Assembly: GCA_003426165.1 (NCBI GenBank)
Contig: QUAH01000007.1
Span: 43,276 to 107,275 of the forward strand
Direction: 5' to 3'
Length of the DNA: 64,000 nucleotides
Source: Candidatus Saccharicenans subterraneus
GTDB taxonomy: Bacteria > Acidobacteriota > Aminicenantia > Aminicenantales > Saccharicenantaceae
Positions 1 through 64,000 of this stretch are shown here, in pieces (positions within the stretch are counted from its first letter, which is position 1; each line of letters opens with the position of its first letter). The notes beneath the pieces were generated by a model, which made no database searches, was not told the DNA's origin, and saw only the letters and a list, made by a program, of their open reading frames with translations. The translations under genes were made by a program, and so were the position numbers.

Positions 1-938
1 CTCTTGATGGCCGGGTAAAGGCCGAATATTTTAGAGATTACTTTTCCGGTGAACAGGATCAGGAAGACCAGCGGACCGGCCACCACGGCCGGGATGGACA
101 TCAGGAAGCCGGCGCGCAGGAAATAGAACGGCGTCAGGAAACCGATGGTCAGAGTCCTCAGGCGGCGGATGAAGAAATGGTCGCGGCTGACGGTTCCGGC
201 CAGGACCATTCCTATGATATAGGCAGGCAGCACCGCTTCGCTCCCGGACCAAAGGGCCAGGGCCCCCAGGCTGAACAGCAGGAATAGAATCCACTTGGTG
301 CGAACGGCAGCCGTCTTGTAAGCAAATTTCTTGATGAGGTACTCGGTGATCCCCGGCAGGAAAATGAAAACCAGGACCGAGACCACCACGAAGATGACCG
401 TGCGATAGGTGAAGGGGGCGAAAATCAAGCCCAGGCCAATAACCGTCCCCAGGTCATTGACGAAACAGGACCCCAGTACACCCTTGCCGAATTCGGTCTT
501 GTTGAATCCGAATTCCAGCATGACCGAGTAGACCACGGCCATGGAGGTGGTGCTGAGGGCGATTCCGGCCAGGAGGCTGGCTCTCAGGTCCCAGTGCAGC
601 AGGAAGCGGGCAATGGCGGCGCAACCCAGGAAGGGGGCCAGGAATCCGATGAAGCCAATGACCGTGGATTCCTTGAGCTTGGCCCGGAGCGACTGCGGGT
701 CGAGCTCGGCCCCGGCCAGGAAGGTCAGCAGGATGGCTCCAGCCCCGGCCACGAACCTGAGCCAGTCGGCGTTGGGTGACAGGGCTGATTCGCCGAAGTA
801 ATGGACCACGAGGTAGCCGGCCAGAGCTCCCACCATGATTTCCATCAGGGCCATGGAGATCTTGAGGCGGCTGGCCAGGATGGTGGCCACGATGGCCAGG
901 CCCAGCCAGATGGCTGCGGTCAGGTAGGCGTCAAACAT
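1..938 (-). CDS. Cation:proton antiporter (CPA2/Na_H_Exchanger family), truncated at the left window edge
   Basis: Manual translation from the ATG at 938 (preceded by GGAGG): MFDAYLTAAIWLGLAIVATILASRLKIS...LLTFLAGAELD...GIALSTTSMAVV...NDLGTV. Highly hydrophobic with antiporter-type motifs. Absent from the ORF track because it runs off the edge. Confidence 0.9.
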   Translation of the reverse strand, partial: MFDAYLTAAIWLGLAIVATILASRLKISMALMEIMVGALAGYLVVHYFGESALSPNADWLRFVAGAGAILLTFLAGAELDPQSLRAKLKESTVIGFIGFLAPFLGCAAIARFLLHWDLRASLLAGIALSTTSMAVVYSVMLEFGFNKTEFGKGVLGSCFVNDLGTVIGLGLIFAPFTYRTVIFVVVSVLVFIFLPGITEYLIKKFAYKTAAVRTKWILFLLFSLGALALWSGSEAVLPAYIIGMVLAGTVSRDHFFIRRLRTLTIGFLTPFYFLRAGFLMSIPAVVAGPLVFLILFTGKVISKIFGLYPAIK

Positions 939-965
939 GGTAAACCTCCACACAAAACTGCTTTT

Positions 966-1017
966 GGGTAGAAGTCATCAGCCGGCGGGCGATTATTGGG
1001 GAGACCTCATTCCCCGG
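966..1017 (-). ncRNA. Fluoride riboswitch (crcB motif)
   Basis: Minus strand reads GGGGAATGAGGTCTCCCC-AATAATC-GCCcgccGGC-TGATGACTTCTAC, matching the crcB pattern (P1 with GAUGRNGU loop, then the CUGAUGACUUCUAC pseudoknot end). Lies about 30 nt upstream of the antiporter ATG. Confidence 0.9.
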
Positions 1018-1029
1018 AAATGAAGCTGA

Positions 1030-1058
1030 ATTATAGAGGAGAAGGGCGGGAAAATCAA
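1030..1058 (-). promoter_or_regulatory. Sigma-70 promoter for the fluoride riboswitch/antiporter transcript
   Basis: Minus strand TTGATT-17 nt-TATAAT, ending 12 nt upstream of the riboswitch. Confidence 0.7.
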
Positions 1059-1071
1059 GGGGGACAAATCA

Positions 1072-1095
1072 GGGGGACACGAGAGGGTGTCCCCC
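1072..1095. repeat. REP-like palindrome (GAGAGG-loop variant)
   Basis: GGGGGACAC-GAGAGG-GTGTCCCCC just past the yciI stop; a partial half-site GGGGGACA at about 1059-1066. Confidence 0.85.
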
Positions 1096-1099
1096 GTCT

Positions 1100-1402
1100 T
1101 CACTCAAACTTCATGAACGGGGCTGGCCGGATGGGGAAGATCTGGACTTTTTCCCAGACCCGGTTCAGGAGGTAAGGTTCCCTGTCCAGCCACTCTTTCC
1201 GCAGCGCTTCTTCGGATGGGAAGTCGCAGATGATTATAGAGCCGATAAGGTCCCCGGCCTCGTTCAGGATGCCGGCGGCGCACAGCCACCTGCCTTCCTC
1301 GTAAAACTTTTCTCCCTGTTTAAGGTGTTCTTCCCGGCAGCTGCGGCGGCGCTCGGGACCGGCGGGCGGTGGATAATCAAAGGCTATGACCAGGAACGGC
1401 AT
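1100..1402 (-). CDS. YciI family protein
   Basis: MPFLVIAFDY...RRSCREEHLK...AGDLIGSIIICDF...WLDREPY...KVQIFP. Probable start at 1402, internal to the 1100..1477 ORF. Confidence 0.8.
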   Translation of the reverse strand: MPFLVIAFDYPPPAGPERRRSCREEHLKQGEKFYEEGRWLCAAGILNEAGDLIGSIIICDFPSEEALRKEWLDREPYLLNRVWEKVQIFPIRPAPFMKFE

Positions 1403-1907
1403 GTTGTTTCCTTTCAATATAAAAATAAAAATATAAAGCTCACGATAATTAAAGAACATTTTCAAAGGAAAAGGCAAGGGGGAACAGTGCGAGTCGGAGT
1501 TCGGGGTGCGGTGTGCGGAACAGGCTTATCATGAGTAATAAGAAGGAAGGTTAAGACCGTTCGGGACCGAACCGAAGATACATGACTTGGGGGAGAAAGA
1601 AATATTGGATGATAGAAAGAATTATGGCATGCGGACGACTGAAGATGAAGGCACCGGATAAAACCGGATAAAAAAGGAATGGTCTACCCCCGGGATGGTT
1701 AAAGGCCCGTTCATCTTCATCATTAGAAAATATGGGCAGAGAACGGGTGAAATGACTCTGGCCAGGCCGGGCGGGGCGGACAGCCCGGCGCCCCGGGGAT
1801 ATTCTCTTATCGTTGGGGCGGGAAATGTGGCATAATAAAAGAACACCAGAAACTCAGGCTATAATGTGGTCAGTTAAAAACCAAATTAATTTCTAAAGGA
1901 AGGCAAT

Positions 1908-3095
1908 ATGGAAAAAATCGTGAGAATAGTTGATGGCATCTATTACGTCGGGGTCAATGACCGCGACACCCATCTTTTTGAAAATATCTGGCCCCTGCCC
2001 AAGGGGGTCTCCTACAATTCCTACCTGGTGGTGGACGAGCGGACGGCGCTGGTCGACACCGTCAAGCTCTGCAAGCTGAGCGCTTACCTGGAGAAAATAG
2101 GCCAGGTCCTGAACGGTCGCAGCCTTGATTTTCTGGTGGTCAATCACATGGAGCCGGACCATTCCGGGGCCCTGGCAGCGATTGTTCACGCCTACCCGGG
2201 CGTGAAGATTGTCGGCAACAGAAAGACCATCGAATTCATCAGGGCTATGTACCAGGTCGAAGCCAATTTTCATGAGGTAAAAGATGGAGACGAGCTGGAC
2301 CTCGGGCGGCGGAAATTAAGATTCTATTTAACGCCGATGGTTCACTGGCCTGAAACCATGATGACCTATGAAACAACCGGCCAGTTGCTTTTTTCGGGCG
2401 ATGCCTTCGGCGGCTTCGGCAGCCTGGACGGCGGAGTGTTCGACGATGAAGTGGACGTGAATTATTACGAGCATGAAATCAGGAGATACTATTCCAACAT
2501 CGTCGGCAAGTTCGGGCCCATGGTCCAGAAGGCATTGCAGAAGCTGTCGGCCCTGGAGGTCAAAGTGGTCTGTCCGACCCACGGGCCCGTCTGGAGGACC
2601 AATCCCGGGAGGATCGTTTCCGCTTACGACAGGTGGAGCAAGTACGAATACGAAGAGGGGGTGGTCATAGTCTACGGCACCATGTACGGCAGCACCGAGA
2701 AGATGGCCGATTACGTGGCCCGGGTGCTGGCTGACCAGGGGATTAAGAACATCCGGGTGATGAATACCTCCACCGTTCACGAATCGTTTATCATCAACGA
2801 GATCTGGCGCTTCAAGGGCGTAATTTTCGGGAGCTGCACCTACAACAACTGGATCTACCCGCCGCTGGAGAACGTGCTCATCAACCTGGCCCACAAAGGG
2901 TTGCCCAACCGGGTGTTTGGCGTGTTCGGGTCTTACGGCTGGAGCGGCGGCGGAGTCAAGGGCATCCTGGAGCATATTCAAAAGAACAACTGGAAGTTGA
3001 TAGGGGAGCCGGTGGAAGTGCAGTTTTCGGCCAGGCCGGAGGACCTGGAAAAATTGAAAAAACTGGCCCTGGACATGGCCGCGGCAGTTAAATAA
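1908..3095 (+). CDS. fprA: Flavodiiron protein (FprA/A-type flavoprotein; O2/NO reductase)
   Basis: Metallo-beta-lactamase-fold motifs NHMEPDHSG, HWPETM, FSGDAFG, PTHG, then a flavodoxin domain (YGTMYGSTEKMA, GSYGWSGGG). Confidence 0.92.
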   Translation: MEKIVRIVDGIYYVGVNDRDTHLFENIWPLPKGVSYNSYLVVDERTALVDTVKLCKLSAYLEKIGQVLNGRSLDFLVVNHMEPDHSGALAAIVHAYPGVKIVGNRKTIEFIRAMYQVEANFHEVKDGDELDLGRRKLRFYLTPMVHWPETMMTYETTGQLLFSGDAFGGFGSLDGGVFDDEVDVNYYEHEIRRYYSNIVGKFGPMVQKALQKLSALEVKVVCPTHGPVWRTNPGRIVSAYDRWSKYEYEEGVVIVYGTMYGSTEKMADYVARVLADQGIKNIRVMNTSTVHESFIINEIWRFKGVIFGSCTYNNWIYPPLENVLINLAHKGLPNRVFGVFGSYGWSGGGVKGILEHIQKNNWKLIGEPVEVQFSARPEDLEKLKKLALDMAAAVK

Positions 3096-3098
3096 ACA

Positions 3099-3195
3099 GG
3101 GGACACCTTACACTGTCCCCTTTTTTGCCCCTTTTAGCTTTAGATTTACAGGGTAAAAATTGTGATAAAAAAGGGGGACACCTTAAGGTGTCCCC
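3099..3195. repeat. REP-like doublet between convergent fprA and the 4Fe-4S gene
   Basis: GGGGACAC-CTTACA-CTGTCCCC (3099-3120) and the perfect palindrome GGGGACAC-CTTAAG-GTGTCCCC (3174-3195). Confidence 0.9.
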
Positions 3196-3214
3196 TTTTA
3201 TATGTTTCCCGCGT

Positions 3215-4225
3215 TTATTTGCTGCTCTTTATGCCGAACTTCAACAGGTCTTGATTACAGCCCCCGGTGCAGACGGTGCAGGCGAAGCAATCGGGAACCA
3301 GGACCGCATCCTTCAGTATTTCAGCTACAGCCGGGCAGGGAGACTTGGCCGCACAGGACAGGCAATCGGTGCAGGCATCTTTCTTTTTGACCACCCGGAA
3401 GATTCCAATCTGCTCAATCACATTGGTGATGAGGCCAATCGGGCAGACAAAATAGCAGAAGGGGCGGTAGGTGAAAAAGGCGAAGAACAGGGTGAGGATA
3501 AAGGGCAGGAAATGGAACAGGTTGTCCAGCAGTGTCGGTTGCAGGCTGATTTCGTACCCGTGGAAGGCGTTGATGTAATCGTAGAGGGAAAGGGCGACGG
3601 TGCGGTTGCCGGAAACGGTATGGATTATGGCCGTCCAGCTCAGAAATATAAAAGCTATAAAAATCAGCACCCGAAAGGTCTGGCTCAGGCGGAACGAGGG
3701 CTTGCGCCTCCGGATCTTGAGCCTGTCGGCCAGCATGGCGATCAGTTCCTGGATGGCTCCGACCGGGCAGACGTAGCTGCAGAACAGCTTGGGGCCAATC
3801 ACGGTCAGGAAAATTATCACGGCCAGGGTGACAATCATCGGCATCCTGAAACCGTAGAGGATAGACTTGGTGGCGGCGCAGATGGGTGAGGGGTGCATGG
3901 AAAAACCGGAGAAGACTTTAAGGCCGAGGTTGGCCGAGATACCGTAAAGAAAGGTGGACACAAGCAGGATGAGAACCTTCAGGCGGTTGTTCATCTTCCT
4001 GGTCAGCAGCAGCACCAGGGCCACGGCGGCGATTACCAGCATGGTGATGAACTTGGGGCGGAACAGAAAATCAAAAAAGTTGGGACCGGCGGCCGGACCC
4101 TGGCCCTGCCTAAGTCCCTGTCCCGGACCCCGCTGCTGCTCCTGAGCTATGGCCAGCACCGGCAGACTGAGAAAAATCGCGAACATTATCAGATATGCGG
4201 CCGGAATGATCCTTTTGGTCAGCAT
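3215..4225 (-). CDS. Membrane 4Fe-4S binding protein (NapH/MauN/YccM-like)
   Basis: Several TM helices, two CxxxCP motifs (FCSYVCPVG, FCYFVCPIG) and a C-terminal ferredoxin CTDCLSCAAKSPC...CFACTVCTGGC. Confidence 0.85.
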   Translation of the reverse strand: MLTKRIIPAAYLIMFAIFLSLPVLAIAQEQQRGPGQGLRQGQGPAAGPNFFDFLFRPKFITMLVIAAVALVLLLTRKMNNRLKVLILLVSTFLYGISANLGLKVFSGFSMHPSPICAATKSILYGFRMPMIVTLAVIIFLTVIGPKLFCSYVCPVGAIQELIAMLADRLKIRRRKPSFRLSQTFRVLIFIAFIFLSWTAIIHTVSGNRTVALSLYDYINAFHGYEISLQPTLLDNLFHFLPFILTLFFAFFTYRPFCYFVCPIGLITNVIEQIGIFRVVKKKDACTDCLSCAAKSPCPAVAEILKDAVLVPDCFACTVCTGGCNQDLLKFGIKSSK

Positions 4226-4407
4226 GGTTACCTCACTCCCTAATTTTTGTCGATATTTTAATTAGTTGTTTAGGTTATTAAAAATCTCTAAAAATGGCAA
4301 GTCAAGGGTATTCCGGGGCGCCTGGATTTCTGCCCTTACCTGCTTTTTCTTAACCATATCTTAACCGGTCATACCCTGTTTTTTAATCCGGAGCTGTTAT
4401 TCTCGAG

Positions 4408-5601
4408 GTGAACAAAGAAGAAAGGAAGATGATAAAGAAAATGAGAGCAAGCCAGGAAAAAAGAACTGACAAACAGCGGGAATTGGCCGCATACGGGGAA
4501 ATAGATATCCTGTCACGGGGAGGACGCGGGCGGAGCCTGGGCAGCCAGAGAGGAGGCTCAGGAGAACCTAAGAGCGATTTAGCAATGGGGAACGAAGATT
4601 TCGACCGGGCTGCGGGGCAAAAGCCTGCGTTAATCAGCCTGGAGACAGCGCACCCCCTGATGGAAGATGGCTGGAGAGCGGCCGACCTGCACCTTCACAC
4701 CTTCTATTCGTATGACGTCGTGCCGACTAGAGAAGTTGACCCGCTGGTGCTTTACGAGAAGGCCAGGGCCCGGGGGATGAGTTTTGTGTGTTTCACCGAC
4801 CACGACACCATGAAGGCCTACGACCGGGTTGGCTGGACGAGGGAAGGAGTGGTTACCGGAGTAGAAGTTAAGGTGCTGGACAGGAAAAGAGTTGGCCATA
4901 CGGTTCATATAAATGTCTATCTGCTGAGCCGGCAGCAGTTTGAAGAAATCGAGAAAATTGCCAGGGTGGCGGGGGATATTGAGATGCTGGTTGAGTACCT
5001 GAAAGCGGAGAATCTGCCCTTCACCTTCAACCATCCCTTCTGGCATGAGCCTGTCGAGAAGCTGAATGCGGGAGCGGTGGTGGAGCTGGCTGATGTGTTC
5101 CCGGTGCTTGAATACAACCTGGGAAGGATCGCTAAATTGAACAGGATGGTGCTGGAGCTGGCGGCGGCCAAGAGCAAGGGGGTGGTGGCCGGAACTGATT
5201 CTCAGACCGGGGATGTGGGAAGAATTTTTACCGTGGCCCGGGGAGAGAACTTCAGGGAATTTTTTGAGGCCATAAAAAGCGGAGATTCCAGGCTGGTGAC
5301 CGAAGACCTGACCTATCATCGGATCAAGAACGAAATCCGGAATCGGCTGGAGATGCTGATGGATAACCGGAGATGGGTCATGGGCAAGGAAGGATTGAGA
5401 ATGGAAACCGGCAATGCCCTGGCTGATGCCGTGATTGAAACGCTGTCGGGCGGAAGGGAAGATGTGCTGGCGGTCAAGCGAGAGGTAACGAAATTCTTAG
5501 CCAGGATAGTTTCATCGACAGGAGTGCCGGCCAGGCTTTACCTGAGAAAGCAAAACATGCTGGCCAGCCGCATCCAGCAGGAATTGAATTTAGCCCTGTA
5601 G
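4408..5601 (+). CDS. PHP-domain metallohydrolase
   Basis: ADLHLHT, FTDHDT, GVEV, HINVY, NHPFW, EYN and AGTDSQ motifs of the PHP fold; the start codon may be further downstream. Confidence 0.8.
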   Translation: MNKEERKMIKKMRASQEKRTDKQRELAAYGEIDILSRGGRGRSLGSQRGGSGEPKSDLAMGNEDFDRAAGQKPALISLETAHPLMEDGWRAADLHLHTFYSYDVVPTREVDPLVLYEKARARGMSFVCFTDHDTMKAYDRVGWTREGVVTGVEVKVLDRKRVGHTVHINVYLLSRQQFEEIEKIARVAGDIEMLVEYLKAENLPFTFNHPFWHEPVEKLNAGAVVELADVFPVLEYNLGRIAKLNRMVLELAAAKSKGVVAGTDSQTGDVGRIFTVARGENFREFFEAIKSGDSRLVTEDLTYHRIKNEIRNRLEMLMDNRRWVMGKEGLRMETGNALADAVIETLSGGREDVLAVKREVTKFLARIVSSTGVPARLYLRKQNMLASRIQQELNLAL

Positions 5602-5672
5602 ATTCAAGGGTTGATATGATTTTTGTCTTGGTAGAAGTCACCACTTTTTAATACCCCCCTTTTTTCCTGACC

Positions 5673-5701
5673 GTGGTCCGAGCCCGAAAGGGTCGGACCA
5701 C
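5673..5701. terminator. Strong GC hairpin with GAAA tetraloop downstream of the PHP gene
   Basis: GTGGTCCGA-G-CCC-GAAA-GGG-TCGGACCAC; no U-tract directly after it, so the function is uncertain. Confidence 0.4.
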
Positions 5702-5707
5702 ATAAAT

Positions 5708-5812
5708 GGGGACACCTTACAGTGTCCCCATTTTCCTTCTCGTTAAGTATATTATTTTCAACACATTAGAATAGGGCTGATAGAAGAAAAAGGGACACCT
5801 AACGGTGTCCCC
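5708..5812. repeat. REP-like doublet upstream of the first diguanylate cyclase
   Basis: GGGGACAC-CTTACA-GTGTCCCC (5708-5729) and GGGACAC-CTAACG-GTGTCCCC (5792-5812). Confidence 0.9.
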
Positions 5813-5874
5813 TTTTTTCACTTTTTTATATTATAATCGGGAAGGTAAATATAAGGCTGACTGGGGAGGGCAGA

Positions 5875-7245
5875 ATGAAGAGCATAACCGGAAGCGTGGT
5901 TAGAGACCAGCTCATTTTTATGCTGGGCTTTGGACTGCTGATGGGGATAATCTTTCCTTTCTTTACCCTCTGGCTGCTGAAACTTCCGGCCGGTAGGGTA
6001 TTGACGCCGCTATTTTTTTCGATGTGCATCCTGGCCGGGCTGATCGTGGGCCTGTGCAACTATTTAATTTTTCGTGGTGTGGTCCACCGGTTTCTTTCAG
6101 GGCTGTCGGCCAGGATGGGACTCTTTCAGGCCAAGCTCGAAGCCTACCGGGCCGACCCGGCCTCTTCGGAAAAATGCCGCGCCGAAGACTGTTACGTGGA
6201 GGCTTCCTCGGCCGATATTCTGGGCACGATTTCCGGTGATTTCAATAACCTGATTGCCTCGGTGGCCAATTTTGTCGAGGTGGAGAGGACCACTGATAAC
6301 TTCCTGGATAAGTTGAAGCGAAGCCTGAAACTAGAGGACGTGGCCGCGGTGGTGCTGGATACCTTCAGCGACTACTTCGGCGGCCAGGGGAGCTTCCTCC
6401 TGGTCCTGGAAAGAGGGGAATTCCGTCTGGTCAGAAGCCAATCTGTTGACATCAAGAAGGAGCAGATTGATGATAATTTCTGGCACGAACTCTTGAAGCA
6501 GGGTAAGCCACTGGTGGTTTCAGGGATAGAAGGTGATGCCGTTCATCTGGACATCGGGGTGGGTCAGCTTGATCCCCGGCACATAGCCCTGATTCCCCTT
6601 AAGTACCAGAATGAGGAGGTTGGAGTGTGCGGACTGGTTTCCAGGGAGCCCTTCAAGCATGATTTCGCCACCCTGGAGGCCAGGAATTTTATATTTCAGG
6701 CCACTCCCTTTATATACAATGCCCTGATCATGAAGAGGCTGGAGGTGATGGCGGCCATTGATGAGCTGACCGGGGTCCTCAACCGCAGGTTCGGGTTGAG
6801 GCGCCTCAACGAAGAGTTCGAGCGTTCGAAGCGTTACCGGATGCCCCTGTCCGTGGCCATGGTGGACATCGATTATTTCAAGAAGATAAACGATACCTAC
6901 GGATACCAGGCTGGAGACTTTGTCCTGAAAACCCTGGCCGGAGTCTTCACCCATAACATCAGGGTTTCGGATCTGGTTATCAGGTTCGGTGGAGAAGAAT
7001 TTCTGCTGGTGTTCAACGGGGCTTCGGCCGTTGATGCTTACCAGATAATGGAGAAATTGAGGGCCGCCGTCGAAACCATGCGCCTGCAGTACGGAGCCTT
7101 TGATTTTAAGGTCACCTTCAGTGCCGGCGTGGCCAGTTTCCCGTCTGACAAGGTGAGCGACCTGGCCAGCCTGATTCACCAGGCAGATTCCGGGCTTTAC
7201 AAGGCAAAGGAAACCGGTCGGAACCGCACGGTGATTAGTGGCTGA
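5875..7245 (+). CDS. Membrane diguanylate cyclase (2 TM, GAF-like, GGDEF)
   Basis: DELTGVLNRR, DIDYFKKINDTYG, I-site RVSD, active site RFGGEEF, ADSGLYKAKETGRNR. Confidence 0.92.
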   Translation: MKSITGSVVRDQLIFMLGFGLLMGIIFPFFTLWLLKLPAGRVLTPLFFSMCILAGLIVGLCNYLIFRGVVHRFLSGLSARMGLFQAKLEAYRADPASSEKCRAEDCYVEASSADILGTISGDFNNLIASVANFVEVERTTDNFLDKLKRSLKLEDVAAVVLDTFSDYFGGQGSFLLVLERGEFRLVRSQSVDIKKEQIDDNFWHELLKQGKPLVVSGIEGDAVHLDIGVGQLDPRHIALIPLKYQNEEVGVCGLVSREPFKHDFATLEARNFIFQATPFIYNALIMKRLEVMAAIDELTGVLNRRFGLRRLNEEFERSKRYRMPLSVAMVDIDYFKKINDTYGYQAGDFVLKTLAGVFTHNIRVSDLVIRFGGEEFLLVFNGASAVDAYQIMEKLRAAVETMRLQYGAFDFKVTFSAGVASFPSDKVSDLASLIHQADSGLYKAKETGRNRTVISG

Positions 7246-7249
7246 AAAA

Positions 7250-7427
7250 GGGGACACCTTAAAGTGTCCCCATTTTCCTGTCCGTTATATTTATCATTTA
7301 CAACGTCTTAGAAACGGCACTCCATAAGAAAAGGGGACACCCAAAGGTGTCCCCTTTTTGCTGGGGGCGGTACGATTTTTCCCCGAGAAATCAGGCTCAA
7401 AATTCGGGGACACCTTACAGTGTCCCC
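7250..7427. repeat. REP-like triplet
   Basis: GGGGACAC-N6-GTGTCCCC at 7250-7271 (loop CTTAAA), 7333-7354 (CCAAAG) and 7406-7427 (CTTACA). Confidence 0.9.
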
Positions 7428-7529
7428 TTTTTCCTTCTCCGGGTGAACTTTAATAGCGCCATTTTCGTTTATAGGGTTGATGCCTGGAAAGGTTGAGCTT
7501 GAAACATTATGCGAAGGAATGTGGTTAAC

Positions 7530-10256
7530 ATGGCAAAAAAAGAAGTGATCCTGTCAACGGCAGTGGTTTTAATCCTGTTTATTCTTTTGAGCTTGTCTGG
7601 TTTAAGGGCTGCCACCGGAAACAAGCCACCGGCAAAATCCGCCGATATCGATAAGGAAGCCCTGAAAAAGGCCCAGGAACAGAAGGTGGTCAGAGCCATA
7701 CGGCTGAAGGAGCCTATCAGACTTGACGGCCTGCTGGAAGAAGAGGTCTGGAAGAAAAATGAACCGGTCAGCGATTTTATTCAGCGCGACCCGGTCGACG
7801 GGGCCCCGGCTACGGAGAAGACCGAAGCCTGGGTGGCCTATGACGAAGCCAATCTCTATGTCGCCGCTTACTGTCACGACTCGGACCCGAAAGGGATAGT
7901 TGGCCTGCTTGGCCGCCGCGATTCCTTCGTGGAGTCGGACTGGTTTTTCTTTGCGGTGGATCCGTATTTTGACCGGCGCAGCGGGTTCCTGTTCGGCGTT
8001 AATCCTTCCGGGTCCATTGTGGATGAAGTCCTTTTCAACGATATCAGCGAGGATGAAACCTGGGACGGAATCTGGGAGGCAAAAGTGGCCCGGGTGGCTG
8101 ATGGCTGGACCCTGGAAATGAAAATTCCCTTCAACCAGCTCCGTTTCCCGCGGAAAGAGACTTATACCTGGGGTGTTAATTTCAAGCGCACCATCAAACG
8201 CAAGCAGGAAAGGGTGTCCTTTGCCTGGGTACCGAAAGAAGATAGTGCCCATGTCTCCCGCTTTGCCAGGCTGGAGGGAATCGAGAGTATCAACCCGGGC
8301 CGGCGGGTGGAGCTCTATCCCTATTCGGTGGGACAGGCCCAGTTTCGCCCGGCTGAACCTGGCAATCCTTTCGAGACCGGACACAAATACCTGGGCAATG
8401 CCGGCTTTGACCTGAAGGTCGGGCTGAAGAGCAACCTCAACCTTGATGTCAGCATTAACCCTGATTTCGGTCAGGTAGAAGTTGACCCGGCGGTCATCAA
8501 CCTGAGCGCCTACGAGACCTATTACCAGGAAAAGAGGCCGTTCTTCATCGAGGGGGCATCGATGTTCAACCATTTCGGCCGGGGTGGCGTTTATGTGAAC
8601 GCCAACATCAACTGGCCGAACCCGAGATTCTTTTACAGCCGGAGAATAGGACGGGCACCCCAGGGGTACCCGGTTCATGAGGGCTACTCAAATTTCCCGG
8701 ACAGGACCACCATCCTGGGAGCTTTCAAGCTGACCGGGAAAATTGGTTCGGGCTGGAACGTCGGCCTTATCAGCGCGGTCACGGCCCGGGAATTCGCCAC
8801 GGTCGATGACCTCGAAGAGCAGTACAAAGACGAGGTTGAACCGCTTTCCTATTACGGTGTCCTGCGGGCTCAGAAAGAGATCAAGGATGGTCAGCACGGG
8901 ATTGGCTTCATGGCCACGGCTGTGGTCAGGGACCTGGACAGTGAAATCCTAGCCGCCATTCTCAACAGGCGGGCTTTCAGCCTGGCCATGGATGGCTGGT
9001 CTTTCCTGGATAAGAAGAGGACCTGGGTGGTCGGCGGCTGGCTGGGCGGAACGTTCATCCAGGGTAGCCAGGAAGATATTTACCGCCTGCAACAGTCGTC
9101 AATGCACTATTTCCAGAGACCGGATGCCACGCATGTCAGCCTCAACCCGGAGGCCACCAGCCTGAACGGCTGGGCCGGGCAGTTCAAGCTGGCCAAGCAG
9201 CAGGGCCATCACCTGTTCCTGCTGTCGGCCGGCGCCCTGTCTCCGGGATTTGACCCCAACGATGTTGGCTTCCAGAGTTCAGGCTCGGATGTGGTGGATA
9301 TCATGGGGCTCTATGGATACCAGTGGACCAGGCCGGGAAAGATCTTTCGGGAGTGGACCGCTATTATGGGCGGGTCGGTCCAGTATGATTTCGGCGGCAA
9401 TCGCACCTTCAATTGCCTGGCGACCAGTTTTCAGGGCGTGCTGAAAAACTGGTGGAATTTCGAGTATACATTTATCTACGTGCCCGAGGCTCTGAGCAAC
9501 CGCCTGACGCGGGGCGGACCGCTGGCCCTTTCACCTTATGGAGTGATGAACCAGCTGTTTGTAAATAGCGATTCCAGGCAACCGGTGGTTTTGCAGGGAA
9601 GCATATCCTACCAGTGGGCTCACAACGATTCCAGGGAATGGATGGCCGATTTTTCGGTGCGCTGGAAGCCAAGGACCAATTTGAGCCTGTCGGTCGGGCC
9701 GATGGTTAGCTTTTCCAGGAACGAAACCCAGTGGGTGAGGAAAGTGACGGATGCGCTGATGACCGAGACTTTCGGTGCGCGCTACATTTTCGGGCGGATC
9801 GACCAGAGGATTGTGGCCAGCGAAATCAGGATCAACTGGATTTTTACGCCGACGCTCAGCCTCCAGGCTTATTTGCAGCCATTCATTGCTGTGGGCAAGT
9901 ACGACCGGTTCAAGCAGCTCAACCGGCCCAGGGCCTATGATTACCTGGTGTTCGGGGAGGGCGGTTCGACCATCAGCGAGGAGGACGGTCGATACCTGGT
10001 CGACCCGGACGGGGACGGGCCGGCAGCTTCATTCTATATCTATAACCCGGATTTCAACTATAAATCGATGCGGGGCACGGTGGTGCTGAGGTGGGAATAC
10101 CGGCCGGGGTCGCTGCTGTACCTGGTCTGGACTCAGAACCGGGCAGATTTCAGCTACCCGGGGCAGCTGTCGCTGTGGCGAGACCTGGGCAACCTGTTTA
10201 CCGCCCCCGGCGACAACATCTTCCTGGTGAAATTTTCCTACCGCTTCAACCTCTAA
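7530..10256 (+). CDS. CBM9-like/DUF5916 family outer-membrane protein
   Basis: Signal peptide; N-terminal LDGLLEEEVW...PATEKTEAWVAYDEANLYVA...WTLEMKIPFNQLRF; INPDFGQVEVD...EKRPFFIEG...FYSRRIG; C-terminus FLVKFSYRFNL. Start placed at MAKK (7530); the ORF track starts at 7509. Confidence 0.8.
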   Translation: MAKKEVILSTAVVLILFILLSLSGLRAATGNKPPAKSADIDKEALKKAQEQKVVRAIRLKEPIRLDGLLEEEVWKKNEPVSDFIQRDPVDGAPATEKTEAWVAYDEANLYVAAYCHDSDPKGIVGLLGRRDSFVESDWFFFAVDPYFDRRSGFLFGVNPSGSIVDEVLFNDISEDETWDGIWEAKVARVADGWTLEMKIPFNQLRFPRKETYTWGVNFKRTIKRKQERVSFAWVPKEDSAHVSRFARLEGIESINPGRRVELYPYSVGQAQFRPAEPGNPFETGHKYLGNAGFDLKVGLKSNLNLDVSINPDFGQVEVDPAVINLSAYETYYQEKRPFFIEGASMFNHFGRGGVYVNANINWPNPRFFYSRRIGRAPQGYPVHEGYSNFPDRTTILGAFKLTGKIGSGWNVGLISAVTAREFATVDDLEEQYKDEVEPLSYYGVLRAQKEIKDGQHGIGFMATAVVRDLDSEILAAILNRRAFSLAMDGWSFLDKKRTWVVGGWLGGTFIQGSQEDIYRLQQSSMHYFQRPDATHVSLNPEATSLNGWAGQFKLAKQQGHHLFLLSAGALSPGFDPNDVGFQSSGSDVVDIMGLYGYQWTRPGKIFREWTAIMGGSVQYDFGGNRTFNCLATSFQGVLKNWWNFEYTFIYVPEALSNRLTRGGPLALSPYGVMNQLFVNSDSRQPVVLQGSISYQWAHNDSREWMADFSVRWKPRTNLSLSVGPMVSFSRNETQWVRKVTDALMTETFGARYIFGRIDQRIVASEIRINWIFTPTLSLQAYLQPFIAVGKYDRFKQLNRPRAYDYLVFGEGGSTISEEDGRYLVDPDGDGPAASFYIYNPDFNYKSMRGTVVLRWEYRPGSLLYLVWTQNRADFSYPGQLSLWRDLGNLFTAPGDNIFLVKFSYRFNL

Positions 10257-10355
10257 AAGAGGGGACACTTGCAAGTGTCCCCTCTTTCGTCCTTTTTTAT
10301 GCACTTTTCCCCTTAGAATTCTGTCCTGAATCCGGGGACACCTGCAGCTGTCCCC
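10256..10355. repeat. REP-like doublet at the RAYT left flank
   Basis: AAAGA-GGGGACAC-TTGCAA-GTGTCCCC-TCTTT (32-bp perfect palindrome, 10256-10287) and GGGGACAC-CTGCAG-CTGTCCCC (10334-10355). Confidence 0.9.
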
Positions 10356-10414
10356 AAAAGAAAATTCTATGACTTTGATAAATAAAACAAGTTTCTTGCG
10401 TCTTATTATGTGTT

Positions 10415-11107
10415 ATGCCAAGGATAAAAAGGATAATATTTCCAAACGCCCCACATCATATTATCCAGCGCGGGAATAGGAATCAAAATGTTTTTTTCAC
10501 GGATGATGACAAACAACTCTATCTAGAAATCTTGAACCATAAATCCCGTCTTGAAAGAGTAAAGATCTGGTGTTATTGCCTTATGGATAATCATGTTCAT
10601 ATGATCGCCGTTCCTGAAGATGCTGCGAGTCTGAGAAGGGCTATTTCTGAAACCCATAAAAAATATACCCTTCTTATCAACATCAGGAACAATTGGAAGG
10701 GGCATCTCTGGCAGGGACGTTTTATTTCCTATCCAATGGATGAAACATATCTTTACCGGTGCATGCGATATATCGAACGCAATCCGGTTAGGGCTGGACT
10801 TGTTAATCGTGCTGAAGATTATAAGTGGTCAAGTGCCAGAGCTCATGCATTAAATATTAATGATGGTCTGTTGAGTCCGATACCTCTGGCCTATAGTGTG
10901 GAAGACTGGAAGAGTTATTTAAGCGAAACGGAATGCGAGCATGACCTGAAAACCTTTCGACAGAGTAACGGGAGCGGAGTGCCGCTGGGAAGCGAGACTT
11001 TTATAAAAAGACTTGAAGCAGAACTTGGAATAAACTTGAACTGGCGAGATCAAAAGCGGGGAAAAGAAGAGGACACTGTAGATCCCCAATCTGGCTATCT
11101 GCTTTAG
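10415..11107 (+). mobile_element. REP-associated tyrosine transposase (RAYT; Y1_Tnp, IS200/IS605-superfamily HUH nuclease)
   Basis: MPRIKR...HHIIQRGNRNQNVF, YCLMDNHVH (HUH), HLWQGRF, YIERNPVRAGLV...YKWSS. Visibly more AT-rich than its neighbours; REP doublets on both sides; no tnpB. Confidence 0.9.
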
Positions 11108-11160
11108 AACGGGAATGGAATGAAGATCAGCAGAAAAGAAGAAAAAAAAAAAGGAAAAAC

Positions 11161-11261
11161 GGGGACACCTGCAAGTGTCCCCATATACAGGCATAGGTTT
11201 TAAGGCAGAGAAAACAACCAAAAAGGTAAAAAGAGGGGACACTTGCAGGTGTCCCCTCTTT
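11161..11261. repeat. REP-like doublet at the RAYT right flank
   Basis: GGGGACAC-CTGCAA-GTGTCCCC (11161-11182) and AAAGA-GGGGACAC-TTGCAG-GTGTCCCC-TCTTT (11230-11261). Confidence 0.9.
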
Positions 11262-11269
11262 ATTTGTTG

Positions 11270-13126
11270 TTATTTGTCGGAGAAGGCGAAGACGCTGAGG
11301 TAACCCAGCCTGATCACCCGGCTGAGCAGCTCGCCCGAGGCCTTGTCCGGGCTATCACCGGTCAGGTGATAGTCGGGATGCATGGCCGTCATGTAATAAA
11401 CATACGGTTTCTTGACCGCGGCAAACGAGGAGTGGTCCGAACCACCGCCGCCCTGGCCCAGCTCCGGCTCCCTGATGAACAGGTCCAGCCCGACGTACTT
11501 ATTCATCTCCTGCTGGATCTCGTAGAAGCCTGAATCTTTGGTGGCGTTGACTGTAACGAAATAAGCCGGCCGGATCTGCTTGACCAGGTCTTCCACCCCC
11601 TGCACTTTGAACATATTGGCATAGCGGGCGAACGTCTGTTCGTCGAAGGCCCGGCTGATCATATCGTAATTCAGGTAGCCGACCGTCTTTTCCATGGGGA
11701 AGGTCGGGTTCTGCACATAGTACCTGCTTCCCAGCAAACCCTTTTCCTCGCCCGTCCACAGGCAGAAGACGATACTCCTCTTCGGCTTGACGGGATTGAG
11801 GGCCATGGCCCTGGCAATGGCGATCACTCCGACCGATCCCGAGGCGTTATCATCCGACCCATTAAAAATATAATCTTCCCACGCGCCCAGGTGGTCAAAA
11901 TGCGCCCCGAGCACGAAGTATTCGTCCTTGAGCTTCGGGTCCGAGCCCTCGATGTACCCGATGACATTCATGGCCCTGACCAGGTTGGCCTTCACCGTGG
12001 AATTGAGGCTGACCCTGACTCCGGGCAGCTCACGGGAAGCAGGCTTGTAGGTGCTCTCTATGGCCTGCTTCAATTCGTCTATCGTCTTCCCGCTGTTTTC
12101 CAGGATGAGGTTGGCCATTTCCCTGGTTATGGTCAGGGTGGGCACGTTGCTTCCGCCCATCATGCCGGCCATCGTGTCGCGGCTACCAGGAATGACCATC
12201 CTGCTCCGGGGCCGGTTGATGATCGGCCTTTCGTCATTCGGGCGCCGGTTCTGGGCCGCCGTCAGCATGTTGTAAATGTCCGTATCTTTCCCGGTGTTCT
12301 GCACCACCAGCACCGCGGCCGGCGACTGCTTGTAAATCTCTTCCAGCTTGTTGAATCCCCGGCCGCCCCTTCTCATGAACATCATCTGCATGGCCTGGGC
12401 CTGAGGGAAATATTTTTCTTTGAGTTCCTTGGTCTTGTTGAACGGAGACTTAGGGTCGTCTTTGCCAGGAGCCTCGCTCAGCACCAGGACGATCTTGTCC
12501 TTCAGGTTCAGCCCCTTCAGCTCGTCCCAGCCCGCGGCCGGTTCTTTGATGCCATAGCCGGCAAAGACCACCGGGCCGCTCAGGTCTTCATCGGAAGACA
12601 GGGTGCTCATGAAATCGACGCCGCTTTCGAAGGTCCTGGCCTTGGTGAAACCAGCCCTGGTCACCTCGACCTTGACCGAAGCCCGGCTGTCGGTAATTTC
12701 CTTCAGGGTGAATTCCTGGAAGTAGCTGCGCTCCATGGACATGGCCTGCCTGGAACTCTGGCCGGCCATGGCCCTGGCAATATTGACATCGGCCCTGGGC
12801 AAATCACCTCCCGGCTTGACTCCCCACATCTTGAACAGGGAGACAACGTAATCCGCGGCCATGGCGTAACCGCGGCTGGCGGTATCCCTTCCCTCCATCC
12901 AGTCAGAGGCCAGATAGTTCAGCATGGACAGGGTATCCCGGGGAGTGATGGACTCGAAGCCCACCTTATACTTCTCGGGAACCGGTTCCGTCTTGGAAAC
13001 CAGGTTAAGGGCTCTCTTCACCTCTTCCGGCTTCATCTGCTGCTGGGGCGGCATCTGGGCCAGGGAAAAGGAAAAAGCCAGCAAGACCGCCGCTACCAGC
13101 AGGATGGGTAACAGTCGCTTTCTCAT
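11270..13126 (-). CDS. Secreted M28 family metallopeptidase with PA domain
   Basis: Signal peptide MRKRLLPILL (RBS GGAGG); GAHFDHLG, NGSDDNASGSVGV, TGEEKGLLGS, NYDMI, GGSDHSSF, HPDYHLTGD. Confidence 0.9.
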   Translation of the reverse strand: MRKRLLPILLVAAVLLAFSFSLAQMPPQQQMKPEEVKRALNLVSKTEPVPEKYKVGFESITPRDTLSMLNYLASDWMEGRDTASRGYAMAADYVVSLFKMWGVKPGGDLPRADVNIARAMAGQSSRQAMSMERSYFQEFTLKEITDSRASVKVEVTRAGFTKARTFESGVDFMSTLSSDEDLSGPVVFAGYGIKEPAAGWDELKGLNLKDKIVLVLSEAPGKDDPKSPFNKTKELKEKYFPQAQAMQMMFMRRGGRGFNKLEEIYKQSPAAVLVVQNTGKDTDIYNMLTAAQNRRPNDERPIINRPRSRMVIPGSRDTMAGMMGGSNVPTLTITREMANLILENSGKTIDELKQAIESTYKPASRELPGVRVSLNSTVKANLVRAMNVIGYIEGSDPKLKDEYFVLGAHFDHLGAWEDYIFNGSDDNASGSVGVIAIARAMALNPVKPKRSIVFCLWTGEEKGLLGSRYYVQNPTFPMEKTVGYLNYDMISRAFDEQTFARYANMFKVQGVEDLVKQIRPAYFVTVNATKDSGFYEIQQEMNKYVGLDLFIREPELGQGGGGSDHSSFAAVKKPYVYYMTAMHPDYHLTGDSPDKASGELLSRVIRLGYLSVFAFSDK

Positions 13127-13725
13127 GTAAACCTCCATTGATTTATAAAGGGTGAATTTTGGGACTCGGGGGAGAGAAACAATAGAAGAAATATAAAAAA
13201 ATCCACATCACAACTTTTGACGCAACTTGTCATTATTTCTTCCATTATACACCCCATAAATTCTAATGATCAGGTCGGATTCTTTCTCCCATTTCCTCAC
13301 TATCTGAGCCGGCCACTATATAAATAAGATTCAGAAATGAAACCGTTAATATTGGTACCTGGTGGAGCAATCGAGGGCCCGTAGGTCTTGAATTGAAACA
13401 TAGACTTCCATAGCTTCTGATCCTGCCGCTGGCCAGCCCGGAATTATTGGCCCGGCCAGCTTGAGATTCCATGGCAGGACCTGAGTTCCGTTTTCCGGCT
13501 GCCCCGCTTCTGTCACATTGAGGAAAAAATCTGCCTCTTGCTCCCGGTTTTGATCCGGGTCCGTCTCCATATCTTAGAATGGGCCTCTTTAGGTCAGCCG
13601 AAGAATCGAAATGGAGGCTGCTTGGCCGAAATTTATTTATCAGTCTTATCGGATCTAGCCCTGCTCTTAATTCAAAATCTTCTTGTTCCCGGCTCTCGGT
13701 CAGTTTCAGCAGGGGAAGGGCCGCT

Positions 13726-16700
13726 TCAGCAGGCGAAGGTTAACCTGAACTCGGTTCCACCGCTCTTGCCCCTGACCAGTTCCAGCCTGCCGTCTATCTG
13801 GTCCACCAGGGTATTAATCATGACCAGCCCCAGGGATTCTGCTTTTTGGAAATCCATGCCCCGTGGCAAACCCACCCCGTCGTCCTTGACCACCAGCTCG
13901 GCCCGCTTTTCTCCCTTCTTCCTCAATTTGATCCATAGGTTTCCTTTGCGTCCCGAGGGGAAGGCATGTTTGAAGGCATTGGTAATGAGCTCGTTCATTA
14001 TCAGGCCCAGCGGCACAGCCGTGTTGATATCCAGGTTGACCGGTTGAATGTCGACGTGCAGCTTGACCTGTTCTGGTTTGACCTGCTGGTCGAGAAAAAT
14101 ATTCCTGGCCATGTTGTTGAGGTAGTCGGAAAAATCGATGCTGGTCAGGTCTTTAGCCCGGTAAAGACGTTCATGGACCATGGCCATGGACCTGATGCGG
14201 TACTGGCATTCCTTGAAGGCGGCCTTGGCCCTGGGGTCATCGAGCAGGGCGGATTGCAGGTTCAGGATGCTGCTGATTACCTGCATGTTGTTTTTAACCC
14301 GGTGGTGGATTTCCCTGATCAGGATTTCTTTTTCCCGGAGTGATTGTTTCAGGGCTTCCTCGGCCTGTTTCCTTTCGGTGATATCCCTGGCGATACCCTC
14401 GATGGCCACCAGGTTGCCGGATTCATCGTAGATGGGAACGTTGATCTGCTCCGTCCAGATTATCGAGCCATCCTTTTTCCTCCAGCGCAGGACCACGGGC
14501 CTGGAGGTCTTGCCAGCGGCAACGCTTTCCAGGAGGGACCTGTCTTCCTCTAGGACCAGCTTGAATCCCAGGTCCGGGTCGGCGCAGTGTTCTTCAGGGG
14601 TGTAACCGGTTATTGGAGTGGCCGCCGGGCTCACATACTCAAAGCCCCGTTCGGGCACAAACCGGTACCTGTAAATAAGGTCCCTGGCGTTCTCGGCCAG
14701 CCGCCTGAACCTGGCCTCGCTTTCCCTCAAGGCCTGTTCCATTTTCTTGCGGCGGTCGATATCCCGGACTATGGCCTGGATTAGTTGTTTTCCACCAATT
14801 TCTATTAAGTTCAGGCTGACTTCGGCATAGAAAGGTGTGCCGTCGCAACGGCAGTGGAGCCATTCAAAGAACTGGGGTTTTCCCTTAAGCGCCTGCTCGA
14901 TTTTTTCCAGGGCCTTTTCCGTGGAATCACGCCCGTCGGGTTGTTTTTCCGGGGAAAAATTGTACGGAGGCTGGCCGATTATGTTATGGCGCGAACAGCC
15001 GAAAATTTCTTCTGTTTTTGGGTTACAGTCTATGAAAATATCCCTGTCCATAAGGAAGATAGCGTCATTGGCTGCCTCGAATAGCGCCCGGTACCTGGCC
15101 TCGCTTTCTTTCAGGGCCTGCTCGGCCTGTTTTCGGGCTGTAATTTCAGAGGTAACCTCAATCATGCCGACGATTCTTCCGGCCTCGTCTTTCATGGGAT
15201 AACCGCTGATATCCCACCAGCGGCCGTCCGGTGACTGGACCTCCTTTTTATCCGGTTCGCCTGTTTCCCGGGCCTGAGCCACCGGGCAGATTTCACAGGG
15301 CTCGTGTCTTTGATGCCAGAGTTCATAACACTTATGTCCGACCAGTTCTTCGGGCTTCATTCCGAGGGATTCAGCAGCCGCGCGGTTAGCCCAGACGATG
15401 GTATGGTCCGGGGCCTGGTACAGGATATGTTCGGAAATGGTGGCAAAAATGGCCGATTTTTCCCGCTCGCTCCTGACCAGTTCTTCTTCGGCCCTTTTCT
15501 TCTCGGTTATGTCAGAAATGAAACCCTCAAGGCAGACCAGGTTGCCCGACCGGTCAAAAACGCCAGAGCCCCTCTCCCAGACCCATCTTATGCGGCCGTC
15601 CGCGGTCCTGATCTGGTACTCGTCCTCGAACACTCCTCTTTGGGCCAGGACCCTCTGCCATTTTTTCCACAGGTATTCTCTGTGCTCCGGCACAATCAAC
15701 TGGCTGAAGGAAATTTTTCTGTTATTGATCAGCTCTTCCGGTTCGTAGCCCGTGATTTCCTGGCAGGTCCCGGCTATGTATTCCATCGTCCACTGGCGGT
15801 CGTTCTGACAACGGTAGACCATGCCCGGCAGGCTGGCCATCAGGTTTTCCAGGAAGCGGTTCTTTTCCCTGAGCTCTTCACGGGCCTTGAGAATCTGGTT
15901 CTGAGCCTCTCTCTCGGCTGTCTGGTCCCTGAAGACCAGGATGACACCGATATTCTCTCCTCCGGGATCTATGATGGGAGCACCGCTATCGGCCACCGGA
16001 AATTCACGGCCATCTTTTGAGATCAGGACGCTGTGGTTGGCCAGGCCAACTATAATGCCTTCTCGCAAGACCCGTTCCACCGGGTTTTCGGCCGGTTCCC
16101 TGGTAAATTCATTGATAATTTTGAAGACTTCCTGTACAGGCCGGCCCCTGGCCTCGCTCTCCTTCCAGCCGGTGAGTTTTTCTGCTACCGGGTTCATCAC
16201 CAGGATATTTCCCCTGGAATCCGTGGAAATCACACCATCACCAATACTATAAAGGGTGGCCCTGATTTCAGCTTCCCGGGCCAGCAGTTCCTGGATAAGT
16301 TCCACCCGGTCGGTGATATCAACCAGGGTGCCGATAATCGCTTTCCGGCCTCTAAAGACCGTGGTACTCCCGTGGGCCTCACAGTAGAAGAAGGACCCGT
16401 CTTTGCGTAACCCGCGGAATTCGAAACGAAGAGAGGAGACCTCACCGCTCAGGCGTCGGCGGTTATATTCCCGGACCATGGCCCTGTCTTCGGGGTGGGT
16501 CAGTTCCAGGTTGCCCAGTTTGCCGATAAGCTCCTCCTGCTTATAGCCGAACATATCGGCCAGGGCCCGGTTGACATACTTGAAAACCCCGTCCTGGACC
16601 AGGTAAACGCCGGCCATGGCCGAGTCGCTCAAGACCTGGAACATCTGCTCGGTTTCCCTGGCCCTGGCCTCGGCTTCGTACAGGCGCTGGAAATTCACCT

Positions 16701-17703
16701 TTTCGCGCCTTTGCCAGAAGAGCTCGGTCAGGGTTAACTGGACGATGATCAGTGATATCATGAACAGGATAATAAGGGTAGAGCGCTTGTACCAGCTGGA
16801 TAGCGCTTCTGCCTTGTCTATTTTGGATACGATGGACCAGCAGGTATTGGGTACAGGGGTCAGGTAGGACATCACTTTCTGTCCGCGGTAATCTACCCCC
16901 TCGAATTCGCCGTACTCACCCAGGACAGCCCTGACCGCCGGGATTTCCTTGCGGCTGAGGGGAAAGCGCAGTTGCAGGGCCGTTTCTTTGCGGTGCCGGA
17001 GCTCGTTTAGAAAAACTACTTCCTCGCCCTCCCTTTTTACCAGGGCGGTCTCGGCGGTGGCGGAGTGAAAAGGCCAGGTCTGTATCAGCGGGAACAGGAA
17101 GTCTTTAGCGTCCACGGTTAAGACCACAAAGGCTTCGGCCTGCTTTTTCTGGCTCCCAGGACGAAAGATTGGAGCAATAAAATCAATATGGATAATATTT
17201 TCGTCCGCGTGAGCATGAAGGTCAGAGTTGACCACAGTCCCGTACTGCTCGGCCCGTTTCAAGTCCTCCATCAGGATTTGTGTCAGCCTGGCCGGCGGTA
17301 TTCCGCCGTAACTGATGACGGGCTCCCTTTTTTTATTGAGAATCATTATCCTGGCGTAGCCGTAGGTTCGGGCGGCCAGAGCCAGACGGGCCTTGATCTT
17401 TTCCAAGCTTTCGGAGTCGGGTTTTTTGAGCACCTCCAGCAGGCCGGAGGAGAAAAACGGGCTCTCGGTCATGACCAGGGCATCGCCCTTTCTCTCATCC
17501 AGCCACTGCCTGATGTCAGCGGCTTTCATTTCGGCGATGGAAGACAACTGCTGGTAGGTGATTCTTTTAACTTCTTTTTCCTGGTTGTGCCGCAAAGATA
17601 GTCCGGCGACCAGTATGATGATGATCAGAAGAAAAGAAACAATGTACAGCGGGCTTTTCAGCCGTTTTTGCCATTTTGGCCAGAGAGTCTGAAAGCTTCT
17701 CAT
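13726..17703 (-). CDS. Membrane multi-PAS sensor histidine kinase (Cache-like, PAS/PAC x6, HisKA_2, HATPase)
   Basis: Two TM helices around a periplasmic domain; repeated PAS/PAC segments; [12 protein letters not shown]; [12 protein letters not shown]; DDGVGLP; SLGL. Confidence 0.9.
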
Positions 17704-17787
17704 TTTGGCCTCACCCCATTTAGTCGGAGTCCTGGAGGCCCGGCTCGGACTTCGGCCGGAAGATCTTCCTCAGTCCGGGATCGGGCC

Positions 17788-20076
17788 TCATGTTTCTCCT
17801 TGATCTTTTCCGGCAGCCCTGACCCGGTTGCGACCTTCTTTCTTGGCTCGAAGCAGGGCCAGGTCGGCGGCCTGGACCAATTCCAGGCCCCTTTCGCCAT
17901 GCTCGGGATAGGAAGCTACCCCGACCGAAATTGTAATGTTTTGAATGATGGTGTTGCCCTGGACGAGCTCCAGGTGCCTGACCGAGTTCAGGATCATTTC
18001 GGCCCTGGCCAGGGCTTTTTCCAGGGACAGGCCAGGCATGATGACGGTGAACTCCTCGCCACCGTAGCGGCAAACGATATCTTCCGACCTGACAGCCCGC
18101 TGCAGGGTCCTGGCTATCATCTGCAGGAAATAATCGCCGGCCTCGTGGCCATAAAAATCGTTTATCTTTTTGAAATGGTCGAGGTCGGCCATGATCACCG
18201 ACACCGGCTGCCCGGCCCGCCTGGCCCGGGTGAGTTCCCGGTCCATGGTTTCTTCCAGGTAGCGACGGTTGTAAAGGCCGGTCAGGGGGTCCCGGATTGA
18301 CTGTTCTTTAAGCGATTGCTGCAGCTTGATGTTGGCCAGGGACATGGCCGTCCTCTGGGCAAAGCTCAGCATCAAATCTTTTTTCTGCCTGGAGGTTTCC
18401 AGGAAATCGGGACCGCGGGCGCTTTTGCTTTTTTCTGGACAGCAGAAGAAAACCAGCAGGCCCAGGGTTTCTCCAGCCGAGGATAGGGGCAGGCAGGCAG
18501 CCATCTGGTTGGGCGGTAGAGAGCCTTTGAGATGCGGGCAGAGCAGGTCTTTTTCCGGGTCCTGAAAGAAGCTGGGCATGGATTTCTTTAAGGCCCAGCA
18601 ATCATTGACCTCCAGGAGGTCAACCGGTGGGGAAGGGGGCTTAAGGGCACAGGACAATTCCAGGAATTTCCCCCGGTCGCGGCGCAGGTAGAGAAGGCAG
18701 CCCTCCTCTGGAAAGAGCTTCAGGGCGTAGCGCTTGATCACCTCGATGGCTTCCTCTTCCGAGCCGGCAATCTGGAAGTTGTCGCCCATCTCCAGCAGCA
18801 GCCGGTTCTGCTCGTTTCTTTTTTCCAGCTCGGTGATGACCTCTTCCAGTCTTTGCTTGGCCTCGGACAGGGCCAGTTCCTGTTTCTTTCGCTCGGTGAT
18901 CTCGGTCATCACGGCCAGGGTGGAGACGAACTGACCGTTGGGGTCGAATTCTGGCGCGGCATTGACGATGACCGTCTTCCGGCTGCCGTCGGCCAGAGTC
19001 AGTTCCAGGTCATAAACATCGCGCAGTCCCTGCCGTCGCCTGTGGGTCTGGTCCCTGATCAGCTCAAACTGCTGGGGGGAGGTGAATTCTTTCAGGTTTC
19101 TTCCTTCCAGTTTTCCCTCAAAGTCGTTAAAGATGCGCCGGGCAGCCTGGTTGGCAAAGAGAATGTTTTCATCACGGTCGACGATAACCACCCCTTCTCC
19201 CAGGGTCTCGACCATGTTTCTGAAAAGTTCTTCGCTTTCCTTTAATTTCTGGGCGATGGCTTCCTTCTGGGCAACCTGGTCCCTGAGTTCCCGGGTCCTT
19301 TCTTCAACCCTGGTTTCCAGGGTTTCCCGGGCCTCCTTGAGTTTATTGAGAGATGCCTCCAGCTCGTCCAGCATGGTGTTGAAACTCCGGGCCAGCACCC
19401 CGACCTCGTCCGAGGTCTGAACCTCGGCCCGGAGAGAGAAATTGCCGCCGGCTATCTCCCTGGCCGTCCGGGCCATCTGGCGAAGCGGCCGGCTGACCAG
19501 CCGGCTGAGAAAATAGATGATAACCAGCCCGAGAAGGAAAATAATCACCGCTGACAGCCAGATGACTCTTCTGATGTGTCCCAGGAGATGATTCAGGTCC
19601 CTCAGGGACAGGCCGATGGCCACGTAGCCGATGGCTTTCCCCTCGACGCTTATCTGCTGATACTGGTTCAGGTGCTGGTTGGAGGGCAACAAGCCACTGC
19701 GGCGGACTTCCTCCGGGTTGATGATTACCTCCCGGGTCCGCTGGTACCTGGCCACTTCCCGGCCGGTGGAATCAAAAACAAAGACGTAATCCACGACCGG
19801 GCTCTGGCTCAGGCTGGCAAAGACTTCCTCCATGGCCTGCCGGTCATCAAAGACAACAGCCGGGGCCAGGCTATGGGCAGCGATCAGGGCTATGGAGCGG
19901 CCTTTATCCTCAAGGGCCCGGAGCGCCTCCCGGCGGTACCAGTAAGGTGTCAGGATTGAAATTAGAACGCTGATGATTATCAGAAAGGGAAAAGAAATGA
20001 GCATGAACTTGAAGACAATTTTTTTTCTGAGGGAGGAAAAAAGAGTGCTTTGACCGGGTCGGTTTTCTTCAGCCAT
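17788..20076 (-). CDS. Diguanylate cyclase (TM, HAMP, PAS, GAF, GGDEF; YfiN-like)
   Basis: HAMP SDEVGVLARSFNTML; RDPLTGLYNRRY; DLDHFKKINDFYGH; I-site RSED; RYGGEEF. Confidence 0.92.
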   Translation of the reverse strand: MAEENRPGQSTLFSSLRKKIVFKFMLISFPFLIIISVLISILTPYWYRREALRALEDKGRSIALIAAHSLAPAVVFDDRQAMEEVFASLSQSPVVDYVFVFDSTGREVARYQRTREVIINPEEVRRSGLLPSNQHLNQYQQISVEGKAIGYVAIGLSLRDLNHLLGHIRRVIWLSAVIIFLLGLVIIYFLSRLVSRPLRQMARTAREIAGGNFSLRAEVQTSDEVGVLARSFNTMLDELEASLNKLKEARETLETRVEERTRELRDQVAQKEAIAQKLKESEELFRNMVETLGEGVVIVDRDENILFANQAARRIFNDFEGKLEGRNLKEFTSPQQFELIRDQTHRRRQGLRDVYDLELTLADGSRKTVIVNAAPEFDPNGQFVSTLAVMTEITERKKQELALSEAKQRLEEVITELEKRNEQNRLLLEMGDNFQIAGSEEEAIEVIKRYALKLFPEEGCLLYLRRDRGKFLELSCALKPPSPPVDLLEVNDCWALKKSMPSFFQDPEKDLLCPHLKGSLPPNQMAACLPLSSAGETLGLLVFFCCPEKSKSARGPDFLETSRQKKDLMLSFAQRTAMSLANIKLQQSLKEQSIRDPLTGLYNRRYLEETMDRELTRARRAGQPVSVIMADLDHFKKINDFYGHEAGDYFLQMIARTLQRAVRSEDIVCRYGGEEFTVIMPGLSLEKALARAEMILNSVRHLELVQGNTIIQNITISVGVASYPEHGERGLELVQAADLALLRAKKEGRNRVRAAGKDQGET

Positions 20077-20767
20077 TTGTTTTCCTGACAGTGGTCAGCT
20101 TTAAGAATTGGGAAGAAAAATTTAGCCCCTGGGCCCTGCTGGCCTCCAGGTTGATGACTATCTGGTACCTGTCCTTCTGCCAGACGAAGCCCAGGGCAAC
20201 CCCGGCTTCAAGGTATTCCGGGACTGCGGTCAAGGTGCCGACCCGGAGCTTTTCGCAAGTCTTTATTACGGCCGGCAGCAGGCCCGGCTTCCTGGCCAGT
20301 TCCAGCGGGGTCAGATAGAGCAGGCGAACCTTAAGGTCGCCCAGGATTTTTTCCAGGGGTTGGGCCGAGTCCAGGTCAACCGGCTGGATGACCAGCCTGG
20401 CCTTCTCGGCGGAGAACTCTTCCGGGGATAATGATTGCTGAAGATTCAGCCAGTCTTCCAGGGCCCAGGAAGAGATCTGGGAGGATTTCTGGTAAAGGAT
20501 TCCGATGACCAGGATCTCCCCGGAACTGGTTTTCCAGTTTCTTTCAAAGACCAGCAGTTTTTTAAGAAGTTGCAATTCAGAAGCCGGGTTCAGGTAATAC
20601 TTTTGCTGGAGTTGCGGCTGGTAATCTGACCGGGACAGGGCCGAAGAAAAAGAAGGTTGAATTAACAGGAAAACCAGGCTCAAGAACAACGAAGACCCAA
20701 CCTGTTGGAAACAGCCTGTTCTCATGATGGCCGGCTTAAAATTAACACTCTGAAGATGGGCTGTCAA
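20069..20767 (-). CDS. YfiR family (DUF4154) periplasmic protein
   Basis: Signal-like hydrophobic stretch; C-terminal GVALGFVWQKDRYQIVINLEASRAQGLNFSSQFLKL typical of YfiR; overlaps the DGC start by 8 nt. Start may be 20725. Confidence 0.75.
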   Translation of the reverse strand: MTAHLQSVNFKPAIMRTGCFQQVGSSLFLSLVFLLIQPSFSSALSRSDYQPQLQQKYYLNPASELQLLKKLLVFERNWKTSSGEILVIGILYQKSSQISSWALEDWLNLQQSLSPEEFSAEKARLVIQPVDLDSAQPLEKILGDLKVRLLYLTPLELARKPGLLPAVIKTCEKLRVGTLTAVPEYLEAGVALGFVWQKDRYQIVINLEASRAQGLNFSSQFLKLTTVRKTNG

Positions 20768-21054
20768 GGAAGGAGTGGCCCATCAGCTGAAAGTCTGGTG
20801 CAAGGGGGGCCCGGGTGGTAGAAACTCCTTATAAATTAATGCTTTAGGGAGGGAATTGACGGGCAATAACGCCCCGGAAATTTTAGGCGAAAAAATCAAA
20901 TTACAAGGGCTTAAGATAGGGGAGAGCCGGGGGAGAAAAAAGATATTTTTCAGGATCGAGCCTGGCCCGAGGACAGGGAGCCGAAGCCAGAAAATATTTT
21001 CTTCAATTCTTAATTTAAATTGAATATAATCAAGCTACCAGAAAGGAGGCCTTA

Positions 21055-21441
21055 ATGCTCAAAGGGTTCAAAGAATTTATCATGCGCGGCAACGTGGTTG
21101 ACCTGGCTGTGGCCGTTATCATCGGCGCCGCCTTCAGCCAGATTGTCAACTCCATGGTCGGGGATGTGCTGACTCCCCTCATCGGGGCTATTTTCGGAAA
21201 GCCAGATTTCTCGGGCATCTTCCTGGGGCCGGTGGCCCTGGGCAAGTTCATCAATGCCGTGGTCAACTTTCTGATCGTGGCCGCGGTCATCTATTTTGCC
21301 ATCGTGGTCCCGATGAAAAAGATCCAGGAATTACGGGATAAAAAGAAGGCCCAGGAAGCGGCAGCCGCCCCCGCTCCCGAGCCCTCGGCCGAGGTCAAGC
21401 TGCTCTCTGAAATCCTGGAAACCCTGAAGAAGAGGGGTTGA
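21055..21441 (+). CDS. mscL: Large-conductance mechanosensitive channel
   Basis: MLKGFKEFIMRGNVVDLAVAVIIGAAF...GKFINAVVNFLIVA...LLSEI. Confidence 0.97.
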   Translation: MLKGFKEFIMRGNVVDLAVAVIIGAAFSQIVNSMVGDVLTPLIGAIFGKPDFSGIFLGPVALGKFINAVVNFLIVAAVIYFAIVVPMKKIQELRDKKKAQEAAAAPAPEPSAEVKLLSEILETLKKRG

Positions 21442-22212
21442 GCGGCAACCGAAGCCCGGCTTAGTCAGCTCATCCTAATCCGGTTGCCGGCACTTCTTAT
21501 GCATCAAGCGAACACCAGAGCGAACTGCTTACCGGCTTTGATGGCATACAGGCTTCTAGGAGAGGTTTTTTCTCGTCCTTTATAGAACTCTGTTGCCGTT
21601 CTGCGGCAAAATTTATCTGTCTGGCCGGAAGGTTCCTGCATTTAACAGGAAAGGGTCCTGCGTTACGAGTGAAATTCCGGAGCCTGAAGTTCCGCCATTA
21701 TTCTTGTTCTTGTTGAGCTTCCTTCATTGCTAAGAGCTTATGGGCTAAGCTCACGTGTCTTGATACAGGCCGGATCTTTATACCGAGACAATGTCCAGGC
21801 CAGGCTGGAGTGTTTCGTCAGGGATACCGCGGCAAAGTTCCGGGAATTCTTCGGAAAATAAATTTGCCCCGGCTACGGCAGAGATAGAATTTAGCCTTTA
21901 AGAGTGTCACTTAGCTATCCTGTGAACAGCTTTGTGGAGAGTCAAGCTGCAAAATGCTCTGGTCAAGTGGTAGGGTCAGGGGTTCATAATTGAGGAGGTT
22001 ATTGGAAAATATGCCCGATAATGGGGCGGTCGGGATTTCTATTTGTAGGAATAAGATCGGATATGGAGAAAGTCGGCAAAAATCCCTATAAGTCAGGCTG
22101 GCCGGGAAGGATTTTAGCCTCAGCAAAGGAAAGCAGCTGGCCGGGCTAAGTTTTTCACCGGCGTTTTGCTATCATATATAAACTAATTCTGTGAAAGGCG
22201 GAGTGGCCAAAG

Positions 22213-23007
22213 ATGAAAACAGTATTTGGCAAGGCATTGATAACCGGAGCTTCGGCCGGGCTGGGTGAAGAATATGCCCGGCAACTGGCTGCGGTCGGCA
22301 CCAACCTGATCCTGGTGGCCAGGAGAAAGGAACGCCTAGAGAACCTGGCGGCAGAGCTGACCGCGAAATATGGCGTATCGGTCGAGATTTTCCCCGCTGA
22401 CCTGAGCCGGGACTATGACCTAAACAACCTGGCCGAGAAAATCAGGCAGACCGAGGACCTGGACCTGCTAATTAACAACGCCGGCTTCGGTGGGAAGAGC
22501 AAGTTCTATAAAGACGAGACGGGGGAAGCCGAGCAGATGATCCGGGTCCACGTTCAGGCCCCGGCCATGCTGACCCGGGCTGCCCTGCCGGCCATGATCA
22601 AGAAGAACCGGGGTGCGGTCATCAACGTTTCCTCGGTGGCCGCTTTCAGCCCTCTTTCTGGGGTCATGTACAGCTCCACCAAGGCCTTCCTGACCATGTT
22701 CTCGATTAACCTCCAGAATGAACTCCAGGGCAAGGGGATTAAAATCCAGGCCCTGTGCCCGGGCCTGACCCATACCGAGTTTCACCAGGTGGCCGGGATG
22801 AACAAGGAAGTCATTCCCGGGTTTTTCTGGATGAAGGCCGACCGGGTGGTCAGGATTTCCCTGCGGGCCCTGGACGGCAACAAGGTAATCGTCATCCCGG
22901 GCTGCCGGAATAGAGTAATTGCTTTCCTGATGCGCTGTCCCTGGACTTTCAGCCTGGTGCAGTGGCTGTCCAGGCGACGCTGGGTAAGGAAAAGGGCCGG
23001 GGTATAA
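22213..23007 (+). CDS. SDR family oxidoreductase
   Basis: TGASAGLG, NNAGFG, catalytic YSSTK. Confidence 0.92.
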   Translation: MKTVFGKALITGASAGLGEEYARQLAAVGTNLILVARRKERLENLAAELTAKYGVSVEIFPADLSRDYDLNNLAEKIRQTEDLDLLINNAGFGGKSKFYKDETGEAEQMIRVHVQAPAMLTRAALPAMIKKNRGAVINVSSVAAFSPLSGVMYSSTKAFLTMFSINLQNELQGKGIKIQALCPGLTHTEFHQVAGMNKEVIPGFFWMKADRVVRISLRALDGNKVIVIPGCRNRVIAFLMRCPWTFSLVQWLSRRRWVRKRAGV

Positions 23008-23051
23008 AATTAAATGAAATACTAAAAGCCAGGAATCCCTGTTAAGTTCGC

Positions 23052-24293
23052 ATGGAAATTTTAGAAATCAAGAAACCTGGAGAGAAAAGAAAGAAAGCCC
23101 GGGCTCTGCTGCTGTTTTCCGGAGGGCTGGACAGCATCCTGGCCGGGAAGCTACTGGAAGAGCAGGATGTAGAAATAGTGGCCCTGACTTTTCGCAGCCA
23201 GTTTTTCGGGGCAGGCCAAGCTGTCCGGTTGGCCGGGGAACTGGGCTGGCCGCTGGTGGTGGTTGATATCAGCCCGGAACAGATAGAAATAGTGGAAAAT
23301 CCCAGGTACGGCTACGGCCGGCAGCTAAATCCCTGCATCGATTGCCACGGGCAGATGGTAAGGATAGCCGGGCAGCTTCTTGAAAGATACCAGGCCGATT
23401 TCGTGGCCACGGGAGAGGTGGTGGGGGAAAGGCCGAAATCGCAGAATCGCCAGGCCCTGGGGCTGGTTGAAAAGCTTTCGGGAATAAAGGGGCTGGTGCT
23501 AAGGCCCCTTTCGGCCAGGTTGTTGCCGGAAACCATCCCCGAAGAAAGGGGGCTGGTCGACCGCAACCGACTACTTGATATCTTCGGCCGTTACAGAAAG
23601 AAGCAGCTGGAGCTGGCCGAAAGGTACGGGCTCAAAGAATATCCCACGCCGGCCGGGGGCTGTCTTCTGACCGACCCGGGCTTTGCTGCCCGGGCCAGGC
23701 AGTTGATGAAATGGCGGGGAAAGCTGTGGCCCGGGGACATTGAACTGATAAAAACCGGCCGGGTGTTTTTCGAGCCAGACGGGTTGATAGTGGTGGGAAG
23801 AGATGAGCAGGAGAATGAAAAAATAGCCGCCATAGCCGGCGCAACCGATATCCTGGTAACAACTGCCGGAGTTAAGGGGCCTCTGGCCGCGGTCAGGCTG
23901 AAGGAGGCCAGTCCGCTTGCGGCCGGCGGAGTTGTAGAAAGCAGCAGCCACGATGCCGGCGTTAATCGGGCTGGGAAGGATTGGTCAGGAAGCCTTCCCG
24001 GGCCGGGCCCAAGGACTCCTCTGGATGATGCCTCTGCGAGTACCGGCCGAGGGGCTGAGCTGGCCCGGATGGTTCGCCAGATTCAGGAGGGAACAATCAG
24101 GCCGGAGAAGCCGGAAACTGGGAGTTTCGAAGCTGAAATTGCCAGTCGTGGTGTGGTGCGCAAGGCCGGTCTCCTGGTCATAAGATATAGCCGCCGGGCC
24201 CGCGACAAAGAACGGGCTTCAGCCGCGGTTATCCACCGGGGCCTGGTCTATGAGCTTGAGTTTCAGCAGGCAGACTGGAAAGATTATCTTTAG
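23052..24293 (+). CDS. ThiI/MnmA-like tRNA thiolase with DUF814 (NFACT-R-like) C-terminus
   Basis: PP-loop SGGLDS, LNPCIDCH, TGEVVGERPKSQ, LRPLSA, PAGGCLLTDPGF, VGRDEQEN. Confidence 0.8.
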   Translation: MEILEIKKPGEKRKKARALLLFSGGLDSILAGKLLEEQDVEIVALTFRSQFFGAGQAVRLAGELGWPLVVVDISPEQIEIVENPRYGYGRQLNPCIDCHGQMVRIAGQLLERYQADFVATGEVVGERPKSQNRQALGLVEKLSGIKGLVLRPLSARLLPETIPEERGLVDRNRLLDIFGRYRKKQLELAERYGLKEYPTPAGGCLLTDPGFAARARQLMKWRGKLWPGDIELIKTGRVFFEPDGLIVVGRDEQENEKIAAIAGATDILVTTAGVKGPLAAVRLKEASPLAAGGVVESSSHDAGVNRAGKDWSGSLPGPGPRTPLDDASASTGRGAELARMVRQIQEGTIRPEKPETGSFEAEIASRGVVRKAGLLVIRYSRRARDKERASAAVIHRGLVYELEFQQADWKDYL

Positions 24294-24342
24294 GGTGAGT
24301 CTTGCCTCCCTCTGACTGCCCGGGACTTCGAGGTTATAGCTA

Positions 24343-25008
24343 TTAGTGTTTCTGTTTTTTGCCGGGCTTGTTCTTTGGCGGTTTGTCTTTGCCTTTTCCT
24401 TTTTCTTTTATTATGGTGTCGTGAATGTCGATAAAGTTATGTCCGCTGGCCCTCATTTCCATAATTCTTTCTGGCGGAATCCGGTGATAGGCCGAGACGA
24501 ACTTGAGGTTGACCAGGTCGACGATTTCAACGTCGGTCAGCACCACCCGGCCCCAGGCTTTCTGATGCCGGTACTGGCGATAGTACCCGTAGGCCCGGCC
24601 GTAAGGAGGTCCGATCCGGACCAGGTTCACCGGCAGGAATAAAATTTCAGGACTGAGCCGGAAGTGCAGGCTGATGTCCCACCAGCTCATCCCCTTAAGG
24701 CGCAGGTTGATGATGACCGCCGGCTCGACCCGGGCTTCCCGGGCCAGGAGGAAGATAACCGGCAGCTCTTCGTCGGACAGGCGATATTGCTCGCGGATAC
24801 GGATAACAGTTGCCTCAGGAACCCCGAAGTAGCTGGAGATGGAAAAGTGGAAGCTTTTCACCCTGCCGTCGGTCAGCGATAGACCGAGACTTACATTCTG
24901 GGCCAGAAGCGGGTGAGTCAGCGAGGGTAGGAGCAGAAACAATAAAAGGCCAGAAACAATCCCCAAGGCCCAGTGGATCCTATCATTAGTTTTCCGCCGG
25001 GCAGGCAT
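24343..25008 (-). CDS. Exported hypothetical protein with PPYGRAYGYY motif and Lys-rich tail
   Basis: Signal peptide ending LLAQ; coherent 221-aa ORF with RBS GAGGAGG. Confidence 0.7.
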   Translation of the reverse strand: MPARRKTNDRIHWALGIVSGLLLFLLLPSLTHPLLAQNVSLGLSLTDGRVKSFHFSISSYFGVPEATVIRIREQYRLSDEELPVIFLLAREARVEPAVIINLRLKGMSWWDISLHFRLSPEILFLPVNLVRIGPPYGRAYGYYRQYRHQKAWGRVVLTDVEIVDLVNLKFVSAYHRIPPERIMEMRASGHNFIDIHDTIIKEKGKGKDKPPKNKPGKKQKH

Positions 25009-25294
25009 GATAACCTCCTCTTCAGAAATTGACCATCTTATTAGTCGTCGTTTTCTCTTGATATTTTAAGAAAACCTGATTCGCCTGCCGACGGGAGATA
25101 GGGCAAAATCTTAGCCTGCCCAATGGGGCAAAGGAGAGACCCTTTACTATCGGGTATAGCCAGGTGGTTCTGAAATCCATTCTCAGAGTCAGGCGGGCCA
25201 GGGCAAGTTGTGGTGAGTAGACTGCGGGGCGTCAAAAACAACTCGCCCAGGTTGACAGGTTGCGGGCGGATAAATATATTAAAGGAAACATAGA

Positions 25295-25308
25295 AATCCT
25301 GAGAGGAT
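25295..25308 (+). promoter_or_regulatory. Possible PyrR-binding RNA loop upstream of pyrB
   Basis: AATCCTGAGAGGAT resembles the ARUCCNGNGAGGYU consensus and lies just before the RBS. The typical CUUUAA lower stem is only weakly present. Confidence 0.4.
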
Positions 25309-25323
25309 AAATAAGGAGTCAGC

Positions 25324-26304
25324 ATGCCCACCAAGCCAAAAAGCCCTTACCTGCCCTTCGGCGACCAGCAGACCGCTCCCTGGTACGGCAAGGATATTCT
25401 GTCGGTGAAGCAGTTCACCAGGGCCGACCTGGAATACATCTTCAGCGTGGCCCACGAGATGCGGGTGATGGTCGAGAGAATCGGGACCTTCGATCTGCTT
25501 AAAGGAAAAATCCTGGCCAACCTGTTCTATGAACCGTCGACCAGGACCTTTGCCTCCTTTATGGCCGCCATGCAGCGGCTGGGCGGAGCGGTCATCCCCA
25601 TCAGCGAGGTGCGATACTCGTCGGTGGCCAAGGGTGAGAGCCTGCCCGACACGGTCCGGACCCTGGCTGCATATGCCGATGTCATCGTCATCAGGCACCC
25701 GGAAGTGGGCTCGGCCGCCCTGGCCGCCCAGTACGCCGGCAAGCCGGTGATCAATGCCGGCGACGGGGTGGGGGAGCATCCGACCCAGGCCCTGCTGGAT
25801 GTTTTTACCATCCGGGAAGAGCTGGGCCGGCTGGACGACCTGACCGTGACCATGCTGGGCGACCTGAAGTACGGCCGGACCGTCCATTCGCTGGCCAGGC
25901 TGCTGACCAGGTTCAGTAACATCAAGCTCAATTACGTTTCACCCGAGGTGCTGCGCATGCCCCGGGATGTAATTGAAGAAGTCGAGGACAAGGGCCTGCC
26001 CCAGAAGGAATACACGGTTCTGGATAAAGTCCTCCCGGAGACCGATGTCCTGTACGTGACCAGGGTGCAGCGGGAGAGGTTCGAAAATCTGGAAGAATAT
26101 GAGAAGGTCAAAGATGCCTATGTAATAAGCGCCAAGACGATGGAAAAGGCCAAGGAAAAAATGATCGTCATGCACCCCCTGCCCAGAGTGAATGAGATCG
26201 CCATGGACGTTGATAAAGACCCGCGGGCGGCCTATTTCCGGCAGATGGAGTACGGGCTGTATGTCAGGATGGCCCTGCTGGCCATGGTTCTGGGCAAGGC
26301 CTGA
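25324..26304 (+). CDS. pyrB: Aspartate carbamoyltransferase catalytic subunit
   Basis: [55 protein letters not shown]. Confidence 0.97.
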
Positions 26305-26594
26305 AAACGGGGGACGCGATACTCGTTTACCCATTTTTCAGGATCAGTGAGCTGATAAATTCAAGAAAGATTTTCGTTTAGAGTTTATCGCCCATTTTGT
26401 CAAGGCCAGCAGGCATTACCAATTGTGAAATGATGGAATTCCTTCTGAAGGAGCGGCCCTGTTTGCAGATAGTATTCAATGGTATTAAATAGTATTAATA
26501 AGAATCTGCTATCTGCTCCCGGATCAGACGGGCAAATGGTCGAAAATATGGGGCAAGGGAGTGTGAGCCAGTGCCCACATGGTTGTTCCTAATT

Positions 26595-27722
26595 TCAATC
26601 AAGGTAGTAGGCGATGGAGCAGAAACTGACCCAGTGGCGCAGGGAAAAGGGAGCGGTGGTGCCCAGCCCAATTTTCCTTAGCGGCAGGACTCCCTCGTTA
26701 TAAGTATCGGAAAAGCGGATCAGCTCGCCACGAACATTGCGGCCGGAGTTCTTTCTCATCACTTTCTGTACGGTCAGCAGCCCGAAGGGAATTGAGTACT
26801 TGCCGCACCAGTAAGAGCTCTTGTAATCCAGGTAAGTCTTGCCCCAGAGTTCCCCGGTCAGGCCGGCCACTTTTTTCTCCGAGACCCGCCCCGTCAGATA
26901 GCTGTTAATCAGGTTCCGGTCGAAGGCCAGGGCCTTTTCCCAGGCTTCCTGCCCCTCGCCAAAGGCCAGGTTGTTGAAATCCTTTCCGTAATGGTTGCCG
27001 TCGGCCGAGATCAGGAAAAAGATATCGCGGCCGGGCTGCAGCCTGTTTTCCTTAATGTAAGCGGCGATGACCCCGGCCAGGTGCTCCGAGATTTCTTTCA
27101 TCTTGTCCAGGGGCATCGGGGCCACCATGATGGGCGTGATCTTTATGTCCGGGTTAAAGTATTGCAGAAACGGGATGAGGGCTTCTATGGAATGCTCCAG
27201 CTCGTGGGCCCGGTTGTTGACCGTGACGTATCCGGATTTAAGATGTTTTTTGAGGTATGACCGGAGCAGAGAGATTTCCACAGGTTTCAGCGCCCCCGGC
27301 CAGAGTTCGTAATCATCCAGGATGAGCAGGCTGTCCAGACCCTTAATTTCATTGCGGACGGTGCCGTGGGTCACTCCGAAGATCACCGCTTCCTTGGCCC
27401 GGATGAGATTGAAAAGCGGGTAGTAGAGTCGCCCGGCGTAAAGGTAATCATCGTGCGGGGAGATGGCTGCCACCAGGCCATCAGCCCTGAAGCGCTCCTT
27501 CTCCTGGGCGGCCAGGTAGTCAACCAGGATTTTCATGCTCTCGGGGTTCCAGCAGAAGCCTACGTCGTCGCGGACGGGGCGGATTTTATTTGGCTGTTCC
27601 TGGAGCCGTCCCGGTGAGCCGGCCAGCTGGCCGCTCACCAGGATTAATGACGACAGGATTATGAGCAGGACCGGTAAAGCGCCAATAAGGGAGGCCGTAT
27701 TTTTTATGGTTTTCATCATCAT
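26595..27722 (-). CDS. MEMO1 / AmmeMemoRadiSam system protein B family, with signal peptide
   Basis: ISPHDDYLYAG, FGVTH, AHELEHSIEALIPFLQ, ISADGNHYG, WCGKYSI, WVSFCSIAY. Confidence 0.8.
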   Translation of the reverse strand: MMMKTIKNTASLIGALPVLLIILSSLILVSGQLAGSPGRLQEQPNKIRPVRDDVGFCWNPESMKILVDYLAAQEKERFRADGLVAAISPHDDYLYAGRLYYPLFNLIRAKEAVIFGVTHGTVRNEIKGLDSLLILDDYELWPGALKPVEISLLRSYLKKHLKSGYVTVNNRAHELEHSIEALIPFLQYFNPDIKITPIMVAPMPLDKMKEISEHLAGVIAAYIKENRLQPGRDIFFLISADGNHYGKDFNNLAFGEGQEAWEKALAFDRNLINSYLTGRVSEKKVAGLTGELWGKTYLDYKSSYWCGKYSIPFGLLTVQKVMRKNSGRNVRGELIRFSDTYNEGVLPLRKIGLGTTAPFSLRHWVSFCSIAYYLD

Positions 27723-28109
27723 CCTCCTCCTCTTACTCTGGTAAACTTGATTTGCTTTTTATTGCCCAAGGAAAAAGCTGAACCATAACCAGCATAAAAA
27801 TAGCATAAACTTTTCGGGCGACGGTGGCAAACCGGCCGGTAAGAAGTATGAGTTTACAGCCCGAGCCTTCGAAATTGACGCCTGCTAAAAAAGAGCGAAA
27901 ATGAATCGGGCTTCCTGAAAATTCTCGCTTTTAGCTGCTTTTCCCTGTTATTCCGCTTGGAATATTTTAAATATTTTAGCTGAAAACAGGACTTTTCTTG
28001 ATTTGTGTGCTATAATCTCCTTGCTCGATTATAAAGGAAGAGGGCGCGGGCCCTTATCGGTCATAACTCTCTCCTTTATAACGGAAAATTTTATTAAAGG
28101 AGAGATGTT

Positions 28110-28418
28110 ATGAACATCTACGTAGGAAACCTTTCCAGGGACCTCACCGAAAGCGAACTGAAGGAAACTTTTGAAGCTTTCGGAACGGTCAACAGCGCTT
28201 CCATCATCAAGGATCGCTACACCGGTGAATCACGGGGCTTCGGCTTCGTGGAAATGCCCAACCAGGAAGAAGCCCAGGCTGCCATCAACAGCCTGAACGG
28301 CAAGAGCCTGAAGGGCCGCACCGCCACCGTCAACGAAGCCAGGCCGCGGACTGACAAGCCCCGCACCGGTTTCGGCGGTGGACGTGGACGCGGACCGGCC
28401 GGTGGACGCCGCTATTAA
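28110..28418 (+). CDS. RRM (RNP-1) RNA-binding protein with RGG-type tail
   Basis: RNP2 IYVGNLS, RNP1 RGFGFVEM, Gly/Arg tail. An extended -10 (TGCTATAAT) lies at 28008-28016. Confidence 0.95.
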   Translation: MNIYVGNLSRDLTESELKETFEAFGTVNSASIIKDRYTGESRGFGFVEMPNQEEAQAAINSLNGKSLKGRTATVNEARPRTDKPRTGFGGGRGRGPAGGRRY

Positions 28419-28457
28419 TCGAGTCTAAAAGATAAGTTAGTAGCTTAGCGCAACCGT

Positions 28458-28536
28458 AAGCCAGGCAGCGAACTGGAAGCCGGCGCCGGGTGTCAGGCAC
28501 CTGGAGCCGGTGAGAGCACGTTGCCTGGCTTTTTTA
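28458..28536 (+). terminator. Intrinsic terminator between the convergent RRM and ridA genes
   Basis: AAGCCAGGCAGCG ... CGTTGCCTGGCTT followed by a T-tract; unusually long loop. Confidence 0.55.
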
Positions 28537-28547
28537 TTTTGTGCGTT

Positions 28548-29042
28548 CTAATCGACCAGGGCTATGACCTCAATCTCCACCCTGGCCCCGCCGGCCAGGC
28601 CGCTCACTCCGAAGGCGCTGCGGGCCGGCTTGTTCTTGGTGAAATAGGTGGTGTAAACCGAGTTCATCCTGGCCCATTCCCCGATATCGGCCAGCATGAC
28701 CGTGGCCTTGACCACCCTGTCCAGCGAGGAGCCATATTTTTCCAGGGTTCTCTTGATGTTGTCCAGGCATTGCCTGGTTTCAGCCTCGATACCGCCCTCG
28801 GCCAGTTTCCCGGTCTGCGGGTCGCGGCCGAGCTGTCCCGAAAGAAACAGCAGGTTGCCCACCCTGACCGCCTCGGAGAACGGGGCGTTGCTGCGCTCGG
28901 GCGAGCTCAGGTATTCAACCAGGGGCTTCTGCTGGGCGGAAGCCTCCAGTTTCTTAACGGTGGACTTCAGCCAGCCGGCCGTGAACAGGAAAAAGCCGGC
29001 CACCACCAGGACCAGGATGACAGCCAGACGGGTTGATTTCAT
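28548..29042 (-). CDS. RidA/YjgF family enamine deaminase with N-terminal signal/TM segment
   Basis: PFSEAVRVGNLLFLSGQLG, NSVYTTYF, PARSA (catalytic Arg), RVEIEVIA. Confidence 0.9.
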   Translation of the reverse strand: MKSTRLAVILVLVVAGFFLFTAGWLKSTVKKLEASAQQKPLVEYLSSPERSNAPFSEAVRVGNLLFLSGQLGRDPQTGKLAEGGIEAETRQCLDNIKRTLEKYGSSLDRVVKATVMLADIGEWARMNSVYTTYFTKNKPARSAFGVSGLAGGARVEIEVIALVD

Positions 29043-29768
29043 GGTTGACTCCTTTCTTCGCCGGCTCTATCTTTACCCAAAAACCGGGGCTGAAGTCAAC
29101 CGTCGGAGGGCCTCGGGTTCTTTATCAGCTTCATTTTTGGAATGTATTACTCCGGCACAGGCATCGGCGGTCTGGTGATTGAAGGAGCGGGGGATACCTT
29201 CCCGCCATCTCTTAAACATTCCGCCTCGGTCGTTCAGCGCGGCATCGTCAGACGCAAGAAGGCAACCGCCGAGGGCAGGCAACGGGTTGTAGAGGTAAAA
29301 AAAAGCCCTTTATGTCGAAGAAGATTGCCGCGCTGGCCACCCACCGGACGCTGCGCCAGGTTCCCTTCATGTTTAAGTCAACTTCCTGTCGGCAAGGCCT
29401 GCTCCCGTGGGGGCCATAAGATTGTTTCCCCGCTGATAGCCAGAGAAGTCTTGAGAAATTAGCCTGGCTCTCCGGTCCGAGTTTGGCCTGGCCTGAAACG
29501 TGCCTGGTGGATATAATCATAACCGGGGATAGGATCCGTCCGGGGAGAAGGCGAGGAGGTGGCCAGCCTGGAAAAAGCTTCAAGCAGGGAAAGCAGAAAT
29601 AGCAAAGACAGGCAGGTGGCCAGGAAATAGCGAGGAGATGGGTCAGGTGAAATTTTCTGGTTGTGGCCGGAGGGCTTTTATGTTATCATAAATCCTACTA
29701 ATTTAGTAGGAATTAAATTTAACCCCGCGTCCGGATAACCGGGACCGGGCCGGCCGGGAGACTGGAGG

Positions 29769-31340
29769 ATGATCATGGAACTCAACGAAAAGACCAGCCT
29801 TTATTCGCTTCTCAAGGAATATCCCTTTCTGCTTGACTTCCTGGTCGGGCTATCGCCCGAGTTTGAGAAGTTAAAAAACCCTCTCCTGCGAAAGACCGTG
29901 GCCAGGCTGGCCACCCTCAAGCAGGTGTCCGAAGAGGGAAAAATTCCCCTCTCTGAGTTGATAGCCAGGATAGAGCGAGAAATCAGGGAGAAAAGCGGCC
30001 GGTCTCGAACTGAAACCGGCAGCGCTGCGGCTGGCCAGCCTTTCGACCAGGCCAGAGCTGAAACCCTGAAGCAGATAATCAGAAGGCTTCACCGGGGAGA
30101 GCCGGTTGAGGAACTCAAGAGACAATTCGCGGACCTGATCAAGGATGTTGGAGCGGATGAAATCGCCCGGCTGGAACAGCAGGTTATCGACGAGGGCATC
30201 CCGGAAGAGGAGGTCAAGAAACTGTGCGACCTGCACGTTAAAATTTTCGAGGAGGCGCTGGAGGAGCAGAAATCGCCGGAAGCGCCGCCAGGGCACCCGG
30301 TTCACACCCTGATGGCCGAAAACCGGGCCCTGGAAAAACTGCTGGCCGAAATCAAGTTGTTGCTGGAGCGAATCCCCCGCGAAACGGCCGAAGCCGAGGT
30401 GGAGAGCAACCTGGAAGAACTTCGACAGTTGCTGTCCGGGCTGGCCGAAATAGAAAAGCATTACCTGAAAAAAGAAAACCAGCTTTTCCCGCTGCTTGAA
30501 GCCCGCGGGGTAACGGGACCGACCAAGGTCATGTGGGCCATCCATGATGACATAAGAAAGGAACTCAAGGACCTCAGGCGCCAGCTCGAGCAGAAGATTC
30601 AGTCCGCGGAGCAGGCCAGCCGGCTGGCGATAAGGACCGGCCAGGTGCTGCAGATGCTCCAGGACATGGTCTACAAGGAAGAAAAGATTTTATTCCCGAT
30701 GAGCCTGGAAGTGCTGCGGGAGGAAGACTGGGCCCGGGTCAAACGCGGTGAGGAGGAAATCGGCTATGCCTGGGTGCAGCCCGGAACCGGCTGGAAGCCC
30801 GCGGTTGAAGCCGTGGGGGATCTTTCAGGCGGCGGTGGTTATGCCGGCTATGGCCGTCCGGCCGGGGAAGGGGAGAACACTCAGCAGCCAGCAGCGGCTG
30901 GAGCTTCGGTCCCACAACCGAGGCGGGTGCAGACGCTTCTCGACCTGAGGACCGGTCGGCTTAGCGCCGAGCAGGTTGACCTGATGCTGACCCATCTCCC
31001 GGTGGACATCAGTTTTGTCGATGAGAACGATACTGTAATCTATTATTCGGATACTCCTGATCGCATCTTTCCCAGGAGCCCGGGGGTCATAGGCCGTAAG
31101 GTCCAGAACTGCCATCCGCCCAAGAGTGTTCACATCGTCAACCGCATCCTGGAGGCCTTCAGGAAAGGCGAAAGGGACGTGGCCGAGTTCTGGATTGAAA
31201 TGCACGGCCGTTTTATCCACATCCGCTATTTTGCCGTCCGCGATGACGACGGCCGCTACCGTGGTTGCCTGGAAGTCAGCCAGGAGGTGACAGCCATCAG
31301 GGCGCTGAAGGGTGAGAAAAGATTGCTGGACTGGGAATAA
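29769..31340 (+). CDS. DUF438 domain protein (DUF1858, DUF438, hemerythrin-like, PAS_10)
   Basis: LKNPLLRKTVA, CDLHVKIF, GHPVHTLMAEN, HYLKKENQLFP, VMWAIHDDIR, HLPVDISFVDEND, VQNCHPPKSVH. Confidence 0.88.
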   Translation: MIMELNEKTSLYSLLKEYPFLLDFLVGLSPEFEKLKNPLLRKTVARLATLKQVSEEGKIPLSELIARIEREIREKSGRSRTETGSAAAGQPFDQARAETLKQIIRRLHRGEPVEELKRQFADLIKDVGADEIARLEQQVIDEGIPEEEVKKLCDLHVKIFEEALEEQKSPEAPPGHPVHTLMAENRALEKLLAEIKLLLERIPRETAEAEVESNLEELRQLLSGLAEIEKHYLKKENQLFPLLEARGVTGPTKVMWAIHDDIRKELKDLRRQLEQKIQSAEQASRLAIRTGQVLQMLQDMVYKEEKILFPMSLEVLREEDWARVKRGEEEIGYAWVQPGTGWKPAVEAVGDLSGGGGYAGYGRPAGEGENTQQPAAAGASVPQPRRVQTLLDLRTGRLSAEQVDLMLTHLPVDISFVDENDTVIYYSDTPDRIFPRSPGVIGRKVQNCHPPKSVHIVNRILEAFRKGERDVAEFWIEMHGRFIHIRYFAVRDDDGRYRGCLEVSQEVTAIRALKGEKRLLDWE

Positions 31341-31522
31341 AAAAGGTCTGGCCGCTTTTCCGGTGGGCTGGTTCAGCCGGCCACTGCCGGTATCTTTCAA
31401 ACCGAAGCGAGTTTAGAATTTTCAGAATCCGGTTAAAGCAGAAAGATTCAACCAGTATCCAATCTTCCAGAGAATTAAAGCGGCTGGTGGCGAATGGCCA
31501 AGATTCTTTTTTTAGTAAAAGG

Positions 31523-32218
31523 TCAGCCAGGAAGAGGCGAGCCTTCAGGTCTTATCGAAAGCAAGAAACGGGAAATGGATATTTTTTCATCCGTTCTGGT
31601 CTTTTCCAGGCTCAGGACGCGGCGGAATTTTTCGGGGTCAAAGGTCTGAAGGTACCTGATGATGTTGGTGTAAGTGTTATGAAAACCAAAACCGCCCCTC
31701 TGCATTTCCCTTATCGCTTCCTCTCTTGACCAGCCCTGCACCACGATTCGATAAACGGCCACGAACAGCCCGGTGCGGTCGGCCCCGTGATGGCAGTGAA
31801 CCAGGTAAGGACCTTCCTCCGGGTTGGTAACGATCTGCAGGAATTTCAACAGGTCGGCTTCCTTGACCTGGGTGGCCTTGGACGGGATTTCGTAATACTT
31901 GAGGTTGGTGCCCGCTATCATCTTCTGGTCCGAGTGCTCGCTACGGAGGTTGACCACGGTCCTGATGCCCAGCTTTTCCAGTTCCTTGAACCCGGCTGCA
32001 GTCGGCTGGGCACAGCGGTAGAGCAGGTCTGAAACTTTATGCAGGTTAGGGGCACCCTCAACCTGAACTGGCGGAGCCCAGTTCTCGGGGCGGGGTACTT
32101 CCTGCCGGCAATCGGTGGTCCCAGAGGCCAGGAAAATAAGCAGCAGGGTGATGGCCAGGGCCAGGGGAAACTTGACCGGGTTCCTGGAAGAGTGCCAATT
32201 CATTCTGTTTTCAGCCAT
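31523..32218 (-). CDS. Exported dual-specificity/tyrosine protein phosphatase family protein
   Basis: P-loop HCHHGADRTG; YRCAQP, VVNLR; N-terminal hydrophobic segment. Confidence 0.88.
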   Translation of the reverse strand: MAENRMNWHSSRNPVKFPLALAITLLLIFLASGTTDCRQEVPRPENWAPPVQVEGAPNLHKVSDLLYRCAQPTAAGFKELEKLGIRTVVNLRSEHSDQKMIAGTNLKYYEIPSKATQVKEADLLKFLQIVTNPEEGPYLVHCHHGADRTGLFVAVYRIVVQGWSREEAIREMQRGGFGFHNTYTNIIRYLQTFDPEKFRRVLSLEKTRTDEKISISRFLLSIRPEGSPLPG

Positions 32219-32649
32219 GTCTGCCTCGTATTCTCATTTTGGCTCTAAAATATACTGCCGTGGTCAGGCTGTCAATCTAATTACGCATCCTGCTAATCAG
32301 GCATCCTCAAGAATCCGGTCGGATCGAAGGCCAGCCTGCCCGAAAATTGGTTTAGCCTTAACGGTCACTTTTTAGCGATTGCTGTAAGTTCTGTTAGGTT
32401 CTCCTGGTGCCCTGACCAACAATGACAGGGCATAGCCGAAACGGGCCACTGCGATGAGCCATCGTTAGAATATGGCTAGAATAATACTGGCTGTGTTGGC
32501 GTAAACTTGTTAAGATTCCCGGTAAGGCTAATGAAACCCGTCGCTTCTGAAGTGGTTGACGCCGCCTACCGGGTTGGCCTAATATTTTTCTACCCGTGAA
32601 ATCTCAGTGAAGTTGAATTCTGCCAGCGGGAAGTGAAAGGAGGAATTAG

Positions 32650-33174
32650 ATGTCAGACAGAGTGGCCAGGGCCAGGAAATTGTTCCAGGAAGGGTTCAGC
32701 TGTTCACAGGCGGTCTTCACGCCGTTCGCGGTTGAGGCTGGCCTGGAAGAAGAAAAAGCCCTCAAGCTCTCCCAGGTTCTGGGCGGGGGAATGTCCCACC
32801 TGGGCTTGACCTGCGGGGCGGTGACCGGAGCACTTCTGGTAATCGGACTTCATTTTGGACGCACCCGGGCTGAAGACAGGGCGGCCAAGGAACTGACCTA
32901 CGAGCTGGCCCAGAAATTCTGCCGACGTTTTACGGAAAAGTTTGGGTCAATTAACTGCACCGACCTTATCGGCTGCAGCCTGAAGACACCGCACGGGCTG
33001 GAAATGGCCAGCAAGAACAATCTCTTTGAAAAATATTGCAGCGGCTACGTGGAGGAGGCCTGCCGCTTGCTGGAAGAAATTCTTAGCGAGGGAAAAAGGA
33101 AGCAAAAAATAAACGGGCCTGACCGGATAGAATCACGGAAAGGTTACAATAAGAACACATCAAGACGGCGATAA
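32650..33174 (+). CDS. C-GCAxxG-C-C family putative redox protein
   Basis: FSCSQAV, GGGMSHLGLTCGAVTGA, GSINCTDL, KYC. Confidence 0.88.
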   Translation: MSDRVARARKLFQEGFSCSQAVFTPFAVEAGLEEEKALKLSQVLGGGMSHLGLTCGAVTGALLVIGLHFGRTRAEDRAAKELTYELAQKFCRRFTEKFGSINCTDLIGCSLKTPHGLEMASKNNLFEKYCSGYVEEACRLLEEILSEGKRKQKINGPDRIESRKGYNKNTSRRR

Positions 33175-33360
33175 AATATGTTCTGTCAATTTCTGGCAGA
33201 AGAAGTTGGCCTGGGGTTTTTGAACAATTCTTTTATTAGCGGATAGCCGTCCCAAAGGCTTTAAAATCAAAGTTTTATTTGAGATATTCAATCGGGTCAT
33301 AGGTTATAAGAAATCTGGTGTAAAGATGTTTGGGCATGTCTACCGGCCGGTCAGACGGAA

Positions 33361-33390
33361 AATCAGGGACACGAGAGCGTATCCCCCTTT
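33361..33390. repeat. Degenerate orphan REP copy
   Basis: AAATCAGGGACACGAGAGCGTATCCCCC aligns with AAATCAGGGGGACACGAGAGGGTGTCCCCC at about 1066-1095; it sits at the stop of the GT2 gene. Confidence 0.65.
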
Positions 33391-34106
33391 TTCTTTTTTC
33401 TTATCTTTAACAGCTCGATCAGCATTCGAAGGGAGCCGCGCACCAGGCGGACCCGGGACTGGGGGTGGTTTACCCAGACCACCGGCACCTGGGCAATTCT
33501 GTAGCCGAGCTTCCGGGCCAGGAGCAACGCTTCCACGTCAAAGGCGAAACCTTCCGTCTCCAGCCGGAAAAAGATTTCCCGGGCCGCTTCCTTCCGGAAA
33601 AGCTTGAAGCCACACTGGGTATCCCTGTATCCCTTAAGCACCAGCAGCCTGACCAGCAGGTTGAAACACTTCCCCAGGTGTTCGCGCAACCAGCCCTGTC
33701 TTTGCTTTATCACCGACTCGGGCAGGGCCCGGCAGCCGATGACCACGTCAAAACCTTCTCTCATCAGGGGCAGGAATTTTTCCAGCTCTTCAATCGGGGT
33801 GGATAGGTCGGCGTCAGTAAAGAGAACCAGCTCGCCCCGGGCCTGAAGCACCCCGGCCCGGACCGCCGCGCCCTTGCCCCGGTTGACCGGAAGCGTTATC
33901 AGCCTGAAGGCAGGATAATCGGCCATGATTTCCCTGGCCACCTCGGCCGTCCGGTCGGTGCTGCCGTCGTCCACCAGGATTATTTCGGCGCTGAGGCTCC
34001 TGCTGTTGAGGTATTCTTTGATGCGGAACAGGCTGAAGCCGATTCTCTGCTCTTCGTTGTAGGCCGGCACCACGACCGAGAGGTAAATGCTGTTGCTAGT
34101 CTTCAT
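33363..34106 (-). CDS. GT2 polyprenyl-phosphate glycosyltransferase (dolichyl-phosphate beta-glucosyltransferase-like)
   Basis: VVVPAYNEE, VDDGSTD, NRGKGAAV, FTDADLSTP, DTQCGFKLF, FAFDVE. Confidence 0.92.
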   Translation of the reverse strand: MKTSNSIYLSVVVPAYNEEQRIGFSLFRIKEYLNSRSLSAEIILVDDGSTDRTAEVAREIMADYPAFRLITLPVNRGKGAAVRAGVLQARGELVLFTDADLSTPIEELEKFLPLMREGFDVVIGCRALPESVIKQRQGWLREHLGKCFNLLVRLLVLKGYRDTQCGFKLFRKEAAREIFFRLETEGFAFDVEALLLARKLGYRIAQVPVVWVNHPQSRVRLVRGSLRMLIELLKIRKKKKGDTLSCP

Positions 34107-34318
34107 TTGGGTAAGAAATGGTCAATCACCCAGAACGTCAGGATGATCAGGATGATGAAAAAGACCATGGTGCTGATGGCAAAGTTCAGGGACAGCCTCC
34201 TGGCTTTTTGCAGGTTGTCGGGAAAATGCCTCCTGTACTCGGTATAGGTAATGAGATAGGCGGATAGCGCTGCCAGTGGAGAAAAAATAAGGGCCAGCAA
34301 TATGGCCAGTTCATTCAT
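34103..34318 (-). CDS. Small two-TM membrane protein
   Basis: 71 aa with two hydrophobic helices, RBS GGAG, 4-nt overlap with the GT2 start. Confidence 0.7.
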   Translation of the reverse strand: MNELAILLALIFSPLAALSAYLITYTEYRRHFPDNLQKARRLSLNFAISTMVFFIILIILTFWVIDHFLPK

Positions 34319-34817
34319 CTGAGGAGACCTCTATCTACCAGGATTATAGCAGAAGAGAGGTCAGAGCCTAAAAGGTTTTATGGGTCAAAACGGCGGCCAG
34401 CGGGTAAACCATAAAGATATATGAGGAAAATCTTTTGGGATTAATTATTATTCCAGGCTGATAGTATCTCATGATCGGAGCCCTGGCTGTCGCCAATGTA
34501 GGGTTATGCCTTCTTTTTCTTAAGGCTCATCTTGTTGGGCTGGAAAGCCGGGCGGGGCTCTGGCCAGAAGTTTATTCTGTTCGGGTACTTCTCTGCCAGC
34601 CGCCGCGAAATCGAACCTGTCTCCTCGAGTCTTACAGGTCGGGCCATCGGCGTGATTTTATTTGACTCGGAAATGGTGGATAATAATTGAAGAGACAGCT
34701 CGAAAAAATCAGTAGTGTGCAAAGTTTTTTTCTCTTGATGTAGGAGAGAAAAACATCTTGTGGATGTATAAGGATATTTATGATTTGATAAGGATAGTGA
34801 ATAACTAACAGAATATT

Positions 34818-34877
34818 TCGCAATTTGATTCAGGAGAAACTGGTGTATAAAACTGTCCGCGATTTGATTCAGGAGAA
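34818..34877. repeat. Two-copy direct repeat (cgcRATTTGATTCAGGAGAA)
   Basis: Identical 16-mer ATTTGATTCAGGAGAA at 34823-34838 and 34862-34877, in an AT-rich intergenic stretch. Confidence 0.8.
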
Positions 34878-35001
34878 CGAGACATCATAATATTTCCTCT
34901 TAAAACGTCATGCTTGATAAGGTCTTGGCCGGAGGGCGCAGAAAGGTTAGCCGGCATTGTTGGATAAAATGCTAATGGGATTTTTATTTAAGGAGGAGGA
35001 G

Positions 35002-35937
35002 ATGGAAATAAGAACAGCCCGGTTTTTCCTGGTACCGTGCTTGTTGCTATCAATCCTGGTGCTCTGGGGTCAATCCTTGGCCCAGGGCAAGGCGGCCGCT
35101 GCTCCCCGCCCGCCCCTCAAGGTCTTCATCTCGGTTGACATGGAGGGCATCTGGGGAGTGGTCCACGGAAATCAGTGTTCTTCTGATTCGCCCGAGTACC
35201 AGCTGGCCCGGAAGTGGATGGTGCAGGATACCAACGCCGTGGTGCAGGGCCTGTTCGAGGCCGGGGCCACAGAGGTGGTGGTCAACGATTCCCATGGCAG
35301 CATGCGCAACATCATCGCCAGCGAGCTCGACCCCAGGGCGGTACTGATCTCGGGCTCGCCCAAGCCCATGTCCATGATGGAAGGCCTCGATTCCAGCTTC
35401 GCCGCCTGCATCCTGGTCGGCTACCATGCCCGGGCCGGTTCGGCCCCGGCCATCCTGGACCACACCATCTCCGGGGCAGCCATCTATTCCATCAGGATAA
35501 ATGGAATCGAAATGCCGGAGCTGGGGATTAACGCCGCCATCGCCGGCTACTTCAACGTTCCGGTGGTCATGCTAACCGGCGATACCGAGACCTGCCGCCA
35601 GGCCCGGGAGCTCCTGGGCCAATCGCTGGTGGTGGTCCCGGTCAAGGAAGCCGTCAACCGCCTGGCCGCCAGGAACTATGCCCGGGATAAGGTGCTGGCT
35701 GATTTAAGAGACGGGGCCCGGAAAGCCCTCAATTCAGTGAAGGGTTTCCAGGCCTATAAGCTCCAGTCACCCTACCAATTTGAAATCAACCTGCACACCA
35801 GCCAGCAGGCCGAGCTGGGTGTCCTGATCCCAGGGGTAAAACGACCGGCTCCGCGGACCCTGACCTTTACCTCTCAGGACTACCTGGAAGGCTTCAAGTT
35901 GATGCGGGCCCTGATTGCCCTGGCCGGCGTGAGCTGA
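35002..35937 (+). CDS. M55 family D-aminopeptidase (DppA-like) with signal peptide
   Basis: ISVDMEG, VNDSHGSMRN, GYHARAG, LDHT, GDTE. Start moved to the ATG at 35002 (RBS GGAGGAGG). Confidence 0.92.
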   Translation: MEIRTARFFLVPCLLLSILVLWGQSLAQGKAAAAPRPPLKVFISVDMEGIWGVVHGNQCSSDSPEYQLARKWMVQDTNAVVQGLFEAGATEVVVNDSHGSMRNIIASELDPRAVLISGSPKPMSMMEGLDSSFAACILVGYHARAGSAPAILDHTISGAAIYSIRINGIEMPELGINAAIAGYFNVPVVMLTGDTETCRQARELLGQSLVVVPVKEAVNRLAARNYARDKVLADLRDGARKALNSVKGFQAYKLQSPYQFEINLHTSQQAELGVLIPGVKRPAPRTLTFTSQDYLEGFKLMRALIALAGVS

Positions 35938-36176
35938 GTCCGGAGGCAGGCTGGCAACAAAAAGCCCTCATCCTGAAAATTGATATCCAGGCCGGGCCGT
36001 GGCAGAGTTGGAAGCGGAGCCGCGAAGCGGTAAAATTTCCGTGGCCGGGCCCGGGCCACGATGGGTTAAGCTGGTCCCGGGCGAAATGAGAGTATCGACC
36101 GGAAGAAGGTCCCTCGACCGGCTACTGCAGAAGGCGGAAAGAATATCCGGTCAAAGAATATTAAGTCAGAGAAGAG

Positions 36177-38876
36177 ATGGCGATGCCGAAAAAAATTCTT
36201 AGAAACCAGATCCGCGAATCCGGTTTTTCAAAGAGCGGGCCCGGACTTGATTCTGGACTGCTTCTTCGTTCTGGCCTGGTTGGCTGGTTTCTTTTTGTTC
36301 TGACCTTGGGCCCCCTGGCGGCCGGGCAGTTCAGGCCTGACTGGGCGCAAAACCTGAGCCGGCCCTGGGTTGGCCCGGATTTCTATGCTCAGCGCCTGGA
36401 AGACTGGAGACTTAATCAGGGCTCTGTTGAATGCCTGGGAGCGGCGGCCAACCGTTATCTTTATCTGTTGACTGGAGAAGTAGCCGCGGGTTCGGGCCTC
36501 CTGGAAATCTCGGTCAAGGTGTCCGTCCCCGAACTTCCGGCCAGGGCCAGGGCCCGGAACTTCGTCGCACTCAGGCTCGGGATAAAGAGCCCGGGTGGCG
36601 ATTTCAGGGAGGCTGCGGTCAGCGGCCAGGGCCTGGAAGCCGGTGTGACCACCGACGGGTTGCTGTTCATAGGCGAGCTGGAAAGCGTCAGTTCAGAGGA
36701 AAAACAGGAAGAGCTGAAAAGAGCCCTGCGAAAGGGCCTGGAACTGAGACTGAACCTGGGAACTTCCGACTCTCAATCGTCGGTCAGGCTGGAGGTGGTT
36801 GAGCCCGAAAGCGGGGAAATTCTTGACGAGCTGGAAGAAACCCGCCTGACCGGGGATAAGATTGCCGGCGGGCTGGCCCTGGTCTCCAGCCTGCCTGAAG
36901 TTCGCCCCGGGGAAGGAATGGCCGCTAGCCGCTGGCGCGATCTGGACATAAGTGGCGATCTTTTTGAGAATCATCCGGAAAGAGCCCTGGGCCCCGTGGT
37001 CTTTACGCTTTATACTCTCAGCCGGGATAAGCTGACGTTAACCGCCCAGCTGGTACCGGGCTGCCTGACCTCTGAAACCCGGGCGGTTCTGGAAATAAGC
37101 GAAGATGGCCGCTGGGTCCAGGTGGCCGCAGCCCCGGTCGACCTCAATTCCTGGCTGGCCAGGTTCAGGGTGGCCGGCTGGGATTCCAGCCGTGACCACG
37201 AATTCCGGGCCAGGCTGGAAGGCCAGGAACCCGGGCCGGAATTTGCCCATAATCCCATCGGAATAGTAAGAAAAGAACCCCGGGACCAGGACCGCCTGGT
37301 GCTGGCGGTCCTGAGCAATCAACAGGAAGAGGGCTATCCTCACCACGGCCTGGTCTCGGTCCTGAAAAAGCAGAACCCGGACCTGCTGTTTTTTGCCGGT
37401 AACCAGGTCTTCGGACGCCCGGCCTCTTTCTGGCGGGAAAAGTTTACGCCGGAAGAAGCGCGGCGGGAATACCTCAGGCAGTGGCTCCTTTTCGGCTGGG
37501 CCTTTTCCGAGCTGCTCAGGGACAGGCCGGCCGTGGTCATGCCCGATGCCCGGGATTTTTTCCAGGCCAAGCTCTGGGGTGAAAACGGCCGGCTGATAAG
37601 AGCAGAAGATTATCCCGACCCGGTGGCCGCCCAGGACAGCGGTGGTTTCCTGATGCCACCGGAGTTCATTGACCTGGTGCTGGCCACCCAGATTTCCCAC
37701 CTGCCGGAAGTTGAAGGCCATCCGGGTTCAGGAAAAGATGAAGATCCTTATTTCCGGGAAATTCGATATGGCGGCCTGAGCCTGGCCGTGGTCTGTGACC
37801 GGGTGTTCAAGTCGGCCCCGGCTCCGCTTCTACCGGAGGCCCAAGTTAGAAACGGCTGGGCCTGGAACAGCGAGTTTGACCTGAAGAAGCAGGGCTCTCC
37901 AAAACAGGCGCAACTCCTGGGTCCGGCCCAGTTGAAACTCCTGAGGAAGTGGGCCGAAGACTGGTCGGACGGAGTCTGGATGAAAGCGTTACTCACCCAG
38001 TCGCTCTGGGTATCTTTGCTCACGCTACCAGAAGGCCGGCTGGGTGATGAAGCCCTGTGGCAGCTGCAACCGATTAAGCCCGGCGATTATCCGCCCGATG
38101 ACCGACCGGTGGCCGATTTTATGAGCGGGGGCTGGCCGAAGGCAGCCAGGGATGAAACCATAAGGATACTAAGGCAGGCCTTTGCTCCGCACCTGGCCGG
38201 GTCCGGCGGACCTCCGGCTGCTCTCAAGTACGGGCTGGGAAAACCGGGCGATGCGGGCTGGGCTTTCGTGCCGCCACCAATCGTGGCCGGCCCGGCCGTT
38301 CGCTGGATGCCGAAGCCAGCTACCAGGTCTCTCGTGACAAAAGCTCCAGAGGCCACCGGAGATTTCGAAGATGCCTTCGGGAATAAATTCAGTCTGGAAG
38401 TGGTAACTAACCCCCTTGAAGGGGAAACAGCACAGGCGGGGAGGGGCTCTTCTGGATATGGCCTGGTCATTTTTGACCGTAATGAACGACGGGTCATGCT
38501 GGATTGCCTGGTGCGGCCCGAGAATTTTTCGGAGGCCCAGTATAAGTCCTACCCGGGCTGGCCGGTGTCTTTCAGTCAATTGGAAAACGACGGAAGAAAA
38601 CCCGCGGCCTATCTGCCGCTTCTCCAGTTCCGTGGAATTTCCGACCCGGTGGTCCAGGTGGTGGATGAAAAATCCATGGAGGTGGTTTACACCCTGAGGA
38701 TCAGAGGCGCCGAGTTCCGCCCGCCGGTTTTCCGGGCCGGCAGTTATACCGTCCGCTGCGGCGAGCCGGGCACTGCTGCCTGGAAAGAAATAAAAGGAGT
38801 TTCTTCGCTTCCGGCCAGTGTCAGGAAGAACCTGGCCATAGACCTGGGGACCGGCCGGACTCAGGTCAGGGAGTAA
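36177..38876 (+). CDS. Large exported PhoD-like (alkaline phosphatase D fold) protein with degenerate metal ligands
   Basis: Signal segment; PDLLFFAGNQ, RDRPAVVMPDARD and HLAGSGG sit where PhoD has GD-x-x-Y, DDHE/D and GD-x-H. Confidence 0.6.
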   Translation: MAMPKKILRNQIRESGFSKSGPGLDSGLLLRSGLVGWFLFVLTLGPLAAGQFRPDWAQNLSRPWVGPDFYAQRLEDWRLNQGSVECLGAAANRYLYLLTGEVAAGSGLLEISVKVSVPELPARARARNFVALRLGIKSPGGDFREAAVSGQGLEAGVTTDGLLFIGELESVSSEEKQEELKRALRKGLELRLNLGTSDSQSSVRLEVVEPESGEILDELEETRLTGDKIAGGLALVSSLPEVRPGEGMAASRWRDLDISGDLFENHPERALGPVVFTLYTLSRDKLTLTAQLVPGCLTSETRAVLEISEDGRWVQVAAAPVDLNSWLARFRVAGWDSSRDHEFRARLEGQEPGPEFAHNPIGIVRKEPRDQDRLVLAVLSNQQEEGYPHHGLVSVLKKQNPDLLFFAGNQVFGRPASFWREKFTPEEARREYLRQWLLFGWAFSELLRDRPAVVMPDARDFFQAKLWGENGRLIRAEDYPDPVAAQDSGGFLMPPEFIDLVLATQISHLPEVEGHPGSGKDEDPYFREIRYGGLSLAVVCDRVFKSAPAPLLPEAQVRNGWAWNSEFDLKKQGSPKQAQLLGPAQLKLLRKWAEDWSDGVWMKALLTQSLWVSLLTLPEGRLGDEALWQLQPIKPGDYPPDDRPVADFMSGGWPKAARDETIRILRQAFAPHLAGSGGPPAALKYGLGKPGDAGWAFVPPPIVAGPAVRWMPKPATRSLVTKAPEATGDFEDAFGNKFSLEVVTNPLEGETAQAGRGSSGYGLVIFDRNERRVMLDCLVRPENFSEAQYKSYPGWPVSFSQLENDGRKPAAYLPLLQFRGISDPVVQVVDEKSMEVVYTLRIRGAEFRPPVFRAGSYTVRCGEPGTAAWKEIKGVSSLPASVRKNLAIDLGTGRTQVRE

Positions 38877-40239
38877 AGATAACTCTGACCTCGGTTCCCT
38901 GGCCAGATTTACAGGACATGGTCCCCTTGAGCTGTTTTACCAGGTCGTGGATTATCTGCCAGCCGAACGAAGTTGAGCCCTTCGGGTCGAAATTTTCAGG
39001 CAGCCCTTTTCCGTCATCACTTACCGTCAGGACAACTTGCCTGCCGTTGGCTTTCTCGAGGCTTATTCTGATGGTGCCCTCTTTTCGCCCGTTAAAGGCA
39101 TGTTTCAAAGCATTGGAAATGAGTTCCGAGACTATCAGACCGCAGGGATGAGCCAGAGCCAGGTCAACCTGGACCTCATCAAGTCTTTGTTCGATCCTGA
39201 TTTCCCTTCCATCCTGCCGATAGAGAGACAGGGCGTGAGAGACTATCTTTTCCAGGTAACGGTCCAGGTGAATTCTGTCCAGGCGGGTTGACCTGAGAAG
39301 GCTCTCATATATCAGGGCTATGGACCTTATCCGACCCAGGGTATCTTTAAGGGCTATCCTGACCTCAGACGAAGAGTGGTACTGTGCCTGTAACCTCAGC
39401 AGGCTATGTATGAGCTGCAGGTTATTCTTCACCCGGTGATGGACTTCTCTTATGAGGATTTCTTTCTCGATTAGTATCTGGCGGAGTTCGTTTTCCAGGT
39501 TCAGTCTCTCTGTAATGTCTCTCATGATTCCGATGTAAGCCACCAGCTGGCCGGAGATTCTAACCTGAGAAGAGTTTATTTCCACCGTCCTTTTCTCTCC
39601 GGATTTCTTAACCACGCTGGCGATTATAGGTCCCAGGAAACCATACTCACCAATAAAGCTCCCGGCCTGCTGGATTTTCTCCAGGTCTTCCGGAGCGAAA
39701 AGCTCCTGGTTGTTCTTTCCGAGCAGCTCCTCGGCCATATTGTATCCGAGAAACCGGGCCGTGCTTTCCGAGGCATACGTTATGTATCCGTCTGTATCGG
39801 TGATGACCACCATGTCAGGTGTGGCTTCGAGCAATGCCTTATAGTAGTTATCTGATTCCTGTTTAATCCTTTCCGAGATTCTTTCCCGCGAAATTTCTTG
39901 AAAGGTGACCACAATTTTCTCGTCCGGTCTGAAGGCGGAATGCATTTCCACCCATTTTTTCTGACCGTCTTTACAGACAATTTCCATTATCCTGAACCTG
40001 GATCGCCCTTCCCTGAGGTCGGCCAGCCAGAGGTTCATTATTTCAGCCCTCCTGGCGTTATCCGGGAAGGCTTTTTTGAACCAGGTCTTGCCGTCGGGAA
40101 CGTCTTCCAGGGTGTAACCGGTTATCCGGGTGAAGGCGGGGTTGACAAACAACCAGCGGCCTGAATTCTCGATAAGAACCAGGCCACAGGGGGAACTCTC
40201 TACTAAAATATCACTTATTGAAAGTTGTTCACCTATCAT
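38866..40239 (-). CDS. Cytoplasmic PAS-PAS HisKA_2 histidine kinase
   Basis: Two PAS/PAC segments; EVHHRVKNNLQ; SELISNALKHAF; DDGKGLP; SFGW. Confidence 0.9.
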   Translation of the reverse strand: MIGEQLSISDILVESSPCGLVLIENSGRWLFVNPAFTRITGYTLEDVPDGKTWFKKAFPDNARRAEIMNLWLADLREGRSRFRIMEIVCKDGQKKWVEMHSAFRPDEKIVVTFQEISRERISERIKQESDNYYKALLEATPDMVVITDTDGYITYASESTARFLGYNMAEELLGKNNQELFAPEDLEKIQQAGSFIGEYGFLGPIIASVVKKSGEKRTVEINSSQVRISGQLVAYIGIMRDITERLNLENELRQILIEKEILIREVHHRVKNNLQLIHSLLRLQAQYHSSSEVRIALKDTLGRIRSIALIYESLLRSTRLDRIHLDRYLEKIVSHALSLYRQDGREIRIEQRLDEVQVDLALAHPCGLIVSELISNALKHAFNGRKEGTIRISLEKANGRQVVLTVSDDGKGLPENFDPKGSTSFGWQIIHDLVKQLKGTMSCKSGQGTEVRVIFTP

Positions 40240-40388
40240 CGTTGCCTCGCGCTTCCTTTTTCGTTACCGGGTCCAAGAGGATCGGTAGAATTAACCGTGA
40301 ATTATAGACAAAAAAGTTTGGCCAGTCTATATTTCGGGTCGGGCAGGCCACCGTCAAATTATTAAATTAATGGAAGCCTTAGAATTGA

Positions 40389-41423
40389 TTACCCGTGTTT
40401 GAAGTGGTCATATCCTGATTTTTCCAGGACAACCTGGTGGCCGTTTCGAAAGTAGCGCAACTGGCCTTTTTCGTCTGTAATCTGGCCGATGGCCGGCAAG
40501 GGTCGCCCGAAGCGACGGAAGAATTTTTCGGCCAGGCCGGTGAATTTTTCCGGGGCGACCGTGAGCAGCAGGCAGTAGTCCTCGCCCCCGGCCGCAGCCA
40601 CTTCCTCCAGGTTCCAGTTGAAACGGCCGGCGCATTTCTTGAGAGCCGGCGAGATCGGAAGCTGTTCCAGGAAGACCATCACTCCGCAGCCCGACCTTTC
40701 CATTATCCTTCTCAGGTCGGAGTCGATGCCGTCGGAAACATCCATCATGGCCCTGACCTCCGGCTGCCCGGCCAGAAACCGGCCTTCTTCGAGATGGGGA
40801 TGCGGCCGGTAGTGACGGCTTATGAGGTATTTTCCCTCGGGTTTGGTCCTGCTCTTTTCCTCTCCCCGAAGAATCAACCTCAGTCCGCCCTCGGAATCTC
40901 CCAGGTTGTCGGTGACCGCCACGATATCACCCGGCCGGGCGGAAGACCTGTACTTAATATGAGTTCCGTCGGCCTCGCCCAGGACAGCCACGTTGATGAC
41001 CAGGCCGGCCCTGGATTTAGTGGTATCGCCGCCCAGCAGCTCAACCCCGGTCCTTGCGGCCAGCTGCCTCCAGCCCCGGAAAAATTCATCCAGCCAGGAG
41101 ACCTCGGTTTCTGCCGGAATGGCTATCGATAAAAAAGCCCAGCGCGGACTTCCACCCATGGCCGCGATGTCGCTCAGGTTGACGGCCAGTGACTTATAGC
41201 CGAGGTCGCGGGCAGAAATCCTCTCTTTCAGGAAATGGACTCCGTCGATCAGCAGGTCGGTGGTTACCAGGAGCTTCTTCCGGCCTTTCCAGGGGATGAC
41301 GGCGCAGTCGTCCCCTATACCCGTAACGCCGGCTGGCAACCTTTTCAGAAAGTCGCGCGAGAAGCGGGCGATAAAACCGAACTCGCCCAGGTCTTCGATT
41401 CTCAGTTTTTTTTGGTTTTTCAT
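40389..41423 (-). CDS. thiL: Thiamine-monophosphate kinase
   Basis: GEFGFI, GIGDDCA, TTDLLIDGVHF, AVNLSDIAAMGG, GGDTT, MDVSDGIDSDL, GGEDYCLL, GYDHF. Confidence 0.95.
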   Translation of the reverse strand: MKNQKKLRIEDLGEFGFIARFSRDFLKRLPAGVTGIGDDCAVIPWKGRKKLLVTTDLLIDGVHFLKERISARDLGYKSLAVNLSDIAAMGGSPRWAFLSIAIPAETEVSWLDEFFRGWRQLAARTGVELLGGDTTKSRAGLVINVAVLGEADGTHIKYRSSARPGDIVAVTDNLGDSEGGLRLILRGEEKSRTKPEGKYLISRHYRPHPHLEEGRFLAGQPEVRAMMDVSDGIDSDLRRIMERSGCGVMVFLEQLPISPALKKCAGRFNWNLEEVAAAGGEDYCLLLTVAPEKFTGLAEKFFRRFGRPLPAIGQITDEKGQLRYFRNGHQVVLEKSGYDHFKHG

Positions 41424-41605
41424 ATTATTCTCCAGCGCCGGGTTGCCGGCCGCTCTCAGGACGAATCATCATGATTTCTGCTCTGCTGGAATTTCGCCCA
41501 ATCCTGTTAATTTGTTATTATTATCACCTAATACCAGCCAGGTTTCATCTCCCGTTCATTTCCCTCCTTAAGACTTGACCCTGGGCCCTTGACCGCTTTC
41601 ATATT

Positions 41606-42283
41606 TTACTTTAACCGCCTGGCTTCATCTATCAGGGACCGCAGCCTGCGGGCGGCCTGCTCCGGGTCGGAGGCAGCACAGATGGCCGAGACCACGGCCA
41701 GGCCGTCAGCCCCGGCCCTGATCACCTCGACCGCATTTTGCTCGTTCAGGCCGCCGATGGCCACCAGCGGCAGGGCGGTCATCTTCCGGGCCCGGGCCAG
41801 CCCTTCCAGGCCCCAGGCCGGGCCGGTGTCGGTCTTGGTGGGCGTGGAAAAAACCGGGCTGATGGCCAGGTAATCAACCGGCAGGTTTTTGGCCTCCTCT
41901 AACTGTTCCGGGTTTTCTACCGAGAGCCCGATGATGGCCCGGGGACCGAGATGTTTCCTGGCAATTTCGGGCGGAAGGTCGCTCTGTCCCAGGTGGACTC
42001 CGTCCGCTCCGGCGGCCAGGGCCACGTCCAGTCGGTCATTGATTAGTAGAGGAACGCCCGGCGGCAGAATCTTTTTCAGCTCCAGGGCCAGCTCCAGGTA
42101 TTCCCGCGACGAACAGTCTTTTTCCCGGAGCTGGACGACTGTTACCCCGCCGGCCACGGCCTTACTTACCAAATCGGTCAGCGGACGATTGCCGGCCAGG
42201 CGGCGGTCGGTGACCAGGTAAAGGCTCAGGTCAACCGGCCTGGCTGTTTTTCTAAGCTTATTGGATTTTTTTTTAGCTGCCAT
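41606..42283 (-). CDS. thiE: Thiamine-phosphate synthase
   Basis: LYLVTD, VQLREK, LINDRLDVALA, GVHLGQSD, VFSTPTK, VAIGGL. Confidence 0.96.
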   Translation of the reverse strand: MAAKKKSNKLRKTARPVDLSLYLVTDRRLAGNRPLTDLVSKAVAGGVTVVQLREKDCSSREYLELALELKKILPPGVPLLINDRLDVALAAGADGVHLGQSDLPPEIARKHLGPRAIIGLSVENPEQLEEAKNLPVDYLAISPVFSTPTKTDTGPAWGLEGLARARKMTALPLVAIGGLNEQNAVEVIRAGADGLAVVSAICAASDPEQAARRLRSLIDEARRLK

Positions 42284-42507
42284 ATATTCCTTTTGCCCTT
42301 GACCACAATTTATTATCCGTGCCCGGAGCCTTTTCCTGAAGCTCAGGCCTCGTCACTTTCCGGGCCGGGCTTGTTCTGGCCCGGCCGCAGCTGGTGGAAC
42401 GGATATCCGGAACGGAAATGCAAGTCATGTCTCTAATACACCTTAAGTTGCTGGCCCAACTTTCTCACTCGCTATTTTTTACCGTTAGCATAAGGCTCCG
42501 GTTTTTC

Positions 42508-43308
42508 TCAAACGATGATTTTCAACCTTTCTTTTATTTCTCTTTCCCCGATAAGATGCAGCCAGTCCAGGAAGTGCAGCTCGAAGCTGGCCGGTCCCCG
42601 GGCCTGCCCGGCGGCCAGTTCCCCGCAGATGCCCATGACGGCCATGGCCCCGGCGGCCGCTTCCAGGCTGTCGGGATTCACGGCGGCAAAGGCTCCGGTC
42701 AGGGCCGAGGCGGTGCAGCCCAGGCCGGTCACCCGTGGCATCAGCGGATGGCCATTTTCAATCCGGATGGTCTGGCCGCCCCGTACCACTATGTCAGTCG
42801 GGCCGCTGATGCTGACCGCGCAGCCATACTGGCGGGATAGTTGCCGCCCGGCCTCGACCGCCGCTTCCGGGCCTTCCAGGCTATCCACCCCCTTGGTCCT
42901 GGCTCCCGAATCCACCAGGGCCAGGATTTCAGAGCCATTGCCGCGAATTATGGCTACCGGACCTGATTCCAGGAGCTGGCGGGCCGTGGTCGTCCGGAAA
43001 GAAGTAGCACCGGCCCCCACGGGGTCCAGCACCACCGGAATTTTTTTCTTTTCGGCTGCCCTGATGGCCTTGCCCATGGCCTCCACCCAGTGGCGGCTGA
43101 GGGTGCCTATGTTTATGACCAGGGCCGAGGCCAGCCCTACCATTTCATCCACTTCTTCAATGGCGTGAGCCATGACCGGCGAGGCGCCAATCGACAGCAG
43201 GGCATTGGCCGTCAGGTTCATGACCACGAAGTTGGTGATGTTGTGAACGAGCGGGGCCCGGCGGCGGATGTTTTCCAGGTCCCGGATGACGGTCTGAGCT
43301 GAAAACAT
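42508..43308 (-). CDS. thiM: Hydroxyethylthiazole kinase
   Basis: PLVHNITNFVVMNLTANALLSIGASPVMA, NIGTL, LDPVGAGAT, RGNGSEI, VTGLGC. Start placed at 43308 (RBS GGAGG). Confidence 0.96.
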   Translation of the reverse strand: MFSAQTVIRDLENIRRRAPLVHNITNFVVMNLTANALLSIGASPVMAHAIEEVDEMVGLASALVINIGTLSRHWVEAMGKAIRAAEKKKIPVVLDPVGAGATSFRTTTARQLLESGPVAIIRGNGSEILALVDSGARTKGVDSLEGPEAAVEAGRQLSRQYGCAVSISGPTDIVVRGGQTIRIENGHPLMPRVTGLGCTASALTGAFAAVNPDSLEAAAGAMAVMGICGELAAGQARGPASFELHFLDWLHLIGEREIKERLKIIV

Positions 43309-43370
43309 GGCCTCCACCTCCTTAGCCAGGATGATTCTGTCCGGTGAGGCTGAGTTCTGGACCCTGAAGA

Positions 43371-43462
43371 CTCTGTCTCCCTACGCTGGCATTACCCAGT
43401 TCAGGTTCTGAGGGTTTGCTCTCAGCCTTCGTTTGACGATGCCGAAGGCACCCCTGACAGAA
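43371..43462 (-). ncRNA. TPP riboswitch (THI element)
   Basis: Minus strand CTGTC-AGGGGTGC-CTTCG...CGAAG-GCTGAGA-GCAA-ACCC-TCAG-AACCTGAACTGGGTAATGCCAGCGTAGGGA-GACAG; P1 is closed by CTGTC/GACAG; upstream of thiM. Confidence 0.95.
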
Positions 43463-43834
43463 CATATCTTATCTACTATAAAGCCCCGTGGACTGTCAAT
43501 TCTGGGTTTCTTTCAGGTTAAGACATGGTATCCAGGGGAAGGGAAGTATATTGAAGCGGGCGGCGGTGGTCCGGCGATAGCGATCGGGGCCGGGCAGGCG
43601 GGAAACCCCCGGGTATAGAACATTAAAGTTAAAGGAGGTGAATCCAGCTCCTAAGAATTGAAGATTTTCCTTGAAATTACCGGGGTCAAGGACGGGAAAG
43701 ATTGAGCTACAAAATATGAAAAAAACAGAGAACGAAAAAAGGCCGTCAGGGCGCTTTTATATTGGGCCGCGTTTTCATAAAAATCTTTGGCCGCAGGCCG
43801 TTAACCGAGGAAATTGGCAGGGGATAGAGCCCGG

Positions 43835-44488
43835 TCAGTACGAATAGCCAATCGTGAACACCCAGGTCCGCGTCTTGATGCTTTCCATCCATTCCACGCC
43901 CGGTTTCAGGACGTTGGTCAGGCCCAGGTCGTAACGGGCGTCGACGGAAAAATAACCCGGCCCCCACCTCTGGGTAAACATAAGCCCGAAGGTAATCCCG
44001 TATTCGGCTTTCTGAACGTCTGCCTTGATGTCTTCGGTTTCCTTGCTGTAGGGGTCAACCATGACAATCGTGGCCTTCTGGTTGAAGCCGAAAAATGGGC
44101 CGAAGAAAATTGACGGGACCGCCGCCGCCCCTTCCAGGGGCAGGTTTATTTTTAGCAGGACGGGAACTTCAAAGTAATCGAAATTGAATCGGGCTTCAAA
44201 ATCATATTCCGGGTCGACCAGGCGCGCTCCCTTCTGGATGTAGAGCACTTCAGGCTGGATGGATACTCCCGGCAGGAACTCAAAGCTGGCAAAGACCCCG
44301 CCAGCCCAGCCCCTCTTGGTCTTCCAGGGAAAGCCTTCCAGGAAAGTTTCGGGCACTGATCTCAACTGGCCCAGGGTTAACCCGCCCTTGACGCCGAAAT
44401 GAAACTGGGCCCGGAGCGGAGAGGCTACCAGGCCGCTTACCAGGAAAAAGGCAATTATAAAAAGCAGCCAGCGCCGGTTATTTTTCAT
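43835..44488 (-). CDS. Outer-membrane beta-barrel protein (PorT / OMP_b-brl_2-like)
   Basis: Signal peptide; FGVKGGL, SIQPEVLYIQKG, DYFEVPVLLK, RYDLGLTN, C-terminal TIGYSY. Confidence 0.85.
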   Translation of the reverse strand: MKNNRRWLLFIIAFFLVSGLVASPLRAQFHFGVKGGLTLGQLRSVPETFLEGFPWKTKRGWAGGVFASFEFLPGVSIQPEVLYIQKGARLVDPEYDFEARFNFDYFEVPVLLKINLPLEGAAAVPSIFFGPFFGFNQKATIVMVDPYSKETEDIKADVQKAEYGITFGLMFTQRWGPGYFSVDARYDLGLTNVLKPGVEWMESIKTRTWVFTIGYSY

Positions 44489-44947
44489 GGAATTAACCCT
44501 CCTTTTTTTCATCGGCTTGGGCTGAATAACCTGTCTATTAGATACTTTAATTTGACTTTAAAAGCAAGAGCGATGGAGAAGCAGGACATAGGGCCAGCAC
44601 CCGGGTGTTTTTTATCATCTCCTATTTTTCCCGGTGAAAATCCTCTTCCCGGCCTGGTGGCGTTGATAGTGATTGGGTCAAGGCCAGTCCTGGCCGGGTC
44701 TTGTCCATTTTCAACTGGCTTCTTTTCTCCTTGAAATATCTTTTTCCCGGGCGAGCTGGGAACTATTCCGGTAGGTGAAAATGGTATCATCTGAACCCCT
44801 GGCCGGGAGCCCCTTTATTTCTTCTATTTTTGACATAAGCCCGATTTCTGCCCCCGGTCTTTTATTAGGAGCCTTCTGCCTATCTGGTATAATGAACTGA
44901 TAGACCGGGGCCAGGACAGTCAGTCTAAAGTTTGGCCGAGGTGGTGT

Positions 44948-45751
44948 TTGGTGATAAACAATAAACGATTCTCTCCAGCCTGGAAACAGTTGACGGGTCT
45001 CTTGTTTCTTTTGGCCCTGGCCCCGATCCTTCAGGCTCAAACCGCGCCTGAATTATCGGTTGACCAGGTTTTAGACAGGGCCTACCAGAGGTTAACCTCC
45101 TACCGGGACTTCGGGCGCTGGCAGGCCCTGGTGGTCTCCTCCCAGGCCAATGTCGATCGCCACTGGCAGCCGGAGAAGGTACGGCGGGTCACCAAGTGGA
45201 TGAAGTTTGATGGCAGTCTGCTGGACGAGGAAATCCTGGAAGCCGTGGAAATTGAGAAAGGCCGGACCAGGGATATAACCGAGAAGTACCGTCAGCAGAG
45301 AATGGAGAGAATGAACAGGATAAGAGAAGAGAGAGAAAAAGCCGAGGCCTCGGGTCGCCAGTCAGAAGCCGGGCTGGCCCTCGGCCTGGAAGACCTGATT
45401 CCTTTCAGCGATAAGAACAGGAGCCGCTACGATTTTCGGTTGAAGGGCGAATCAGAGCTCAACGGCGAACAGGTCTACCTGGTGGAGGCCAGGGCCAGGG
45501 AGAAAAAGGATTTTCTTTTTGAGGGTCTTTTTTTCATCAACCGGGACTCATACGAACTGCGACGGGTTGAAATTACACCGGTCAAGGCACCGGCCTTTGT
45601 CCGGGAATTCCTGCTGGAGGTGGACCTGGACCTCTGGCAGGAGAGGCTGGTCATGAGAAAGATAAAAATGAAAATATATGGTCGTTTTCTCTTTAAGTCC
45701 ATTCGAAGGCTGATTGAAGAAGATTACCTCGAGTACCGTCCCCTTGACTGA
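44948..45751 (+). CDS. Exported hypothetical protein (weakly reminiscent of LolA/MucB-like folds)
   Basis: Signal peptide ending LQA-Q; coherent 267-aa ORF; C-terminal beta-rich segment. No family recognised with confidence. Confidence 0.6.
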   Translation: MVINNKRFSPAWKQLTGLLFLLALAPILQAQTAPELSVDQVLDRAYQRLTSYRDFGRWQALVVSSQANVDRHWQPEKVRRVTKWMKFDGSLLDEEILEAVEIEKGRTRDITEKYRQQRMERMNRIREEREKAEASGRQSEAGLALGLEDLIPFSDKNRSRYDFRLKGESELNGEQVYLVEARAREKKDFLFEGLFFINRDSYELRRVEITPVKAPAFVREFLLEVDLDLWQERLVMRKIKMKIYGRFLFKSIRRLIEEDYLEYRPLD

Positions 45752-45876
45752 AGGTTTAAGCGCCTCTATGGGGCGAGCCAGATTTTATATCTCTGGACAA
45801 GGCTTTTCTCTTAAATTAGAATTAGCTAATCTGACGACACTTCTACTGACGCAGAGTTAGAAAAAGGAGAACGGTC

Positions 45877-46605
45877 TTGAAAGCCCTGATCATCGCTGCC
45901 GGCCAGGGCCAGAGGCTATCGGGCCTGTGCGCCTCAAAGCCGCTGCTTCCTGTCTGCCGGCGACCGCTCATCGACTGGGTCATCAGGGGACTGCAGAAGG
46001 CCGGGATTAAAGAAGTGATAGTGGTTACCGGTTATAATCGGGACAGGCTGGAAGAACATCTCAAGACTGCTTTTCTCCCCGGTGAAATTAACCTGACCCT
46101 GCTATACAACGACCAGTGGCATAAAGAAAACGGCCTGTCCGTTTTCAGGGCCCGGCCGCTGCTGAAAGAGCCTTTCTTTCTGCTGATGTCCGACCACATT
46201 TTTGACCCGGCCATCCTGGACCAGCTGCGGCGGTCGGAGTTAAAGAAGGATGAAATTATCCTGGCCGTTGATTCCCGGGTTGAGAATCACCCATATGTTG
46301 ACCTGGCTGATGTGACCCGGGTCAAGGTCGAAAACGGAAAGATCATGGATATCGGAAAAGGTCTGGTAGACTACAACGCCTTTGATACGGGTATTTTTTT
46401 CTGCCAGCCGGTTCTGTTTGACGCCCTGGAAGAAAGCCAGCGGAAGGCCGGGGATTTCAGCCTGTCCGGGGGAATCAAAATCCTGGCAACCAGGGGAAAA
46501 GCCAGGGCGATGGAGATTGGCGGTAGATTCTGGATTGATGTTGACGACCCGAAGGCCCTGGAGCGGGCCGAAAGTTTCCTGAAAAATGGAGTTACCTGGT
46601 ATTGA
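45877..46605 (+). CDS. Nucleotidyltransferase, inositol-1-phosphate cytidylyltransferase (IPCT)-like
   Basis: AAGQGQRL..SKPLL, KENGLS, LLMSDHIFD, DTGIFF, WIDVDDP. Confidence 0.8.
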   Translation: MKALIIAAGQGQRLSGLCASKPLLPVCRRPLIDWVIRGLQKAGIKEVIVVTGYNRDRLEEHLKTAFLPGEINLTLLYNDQWHKENGLSVFRARPLLKEPFFLLMSDHIFDPAILDQLRRSELKKDEIILAVDSRVENHPYVDLADVTRVKVENGKIMDIGKGLVDYNAFDTGIFFCQPVLFDALEESQRKAGDFSLSGGIKILATRGKARAMEIGGRFWIDVDDPKALERAESFLKNGVTWY

Positions 46606-46647
46606 ATTCCAGGCCTGGCCTCCAGCCAGCGGGGCTTCTGGAGCCTG

Positions 46648-47976
46648 ATGCGAGCCACCGGAGGAAAAATGACAGGCAGAAAAGCGGTAATAATTCTAAA
46701 TCAGGACGGCCAGAAAAAGATGCTGGGTCTCAGCCTGAGGCAGAGGCTGATCTTGAATGCCAGCCAGGCCGGCTGGAGCGAGTTCTGGCTTTTCCACCCG
46801 GACAGGGCCGAGGCGCAAAAAGCTGTCTTTGAGCTTTCTTCCGACCGGAGAGTGCTTGACCGGAATATCCGTTTCAAGGTTTTAAGTCACGATTTGTTCG
46901 GGAGCGAGTTGCTGGCCCCGGCCGGGGATAACTACCTGCTGTTCCTGGAAGATAACCTGGTCCTTGATCCCGCTATTTTTCCCAGGCTGGCGGATAGCCT
47001 TGATGGCCTGGACCGGCCCCTGGTCAGGGTAGAAGTCCAGGGGAAAGAAGGCCCGCGGCAGCCCTGTCCCGGCCTGCTGGTAGTCCGCTCCGGGGCCCGG
47101 GCTGATCTGGTTTTGCGCCAGGTGCTGGCGGGGAAAGCCCTTGGCCAAATTGAAGTCGGGAACGATAAGGATGAAGCCTCTGTAATATTGCTGTCCGGAT
47201 TTGCCGTGGTGGTGAAGGACAGAAAGAGTTTTACCCGGGCCCGGAACTTGTTGCTTCAGACTGCCCGCAAGCCCCAGGACGGGGTCGTGTCCAGGTTAAT
47301 AAACCGCCGGATTTCCCTGTTTCTGACCAAATATTTTCTCCATCTCAATATCCACCCGATAGCCCAGAGTATCGTAACCTTGGCCGTGGGTCTCTTGAGT
47401 GTATTTTTTGTGGGCTACGGCCGGCAGTTACTGGTACCGGGGGGAATACTCTTCGAACTGGCTTCAATAATAGATGGCTGCGACGGGGAAAACGCCCGCC
47501 TGACCTACAGGATGACCAGGACCGGACAGGCCCTGGATATCACCGCTGACGCCGTAACCTTTGTTTCGTTTTTTGTGGCCCTGCCGGTCGGGCTTTACCG
47601 GACTTACGGTGAAAAAATCTGGCTCTACCTTGGAGCCTTTGCCCTGGCCTCCATGGTGACCTTTTACCTGCAGCTCATTAACTATGCCAGGAAGACTGGA
47701 CTCGGTTATAATATCGTGGCTGTGGTCAAAGAAGTTGAAGCCAGCCGGAACCTGCCCCAGTTTCAGACGGCTATTGACCGCCTGGCGGCCAGCCTGGCCT
47801 TTATCTACCGCCGCGATTTTTTTTCAACCGCCGCTTTTATTTTGATAGTGGCCGGACTGGCCCGGCCGGCCATGGTCCTGGCGGCGGTGATGGCCTTTCT
47901 GGAAGCCCTTTATTTTTATTTCTATTCCCGGAGAAAAATGAATCCTGAACCGCAGAGAAAAGGAGAACTTCAGTGA
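46648..47976 (+). CDS. CDP-alcohol phosphotransferase with degenerate NTP-transferase-like N-domain (paralog 1)
   Basis: Signature DGCDGENARLTYRMTRTGQALDITAD (D-x-x-DG-x-x-AR-x8-G-x3-D-x3-D); C-terminal TM helices. Confidence 0.88.
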   Translation: MRATGGKMTGRKAVIILNQDGQKKMLGLSLRQRLILNASQAGWSEFWLFHPDRAEAQKAVFELSSDRRVLDRNIRFKVLSHDLFGSELLAPAGDNYLLFLEDNLVLDPAIFPRLADSLDGLDRPLVRVEVQGKEGPRQPCPGLLVVRSGARADLVLRQVLAGKALGQIEVGNDKDEASVILLSGFAVVVKDRKSFTRARNLLLQTARKPQDGVVSRLINRRISLFLTKYFLHLNIHPIAQSIVTLAVGLLSVFFVGYGRQLLVPGGILFELASIIDGCDGENARLTYRMTRTGQALDITADAVTFVSFFVALPVGLYRTYGEKIWLYLGAFALASMVTFYLQLINYARKTGLGYNIVAVVKEVEASRNLPQFQTAIDRLAASLAFIYRRDFFSTAAFILIVAGLARPAMVLAAVMAFLEALYFYFYSRRKMNPEPQRKGELQ

Positions 47977-48656
47977 AAGCAGTCATTCTGGCCGCCGGAC
48001 GGGGAACCAGGCTCGGCTTGGACTTACCCAAGGCCATGGTCCCGGTCGACGACCGGCGAACCATAATCGATTACCAGGTGGAAAACCTCAAACCCTTTAT
48101 TCCCGTGGAAAACATCCTGGTGGTGGTCGGCTTCAGGAAAGAATTGATCGTGGCCAGGCACCCCGAGCTGACCTATACCTTTAACGAGAGGTTTGCCGTC
48201 ACCAACACCAGCAAGAGCCTGCTTAAGGGCCTGAGCCGGCTGGACGAGGACGTGCTCTGGATAAACGGGGATGTGATTTTTGACCGGGGGATAATCCCGA
48301 AGATGCTCTCTGCCGGGTGTTCCTGCGTTTTGGTCGATGACAAGAGATGCGGCCCGGAAGAGGTGAAATACAGAACCGACGGGGCCGGTTTTATTACAGA
48401 AATTTCCAAGCAGGTGGAGTCGGCCCAGGGCGAGGCCCTGGGTATCAACCTGGTCGCCCGGGCCGACCTTGAGCCCCTGAGAAGGCACCTGGAACTGGTG
48501 GGAGATAACGATTATTTTGAAAAGGCCATAGAAAACTACATCGTCCGGGAAAAGGGCCGCTTTCTGGCCGTTCCCGCCGGGGGGTTATTCTGCCACGAAG
48601 TGGATTTTCCCGAGGACCTGGAGCGGGTCAGGGCTTACCTGGCCTCTGGCCGATAG
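47973..48656 (+). CDS. LicC-like phosphocholine/sugar-phosphate cytidylyltransferase
   Basis: MKAVILAAGRGTRL..PKAM, TNTSKSL, NGDVIFD, EEVKY, EVDFPEDL. Confidence 0.8.
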   Translation: MKAVILAAGRGTRLGLDLPKAMVPVDDRRTIIDYQVENLKPFIPVENILVVVGFRKELIVARHPELTYTFNERFAVTNTSKSLLKGLSRLDEDVLWINGDVIFDRGIIPKMLSAGCSCVLVDDKRCGPEEVKYRTDGAGFITEISKQVESAQGEALGINLVARADLEPLRRHLELVGDNDYFEKAIENYIVREKGRFLAVPAGGLFCHEVDFPEDLERVRAYLASGR

Positions 48657-48798
48657 CCTGGGTCGAACCCCAATTTGGAGCTCCCGACCGGGGGCTCGGC
48701 TACCTCCCCCGCCCGCAATTTTCCCGACTTTGGTTGAATTTCTGGCGGCATTATGATAAAAAAAACACTTATTTTTTAGCCACGTGGCTTAATAAACA

Positions 48799-50124
48799 GT
48801 GATAACAATGGAAGAAACAATAGTCCTGCTGAGCCGGGAAGGTCAAACCAGGATCCTGGGCCTGAGCCTGGTGGAAAGGCTGATTCTTTATGGCCAGAAG
48901 GCCGGGTTGAGAAAATTCTGGCTTTATTCAGAAGAACCCGGCCTGGCCAGTCAGGTCCTGGAAAAACTCCGTTCAGACCGGAGATTTAGCCCGGAAAAGA
49001 TGGAGCTGGCTGTCTGTAGGACTGAGGATATCGCGCGGTCAGGCCCTGAAAAGAACGGCAGCTCACCGGTCCTGGTCCTGGAAGATAAGCTGGTTGTGCA
49101 TCCAGATTTTTTTACCTCAATTATTCGGGCAAATGGCCAGGAGCCCGGCCAAGACCTCATCCTCCTCAGTCCGAACGGCTCTTCTGCCACCGAACAGACC
49201 GGCCGGGTCGGGGCCTTTCTGGTTAACCGGGAAAGAATCGGCAACCTCCTGCCAGCTCTGGTGAGTTCTGCAGGCACCGGGCCCGACGGGCTGGAAAAAA
49301 TTAAGGACTCCATTTCTGTCGGCCGTCTTGAGGTAGATTGTCCATTTGCGGTAAGAGTTGACGGCCCGGAAACAGCCCGCCAGGCAGAAAAACTTCTTCT
49401 GGAAACCGGGCGAAAGCCAGTGGACGGCTACATCACCCGGGTCTGGTTCCGCCCGATTTCCCTCAGGTTGACCAGGCATCTCATCAGGTGGGGCCTGACT
49501 CCCAACCAGATCAGCCTGATCGTTCTGGCCGTTGAACTGCTCAGCGTCTACCTGATTTTCCAGGGACAATATGGCTCCATGGCCCTGGGCTCCTTTCTAT
49601 TCCTGGCGGCCTCGGTCATAGACTGCTGCGACGGTGAAAATGCCAGGTTGACCTGCCGGGTTTCACGGTTCGGCACAATTTTTGATATCTCGGCCGATGC
49701 TTTCTTATATGTAACCTTTTTCACCGCCCTGCCCCTGGGGCTTTACCGGGGGACCTCCAGTGAGGCCTGGCTGTACGTCGGTGCTTTCGGCTGGCTGTCG
49801 ATGGTCGGCTTTTACCTGCAGATGATCCATTACGCCCGGAGAGCCGGTATCGGCTTTAACATAGTACCCATCGCCCGGGAGATAGAAACCAGCATCCACG
49901 ACCCCGATTTTCAGACCTGGGCTGACCGGCTGGCCTCCAGAATTGCCTTCATCTACCGGAGGGACTTTTTCACCACCCTGGCCTTTGTCCTGATTGCCCT
50001 GGGGGGAGCCAGGTTGCTGGCGATCATGGTTTCGTTTTTTGCCTTCCTGGAAGCGGTCTATTTCGGCAGCTGGTCACGGCGGCAGCTTAGAAAGAAGGCC
50101 TTAAACAAGCTCCAGCCCGCCTGA
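48799..50124 (+). CDS. CDP-alcohol phosphotransferase with degenerate NTP-transferase-like N-domain (paralog 2)
   Basis: DCCDGENARLTCRVSRFGTIFDISAD; shares DRLAS-x-x-AFIYRRDFF with paralog 1. Confidence 0.88.
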   Translation: MITMEETIVLLSREGQTRILGLSLVERLILYGQKAGLRKFWLYSEEPGLASQVLEKLRSDRRFSPEKMELAVCRTEDIARSGPEKNGSSPVLVLEDKLVVHPDFFTSIIRANGQEPGQDLILLSPNGSSATEQTGRVGAFLVNRERIGNLLPALVSSAGTGPDGLEKIKDSISVGRLEVDCPFAVRVDGPETARQAEKLLLETGRKPVDGYITRVWFRPISLRLTRHLIRWGLTPNQISLIVLAVELLSVYLIFQGQYGSMALGSFLFLAASVIDCCDGENARLTCRVSRFGTIFDISADAFLYVTFFTALPLGLYRGTSSEAWLYVGAFGWLSMVGFYLQMIHYARRAGIGFNIVPIAREIETSIHDPDFQTWADRLASRIAFIYRRDFFTTLAFVLIALGGARLLAIMVSFFAFLEAVYFGSWSRRQLRKKALNKLQPA

Positions 50125-50775
50125 GTTCAGGAGACTCTCGGCCAGTAGCCAGTCAGTCTCGGTGGTGATCTTGAAATTCAGCTGGCTGCCTTCCAGAAGA
50201 CCGCATCTCAGCCCGGCGGCCCAGGCCAGCGACAGGTCATCGGTGAATTCCCGTCCCCGCAATCTTTCGTAGGCCTCTCTTATAGACTGGAAGCGAAACA
50301 GCTGCGGGGTCTGGGTCCTGTAAATTTTGCTTCTGTCAGGAAAGTCCACCACCCGGCCGGCCTCGATTTCAACCAGGGTATCGGTGGATGGAATCGCCAG
50401 GGCCAGGCCGTCGTACCTGTTTTCTCCTAATAATTTCAGCCCTTCTTCCAGGGAACGAAGCGGGAAGAAAGGCCGGGCTGAGTCGTGGATGATGACCAGG
50501 TCGGTGTCATCGGGGCAGGCCGCGAGGCCGTTCCGCACCGATTGCTGCCGGCTCTCTCCGGCCGGGGCAATAACGGCTATGGCCGGATGAGGCTGGTAAT
50601 AATTTTTATAATCTTCAACCAGGACGGCCACGATCTGGTCCACCTTAAGCGCCGAGAATTTTTCGACCGAAGAATCAAAGAGCGGCCGGCCTCCAAGCCG
50701 GGCAAATTGCTTGGGGACGGTGAAGCCCAGCCTGGTCCCACGGCCTCCTCCGAGGATGATAGCGGTTGTTTTCAT
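50101..50775 (-). CDS. ispD: IspD/TarI family cytidylyltransferase
   Basis: GGGRGTRL..PKQF, GESRQQSVRNGL, IHDSARPF, QTPQLF, NFKITT. Adjacent to truD; no ispF alongside, so a TarI-type role is not excluded. Confidence 0.8.
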   Translation of the reverse strand: MKTTAIILGGGRGTRLGFTVPKQFARLGGRPLFDSSVEKFSALKVDQIVAVLVEDYKNYYQPHPAIAVIAPAGESRQQSVRNGLAACPDDTDLVIIHDSARPFFPLRSLEEGLKLLGENRYDGLALAIPSTDTLVEIEAGRVVDFPDRSKIYRTQTPQLFRFQSIREAYERLRGREFTDDLSLAWAAGLRCGLLEGSQLNFKITTETDWLLAESLLNSGGLELV

Positions 50776-50815
50776 GACGCGGTTATCCTCTGGTTAATTT
50801 AACATAAATTTAGAC

Positions 50816-51973
50816 TCAGGCTTCAATCAGAATTCTTTTAACCAGCATGGTGGCAAAGGCTCCCCGTGGCAGGCTGAAGGAGAGGACCAGGGCTTTTTTC
50901 CCGCGGTGGAGCTCATCTTCTTTCCGGTCAACGATTTCCAGGCCTTCCGGGAACAGCAGGACCTTTCTCTGGAAGGAGCGGAAGAAAACCCGGCTGAGGG
51001 CCCGGGTGCGGAAGGAAGCAAACCTCAAATTGTTTTCTTCCAGGATTTTAATGTAGAGGTTGCGGCTGCGTTCGTCGGGAAACTGCATCTTGGCCGAGGG
51101 GGTGGGCAGCTTGAGGTCTTGAAGGTAGCTAAAAACGGGCTGGTCCAGGGTTTTCCAGAAATAGAAGAGGCCGGACTCGGCCTGAACTTCCCGGAGATCG
51201 GGGATCAGCTCTCGAAGCAGCCGGCGCAGCAGCTCGTTCCAGAGGTGTGAGCCAAAGGCCGCGTAGGCCATAGCGATTTCTTCGCGGGGTATCTTCTCCA
51301 GGGCAGCCAGGAAATCATCGGGCCGCAGCAGCAGGGTCCGGAAAATCCTCTTCTCGGTTAGCCCTTTGGCCAGTTCCAGGCACTTTTCCCAGTCGCGCCA
51401 GTTTTCCAGGATCCGGGCCACTCGTTCCCGGTTCTCTTTGTTGCTGCTGGCCTGGTTCTGGGATTGCAGGAAGATCTGCAGGGCCCCGTTATAATGGCCC
51501 CGCAGCACCCGGTCGGCGAAGAAGCCGAGCTGGGGGTTGGTTCCCCGGAAACGCTGGTCGTCGAAAAAATTGGGAAAGCCAAACTGCCTGACTTCTTCCA
51601 GGTTGTCCAGGACCGGCTCAAGTTCTCTCAAATTCCTTATGGTTATGCGGAACCTGTTTCCCTGGATTAGCGAGGGACTCATCGGTTTGCGCATGAAACC
51701 GATGGCCCGGAGCGAAAAGTTCTTGTCCTCCCGGCTGAAATCCCTCTGGCTGCGGATGGTGATGTGCTGGGTGGTAACCCCGTGCTTGTCCTTCTTTCCG
51801 CCGTAGGCCAGGGCCTTGGGAGATATGGACAGGGTCTTGGCCAGGAAGCGCATCAGGTCGGGGGTGGTCCAGTTTTTCTTGGTCAGCCGGTAAACGCGGA
51901 ACTCACCGCTTTCGGCCAGGGGCAGGCTGGCCAGCTCCTCGACTATAAAATCTTCCGGTATGGCCTTGATCAT
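50816..51973 (-). CDS. truD: tRNA pseudouridine(13) synthase
   Basis: PEDFIVEE, GKKDKHGVTTQ, GNRFRITIR, GFPNFFDDQRF, FSLPRGAFAT. Confidence 0.9.
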   Translation of the reverse strand: MIKAIPEDFIVEELASLPLAESGEFRVYRLTKKNWTTPDLMRFLAKTLSISPKALAYGGKKDKHGVTTQHITIRSQRDFSREDKNFSLRAIGFMRKPMSPSLIQGNRFRITIRNLRELEPVLDNLEEVRQFGFPNFFDDQRFRGTNPQLGFFADRVLRGHYNGALQIFLQSQNQASSNKENRERVARILENWRDWEKCLELAKGLTEKRIFRTLLLRPDDFLAALEKIPREEIAMAYAAFGSHLWNELLRRLLRELIPDLREVQAESGLFYFWKTLDQPVFSYLQDLKLPTPSAKMQFPDERSRNLYIKILEENNLRFASFRTRALSRVFFRSFQRKVLLFPEGLEIVDRKEDELHRGKKALVLSFSLPRGAFATMLVKRILIEA

Positions 51974-52074
51974 AAGCTGGAGTTAATTTTAAATGAAAAG
52001 GGCGGGAAAATCTATTTGTTTACTTGTTTCTTTCAATAAGGTAAAATAAAAAAACTTAGAGAAAGGAGGCTACG

Positions 52075-52545
52075 ATGAAAGGCGATCCCAAACTTATCAA
52101 GACCCTGAATTCTTTGCTGGCTGACGAACTGACGGCCATCAATCAATACATGGTCCACTCCGAAATGTGCGACAGCTGGGGCTACGAGAAGCTCCACAAG
52201 ACCATCGAGAAAAGGGCCATCCAGGAGATGAAGCACGCCGAGAGCCTGATCGGCCGGATCCTGTTCCTGGAGGGAATTCCCATCGTCTCCGAGCTGAAGA
52301 AGATTTTCATCGGTGATGAAGTACCGAAGATGCTGGAGTTTGACCGCAAGGCCGAGTTTGAAGCCATCAAGGCCTACAACGCCGCCATCAAGCTGGCCGG
52401 CGAGGTGGGTGATTTTGCCACCAGGGAACTTCTGGAAAAAATCCTTCAGGATGAAGACAAGCATATTGACGAGATTGAAGAGCTGATGGACCAGGTCAGG
52501 CAGATGACCCTGCCCATCTTCCTGACCACCCAGACCAAGGAATAG
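52075..52545 (+). CDS. bfr: Bacterioferritin
   Basis: MKGDPKLI...ELTAINQY...EMKHA...RILFLEG...EDKH (ferroxidase centre and heme-binding Met). Confidence 0.96.
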   Translation: MKGDPKLIKTLNSLLADELTAINQYMVHSEMCDSWGYEKLHKTIEKRAIQEMKHAESLIGRILFLEGIPIVSELKKIFIGDEVPKMLEFDRKAEFEAIKAYNAAIKLAGEVGDFATRELLEKILQDEDKHIDEIEELMDQVRQMTLPIFLTTQTKE

Positions 52546-52576
52546 AAAGCCTGGCCGGGTGGCGTTCCGCCTGGTC

Positions 52577-54499
52577 TCAGAGGCTGAGGTAGGCCACTAC
52601 TTCCAGATGCCCGGTGTGGGGAAAGAAATCGACCGGCGTTAGCCGGCTGACCTTGTAGCCGCTGTCCACCAGGACTTTCAGGTCGCGGGCCAGGGTGGCC
52701 GGGTTGCAGGAAACGTAAATCAGGGCTGGAATCCTGAGCCCGATAATCTGCTTGAGGCTTCTGGGGCTGAGCCCGGCCCGGGGCGGGTCTATTACCAGCA
52801 GGTCGAAGCTGCCCCGACTGATCTCGGGTAAGGCTTCCTCCACCGAGCTCTCCTGGAACCGGACGTTCTGGACGTGGTTAATGGCCAGGTTCTCGTTGGC
52901 CGTTCTGATGTTGGCCGGGTCCCAGTCCACTCCCACCACCTCGGTCGCGGCCTTGGACAGGCAGATTTCTATGGCGCCCGAGCCGCAGTACAGGCCGAGG
53001 GCGGACTGGGTGCGCAGCCGGCGGGCTTCTTCCTGGATGAGGGCATAGACCATTTCAGCGGCCAGGGGGTTGGTCTGGAAAAAGGAGCCCGGATAAATCC
53101 TGAAGCGGAAACCCTGAAGCATTTCTTCTATGGCTTCCCGGCCGTAGACCAGGTGAGTTTTTTCAAAGGCGACCACGTCGGCAATGCGGTCGTTTTCCAC
53201 CCACCAGAAGCTGGCCAGCTCCGGCACCGCCTCCAGGATGGCCGCCGCGAATTCATCAGCCGGCAATTCAGCCTGGCTGGTGGTGACCAGGAGTAGCATC
53301 AGCTCCCCGGTCCTCTTGCCCTCCCTGATTACCAGGTGGCGGAAAAAACCTTTCTTGGTTTCCAGGTCGAAAACCGGCAGACCGGTCTTGGCAGCCTGGC
53401 GGCTTACGGCCTGGAATATTTTTTCAGTCAGCGGGGTGCTGAGGTGGCAGATTTTAAGGGGGACGACTCTCTTATTGTGGTGTCCCCGGTTGGACCTGGT
53501 TTTTTCTCGCAGGCCCAGGAAGATTTCTCCCCCGGACTGCCCGAATGAGAATTCCATTTTATTACGGTAAAAATACTGGACAGGGGAGGGCAGGATTCGT
53601 TCAATTTCCAGGTAGCGGTAGCTTGAAGGAAAGTGCTGCTTGAAGACTTCAAGCAGGTAGCTTTCCTTCTGGCGCAGTTGCTCGCTGTAAACCAGATCCT
53701 GGAAAGCGCAACCACCGCAGAGGCCGAAATGGGGGCAGGCTGCCTTTTGCCTGGCCGGCCCTGGCGTGATTATCTCCAGAAGCCGGGCCTTGATGGCTGT
53801 TTTGCCCGCAGGCAGGTAAGAGATTTCCACCAGGTCGCCCGGATAGGCTCCCGGGACCTGGAAAGTTTGCCCCTGGCTGCGGGCCAGTCCAGCCGCTTCC
53901 GGGAGAAGAAAACCTGATATCTCCACCCGGGCCTTGGTTTCCTGGAACTTGTTGAACAACCGTCGCAGCAGTCGGACCGGCAGGCCAACCACGTTATTAT
54001 AGTCGCCTTCCAGTTTCTCCAGAAACAGGTCCTTTATTTCCTGGATGGCGTAGGCCCCGGCCTTGTCCTGGTAGGTGTTCCGGTTGAGGTAGGCCCTGAT
54101 ATCTTCAATGGTCAGAGGCTTGAAGGTCACCCGGCTGGTTTCCTGGCCGCTCAACAGCCGGTCTTCCTGCTGGTTGTAAAGAACAACCGCGGTTATCACC
54201 TGGTGGGTCCGGCCGGAAAGCAATCCCAGCATCCGTTCGGCCTCAGCCCGGTCAGAAGGTTTTCCCAGTATCTGGCCGTCTATGGTAACCACGGTGTCGG
54301 CGGCAATCACCAGGGCTTCGGGGTTGGAGGCGGCCACCGCCCGGGCCTTGGCCTCGGCTGCCTTCAGGGCAAAAACCACTGGGTCCTTCTCGGCAATCTG
54401 ATTTTCATCCAGGCCGCTGGGAATAACCAGAAAAGATTTGACTATCCTTTTGAGTAACTTGATTCTTCGTGGAGATTCCGAGGCCAGGATAACCTTCAT
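52577..54499 (-). CDS. Fusion: Maf nucleotide pyrophosphatase + TRAM/4Fe-4S RNA (uracil-5)-methyltransferase RlmD-like
   Basis: N-terminal ILASESPRR, AADTVV, GKP, DKAGAYAIQ, NVVGLP; C-terminal CPHFGLCGGC, YRNKMEF, SFFQTN, LYCGSG, DPPRAGL, YVSCNPATLARD, DFFPHTGHLE, all in one frame. Confidence 0.92.
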   Translation of the reverse strand: MKVILASESPRRIKLLKRIVKSFLVIPSGLDENQIAEKDPVVFALKAAEAKARAVAASNPEALVIAADTVVTIDGQILGKPSDRAEAERMLGLLSGRTHQVITAVVLYNQQEDRLLSGQETSRVTFKPLTIEDIRAYLNRNTYQDKAGAYAIQEIKDLFLEKLEGDYNNVVGLPVRLLRRLFNKFQETKARVEISGFLLPEAAGLARSQGQTFQVPGAYPGDLVEISYLPAGKTAIKARLLEIITPGPARQKAACPHFGLCGGCAFQDLVYSEQLRQKESYLLEVFKQHFPSSYRYLEIERILPSPVQYFYRNKMEFSFGQSGGEIFLGLREKTRSNRGHHNKRVVPLKICHLSTPLTEKIFQAVSRQAAKTGLPVFDLETKKGFFRHLVIREGKRTGELMLLLVTTSQAELPADEFAAAILEAVPELASFWWVENDRIADVVAFEKTHLVYGREAIEEMLQGFRFRIYPGSFFQTNPLAAEMVYALIQEEARRLRTQSALGLYCGSGAIEICLSKAATEVVGVDWDPANIRTANENLAINHVQNVRFQESSVEEALPEISRGSFDLLVIDPPRAGLSPRSLKQIIGLRIPALIYVSCNPATLARDLKVLVDSGYKVSRLTPVDFFPHTGHLEVVAYLSL

Positions 54500-55089
54500 T
54501 TTTTATCAGAGGCTCCGGGCTTGACCAGGGGCAGTCCCTGCTGGCAGAGGGGACAGCTCTCGGGCTCATAGGCTGAGACCTTCAGGGCCAGCAGGCTGCG
54601 AACCGGTTTTCCCTCTATCAGGACCTGGCCGGCGCTGCGGTCGACCAGGCAGTAGATTCCGTTCACGGTAACCTGCAGCGATTTAAGGCATTCCAGGACT
54701 TCCTGGACCGAACCGCCGGTGGTCAGGATATCTTCCACGATTATGGCTCGCTGGCCCGGTAGCCCGGCGAAGCCCGAGCGGACGGTCATTTTCTCCTCGA
54801 CCCTCTGGGAAAAGGCGAAGAGCTTGTTGAGCTTCAGGGCGGTCAGAAAACCTATGGCGATGCCGCCGTAGGCCGGGGACACCACGTAATCGAATTCCGG
54901 GTTGTCTTTCTGGATCTCTTCCACCAGCAGGTCGATAATTTTTTCCAAAACTGCCGGCCGCTCGATCAACTTGATCTTTTCGAAGTAAACGTCGGAATGC
55001 TTTCCGGACGTGAGCTTGAAATGGCCTTTGAGCAGGGCCTGGCTTTCCTTGAATAAATTGAGAATCATCTCAGAGCGGTTTTCAGGCAT
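54496..55089 (-). CDS. pyrE: Orotate phosphoribosyltransferase
   Basis: GHFKLTSGKHS, PRPP motif IVEDILTTGGSV, zinc-like CPLC tail. Confidence 0.95.
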   Translation of the reverse strand: MPENRSEMILNLFKESQALLKGHFKLTSGKHSDVYFEKIKLIERPAVLEKIIDLLVEEIQKDNPEFDYVVSPAYGGIAIGFLTALKLNKLFAFSQRVEEKMTVRSGFAGLPGQRAIIVEDILTTGGSVQEVLECLKSLQVTVNGIYCLVDRSAGQVLIEGKPVRSLLALKVSAYEPESCPLCQQGLPLVKPGASDKK

Positions 55090-55224
55090 GCTGTCCTCCG
55101 ATGCACTTTTTCATTTGGGATTGAAGGAAAAGTATAGCCCAAGCCGTCCTTAAAGAAAAGATGCTTTATTAAGGAAAAATTCATGGGTATAATAGACACA
55201 AGTTATCTTGGCCTTGGGTGAAGC

Positions 55225-56583
55225 GTGTTAAAAATATTACTCATTTCTTCGGATGATGGGGTGGCCAGAGAGATAGCCGGGGCTCTGCCTCCGGGGGCCT
55301 GCCAGCTGACCCTGGCCGGGGTTGAAGAGGACCTGATCGGCCGGATTAACCGGGAAAAACCGCGGGTCATTCTTCTGGTCAGGGAAGGACGGTTGTCTGA
55401 TACTTTTTCCAGGCTCAGAAAGATAAAGAGCCATGACCCGCTGATGGAGGTTATAGTTCTGGGCCAGCCCGAGAGCGAAGCGAGAGTGGCCGAAGTGATC
55501 AAGGCCGGGGCCCTTGATTATCTCCAGCTGCCGCTGCGACCGGAAGCCCTGGCCGAAAGCCTGAAGAAACTGGAAGAGAAAATTGCCGTCCGCCGGGAAA
55601 CCTACCAGCTGGAGAGGGAGCTGGCCAGCAAGTACATCTTTGAGGGAATGGTCGGGCGGCACCCGGCCATGCTGGAGCTCTTTGCCCTGGTGGAGAGGCT
55701 GGCCCGGCATCAAATAACTGTCCTGGTAACCGGCGAAACCGGGACGGGAAAGGAGCTGGTGGCCCGGGCCATTCACAACCTCAGCCCCAGGAAAGACAGG
55801 CCACTGGTGGTGGTTGACTGCACCACTCTACCGGAATCCCTGTTTGAATCCGAGGTGTTCGGGTACGAACGCGGGGCTTTTACCGGTGCCGACCGGGCCA
55901 AGAGCGGGTTGTTGAAGGAGGCCGATGGCGGCACCATATTTTTTGATGAAATCAGCGAAATTCCCCCAGGCAGCCAGGCCAAGCTGCTGAGGTTCCTGTC
56001 GGAAAGAACCTTCAAGCCGCTGGGCAGCAACCGCCCGGTCAGGGTGGATGTCAGGGTTATCTGCGCCACCAACCGGAACCTGAGGGAAGAGGTGAAGAAG
56101 GGGAATTTCCGGGAGGACCTGTATCACCGGATTAACGTGGCCGAGGTGAACCTGCCTCCGCTGAGAAAGCGCAAGGATGACATTCCGCTCCTGTGCCTTC
56201 ATTTTATTGACCGCTACAACCAGCGTTTTGGAAAATCGGTTCGGGGGCTGTCCAACCGGGTCAAGAAAATCCTGTTTGAGTATGATTGGCCCGGTAACAT
56301 CAGGGAACTGGAGAAGGTGATAGAGCGAGGGGTCATGCTGACCACTGATAATTTCATAGATATTCAACACCTGCCCGAAAGGCTGATCAGCCTGGTAGAA
56401 ACAGAGCTCATGGAAGACAAACCCTATCCTTACGTCAACCTATCACTTGATCAGATTGAGAAGAAGCACCTGCTGGAAGTTCTGCGGGCCAACGGGTTTA
56501 ACAAGCAGAAGGCGGCCCGGGTGCTGGGCCTGACCAGGCCGGCCCTGTACCGGAAACTCAAGAAATTCAAATTAAACGTCTGA
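55225..56583 (+). CDS. Sigma-54-dependent enhancer-binding protein with degenerate receiver domain and Fis-type HTH
   Basis: Walker A GETGTGKE, ESEVFGYERGAFTGA, FFDEISE, FREDLYHR, WPGNIREL, HTH KAARVLGLTRPALYRKL. Confidence 0.93.
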   Translation: MLKILLISSDDGVAREIAGALPPGACQLTLAGVEEDLIGRINREKPRVILLVREGRLSDTFSRLRKIKSHDPLMEVIVLGQPESEARVAEVIKAGALDYLQLPLRPEALAESLKKLEEKIAVRRETYQLERELASKYIFEGMVGRHPAMLELFALVERLARHQITVLVTGETGTGKELVARAIHNLSPRKDRPLVVVDCTTLPESLFESEVFGYERGAFTGADRAKSGLLKEADGGTIFFDEISEIPPGSQAKLLRFLSERTFKPLGSNRPVRVDVRVICATNRNLREEVKKGNFREDLYHRINVAEVNLPPLRKRKDDIPLLCLHFIDRYNQRFGKSVRGLSNRVKKILFEYDWPGNIRELEKVIERGVMLTTDNFIDIQHLPERLISLVETELMEDKPYPYVNLSLDQIEKKHLLEVLRANGFNKQKAARVLGLTRPALYRKLKKFKLNV

Positions 56584-56809
56584 CTCCCTGAGAATACCCC
56601 GCTGAATTTCGGGGATAGCAGTCTGCTGATGGCATGACTTCTGTTGCCGGATCAGGCTCATTTTTTTTGCAACCAGGTGCTTCCCGAGAAAAGCTGTTTT
56701 TTTGTTAATGTCTGTCCACATCCCCGATAATCAAAAGGCCAGAGAAATATCTGGCCCGGGCCCGAGTCTAACCGAATGGAGGTTACAATTTCTATGGCCG
56801 TCTTCTATG

Positions 56810-56908
56810 TGTAACGAAAATGAACAGTGGCAGATATTTAATCTATCTTTTTGAATCTCAATAAGATAGGCCCGGCAGCTGTCCAGTTAGGTGTAACAAA
56901 AGCGGACA
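56810..56908 (+). promoter_or_regulatory. Two candidate upstream activator sites (TGT-N11-ACA)
   Basis: TGTAACGAAAATGAACA (56810-56826) and TGTAACAAAAGCGGACA (56892-56908); both begin GTGTAAC and lie upstream of the sigma-54 promoter. Confidence 0.5.
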
Positions 56909-56969
56909 GGAGGCCCGAAAGCTGCCCATCTTAAATTATTGAATATCAATTAGATAACAAAAAATAAGC

Positions 56970-56985
56970 TGGCACATATATTGCT
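56970..56985 (+). promoter_or_regulatory. Sigma-54 (-24/-12) promoter P1
   Basis: TGGCAC-ATATA-TTGCT, near-perfect match with GG-N10-GC spacing, about 40 nt before the 57028 ORF. An IHF-like TAAATTATTGAAT lies at 56932-56944. Confidence 0.85.
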
Positions 56986-57027
56986 TTATTTGTGGTCAAG
57001 AATTAGCGACGAGACTTAAGGCGTAAG

Positions 57028-57537
57028 ATGAACATGAGAAAGGATGATGGAAAAAACTGTTGGCGTAAATTCTTCCTGCTCATAGTAGTAAGTCTATCAT
57101 TCGGGCTTGTTGCCTGGTTGCGGGCCGATACTTCAACCAGGGCCACCTTTTCTTTAGAACTAAAAGAATGGCTGGTCCTGGAAATCAAGTCAGCCCACGA
57201 TGGTTTTTCTGACACGGGTAATTTACAGGCCCTGGGCCAGGCCGAAGTCGTGTTGGGCCAGCCCGTGCAGGTCAGGGCTCTTTTATCGGTCAGCGAGGGT
57301 GACACAATTGCCTTAAAAGGAGTCATTTATTCTGAAGAAGAACCAGAGAACCAGTCCCTTTTGATCTGGAGAGGCCAGGGAGACATTCAAGGAGAAGGGC
57401 TGGTCCTTGTCGGCCAGGAGAACATCTATGCCGTCTGGCAGGGAAACGGCCTGAAGACCGGCAGCCTGGTTTTCCTGGATAGAGAAGGCAACTCTGGCCA
57501 TGTCTTTAAGGCCAGATTTACCCTGAGCGCTTTGTGA
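57028..57537 (+). CDS. Exported pilin-like/WxL-like subunit 1 (divergent)
   Basis: Signal peptide; C-terminal W-x-G-x-G...W-x-G-x-G..G-x-L-x-F...FTLS pattern shared with the three downstream paralogs. Confidence 0.65.
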   Translation: MNMRKDDGKNCWRKFFLLIVVSLSFGLVAWLRADTSTRATFSLELKEWLVLEIKSAHDGFSDTGNLQALGQAEVVLGQPVQVRALLSVSEGDTIALKGVIYSEEEPENQSLLIWRGQGDIQGEGLVLVGQENIYAVWQGNGLKTGSLVFLDREGNSGHVFKARFTLSAL

Positions 57538-57700
57538 AATTTATAAAATAAAATTAAGGAGTTTAATGACAGAAAAAATAGCCTGATGACATAATTTGGC
57601 GCTAAAATCCGGTTTACGCAAAGTTAGTGTTTGGAAGAACATAGCTTTAATTTATTTATTATAAGCAACTTACAATTCTAACGCCCCTTTTCTCTTGACC

Positions 57701-57716
57701 TGGCATAACTCCTGCA
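57701..57716 (+). promoter_or_regulatory. Sigma-54 (-24/-12) promoter P2
   Basis: TGGCAT-AACTC-CTGCA with GG-N10-GC spacing, preceded by an AT-rich tract, directly upstream of subunit 2. Confidence 0.65.
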
Positions 57717-57740
57717 TTATAAAATTGATGATATCTTATA

Positions 57741-58280
57741 ATGTGGGAGGAAATGGAAGTGAAGACGAAGTTTTTTAGGGTGCTGGGTCTTTGGGTAGGT
57801 TTCTTGCTGATTGCGGCTTTCAATCCGCTTCTGGCTCAGCAGTCGCGGGATGTTACCTTCCAGGTTACCCTGGCTGAATGGTACGACCTTTATATCGGCA
57901 CCAACACCGTAACCTTTACCGATGTTGCTCCAACCGTGGGAGCCACACCCGGAACGGTTCAGATAGCGGCCAATGAAAACCCGGTGGCGGTTAGGGTCTT
58001 TGCCATCATGGTTCCTGCTTCTTCTCTTAGCCTGACCGTGACCGCGGCCGGTGATTTCCACTCTACCATTCCCGCCAGCACGGTCAGCTGGACGGTTAGT
58101 GGTACCGGTTACCAGGCCGGTTCGCTGCTGGCCGGCAGCGCGGTCTCGGTCGGACAGTGGACGGGAAGCATTTTCCACTGGCACGAAGGTCAGCTCAACT
58201 TCAGCTTTCTCAGGGATTACGTCAACCAGGAACCGGGTTCGTATTCCATAACGGCCACCTATACTCTTTCCAAGATTTGA
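57741..58280 (+). CDS. Exported pilin-like subunit 2 (probable major subunit)
   Basis: Signal ending LLA-QQ; IPASTVSW...G-x-L...GQW-x-G...G-x-LNFSF...PGSYSITATYTLS; own promoter. The true start may be GTG at 57759. Confidence 0.75.
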   Translation: MWEEMEVKTKFFRVLGLWVGFLLIAAFNPLLAQQSRDVTFQVTLAEWYDLYIGTNTVTFTDVAPTVGATPGTVQIAANENPVAVRVFAIMVPASSLSLTVTAAGDFHSTIPASTVSWTVSGTGYQAGSLLAGSAVSVGQWTGSIFHWHEGQLNFSFLRDYVNQEPGSYSITATYTLSKI

Positions 58281-58420
58281 GTTCAGTTCGCAGACAGCCC
58301 GTCAGGGGGGAGAGATCCGGACTCTCTCCCTTTTATTTTATTGACCAGGAATCAGGCTTTTCATAGAATTGATTCGGGTTTTGGCCAGAACCGGAAATTG
58401 AAGATGCAGGAGGCCATAAG

Positions 58421-59224
58421 ATGAGATGCCGGTTCGGAAGAGCGCTCTGGTTTCTACTGGTTGTCATAGTGATTGCCGGCGGCTTTTTCCCGCTTCAGGC
58501 CCAGATCTATTTCGGTATCACCCCCATCCGGTTTGAGCTCAAGGTGGCTCCGGGTGGTCAGCGGACCGAGGTAATATACGTCAGGAATAATTCGCCCCGG
58601 CCGGTCAGGTTGAAAGTCTATACCGAAAACTGGACGCTGGGTGAAGATGGCAGCCGGCATTTCCTGGGGAATCAACCGACCGGCTTTTCCTGCCGGGACT
58701 GGCTCAGGGTCAATCCCTTTGATTTCCGACTTCAGCCGGGAGAGATGAAAACCGTTCGGTTCACGGTGTCTGTGCCGGCCGAGACTGAAGCCGGTGGCTA
58801 CCATGCCGGAATATCCTTTGAACAGGTGCCGGAAGCGCCCCCGGGTGGTCGGCTGGGCCAGGTGGCCTTTACAGGGAAAATTGTGGCTGCCGTCTATGTG
58901 CTGGTCGGGAAGGTCCAGGTTGAAGGCTCGCTGGAGGACCTGGTTTTCGAAGGTGCCGGCGGCGCCCAATCGCTCAAACTGAAGCTCAACAACCCGGGCC
59001 GAACTCATTTCCGCCTTAAAGGCGAGGTGCGTTTGACCACGGCCGAAGGCAAGAAAGTACAGAGCCTGGATATTCCAGACGAGCCGGTTCTGCCGCAGAG
59101 CGAACGCTGGGTGGCCATCCCGTTGAAAGAGAAACTGACACCTGGAAGCTATAAAGCCGAGGTCAGGCTGGATATCGGCCGGGACGAGCTGCTGGCCCTG
59201 GAGAAAGAGATCATAGTCAAATAA
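58421..59224 (+). CDS. Periplasmic fimbrial chaperone-like protein (PapD_N/DUF916-like)
   Basis: Signal peptide; GITPIRFEL, IYVRNNS, DWLRVNP..FRLQPGEMKTVRFTVSVP...GGYHAGISF; second Ig-like domain LKLNNPGRTHFR...GSYKAEVRLD. Confidence 0.75.
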   Translation: MRCRFGRALWFLLVVIVIAGGFFPLQAQIYFGITPIRFELKVAPGGQRTEVIYVRNNSPRPVRLKVYTENWTLGEDGSRHFLGNQPTGFSCRDWLRVNPFDFRLQPGEMKTVRFTVSVPAETEAGGYHAGISFEQVPEAPPGGRLGQVAFTGKIVAAVYVLVGKVQVEGSLEDLVFEGAGGAQSLKLKLNNPGRTHFRLKGEVRLTTAEGKKVQSLDIPDEPVLPQSERWVAIPLKEKLTPGSYKAEVRLDIGRDELLALEKEIIVK

Positions 59225-59230
59225 TCAAAC

Positions 59231-59785
59231 ATGAATAATATGAGCAGAGCCGAGCTCCAGGTTCGAAAAGAGCAAAGAGTCACCCGGAGACTGGTCTGCT
59301 GTTTCCTGCTGGCCTGGGCCGTCCTGGCCCTGGGACAGCTTCTGGCCCAGAGCACGGCCAGCCTGGGGGTGACGGTTCAGGTGGCCAGGCGCTTCAGGAT
59401 TGAGATAAGCACCAACCAGGTATCTTTCACCCGTAGTTCTTCAACGGGCGTTCCCCAGACCATTCCGGCCAACGAAGGTCGCTTTGACCTGACCGTCAAG
59501 ACCAACAATGATTACAGTTCCAGCACCAGCGTCTGGTTCCAGGTTTCTTCGGACCTGGTGGATAGCGCTACCGGCTACTCCATCCCGGTTGAGAAAATAA
59601 GCTGGCAGGCGCAGGGTAGCGGATTTTATAGCGGGCAGCTGAGCAAATCGGCCCCGGCTCTGGTGGCCAGGTTTACCGGGCCCGGGAGTTTTACCGGGTA
59701 TCTTTATTTCTTTTTCGCCGAAGACCCGAATATGGCGCCGGGAGCCTACCGGACAACGGTCACCATTCTGGTGGAAGGTGTGTGA
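59231..59785 (+). CDS. Exported pilin-like subunit 3
   Basis: Signal peptide; IPVEKISW-x-A-x-GSGFYSGQL...G-x-LYFFF...PGAYRTTVT. Confidence 0.75.
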   Translation: MNNMSRAELQVRKEQRVTRRLVCCFLLAWAVLALGQLLAQSTASLGVTVQVARRFRIEISTNQVSFTRSSSTGVPQTIPANEGRFDLTVKTNNDYSSSTSVWFQVSSDLVDSATGYSIPVEKISWQAQGSGFYSGQLSKSAPALVARFTGPGSFTGYLYFFFAEDPNMAPGAYRTTVTILVEGV

Positions 59786-59791
59786 GCCGAC

Positions 59792-60298
59792 ATGAGATCC
59801 GGGCGTTTGTTTACGGGCAACAGGCTGACCAGGTTTCTGGCCGCTGCCGTGGTCAGCATGGGCCTGCTGCTCATGTCTCCGGTCAGGCTGAGTTCCCGGG
59901 TGGCCCCCCAGCACTGGACCATAACCATCAATATTTTCCCCACGACCATCACCTTTCCGGCGGCCGACCCGGACCTGGAGCCGGTGGTTGCGGCCAACAC
60001 CCCGGTTCACATCCAGGTTACCACCTCGCCGCCCAACCGCCGCTGGGAAGTAACCATCAGGGCCGAGGGCAACCTGGTGAGCGCCAGTGGTCAGGTAATA
60101 CCAATCAGTACCATTTCCTGGAGAGCTTCTCCCAATGACGTTTTTAGAGATGGTGTTCTGGCCGCCGGGCAGAGCCTGGTGCTGGCCCAGGAACGGGGAC
60201 AAAAGGAGGCCGACCTCAGCTTTTATTTCCAGAATTCCTGGGATTACGTGGCCGGGGAATACACTCAGGTCATTACCTTTACCGCTTCCCTGCTTTAA
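59792..60298 (+). CDS. Exported pilin-like subunit 4
   Basis: Signal-like N-terminus; TITFPAADPD, IPISTISW...G-x-L...LSFYFQNSWDYVAGEYTQVITFTAS. Confidence 0.75.
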   Translation: MRSGRLFTGNRLTRFLAAAVVSMGLLLMSPVRLSSRVAPQHWTITINIFPTTITFPAADPDLEPVVAANTPVHIQVTTSPPNRRWEVTIRAEGNLVSASGQVIPISTISWRASPNDVFRDGVLAAGQSLVLAQERGQKEADLSFYFQNSWDYVAGEYTQVITFTASLL

Positions 60299-60312
60299 GT
60301 GGCGGAAGGGAA

Positions 60313-62646
60313 ATGAGTTATAGACAGAAGGTGTGGGCAGCGGAAGGCAGAGAGGGCTTTTCCCTCCTGGCTGATGCCCCCGGCCGCCTCTTCTTATTCT
60401 TATTCCTGTCTGTTCTCTTCTTAATTTCGGACCTGTTTTCCCAGCAAGGTTATATAAACCTGTCCTACTGGAACCGAAGCCGGGTTTATTCTCAGGCCGG
60501 CCCTTTTTATGCCAATGAATACGAAAATATCATGCACCTCGACCTCTGGCAGAAGTTTATTAACTATGGAGTCTTGAGTGGCTGGTTTGACGGCCGCCTG
60601 TCCTCCGCCGGCCTGGAAGCGGCTCACTGGTACCTGGACTGGCAGGGCTTGCAGCTGGGCCGGCTGTCCTGGAAGCTGAGGCTGGGTGACCATAACCTGC
60701 AGTTGACCAACCTGGGCTACCGCTTCACCAATTACTACCCGGCATATAACTACCTGCGGGGAGTGAGCGCCGGCTTCGAGCACAGGAAATTCGGCCTGGA
60801 GGTGTTCAGCGGCAAGGTGGCCAGGCTGACCGGCCTGCTGGGCAATTTTTATTCGCTGACCGAGCAGACGGCCACCGGCTTTATGGGGCGTTTTGAACCT
60901 GATAAAAAGTATTTTCTCGGCTTTGGCTTTGTGCACAGCGAAAACGAGAGGAGCTGGAGCGGCGAACTACTGACCAGGACCAACGATATTCTATTTATAG
61001 AATCAGAACTCCGCTTCAACGAGCGGGCCAGGTTTGTCATGGACACCAGGGCCAGCCTGGCGGCCGGGGAGAACGACCAGGTGAAAATCCCCGGCACCTC
61101 GATCCGCTTTGGCCCCCTGCTTCAGGGGGGACGCTGGTCCCTGGAGGTCAACTACCGTCGGGTGGATGCCGACTTCCGCAACCTCAGCAGCGAGTTCGCC
61201 TACGACCGCGACCAGGAAGGTCTTTTTGCTTCCTGGCGCTATCAGACCCGCCGTCGGGTTTTCATTTTCGGTTCGGTCGATTATTTCCACGATAACGTTG
61301 ACCGGCGTGCCGTCCTTAATACCACCGATTTCTGGCGGCTCAATTCCGGTTTTTCTCTAATCACTCCGCCCTGGCCTGACCTGACCCTGAGGCTGGACCT
61401 CAGTGCGGCTGAATCACGGCATCCGGGAGGGGATTACCGGAAGTTCATAAGCCCGGGCTTTTACCTTCAGCTTTCCAAGAACCTGGGACGTTTCTACCCC
61501 TACCTAAGGGCCCGATTTCAGCACTACGACGACCGGGTGAATGACCAGCGCGATTTCAACTATCCTTCGTTTTACCTGGGGTTGAGGTACAGCTATCTCA
61601 GGAGCGCCTACCTGCTACTGGAGGCCGAAGACAGTCGCTACTACGATTACCTGGAAAATAAACTCTCCGACCTGACCAGGCTGCGGCTGGCCACCTATTC
61701 TCCCTTTTTATTCGGCACCGATTTTTACGGGGAAATCTCTTACCTTGACCTCAAGTCATGGTATTTTGTCAGCCAGTCTTCAAAAAGAACCGAGCTATAC
61801 CTGGGGCTGGGGCGCTGGTTGCCCCTGGGCCTGAGGCTCAGGCTGGACTTCCGGGCCAGCTGGCCGCTTCAATCTGCCCAGCCGGCCAATTACTGGTTAA
61901 CTCTCAGAATAGACCGCCGCTTTAACTGGGGGGAAGTGGCTTCTTACCAGGGCCGGACCACGGGGCCGGTGCTCACCGGCCTGGGCCGGATAGAAGGCCT
62001 GGTTTTCTCCGACCGGAACCTGAACGGGATTTTTGATGCCGGGGACAGGGCTTTTCCCGAAGTGACCTTTTACCTTGAAGACGGCAGCAGCGCCACTTCC
62101 GACAGCCAGGGTCGGTTTGCTTTCAGCCGGGTGCCGGAGGGCCTCCATTCTGTCAACCTGGAGATCAGCCGGATTCCAGCCGAGTATTATCTGGCTGGCC
62201 AGGAACGCCGGGTGCTGGTGGTGGAAAAGCGGAAGTCGGCCAGGCTGGAGTATGTCCTGGTCGAGGGAGCTGGGGTTGCCGGGATAGTCTTTCAGGATGT
62301 CAACAAGAATGGCTTACTGGATGAAGAGGACCAGCCTCTCAAGGACATCCTGGTTGTGGCCAGAGCCACGGATACCGAGAAATGGCCAGAGAGCCTGAGG
62401 CAGTTGCAGGCTGAAGAACTTACCTGCTACAGCGACGGGAAGGGCCGGTTCGTTTTTGAAAACATCCTGCCCGGCCAGTACGAATTATCGGTGGATGAAG
62501 AAACCGTGCCGCGCGGGGTCAAGCTTCAGACCGAGCTGCCACTGAAAGTTGCCCTCAAGCCAGGCGAATCGATAAAAGATATCAGGATTGTCTGCCAGCC
62601 ACGTCCGGTGATCTATACCGGGCGGACCCGGGCGGGTGTGGGCTGA
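60313..62646 (+). CDS. Usher-like outer-membrane beta-barrel with two C-terminal SdrD-B/CnaB-like domains
   Basis: Signal peptide; about 530 aa of alternating aromatic beta-strand pattern; then G-x-VFSDRNLNGIFDAGD and G-x-VFQDVNKNGLLDEED, each followed by SD-x-x-GRF-x-F...GxY/H. Confidence 0.7.
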   Translation: MSYRQKVWAAEGREGFSLLADAPGRLFLFLFLSVLFLISDLFSQQGYINLSYWNRSRVYSQAGPFYANEYENIMHLDLWQKFINYGVLSGWFDGRLSSAGLEAAHWYLDWQGLQLGRLSWKLRLGDHNLQLTNLGYRFTNYYPAYNYLRGVSAGFEHRKFGLEVFSGKVARLTGLLGNFYSLTEQTATGFMGRFEPDKKYFLGFGFVHSENERSWSGELLTRTNDILFIESELRFNERARFVMDTRASLAAGENDQVKIPGTSIRFGPLLQGGRWSLEVNYRRVDADFRNLSSEFAYDRDQEGLFASWRYQTRRRVFIFGSVDYFHDNVDRRAVLNTTDFWRLNSGFSLITPPWPDLTLRLDLSAAESRHPGGDYRKFISPGFYLQLSKNLGRFYPYLRARFQHYDDRVNDQRDFNYPSFYLGLRYSYLRSAYLLLEAEDSRYYDYLENKLSDLTRLRLATYSPFLFGTDFYGEISYLDLKSWYFVSQSSKRTELYLGLGRWLPLGLRLRLDFRASWPLQSAQPANYWLTLRIDRRFNWGEVASYQGRTTGPVLTGLGRIEGLVFSDRNLNGIFDAGDRAFPEVTFYLEDGSSATSDSQGRFAFSRVPEGLHSVNLEISRIPAEYYLAGQERRVLVVEKRKSARLEYVLVEGAGVAGIVFQDVNKNGLLDEEDQPLKDILVVARATDTEKWPESLRQLQAEELTCYSDGKGRFVFENILPGQYELSVDEETVPRGVKLQTELPLKVALKPGESIKDIRIVCQPRPVIYTGRTRAGVG

Positions 62647-62827
62647 TAGCCGCGGTTCTGAATTTTTCATTACTGAAGTAAGTGGCGGGGTGCGCCTGCT
62701 CGCTGATTCGGGTTAATGGGCACGTCCTGAATCTCTTCCGGGCCGGGATGATACCAGAACAAAAGGTTTGCGGCCCGGGATGAGTTTTCTTATAATCAAC
62801 CTGTTAATTTCTTTCTCAGGAGATATT

Positions 62828-64000
62828 ATGGCTGATACCAAAAAATACTTCGGCTATACCGGAAAATGGGCCTTTATAGATTTGAGTTCAGGCCGGGTGG
62901 AAATTAAGGAAGCCCCGGCTCACCTCTACCGCCTTTACCTTGGCGGCCGGGGTGTCCAGGCTTACCTGATTTACCGGCACCTGAAAGAAAAAGGCTGGCT
63001 GAAAGACCCCCTGTCCCCGGCCAACCGCCTGGTCATCGGAAATTCTTCCCTGAACGATACGGCCATACCGACGGCCGGCCGTGGCTCCTGTTCTTTTATC
63101 AGCCCCTTCACCTATTCGCCGGCCCGGAAGGAGTGGCTGGGCAACCGGCCACCTGTATTTGGCCTGCTGACCCACTCCAGCTGCGGCGGACTTTTTCCCA
63201 ACATGTTGAAAAGAGCCGGGTTTGACCAGCTCATCATCGACGGCCGGGCCGATAAGCCTGTCCGCCTCCTGGTCTCGGAAGGCCAGGTGCAGGTGCTGGA
63301 GGCCGAGCCCGAGCTGTTTGAGGAAGTTAACGGCCGGCAGGTGCTGCGCCGGGCCTCGGAAACTACAGATTTCCTGGGCCGTAAACATCCCGGGTCCTCC
63401 ACCGTCTGCGCCGGGCCGGCCGGCTGGAACCAGGTGGCCTTCGCCTGCCTGACCAACGATTACCACCGAAACTTCGGGCGCGGCGGGGCCGGGGCGGTTT
63501 TTGGCTCCAAGAACCTGGTGGCCATCACTGCTTACGGAAAGAAACTGCCAGAATTCTTCGACCGGGAGAAATTTCTGGAAAAGTCGAAAACGATAGACGA
63601 GGCGGTCAACAGCCATGTTCACGACCCCAACTGGACTGCTTCCTTCCGTCCTGAAACCGGGACCACCTGGTGGCTGGACCGGGCCTTTAACGGCGGCTAC
63701 CTGGGGAAGAAGGGTGGATACCTGCCCTGGCATAACTTTGACGAGGGCCACTTTGACCCGGAACTGTACCGAAGGGTTTCCACCGGGGCTTTCCTGGAAA
63801 TTGCCGGGAAACATAAAGTCTGCAACCGCTGCCGCCATATCATGTGTACCCGCAGCGCAGCCGTCTACGGCGGAGCTTATGCCCACGAGGGGGTGCGCCC
63901 GGAATTCGAAACCATCGCCCTGTGGATAAACTGCTGCCTGACCGACCGGGACGGCATTTTCTACCTGAACCATCTCTGCAACGAGTACGGCGTGGACACC
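62828..64000 (+). CDS. Aldehyde:ferredoxin oxidoreductase (AOR, W/Mo-pterin) family, truncated at the right edge
   Basis: Manual translation: MADTKKYFGYTGKWAFIDLSSG...YLGGRG...DPLSPANRLVIG...SSCGGLFPNMLKRAGFDQLIIDGRADKPV...FGRGGAGAVFGSKNLVAI...RPEFETI...NHLCNEYGVDT. Confidence 0.9.
   Translation, partial: MADTKKYFGYTGKWAFIDLSSGRVEIKEAPAHLYRLYLGGRGVQAYLIYRHLKEKGWLKDPLSPANRLVIGNSSLNDTAIPTAGRGSCSFISPFTYSPARKEWLGNRPPVFGLLTHSSCGGLFPNMLKRAGFDQLIIDGRADKPVRLLVSEGQVQVLEAEPELFEEVNGRQVLRRASETTDFLGRKHPGSSTVCAGPAGWNQVAFACLTNDYHRNFGRGGAGAVFGSKNLVAITAYGKKLPEFFDREKFLEKSKTIDEAVNSHVHDPNWTASFRPETGTTWWLDRAFNGGYLGKKGGYLPWHNFDEGHFDPELYRRVSTGAFLEIAGKHKVCNRCRHIMCTRSAAVYGGAYAHEGVRPEFETIALWINCCLTDRDGIFYLNHLCNEYGVDT

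Follow-up and report, generated by a model that had tools for sequence, protein, structure and literature searches.

The transposases closest to the one described here have been reported under three names: the TIRYTs of Di Nocera et al. 2013 (PMC3733652) are the TnpA-Y1 subclass 2.1 of Quentin et al. 2018 (PMC6006769) and the group 1 RAYTs of Bertels et al. 2017 (PMC5581495), and an Acidobacteria group has already been distinguished within them. Repeats flanking subclass 2.1 genes follow the consensus GGGG[AT][CG]A[CG] (PMC6006769), which equals GGGGWSAS (PMC3733652). Quentin et al. reported subclass 2.1 without REP-like sequences nearby (PMC6006769), and group 1 RAYTs are described as not clearly REP-associated (PMC5581495; PMC6006769). 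Among other RAYTs, REPINs cluster beside each RAYT of Pseudomonas fluorescens SBW25 (Bertels & Rainey 2011, PMC3116915), and for Thauera and three marine gammaproteobacteria, in which REPs are piled up close to rayt, preferential production of nearby copies was proposed (Nunvar et al. 2010, PMC2817692).

We analyzed a 64,000-nucleotide stretch of the Candidatus Saccharicenans subterraneus chromosome (the window; contig QUAH01000007.1, positions 43,276 to 107,275), the first 11.3 kb of which carry a run of short palindromes ending at a transposase gene. Our main reading, to which we assign a probability of roughly 0.7, is that this locus pairs a transposase with repeats in the manner of RAYT/REP systems, within their TIRYT (‘TIRtron’) branch, that the transposase gene is vertically inherited and under purifying selection, and that the intervening genes belong to the resident chromosome and are not captured cassettes. 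Systems of this kind are known, and the lineage (Aminicenantes, Acidobacteriota) is a new host for them.

The gene (positions 10415–11107, forward strand) encodes a 230-residue Y1 HUH transposase of the RAYT/TIRYT type (Pfam Y1_Tnp, E = 5e-12) with catalytic residues H60-V61-H62 and Y119 as well as W99-Q100 and S139-S140. Across 121 homologs, N59, H60, H62, Y119, E121, N123, P124, S139 and S140 are invariant. The dN/dS of the gene is 0.07–0.11. Both by sequence (21% identity) and by a Foldseek search (E = 1.2e-8) with an AlphaFold2 model (pLDDT 88), the top PDB match was 4ER8, the E. coli TnpA-REP in complex with a REP hairpin; NCBIfam REP_Tyr_transpos (NF047646) scored 65.5 bits, below its cut-off of 80. 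The motifs NHVH at 59, WQ at 99, YIERNP at 119 and SS at 139 match subclass 2.1 (PMC6006769, Table 1); judged by its sequence, the protein belongs to the TIRYT/subclass 2.1/group 1 branch and not to the classical GTAG-REP RAYTs. It shares with that branch the NHVH, WQ and YIE[LR]NP motifs, the SS tail, a length of ~230–238 residues, and inverted flanking repeats of the GGGGWSAS type, which the arm found here, GGGGACAC, fits exactly. Paralogs and orthologs in three further sequences (L146, L148 and L144) have repeats that terminate in GGGGACAC or GGGGACAG. TIRYT repeats may likewise be self-complementary, occur in dimers or clusters and be moderately abundant. What sets this locus apart from the published members, besides its Aminicenantes host, is the REP-like look of short, 22-nt hairpin palindromes arranged in ~100-nt doublet modules in many 3' gaps. 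The published C-terminal HTH-like Pfam matches were also not detected: Bac_DnaA_C, HTH_23 and HTH_28 were absent from the C-terminus even at E ≤ 1; the model has a confident helical tail there (residues 165–215), and G192 and F196 are invariant.

The transposase unit as a whole spans positions 10256–11261 and, by alignment of its modules, runs from outer palindrome through linker and inner palindrome to the gene and then in mirror order. Each of the two ~100-nt modules consists of two 22-nt palindromes with GGGGACAC arms, and the modules are inverted copies of one another (left versus reverse-complemented right, aligned across five genomes), with linkers 0.71–0.75 identical in inverted orientation compared to a null maximum of 0.66. 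The original prediction of a RAYT flanked by REPs was right in that a REP-associated-type Y1 transposase lies between its cognate palindromes, and needs correcting as to the branch, which is not that of the GTAG-REP enzymes.

In total, the window contains 12 GGGGACAC-N6-GTGTCCCC palindromes between positions 1073 and 11256, nine exact and three with one mismatch, the same number as originally counted; ten of the 12 start positions given then also agree, and the other two (1072 and 5792) shift by one base to 1073 and 5791. They comprise a single palindrome with a GAGAGG loop (1073–1094), which directly follows the stop codon of yciI and lies upstream of a fluoride riboswitch; a doublet (starts 3099 and 3174; 3099–3195) in the convergent gap between the FprA-like and Fer4_5 genes; a doublet of the 83-nt-spacing type (5708 and 5791; 5708–5812) between the PHP and GAF-GGDEF genes; a triplet (7250, 7333 and 7406, spaced by 83 and 73 nt; 7250–7427) between the GAF-GGDEF and DUF5916 genes; and the doublets on either side of the transposase gene, toward DUF5916 (10261 and 10334; 10261–10355) and toward the M28 peptidase gene (11161 and 11235; 11161–11256), the latter an inverted copy of the former. 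Shuffled sequences gave an expectation of 0 exact matches, and palindrome arms account for 21 of the 23 occurrences of the octamer GGGGACAC in the window. Spaced 73–83 nt apart, the doublets form far more stable folds than shuffled controls (z = -5.3 to -8.6); half of the six give a single long hairpin and the other half a pair of local hairpins, at similar energies. No Rfam family accounted for the palindromes, with sub-threshold hits to BTnc231, mir-35 and CsrC being generic hairpin matches. An IHF-like site (WATCAANNNNTTR) considered for the 83-nt-spacing linkers was discarded, the linkers having only a CAAC-N3-TTAGAA-like core in common that is not invariant.

The clustering is as steep as first described. 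Of the non-divergent gaps of at least 30 nt, six of six are occupied left of position 11300 and none of 25 beyond it (Fisher P = 1.4e-6); both divergent promoter gaps in the cluster lack palindromes. Elsewhere in the window, we found the one degenerate copy that had been noted, a single palindrome with two mismatches and a GAGAGC loop at 33365–33386; a three-mismatch match at 29410 is probably due to chance. The adjoining sequence, 9.3 kb leftward (L003) and 8.6 kb rightward (L150), was free of copies, so that of 82 kb in total a segment of 10.2 kb holds all 12. Pfam agreed with the gene identities proposed earlier: the intervening genes (1100–10256) encode YCII (reverse strand), ODP/flavodoxin (FprA-like, forward), Fer4_5 (reverse), PHP (forward, scoring slightly under the Pfam cut-off), GAF-GGDEF, the diguanylate cyclase (DGC), (forward) and DUF5916 (forward) proteins, followed by Y1_Tnp and the M28 peptidase.

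Similarities to better-known REP systems extend beyond the enzyme. As with E. coli TnpA-REP (YafM) and its REP/BIME sequences (4ER8; PMC3479197), the closest match in both sequence and fold, a single-domain Y1 HUH nuclease (in E. coli one that binds the REP hairpin) has its gene flanked by repeat doublets, and repeats lie at the 3' ends of transcription units. The two differ in their low identity (21%), in the GTAG head, since no GTAG or GT(A/G)G head was found in the flanks of the palindromes, in the extra ~90-residue helical C-terminal tail of the protein described here, and in the T-tracts that its repeats carry as true terminators do. Pseudomonas REPIN-RAYT systems (PMC3116915; bioRxiv 10.1101/2021.07.10.451892) resemble the locus in their doublet arrangement with ~70–110-nt spacing, which here in some cases can form one long hairpin, in a cluster that adjoins the transposase gene, and in a vertically inherited gene in a constant extragenic space whose loss is accompanied by loss of the repeats. 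They differ in that each repeat here is a full palindrome, leaving the ‘inverted orientation’ of a pair undefined, in the asymmetric linker, in the few copies seen here and in the RAYT group to which the transposase belongs.

Comparison with relatives indicated that the arrangement is old. Gene order and occupied gaps are identical in L066/L129 (98% amino acid identity), L127 and L022 (~91%), L120 (87%), L072 (84%), L122 (82%) and L078; the window matches L120 from FprA to M28, and L127, L129 and L022 from PHP or DGC onward. In six species-level relatives, gene order is kept and palindromes sit in matching gaps although synonymous sites are saturated (neighbor-gene dS of ~1.05–1.1 between the window and L127 or L120). 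Linkers of orthologous modules are 0.69–0.92 identical versus a null 95th percentile of 0.59. Arms are exact in seven of nine palindromes in L127 and seven of 16 in L120, and most of the others are one base off; the arm sequence has been held constant despite saturation of the neighboring synonymous sites. The window and its 93%-identical relative show no presence/absence polymorphism; turnover, if any, is therefore slow. In the age of its cluster, which is conserved gap by gap between species, the locus differs from the cases of Nunvar et al. (PMC2817692), interpreted by contrast as acquired recently; it resembles them in having repeats near the transposase gene rather than genome-wide.

Where the gene is absent, palindromes are absent too. 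The transposase gene occupies the DUF5916/M28 gap in homologs from 98% down to 65% identity. Orthologous loci that lack it (L123, L124 and L125/L126) have no palindrome in 8.9–21.8 kb; they nest among palindrome-bearing lineages in the M28 tree, and in L124 the block corresponding to the transposase unit is missing as one piece. No recurrent hairpins were found in L123, L124, L125 or the outgroups. Lineages without the transposase gene at this locus are thus also without palindromes there. At the distant end, L146/L147 carry a transposase of 65% identity in the same gap. In L146, it is flanked by terminal repeats of 20 nt or more (GGGACACAATCTATATTTCC) that have a 7–8-nt terminus in common with the window palindromes (GGGGACAC); seven perfect copies of its own 20-nt terminal repeat lie within 6 kb around the gene, mostly on the DUF5916 side, and this cluster is a replicate of the local clustering. 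Pairs of ~220 nt that resemble miniature elements also flank the gene in L146.

Proximity to the gene is not the sole determinant of clustering. In A05DMB19, a near-identical genome, doublets were found on contigs 1, 2 and 4 besides contig 7 among the matches listed, and related genomes contain equally dense runs of gene, palindromes and gene with no transposase gene in the contig pieces fetched. Counts from the collection-wide scan, among whose listed matches the genome of the window does not figure, are lower bounds, and about half of the matches listed are chance occurrences in high-GC actinomycetes. A05DMB19 also encodes a second transposase, 57% identical, whose repeats again have the GGGGACAC terminus, and there are thus two candidate enzymes for the palindromes.

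It is most likely that the adjoining, domesticated transposase maintains the palindromes. By homology to E. coli TnpA-REP acting on REP, the enzyme would recognize the GGGGACAC-armed hairpin in single-stranded DNA and would occasionally make or renew palindrome copies. Further copies of the module fill the 3' gaps of five or six genes on one side of the transposase. New copies might land preferentially near the gene and beside existing copies, which would explain why the clustering is so steep and why gaps differ in copy number. At 3' ends, insertion would be tolerated and the palindromes could persist, and their A- and T-tracts may let them serve as two-way intrinsic terminators or 3' stabilizers that delimit single-gene transcription units. 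Local seeding, the first of two explanations originally offered for the clustering, fits the data and has a precedent (Nunvar et al. 2010, PMC2817692); it is a plausible reading that we infer from the pattern.

An alternative that we regard as unlikely is local growth at the DNA level, through unequal recombination, replication slippage or gene conversion, with the transposase domesticated for another role or maintaining only the copies that flank it. Several patterns are of the kind that such growth would leave: palindrome number per gap varies by tandem addition (two, three or five in DGC/DUF5916; two or four in FprA/Fer4), including an internal triplication in L127 and abutting copies 30 nt apart in L120; loops are homogenized within genomes (CTGCAG in all L022 and most L127 copies) and fall into position-dependent sub-types in the window; and the modules at 5708 and 7250 are paralogous and 77% identical. 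The published view of group 1 RAYTs as not clearly REP-associated (PMC5581495; PMC6006769) would also suit it. Yet local growth leaves unexplained the dispersal of doublets to other contigs, the exact conservation of the arms and the joint absence of gene and palindromes. A proposed transfer of one palindrome unit across the GGDEF gene (7333–7427 versus the PHP/DGC gap of L127) was rejected, with a linker identity of 0.65 against a null maximum of 0.66.

It is highly improbable that the palindromes are ordinary intrinsic terminators that have a common stem by chance and are unrelated to the transposase. In form they do look the part, with an A-rich 5' side, a GC-rich stem and a T-rich 3' side; a terminator scan, which speaks to form only, flagged nine of the 12 in one or both directions; every copy lies at a 3' end and none in a divergent gap; and in L124, which has no transposase gene, the homologous gap holds one ordinary bidirectional terminator hairpin. 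But terminators do not keep a fixed 16-nt arm sequence at 12 sites and between species whose dS exceeds 1, nor do they come as regularly spaced doublets with homologous linkers. Moreover, 25 other 3' gaps in the window and the orthologous gaps of transposase-free relatives do without the palindrome, and the arm is the repeat signature of this transposase class.

Still less probable is the second explanation originally offered, an integron-like hotspot in which the HUH enzyme captures, excises or shuffles palindrome-bounded single genes, making the array a set of mobile cassettes. Like an integron, the locus lines up functionally unrelated single genes, with a structured repeat after each, next to the gene for a DNA-processing enzyme that would act on single-stranded hairpins. 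Rearrangements at the scale of single genes do separate palindrome-bearing from palindrome-free lineages (M28 is inverted in L123 and L125/L126; L125 also has PHP and Fer4 in exchanged order and an esterase in place of the GGDEF gene), and several of these breakpoints are in gaps that hold palindromes or terminal repeats in other lineages. Perfect 22-nt palindromes in both orientations, however, would let homologous recombination account for an occasional inversion or deletion. Where gene content differs among palindrome-bearing genomes, it does so at three palindrome-free sites and not at the repeats: a 2.8-kb indel (17884–20699), a point within PHP where homology breaks off (4631), and the divergent PHP/Fer4 gap of L127, into which an esterase gene is inserted. 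Palindrome-bearing gaps differ in palindrome number alone. Relatives at 82–98% protein identity keep their gene order and have palindromes in the same gaps despite saturated synonymous divergence, which by the original prediction's own reasoning counts against capture, and similar runs occur in related genomes with no transposase gene in the contig pieces fetched. Further departures from integrons are the mixed gene orientations (- + - + + + + -) with two divergent promoter gaps and the genes' own promoters, and the absence of an IntI tyrosine recombinase, attI and attC: a Pfam scan of nine proteins at the locus identified no integrase domain and no regulator gene, and no attC-like site was found there. 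Finally, a 1-kb Logan contig (L002) covers almost exactly the block 10256–11261 with the outer palindromes at its ends, as an excised circle might, but it ends at 32-nt perfect palindromes, where a 31-mer assembly graph breaks, and we treat it as an assembly artifact. These palindromes break short-read assemblies, and many homologs are on contigs of ~1 kb. Capture is largely refuted by synteny.

Equally improbable is that the 22-bp palindromes are double-stranded sites for a dimeric regulator or nucleoid protein co-regulating the six genes: many copies are indeed perfect, with loops such as CTTAAG, TTGCAA or CTGCAG, but they lie downstream of genes and never in promoter gaps, recur beside unrelated genes in relatives and have no linked regulator gene.

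These results reveal no new gene-capture mechanism. They extend REP-and-transposase systems to the Aminicenantes, an uncultured lineage widespread in sediments and bioreactors, and to a transposase branch (subclass 2.1/TIRYT) that surveys class as not REP-associated. That palindromes are conserved gap by gap where synonymous sites are saturated is clean evidence for maintenance of the arm sequence and not of the hairpin alone. More tentatively, and as something we hold possible rather than probable, the locus may record the origin of REP-like palindromes in TIRYT terminal inverted repeats, a reading suggested by the presence in the same DUF5916/M28 gap of long terminal repeats in L146 and of 22-nt palindromes with the same terminus in the clade of the window. 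If true, enzymes of subclass 2.1/group 1, listed as lacking REPs, would maintain true REP populations; such REPs would preferentially colonize 3' gaps to one side of the transposase gene and act as terminators as well; and where the gene has been lost, the hairpin may persist as structure alone, as with GGGGCACA...TGTGCCCC at the same spot in L124. Orthologous loci range from long terminal repeats through short palindromes and relic repeats to none at all, and so form a natural series for studying the birth and decay of REPs.

Using a pattern search, we identified nine exact matches to the 22-nt palindrome GGGGACAC-N6-GTGTCCCC in the window and none in shuffled sequences. Three further copies with one mismatch brought the total to 12 sites, starting at 1073, 3099, 3174, 5708, 5791, 7250, 7333, 7406, 10261, 10334, 11161 and 11235, which confirms the original prediction of twelve palindromes in the first ~11 kb. 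Also as predicted, the rest of the window held one degenerate copy, with two mismatches, at 33365; a 3-mismatch match at 29410 is probably due to chance. The window contains 23 GGGGACAC octamers, 21 of which are palindrome arms. Palindromes occupied every non-divergent gap left of 11300 (6/6) but none of the 25 to the right (Fisher p = 1.4e-6), and were missing from both divergent gaps on the left (0/2), in line with the occupancy first described. Because no copies were found in the next 9.3 kb to the left (L003) or the next 8.6 kb to the right (L150), all twelve are confined to 10.2 kb of the 82-kb stretch formed by the window and both flanks. This clustering is real and highly non-random.

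Pfam searches confirmed the gene identities previously assigned. From left to right, the families are Na_H_Exchanger (to 938, − strand), YCII (1100-1402, −), ODP plus flavodoxin (FprA-like; 1908-3095, +), Fer4_5 (3215-4225, −), PHP (4408-5601, +), GAF-GGDEF (5875-7245, +), DUF5916 (7509-10256, +), Y1_Tnp (10415-11107, +) and Peptidase_M28 (11270-13138, −). A fluoride riboswitch (Rfam RF01734, 43.4 bits versus a gathering score of 34, E = 2e-9) lies at 962-1023 (−), immediately upstream of the Na_H_Exchanger-family gene starting at 938, which is therefore probably fluoride-responsive. Palindrome 1073 stands between this riboswitch and the yciI stop codon.

Most palindromes form doublets whose starts lie 73-75 or 83 nt apart, and there is one triplet (83 + 73). 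The full 22 nt is palindromic in many copies, which have the loops CTTAAG, TTGCAA or CTGCAG. A-runs occur 5' and T-runs 3' of the palindromes, 9/12 of which were flagged in at least one direction by a terminator scan. Folded as single-stranded DNA, doublets are far more stable than shuffled sequences (z = -5.3 to -8.6), forming either two local hairpins or one long hairpin in which both palindromes pair together. Loop sequence tracks position: the copy at 1073 and the degenerate one at 33365 have GAGAGG, those from 3099 to 7406 have CTTAMR-like loops and the four palindromes around the transposase gene have YTGCAR. Linkers are also non-random: identity between the modules (two palindromes plus linker) at 5708 and 7250 is 77%. 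When reverse-complemented, the right module (11161-11256) was 71-75% identical to the left one (10261-10355), compared to a null maximum of 66%, so the transposase gene is flanked by its cognate repeats in inverted arrangement, with the ~100-nt modules bracketing the gene to give a ~1-kb unit (10256-11261).

Several variations were seen in the repeats. A sub-family with GAGAG(N) loops occurs as singletons rather than doublets in several Aminicenantes genomes (window 1073-1094 and 33365-33386; L085:7666; L091:3685; L119:3098 and 4559; and, as the reverse complement ACTCTC, L009:2806 and L019:5046). Linkers with 83-nt spacing (window 5730-5790 and 7272-7332) have a common CAAC-N3-TTAGAA-like core, which varies across genomes and bears a loose likeness to an IHF site (compare E. 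coli BIME-1). In the relative L127, one doublet linker contains a short internal triplication (17214-17339; CTAAGAGGGGA-like units), and in L120 palindromes can follow one another at an interval of just 30 nt (15667/15697 and 15858/15888). Such sequences suggest that modules expand where they stand. Separately, another sample (ERR15459720) yielded a 1003-nt Logan contig, L002, that corresponds to approximately window 10258-11261, nearly exactly the transposase unit, and starts and ends at the outer palindromes. We rejected an excised circle as its origin and read its boundaries as an assembly artifact, as its ends are 32-nt perfect palindromes that would break a 31-mer assembly graph. Many transposase homologs likewise lie on ~1-kb contigs (0.85-1.4 kb), as would be expected if the flanking repeats interrupted assembly; the palindromes appear to disrupt short-read assemblies.

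The transposase comprises 230 aa with a Y1_Tnp domain (Pfam) and scored 65.5 bits against the NCBIfam model ‘REP-associated tyrosine transposase’, under its cut-off of 80. The closest solved structure by sequence was E. coli TnpA-REP (4ER8, E = 4e-4). A confident AlphaFold2 model built from 58 homologs (pLDDT 88.3, pTM 0.85) has the TnpA-REP fold, with 4ER8 the best match (E = 1.2e-8) and the transposases of ISDra2 and IS608 next. Residues N59, H60, H62, Y119, E121, N123, P124, S139 and S140 were invariant among 121 homologs, and dN/dS versus relatives was 0.07-0.11, so the enzyme is intact and under purifying selection. A database search returned 3504 homologs at E <= 1e-10, and the named top homologs were all ‘transposase’ from Saccharicenans, Aminicenantes or Acidobacteriota. 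Relative to L129, dS of the transposase gene (0.058) was below that of its neighbors (0.20) while dN (0.021) was above (0.010), possibly reflecting recent exchange or merely small numbers.

The original RAYT call is right in identifying a REP-associated-type transposase with its repeats, and the class can be refined. Subclass 2.1 (Bertels group 1) is characterized by NHVH, W[EQ], YIELNP and an SS tail motif with a median length of 238 aa (PMC6006769, Table 1), and corresponds to what Di Nocera et al. 2013 call the ‘TIRYT’ class, according to Quentin et al. 2018 (PMC6006769). TIRYT genes are flanked by inverted repeats with the consensus GGGGWSAS (PMC3733652; quoted as GGGG[AT][CG]A[CG] in PMC6006769), which can be self-complementary and occur in dimers or clusters, and Acidobacteria contain a sharply defined TIRYT group (PMC3733652). 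The transposase studied here likewise has NHVH, WQ, YIERNP, SS and 230 aa, and the arm GGGGACAC matches GGGGWSAS exactly. Unlike in classical GTAG-REP RAYT systems, inspection of the palindrome flanks revealed no GTAG head. On these sequence features, the system is a TIRYT-type transposase with cognate repeats rather than a classical GTAG-REP RAYT. No REP-like sequences were found near subclass 2.1 genes by Quentin et al. 2018 (PMC6006769), whereas the repeats here are REP-like in every descriptive respect.

We scanned a collection of species-representative genomes with the same pattern and, among the matches listed, none of them from the window's own genome, found the palindrome in many Aminicenantes/Saccharicenans genomes, mostly as doublets ~74 nt apart. 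In the near-identical relative A05DMB19 (JANLFU01; ~98% protein and 93% DNA identity to the window), the listed matches included doublets on contigs 1, 2 and 4 as well as the contig 7 ortholog of this locus, with the largest cluster at the transposase. Equally dense runs of genes and palindromes occurred without a transposase gene in the contig pieces examined from other genomes, including contig 13 of Ch100, with 13 copies in 16 kb, contig 79 of UBA10528 and contig 55 of MFD13492. The family is therefore dispersed and prone to clustering, and the transposase neighborhood is one such cluster. Several Omnitrophota genomes carried the same arms with a TTTAAA loop (L015, L020, L030, L040, L060, L082, L096, L098 and L106; also L034, where a transposase homolog with 49% identity is encoded 3-4 kb away from the palindromes), and the repeat signature may be common to several phyla. 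The palindrome was also found on L083, L084 and L090 from CAZDZU01, labeled ‘uncultured Eubacteriales’. L083 has Fer4_5 and PHP orthologs (64% and 79% identical) divergently arranged as in the window, and this bin is probably mislabeled or contaminated with Aminicenantes DNA.

Based on tblastn and ORF maps, gene order and occupied gaps matched the window in L066/L129 (98% amino acid identity), L127 and L022 (about 91%), L120 (87%; colinear from FprA to past MscL), L072 (84%), L122 (82%) and L078. Although synonymous sites of neighboring genes are saturated between the window and L127 or L120 (dS about 1.05-1.1), palindrome arms were exact in 7/9 copies in L127 and 7/16 in L120, with a one-base difference in most others, and orthologous linkers were 0.69-0.92 identical. 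The transposase gene and individual doublets have been inherited vertically and the arm sequence maintained; the doublets are therefore old, were inherited in place and have actively maintained arms. Copy number per gap varies (2, 3 or 5 in DGC|DUF5916, 2 or 3 in PHP|DGC and 2 or 4 in FprA|Fer4).

The original prediction offered as one explanation an integron-like capture or shuffling of repeat-bounded genes. Three gene-content differences were found among palindrome-bearing genomes, and 0/3 coincided with a palindrome. The first is a clean 2.8-kb indel (window 17884-20699 versus L129 5232-5276) carrying CHASE8-HAMP-PAS-GGDEF and YfiR-like (YfiR/DUF4154) genes, absent from L129 (93% identical) and L127 and with no palindrome at its borders. 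At the second, DNA homology of L129 is lost from window 4631, inside PHP, apparently at a recombination boundary. In L127, the divergent PHP|Fer4 gap carries an esterase gene, the third difference. Conserved gene order among relatives is what the prediction itself had named as refuting it, and integron-like gene capture is not supported by these comparisons. PHP (window 4408-5601 versus L129 17539-18750) is 81% identical between these genomes while neighboring proteins are 98-99% identical, and in L129 the side that bears Fer4/FprA/YciI in the window is occupied instead by Nitro_FeMo-Co, DUF5320 and CGGC-domain genes.

Other relatives lack the transposase gene and the repeats jointly. In L124, whose M28 is 81% identical, a gap of 38 nt separates M28 from DUF5916 and holds a single, ordinary two-way terminator hairpin (GGGGCACAGCAATGTGCCCC). 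L124 lacks the 984-nt palindromes-gene-palindromes block, and no palindromes were found in 21.8 kb. Arms of the hairpin at L124:11879-11898 (GGGGCACA-GCAA-TGTGCCCC) differ from GGGGACAC by paired (compensatory) changes, which is what relaxed sequence constraint with a retained terminator structure would look like. Neither the gene nor palindromes were found in L125/L126 and L123, and more distant M28 relatives (54-59% identity) have neither synteny nor palindromes in common with the window. In a neighbor-joining M28 tree (no bootstrap), transposase-free lineages nest among palindrome-bearing ones, implying two losses. This joint absence matches what is known of REPINs and RAYTs, which depend on one another (bioRxiv 10.1101/2021.07.10.451892; PMC2817692). 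M28 is inverted in L123 and L125/L126, and L125 has a swapped PHP/Fer4 order and an esterase in place of the GGDEF gene. Some of these breakpoints fall, anecdotally, in gaps with repeats elsewhere; repeat-to-repeat recombination would explain the rearrangements.

In a deeper relative (L146/L147; transposase 65%, M28 73% and DUF5916 77% identical), the transposase occupies the same DUF5916|M28 gap but has on its flanks a terminal repeat of 20 nt, GGGACACAATCTATATTTCC, rather than 22-nt palindromes. Within 6 kb, this repeat occurs in seven perfect copies and in both orientations (5323+, 5790-, 6472+, 9920+, 10701+, 10902- and 11008-), at gene 3' ends and mainly on the DUF5916 side. Local accumulation around the transposase thus recurs in an independent lineage with another repeat form. 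The transposase-free L125/L126 retain an inverted pair of GGGACACAATCTATATTTCC in the same gap. The second A05DMB19 transposase (57% identical, L148) is flanked by GGGGGACACAATACTCATTCAC pairs and the L144 paralog by GGGGACAGTTC... repeats; terminal repeats of L146/L147, L148 and L144 all match GGGGWSAS. From this common terminus, the short palindromes look like collapsed terminal-repeat pairs.

Local seeding, the other explanation originally put forward, is the best-supported reading. The one-sided local cluster is reproduced across lineages. We infer that the enzyme would bind and cut the single-stranded hairpin and make new palindrome copies, which would land preferentially nearby and next to existing copies, and that the repeats would serve as two-way terminators. 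Such seeding has already been proposed: in Thauera and three marine gammaproteobacteria, REPs had ‘accumulated proximally’ to rayt, and new copies were suggested to be ‘preferentially produced in its vicinity’ (Nunvar et al. 2010, PMC2817692), and a REPIN cluster adjoins each RAYT of SBW25 (Bertels & Rainey 2011, PMC3116915). A subclass reported as lacking REPs has REP-like repeats here, and orthologous loci can be set in a series that runs from long terminal repeats through short palindromes to loss.

Follow-up and report, generated by a model that had tools for sequence, protein, structure and literature searches.

The locus at positions 55225-62646 (+ strand) of the window, i.e. the whole 64-kb stretch of DNA that was analysed, looks, as judged from profile comparisons and structural models, like a new form of chaperone-usher pilus machine, unrecognisable by sequence and encoded by a conserved gene cluster. 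The host is an uncultivated Aminicenantes bacterium, and the locus is set in a diderm. All seven ORFs that had been called by the first-pass annotation – a gene for an activator, followed by six genes for exported proteins – were verified at their coordinates. Together they probably encode a donor-strand pilus system in which polymerisation is predicted, and on balance we favour as its product a surface fibre (pilus/fimbria) built from Ig-like subunits, via donor-strand complementation and exchange, by a chaperone-usher-like machine. Among the closest known systems are the proteobacterial chaperone-usher pili (classical Fim/Pap, alternate CFA/I-ECP and archaic Csu), with which the locus shares several small exported Ig-like subunits, a single two-domain periplasmic chaperone and a single large outer-membrane barrel that carries beta-sandwich domains (periplasmic in ushers). 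However, it has no Pfam Usher, PapD_N/C or Fimbrial matches. Searches of Pfam and NCBIfam returned no matches for the subunits or the body of the barrel, and there is no profile similarity between these proteins and E. coli pilins or ushers, respectively, which places the locus outside characterised fimbrial clades.

The four exported subunits of 17-19 kDa are subunit 1 (169 aa, 57028..57537), subunit 2 (179-aa ORF, 57741..58280), subunit 3 (184 aa, 59231..59785) and subunit 4 (168 aa, 59792..60298), all on the + strand; subunit 2 most likely starts at the GTG at 57759, which follows a GGAGG, rather than at the ATG at 57741. Their proposed paralogy is real and well above chance, with profile-profile probabilities of 99.4% (subunits 2 and 3), 98.2% (2 and 4), 97.9% (3 and 4) and 97.0% (1 and 2, E 1e-10). 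Subunit 1 diverges most and is the least conserved of the four (orthologue identity 40-82%, as compared to 51-94% for subunit 2, the best conserved), and is tied to the family mainly via subunit 2 (63.7% with subunit 3, 10.8% with subunit 4). Similarly, the C-terminal pattern IP-x3-(I/V)SW...G-x-L...F-x-F...G-x-Y...T(F/Y)T is found in subunits 2-4 and is weaker in subunit 1. Cysteine is, as had been noticed, absent from the mature proteins: C11 in subunit 1 and C23/C24 in subunit 3 belong to signal peptides, while subunits 2 and 4 have none at all. Among orthologues there are stray Cys in a few and no conserved pair. The conserved disulfide is lacking, unlike in E. coli pilins where Cys is nearly invariant.

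When mature subunit 3 was modelled with AF2 (pLDDT 89.5, pTM 0.81), a pilin-like Ig fold was obtained, and residues 1-15 (QSTASLGVTVQVARR) were left unstructured and outside the fold. This free N-terminal segment, with its alternating hydrophobics, matches the core in conservation in each of the four sets of orthologues, and subunit 4, whose N-terminal region is shorter, has a deletion of 6-10 residues between this strand and the first core strand. The top Foldseek matches of the model (CfaB, CS17, FimF, FimA, CsuA/B and PapA) are pilins from four chaperone-usher clades, although their scores are modest (E 2e-4 to 1e-2, TM 0.43-0.55) and the list also contains generic beta-sandwiches, AP2 mu2 among them.

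The two-domain chaperone-like protein (267 aa, 58421..59224, + strand) has a signal peptide and no C-terminal transmembrane helix, and is predicted to be a periplasmic protein without membrane anchor. It belongs to a large family (12,396 clusters at E<=1e-3), some members of which have been named 'PapD' by JGI, and in Pfam it matches WxLIP_PGBD under the cutoff (1.1e-4). When searched against the PDB, the family profile hit EfmWxLIP1 across both domains (3e-11) and EcpB (0.009), while hhalign aligned it over its full length with WxLIP (DUF916+DUF3324; 98.9%, E 1.3e-17) and, more remotely, matched it to E. coli PapD-like chaperones (92.1%, E 6.4e-7), the latter comparison being controlled with 20 column shuffles and one reversal, which gave at most 0.4%. 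The PapD-like and WxLIP profiles miss each other (1.3%), and the chaperone profile reaches both. Moreover, Arg37 lines up with the position of Arg8 in the chaperones; it is invariant among the close Aminicenantes sequences (alignment A2) and common across the wider family (alignment A8). By profile comparison, this protein is thus a WxLIP homologue over its full length and a remote PapD-like homologue, and so connects the pilus chaperones of Gram-negative bacteria evolutionarily with the WxL-interacting proteins of Gram-positive ones. The suggestion that the locus as a whole stands between the chaperone-usher and WxL families therefore holds for the chaperone only, since the subunits are unrelated to WxL domains (no Pfam match, hhalign 0.9%).

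The WxLIP homology, which extends across both Ig-like domains, invites an alternative reading that we consider rather unlikely, namely that the locus is a diderm counterpart of the WxL/WxLIP clusters of Bacillota and specifies a complex for surface display or anchoring, not a polymer. The WxLIP-like protein would then stably bind small Ig-like proteins by strand insertion, stabilising them, and the barrel would export or anchor monomers or small complexes (adhesins, lectins) with no serial donor-strand exchange. This would fit with the chaperone standing much nearer to WxLIP (E 1e-17) than to the PapD-like proteins (6e-7), with WxLIP in WxL clusters being thought to be a stable partner and not a recycling chaperone (PMC10599100), and with the absence of the usher plug and N-terminal domain from the barrel. 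However, the membrane anchor used by WxLIP has been lost, and the partner proteins resemble pilins and not WxL domains. Furthermore, a conserved free N-terminal strand would have no role in a monomer, and four differentially expressed paralogues are typical of heteropolymeric pili. The locus also differs from WxL/WxLIP clusters in having no NQIDKxxxYFDLK insertion in the chaperone, neither an LPXTG protein nor a sortase, and, in a diderm host, a dedicated outer-membrane barrel.

The last component, a 777-aa outer-membrane protein (60313..62646, + strand), has a signal peptide and models as the expected barrel, with ~26 strands over residues 43-539 (AF2 pLDDT 80). The barrel is followed by a linker and two C-terminal beta-sandwich domains (~558-651 and 653-763) of SdrD-B/CarboxypepD_reg-like type with DxNxNGxxD motifs, to which the Pfam SdrD_B match (6.4e-13) corresponds; these two domains had gone unmentioned in the first-pass annotation. 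The ten top Foldseek matches of the full model are full-length FimD/PapC ushers (8e-16 to 3e-12), ahead of MtrB (2.8e-9), and no known porin or receptor matches better. The FimD barrel alone (9e-8) does no better than MtrB, near porins. As modelled, the protein resembles ushers in architecture, which falls short of demonstrable homology, and there are differences: ~26 strands instead of 24, neither a plug insertion nor an N-terminal chaperone-docking domain, and C-terminal domains of SdrD-B/CnaB type with Ca-binding-like motifs.

These barrel scores also bear on a further reading, which we regard as very improbable, in which the locus is an uptake or channel system. The barrel would then act as a large porin or substrate channel, and the small proteins would, like the two-domain protein, have binding or accessory functions in the periplasm or at the surface, unrelated to secretion. 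Taken alone, the barrel body indeed scores about equally against porins, TonB-dependent receptors, MtrB and the FimD barrel, and CarboxypepD_reg-type domains are found on SusC-type transporters too. On the other hand, there is no plug and no TonB box, the locus contains no transporter, ABC or cytochrome genes, and the lack of Cys in mature subunits excludes haem c and an MtrAB-like conduit. A channel would also leave unexplained why the neighbouring gene product is specifically homologous to PapD/WxLIP and why the subunits have a pilin-like fold.

The predicted pilus components travel together. Gene order is kept in 13 Aminicenantes loci and the subunit-chaperone-barrel core is found again in distant lineages, this linkage holding from 93% down to ~30% barrel identity, at which the barrel gene still always adjoins a chaperone-family gene.

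How such a pilus might be assembled can be sketched by analogy. All six proteins, whose signal peptides are visible in the sequence, would be exported by Sec. The soluble WxLIP/PapD-type protein may then cap the incomplete Ig fold of each subunit by lending it a strand of its own first domain, for which the conserved G(K/R)I(A/V)xxVYV, aligned with the G1 strand of FimC, is the candidate; WxLIP has likewise been predicted to insert a strand that completes the beta-sandwich of its partner (PMC10599100). Because of the usher architecture, we infer that complexes of chaperone and subunit dock on the barrel's C-terminal sandwich domains, placed in the periplasm, where each incoming subunit would displace the chaperone strand with its conserved N-terminal strand, the fibre exiting via the wide barrel. 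Subunit 2 is the most conserved and its gene lies between a promoter of its own and a terminator, which makes it the likely bulk subunit. The variable, sigma-54-dependent subunit 1 could be a conditionally added or alternative subunit switched on by the activator via two upstream sites, and subunits 3 and 4, co-transcribed with the machinery, may be minor ones such as an initiator, tip, adaptor or terminator. Donor-strand pili assembled with the help of chaperones are not confined to the classical families, as illustrated by the Pam pili of CPR bacteria, which, compared by description, are likewise non-proteobacterial, recognisable only by structure and endowed with PapD/FimC-like chaperones and several paralogous pilins, but whose chaperones are membrane-anchored, whose two-domain pilins are reported to be CPR-exclusive, and which have no outer membrane or usher (bioRxiv 10.64898/2026.03.03.709456).

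Expression of these genes appears to be more elaborate than the control by a sigma-54 activator that had been proposed. The activator (452 aa, 55225..56583, + strand), encoded beside the locus in 12 of the 13 long loci, proves to be a genuine sigma-54 enhancer-binding protein (Sigma54_activat with E 2.9e-67, plus AAA_lid_14 and a C-terminal Fis-type HTH_8), with readable Walker A and GAFTGA motifs in its AAA+ domain; all its NCBIfam matches are under equivalog cutoffs. Unlike in the NtrC family, which it otherwise resembles down to two upstream palindromic sites (TGT-N-ACA type) and a -24/-12 promoter, its N-terminal receiver is degenerate (Response_reg match under the Pfam cutoff), nearly all of 13 orthologues being without the phospho-acceptor Asp and the conserved Lys, and there is no adjacent kinase gene. 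Tight packing, previously ascribed to all six downstream genes, is confined to the last four (gaps of 6, 6 and 14 bp), while long gaps separate the activator from subunit 1 (445 bp), subunit 1 from subunit 2 (203 bp) and subunit 2 from the chaperone (140 bp), and contain conserved regulatory elements.

Aligning the upstream regions of 14 orthologous loci, in which the flanking sequence otherwise does not align, revealed upstream of subunit 1 (all on the + strand) (i) a conserved block with a putative distal activator site, the imperfect palindrome TGTAAC-N6-GNACA (56810..56826), (ii) a putative proximal site, TGTAAC-N6-GGACA (56892..56908), ~70 bp upstream of the -24 element, and (iii) a conserved A/T-rich TATCAATTAGATAA (56944-56957), possibly a site for a bending protein. 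Both palindromes are candidate binding sites of the adjacent activator. They precede a sigma-54 promoter, TGGCAC-N5-TTGC (56970..56984), 44 bp 5' of the subunit 1 ATG, which is the sole exact match in the window; YTGGCAY-N5-TTGCW is present at this place in 14/14 loci, with a variable spacer. Sigma-54 control of the first subunit, which sets the locus apart from chaperone-usher pili, is direct for that gene, but subunit 2 and the chaperone-subunit 3-subunit 4-barrel block have their own conserved sigma-70-like promoters. Before subunit 2, this is TTGACC-17-TATAAA (57695..57723, + strand), with an invariant TTGAC and a conserved -10 element in the 14-locus alignment, and before the chaperone gene TTGACC-17-TAGAAT (58341..58369, + strand), both hexamers of which are conserved across loci. 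Directly 3' of subunit 2 lies an intrinsic-terminator-like hairpin (58304..58342, + strand) with a G+C-rich stem of 11-12 bp and a T-tract, kept in 12-13 of 14 loci with stems that differ by compensating changes (dG -18 to -28 kcal/mol); a terminator after an early subunit gene is also a feature of fim and pap operons. Sigma-54 transcripts could possibly read through from subunit 1 into subunit 2, and a sigma-54-like GG-N10-GC (57701-57715), seen in closer relatives only, overlaps the spacer of the subunit 2 promoter.

The locus consists of seven ORFs, all on the plus strand (55225-62646), and opens with a 452-aa sigma-54 enhancer-binding protein (55225-56583; Sigma54_activat at E 2.9e-67, with an AAA lid and HTH_8 in Pfam), followed by subunit 1 (57028-57537), subunit 2 (57741-58280), a chaperone-like exported protein of 267 aa (58421-59224), subunits 3 (59231-59785) and 4 (59792-60298), and an exported barrel protein of 777 aa (60313-62646). 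The first-pass annotation had spoken of six tightly packed genes, which is true of the last four and not of the rest of the locus. The chaperone, subunit 3 and subunit 4 genes share a single reading frame. Together, these genes probably specify a system that works like the chaperone-usher pathway, in which, we infer, the subunits polymerise. The flanks are unrelated housekeeping genes, i.e., a phosphoribosyltransferase (PRTase) gene and a Maf-methyltransferase fusion upstream on the minus strand, and an aldehyde:ferredoxin oxidoreductase (AOR) gene downstream. The fusion protein (52577-54499, minus strand; 640 aa) joins a Maf-like nucleotide pyrophosphatase to a TrmA-type RNA (uracil-5) methyltransferase, an arrangement kept in L005, a related locus. 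HMMs of the three families (subunit, chaperone and barrel) found no further copies in the window, Rfam gave no match within its 55-64 kb portion, and the nearest relatives of every protein of the locus come from Candidatus Saccharicenans and Aminicenantes MAGs, where they are labelled 'hypothetical proteins'.

The gene order PRTase-activator-sub1-sub2-chaperone-sub3-sub4-barrel-AOR is complete in 13 Aminicenantes loci, across which subunit 2 is the best conserved of the subunits and subunit 1 the least; proteins of one MAG locus (L009) are 82-96% identical to those of the window. The wider taxonomic spread of the chaperone and barrel module was judged from four loci of distant metagenomic lineages, the barrels of which are ~30% identical, that of L002 being recognised by HMM match alone (E 1e-32). 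The chaperone gene lies immediately upstream of the barrel gene in all four and recognisable homologous subunits lie upstream in three, while in L002 two exported proteins with no significant match to the subunit profile occupy the subunit position. A genome scan with the barrel returned Aminicenantes-type MAGs only, because the peptide patterns used were clade-specific. The edges of the locus are variable, with an inserted family-2 glycosyltransferase gene that separates the activator from the PRTase gene in one Saccharicenans lineage (L005, 4064-4780) and ~2.8 kb between the activator and subunit 1 in another relative (L016, 1789-4631).

The four subunits had been described at first pass as paralogues with a common C-terminal motif and cysteine-free mature regions, all of which holds: profile-profile comparisons link them (sub2-sub3 99.4%, sub2-sub4 98.2%, sub3-sub4 97.9%, sub1-sub2 97.0%), with subunit 1 joining the others chiefly via subunit 2, the motif is seen in the alignments, and no Cys occurs in the mature region of any of the four. 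A few orthologues carry a single stray Cys and there is no conserved pair, whereas classical and archaic pilins have a conserved intramolecular disulfide (Cys is nearly invariant in the E. coli pilin alignment). Subunits free of Cys would be compatible with an assembly that needs no periplasmic disulfide system, which is sensible in an anaerobe. Type V (lipoprotein) pili were rejected as a match for want of a lipobox Cys, and the CT pili of cyanobacteria were judged, from published descriptions, to be a different system. Among 59 subunit homologues, Pfam revealed no recurrent family (each family in at most two members, best E 0.02), NCBIfam returned nothing for the four subunits of the window, and neither did a PDB search with the subunit profile. 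Against 16 E. coli pilins, this profile reached 1.6% in hhalign; subunit 2 alone reached 39%, limited to the C-terminal strand.

For mature subunit 3, the AF2 model (59-sequence alignment; pLDDT 89.5, pTM 0.81) has seven strands, and Foldseek against the PDB placed CfaB at the top (2e-4), followed by CS17, FimF, FimA, CsuA/B, CS20, the PapG pilin domain, FimG and PapA. These matches to chaperone-usher pilins (E 2e-4 to 8e-3, TM 0.43-0.55), among which generic sandwiches such as AP2 mu2 are interspersed, indicate that the subunit has a pilin-type Ig fold. The first 15 residues of mature subunit 3 (QSTASLGVTVQVARR) are unstructured in the monomer model, and in each of the four orthologue sets this N-terminal segment outside the fold equals the core in conservation, with the alternating hydrophobics of a beta-strand. 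An N-terminal donor strand would be expected to look like this, which is suggestive only and makes complementation a candidate function. Subunit 4 lacks 6-10 residues between the N-terminal strand and the first core strand. In two distant loci, proteins of 310-320 aa with two tandem subunit-family domains are encoded just upstream of the chaperone gene (L001, 3344-4306; L032, 7281-8213); these may be tip or adhesin-like proteins, or self-complementing subunits. Finally, the subunit 2 ORF starts at ATG 57741 and has a conserved AGGAGG inside it, 8-10 nt before GTG 57759, which is probably the true start and would give a protein of 173 aa.

The chaperone-like protein was linked to known families by profiles. 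As compared with PapD-like chaperones, the homology is remote. In Pfam, the window protein matches neither PapD_N nor PapD_C, and the close (Aminicenantes) alignment gave no signal in hhalign against a single FimC or EcpB sequence. Direct PDB sequence searches with the protein or with the close chaperone profile returned nothing useful. By itself, the protein stays below the 27.3 cutoff for PF06030 (WxLIP_PGBD, or DUF916, of the WxL-interacting proteins of Gram-positives), with 22.6 bits, and several homologues are annotated by JGI as 'P pilus assembly chaperone PapD'. Revealing the homology with hhalign needed a broader family alignment and an eight-sequence E. coli chaperone profile. The family itself is very large, with 12,396 clusters (50% identity) at E<=1e-3 in an exhaustive profile search, of which 4,772 remain at E<=1e-10, so that many similar loci probably await recognition. 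A typical member has ~260-290 aa and a signal peptide, and most members have no C-terminal hydrophobic helix. Many others are tandem duplications of 500-590 aa with two full two-domain units (e.g., the family members P0138, P0145, P0152 and P0157).

With a profile of 88 diverse family members, a PDB search found the solved EfmWxLIP1 (9i25, 9i1y) at E 3e-11, with both domains covered (residues 23-262); the fimbrial chaperone EcpB scored E 0.009. In Pfam, WxLIP_PGBD was matched by 33 of the 88, PapD_N by four (weakly, best 6.3e-5) and WxLIP_HBD by four. The claim that the locus lies between the chaperone-usher and WxL families thus stands for the chaperone, whose profile matches both the WxLIP profile, built from bona fide WxLIPs of Enterococcus, Bacillus, Melissococcus and Lactiplantibacillus plasmids (98.9%, E 1.3e-17, 251 columns), and that of eight E. 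coli PapD-like chaperones (92.1%, E 6.4e-7, 151 columns). It fails for the subunits, for which an identity as WxL domains was rejected (0.9% in hhalign, no Pfam WxL match). The close alignment reached 78% against the E. coli PapD-like profile over 190 columns across both domains, and in controls for the PapD-like match none of 20 column shuffles and one reversal exceeded 0.4%, and other beta-sandwich profiles likewise fell well short of the match. Since both the PapD-like and the WxLIP profiles match the chaperone family yet miss each other (1.3% in hhalign, with no mutual detection), this family is, as judged from profiles, a true intermediate between the two. It provides a concrete link from PapD-like chaperones to the WxLIP of Firmicutes, and thereby makes the evolutionary question testable.

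What these matches predict is a soluble periplasmic protein with two Ig-like domains: the sequence has a signal peptide, ends right after domain 2 and has no TM helix, and the homology to WxLIP, whose two Ig-like domains have been predicted and solved, covers both domains. By homology, the protein groups with WxLIP. Unlike the present locus, WxLIP clusters feature a C-terminal TM helix on the interacting protein, WxL partners (at least two WxL-domain proteins per cluster) and a monoderm context, while here an outer-membrane barrel is added. PapD-like chaperones have an Arg8/Lys112 pair in the cleft and a donor G1 strand for the subunit. In the alignment with FimC, Arg37 (invariant in the close alignment) is placed on the position of Arg8, and the conserved G(K/R)I(A/V)xxVYV segment near the Lys112/G1 donor strand region. 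In published AF2 models of WxLIP-WxL complexes, a strand of WxLIP completes the sandwich of its partner in parallel orientation (PMC10599100), which is the chaperone principle.

Fimbrial ushers have a barrel of 24 strands in which an inserted plug domain separates strands 6 and 7, and their plug and N-terminal domain are thought essential for gating and recruitment. The AF2 model of the barrel protein (pLDDT 80) departs from this scheme: it has ~26 strands (residues 43-539), a low-confidence linker, and two C-terminal beta-sandwich domains (558-651 and 653-763). There is no plug insertion in this model, where the longest inter-strand loops are ~16 residues and therefore hold no inserted domain, nor is there an N-terminal periplasmic domain for docking of chaperone-subunit complexes, with the first strand at residue 43 directly following the signal peptide. 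Ushers likewise have two beta-sandwich domains after the barrel, whereas those found here match the SdrD_B/CarboxypepD_reg/SpaA families and contain DxNxNGxxD motifs. Foldseek returned full-length FimD and PapC as the top 10 (E 8e-16 to 3e-12, though with TM of only 0.27-0.36), followed by MtrB (2.8e-9), the FimD barrel alone (9e-8) and then porins. Because MtrB, the isolated FimD barrel and porins rank next, the specific signal lies in the combination of a large barrel with two trailing sandwich domains and not in the barrel body.

An MtrB-like electron conduit was considered, on account of the 26-strand barrel and the best TM-score, and was rejected on finding no cytochromes and no Cys. As for usher families (PF00577, PapC_N and PapC_C), the barrel has no Pfam/NCBIfam match at E<=1, and its profile reaches 0.13% against seven E. 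coli ushers in hhalign. Its gene adjoins those of the periplasmic chaperone and the pilin-like subunits. We regard the barrel as usher-like in architecture and genomic role and place it outside the usher family. In one distant locus (L032, 9066-11398), the barrel gene is broken into ORFs of 124 and 612 aa, by a frameshift, pseudogenisation or an assembly error.

As a Gram-negative machine, chaperone-usher pili are textbook material; they are defined by three Pfam-recognisable families and, to our knowledge, are known almost entirely from Proteobacteria. Compared with that pathway, the present locus fails sequence-based membership for ushers and pilins, and the structural hallmarks that are missing are the plug, the N-terminal domain, the 24 strands and the pilin disulfide. 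The locus suggests that the logic of a chaperone, strand complementation and an outer-membrane platform extends to deep-branching uncultivated phyla, where it is invisible to sequence annotation, and that an usher-like barrel may be found without plug and N-terminal domain. Somewhat short of being probable, in our opinion, is the broader proposal that the locus represents a separate, unrecognised lineage of diderm donor-strand pili, in which the platform would be a plug-less non-usher barrel of ~26 strands with CnaB/SdrD-B-type periplasmic domains, and the soluble WxLIP-type chaperone would be the ancestral form of both PapD-like chaperones and membrane-anchored WxLIP. If this proposal were true, WxL clusters and chaperone-usher pili would be two ends of one ancient strand-complementation superfamily.

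No published description of the present family was found in the literature. The Pam pili of CPR bacteria, a donor-strand system that is recognisable by structure only, lacks an usher and has PapD-like chaperones anchored in the membrane, show that the design space of donor-strand systems is only now being explored (bioRxiv 10.64898/2026.03.03.709456, a 2026 preprint). In Aminicenantes, which abound in anoxic sediments and bioreactors, the locus may encode an organelle for adhesion or aggregation that has a defined regulatory switch.

Regulation goes beyond a simple sigma-54 operon. The suggestion of an operon under its own sigma-54 activator applies directly to subunit 1, which has a -24/-12 promoter, a GAFTGA activator and upstream sites; conserved sigma-70-like promoters are present as well for the downstream genes. 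An exact TGGCAC-N5-TTGC is found 44 bp before subunit 1 and nowhere else in the window; the -24/-12 element at this place is kept in 14 of 14 loci. Upstream of it, two copies of TGTAAC-N6-GNACA (56810-56826 and 56892-56908) form conserved islands, each with an A/T-rich TATCAATNAGATA block behind it; most simply, the copies are putative binding sites for the activator and the block a putative bending site. The receiver-like domain of the activator (55225-55590) is degenerate in nearly all 13 orthologues (V/I/E/K replaces the phospho-acceptor Asp, and L/S/E/Q the conserved Lys), and there is no kinase gene beside it. A receiver without Asp and Lys makes a phosphorelay an improbable signal, and control is thus probably not by phosphorylation.

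Further downstream come a conserved TTGACC-17-TATAAA ahead of subunit 2, a G+C-rich hairpin plus T-tract behind it (with compensatory stem changes between loci) and, right after the hairpin, a conserved TTGACC-17-TAGAAT ahead of the chaperone. Production is probably organised in three parts: (i) the machinery and minor subunits would be made from their own promoter, (ii) subunit 2 would be made abundantly from a transcript that is terminated and (iii) subunit 1 would be added on demand via sigma-54. In the sigma-70-like promoter ahead of subunit 2, the spacer is overlapped by a sigma-54-like TGGCAT-N5-CTGC (57701-57715) with correctly spaced GG/GC, kept in closer relatives (~8 of 14 loci) and absent in distant ones, which could be a dual promoter or a coincidence. 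Right after the stop codon of subunit 1 (57556-57586), an AAGGAG is followed by a six-codon mini-ORF (ATG ACA GAA AAA ATA GCC TGA), and the AAGGAG(T/G)TTAA block is kept in most loci; the feature could be a leader peptide, a remnant of translational coupling or part of an RNA element.
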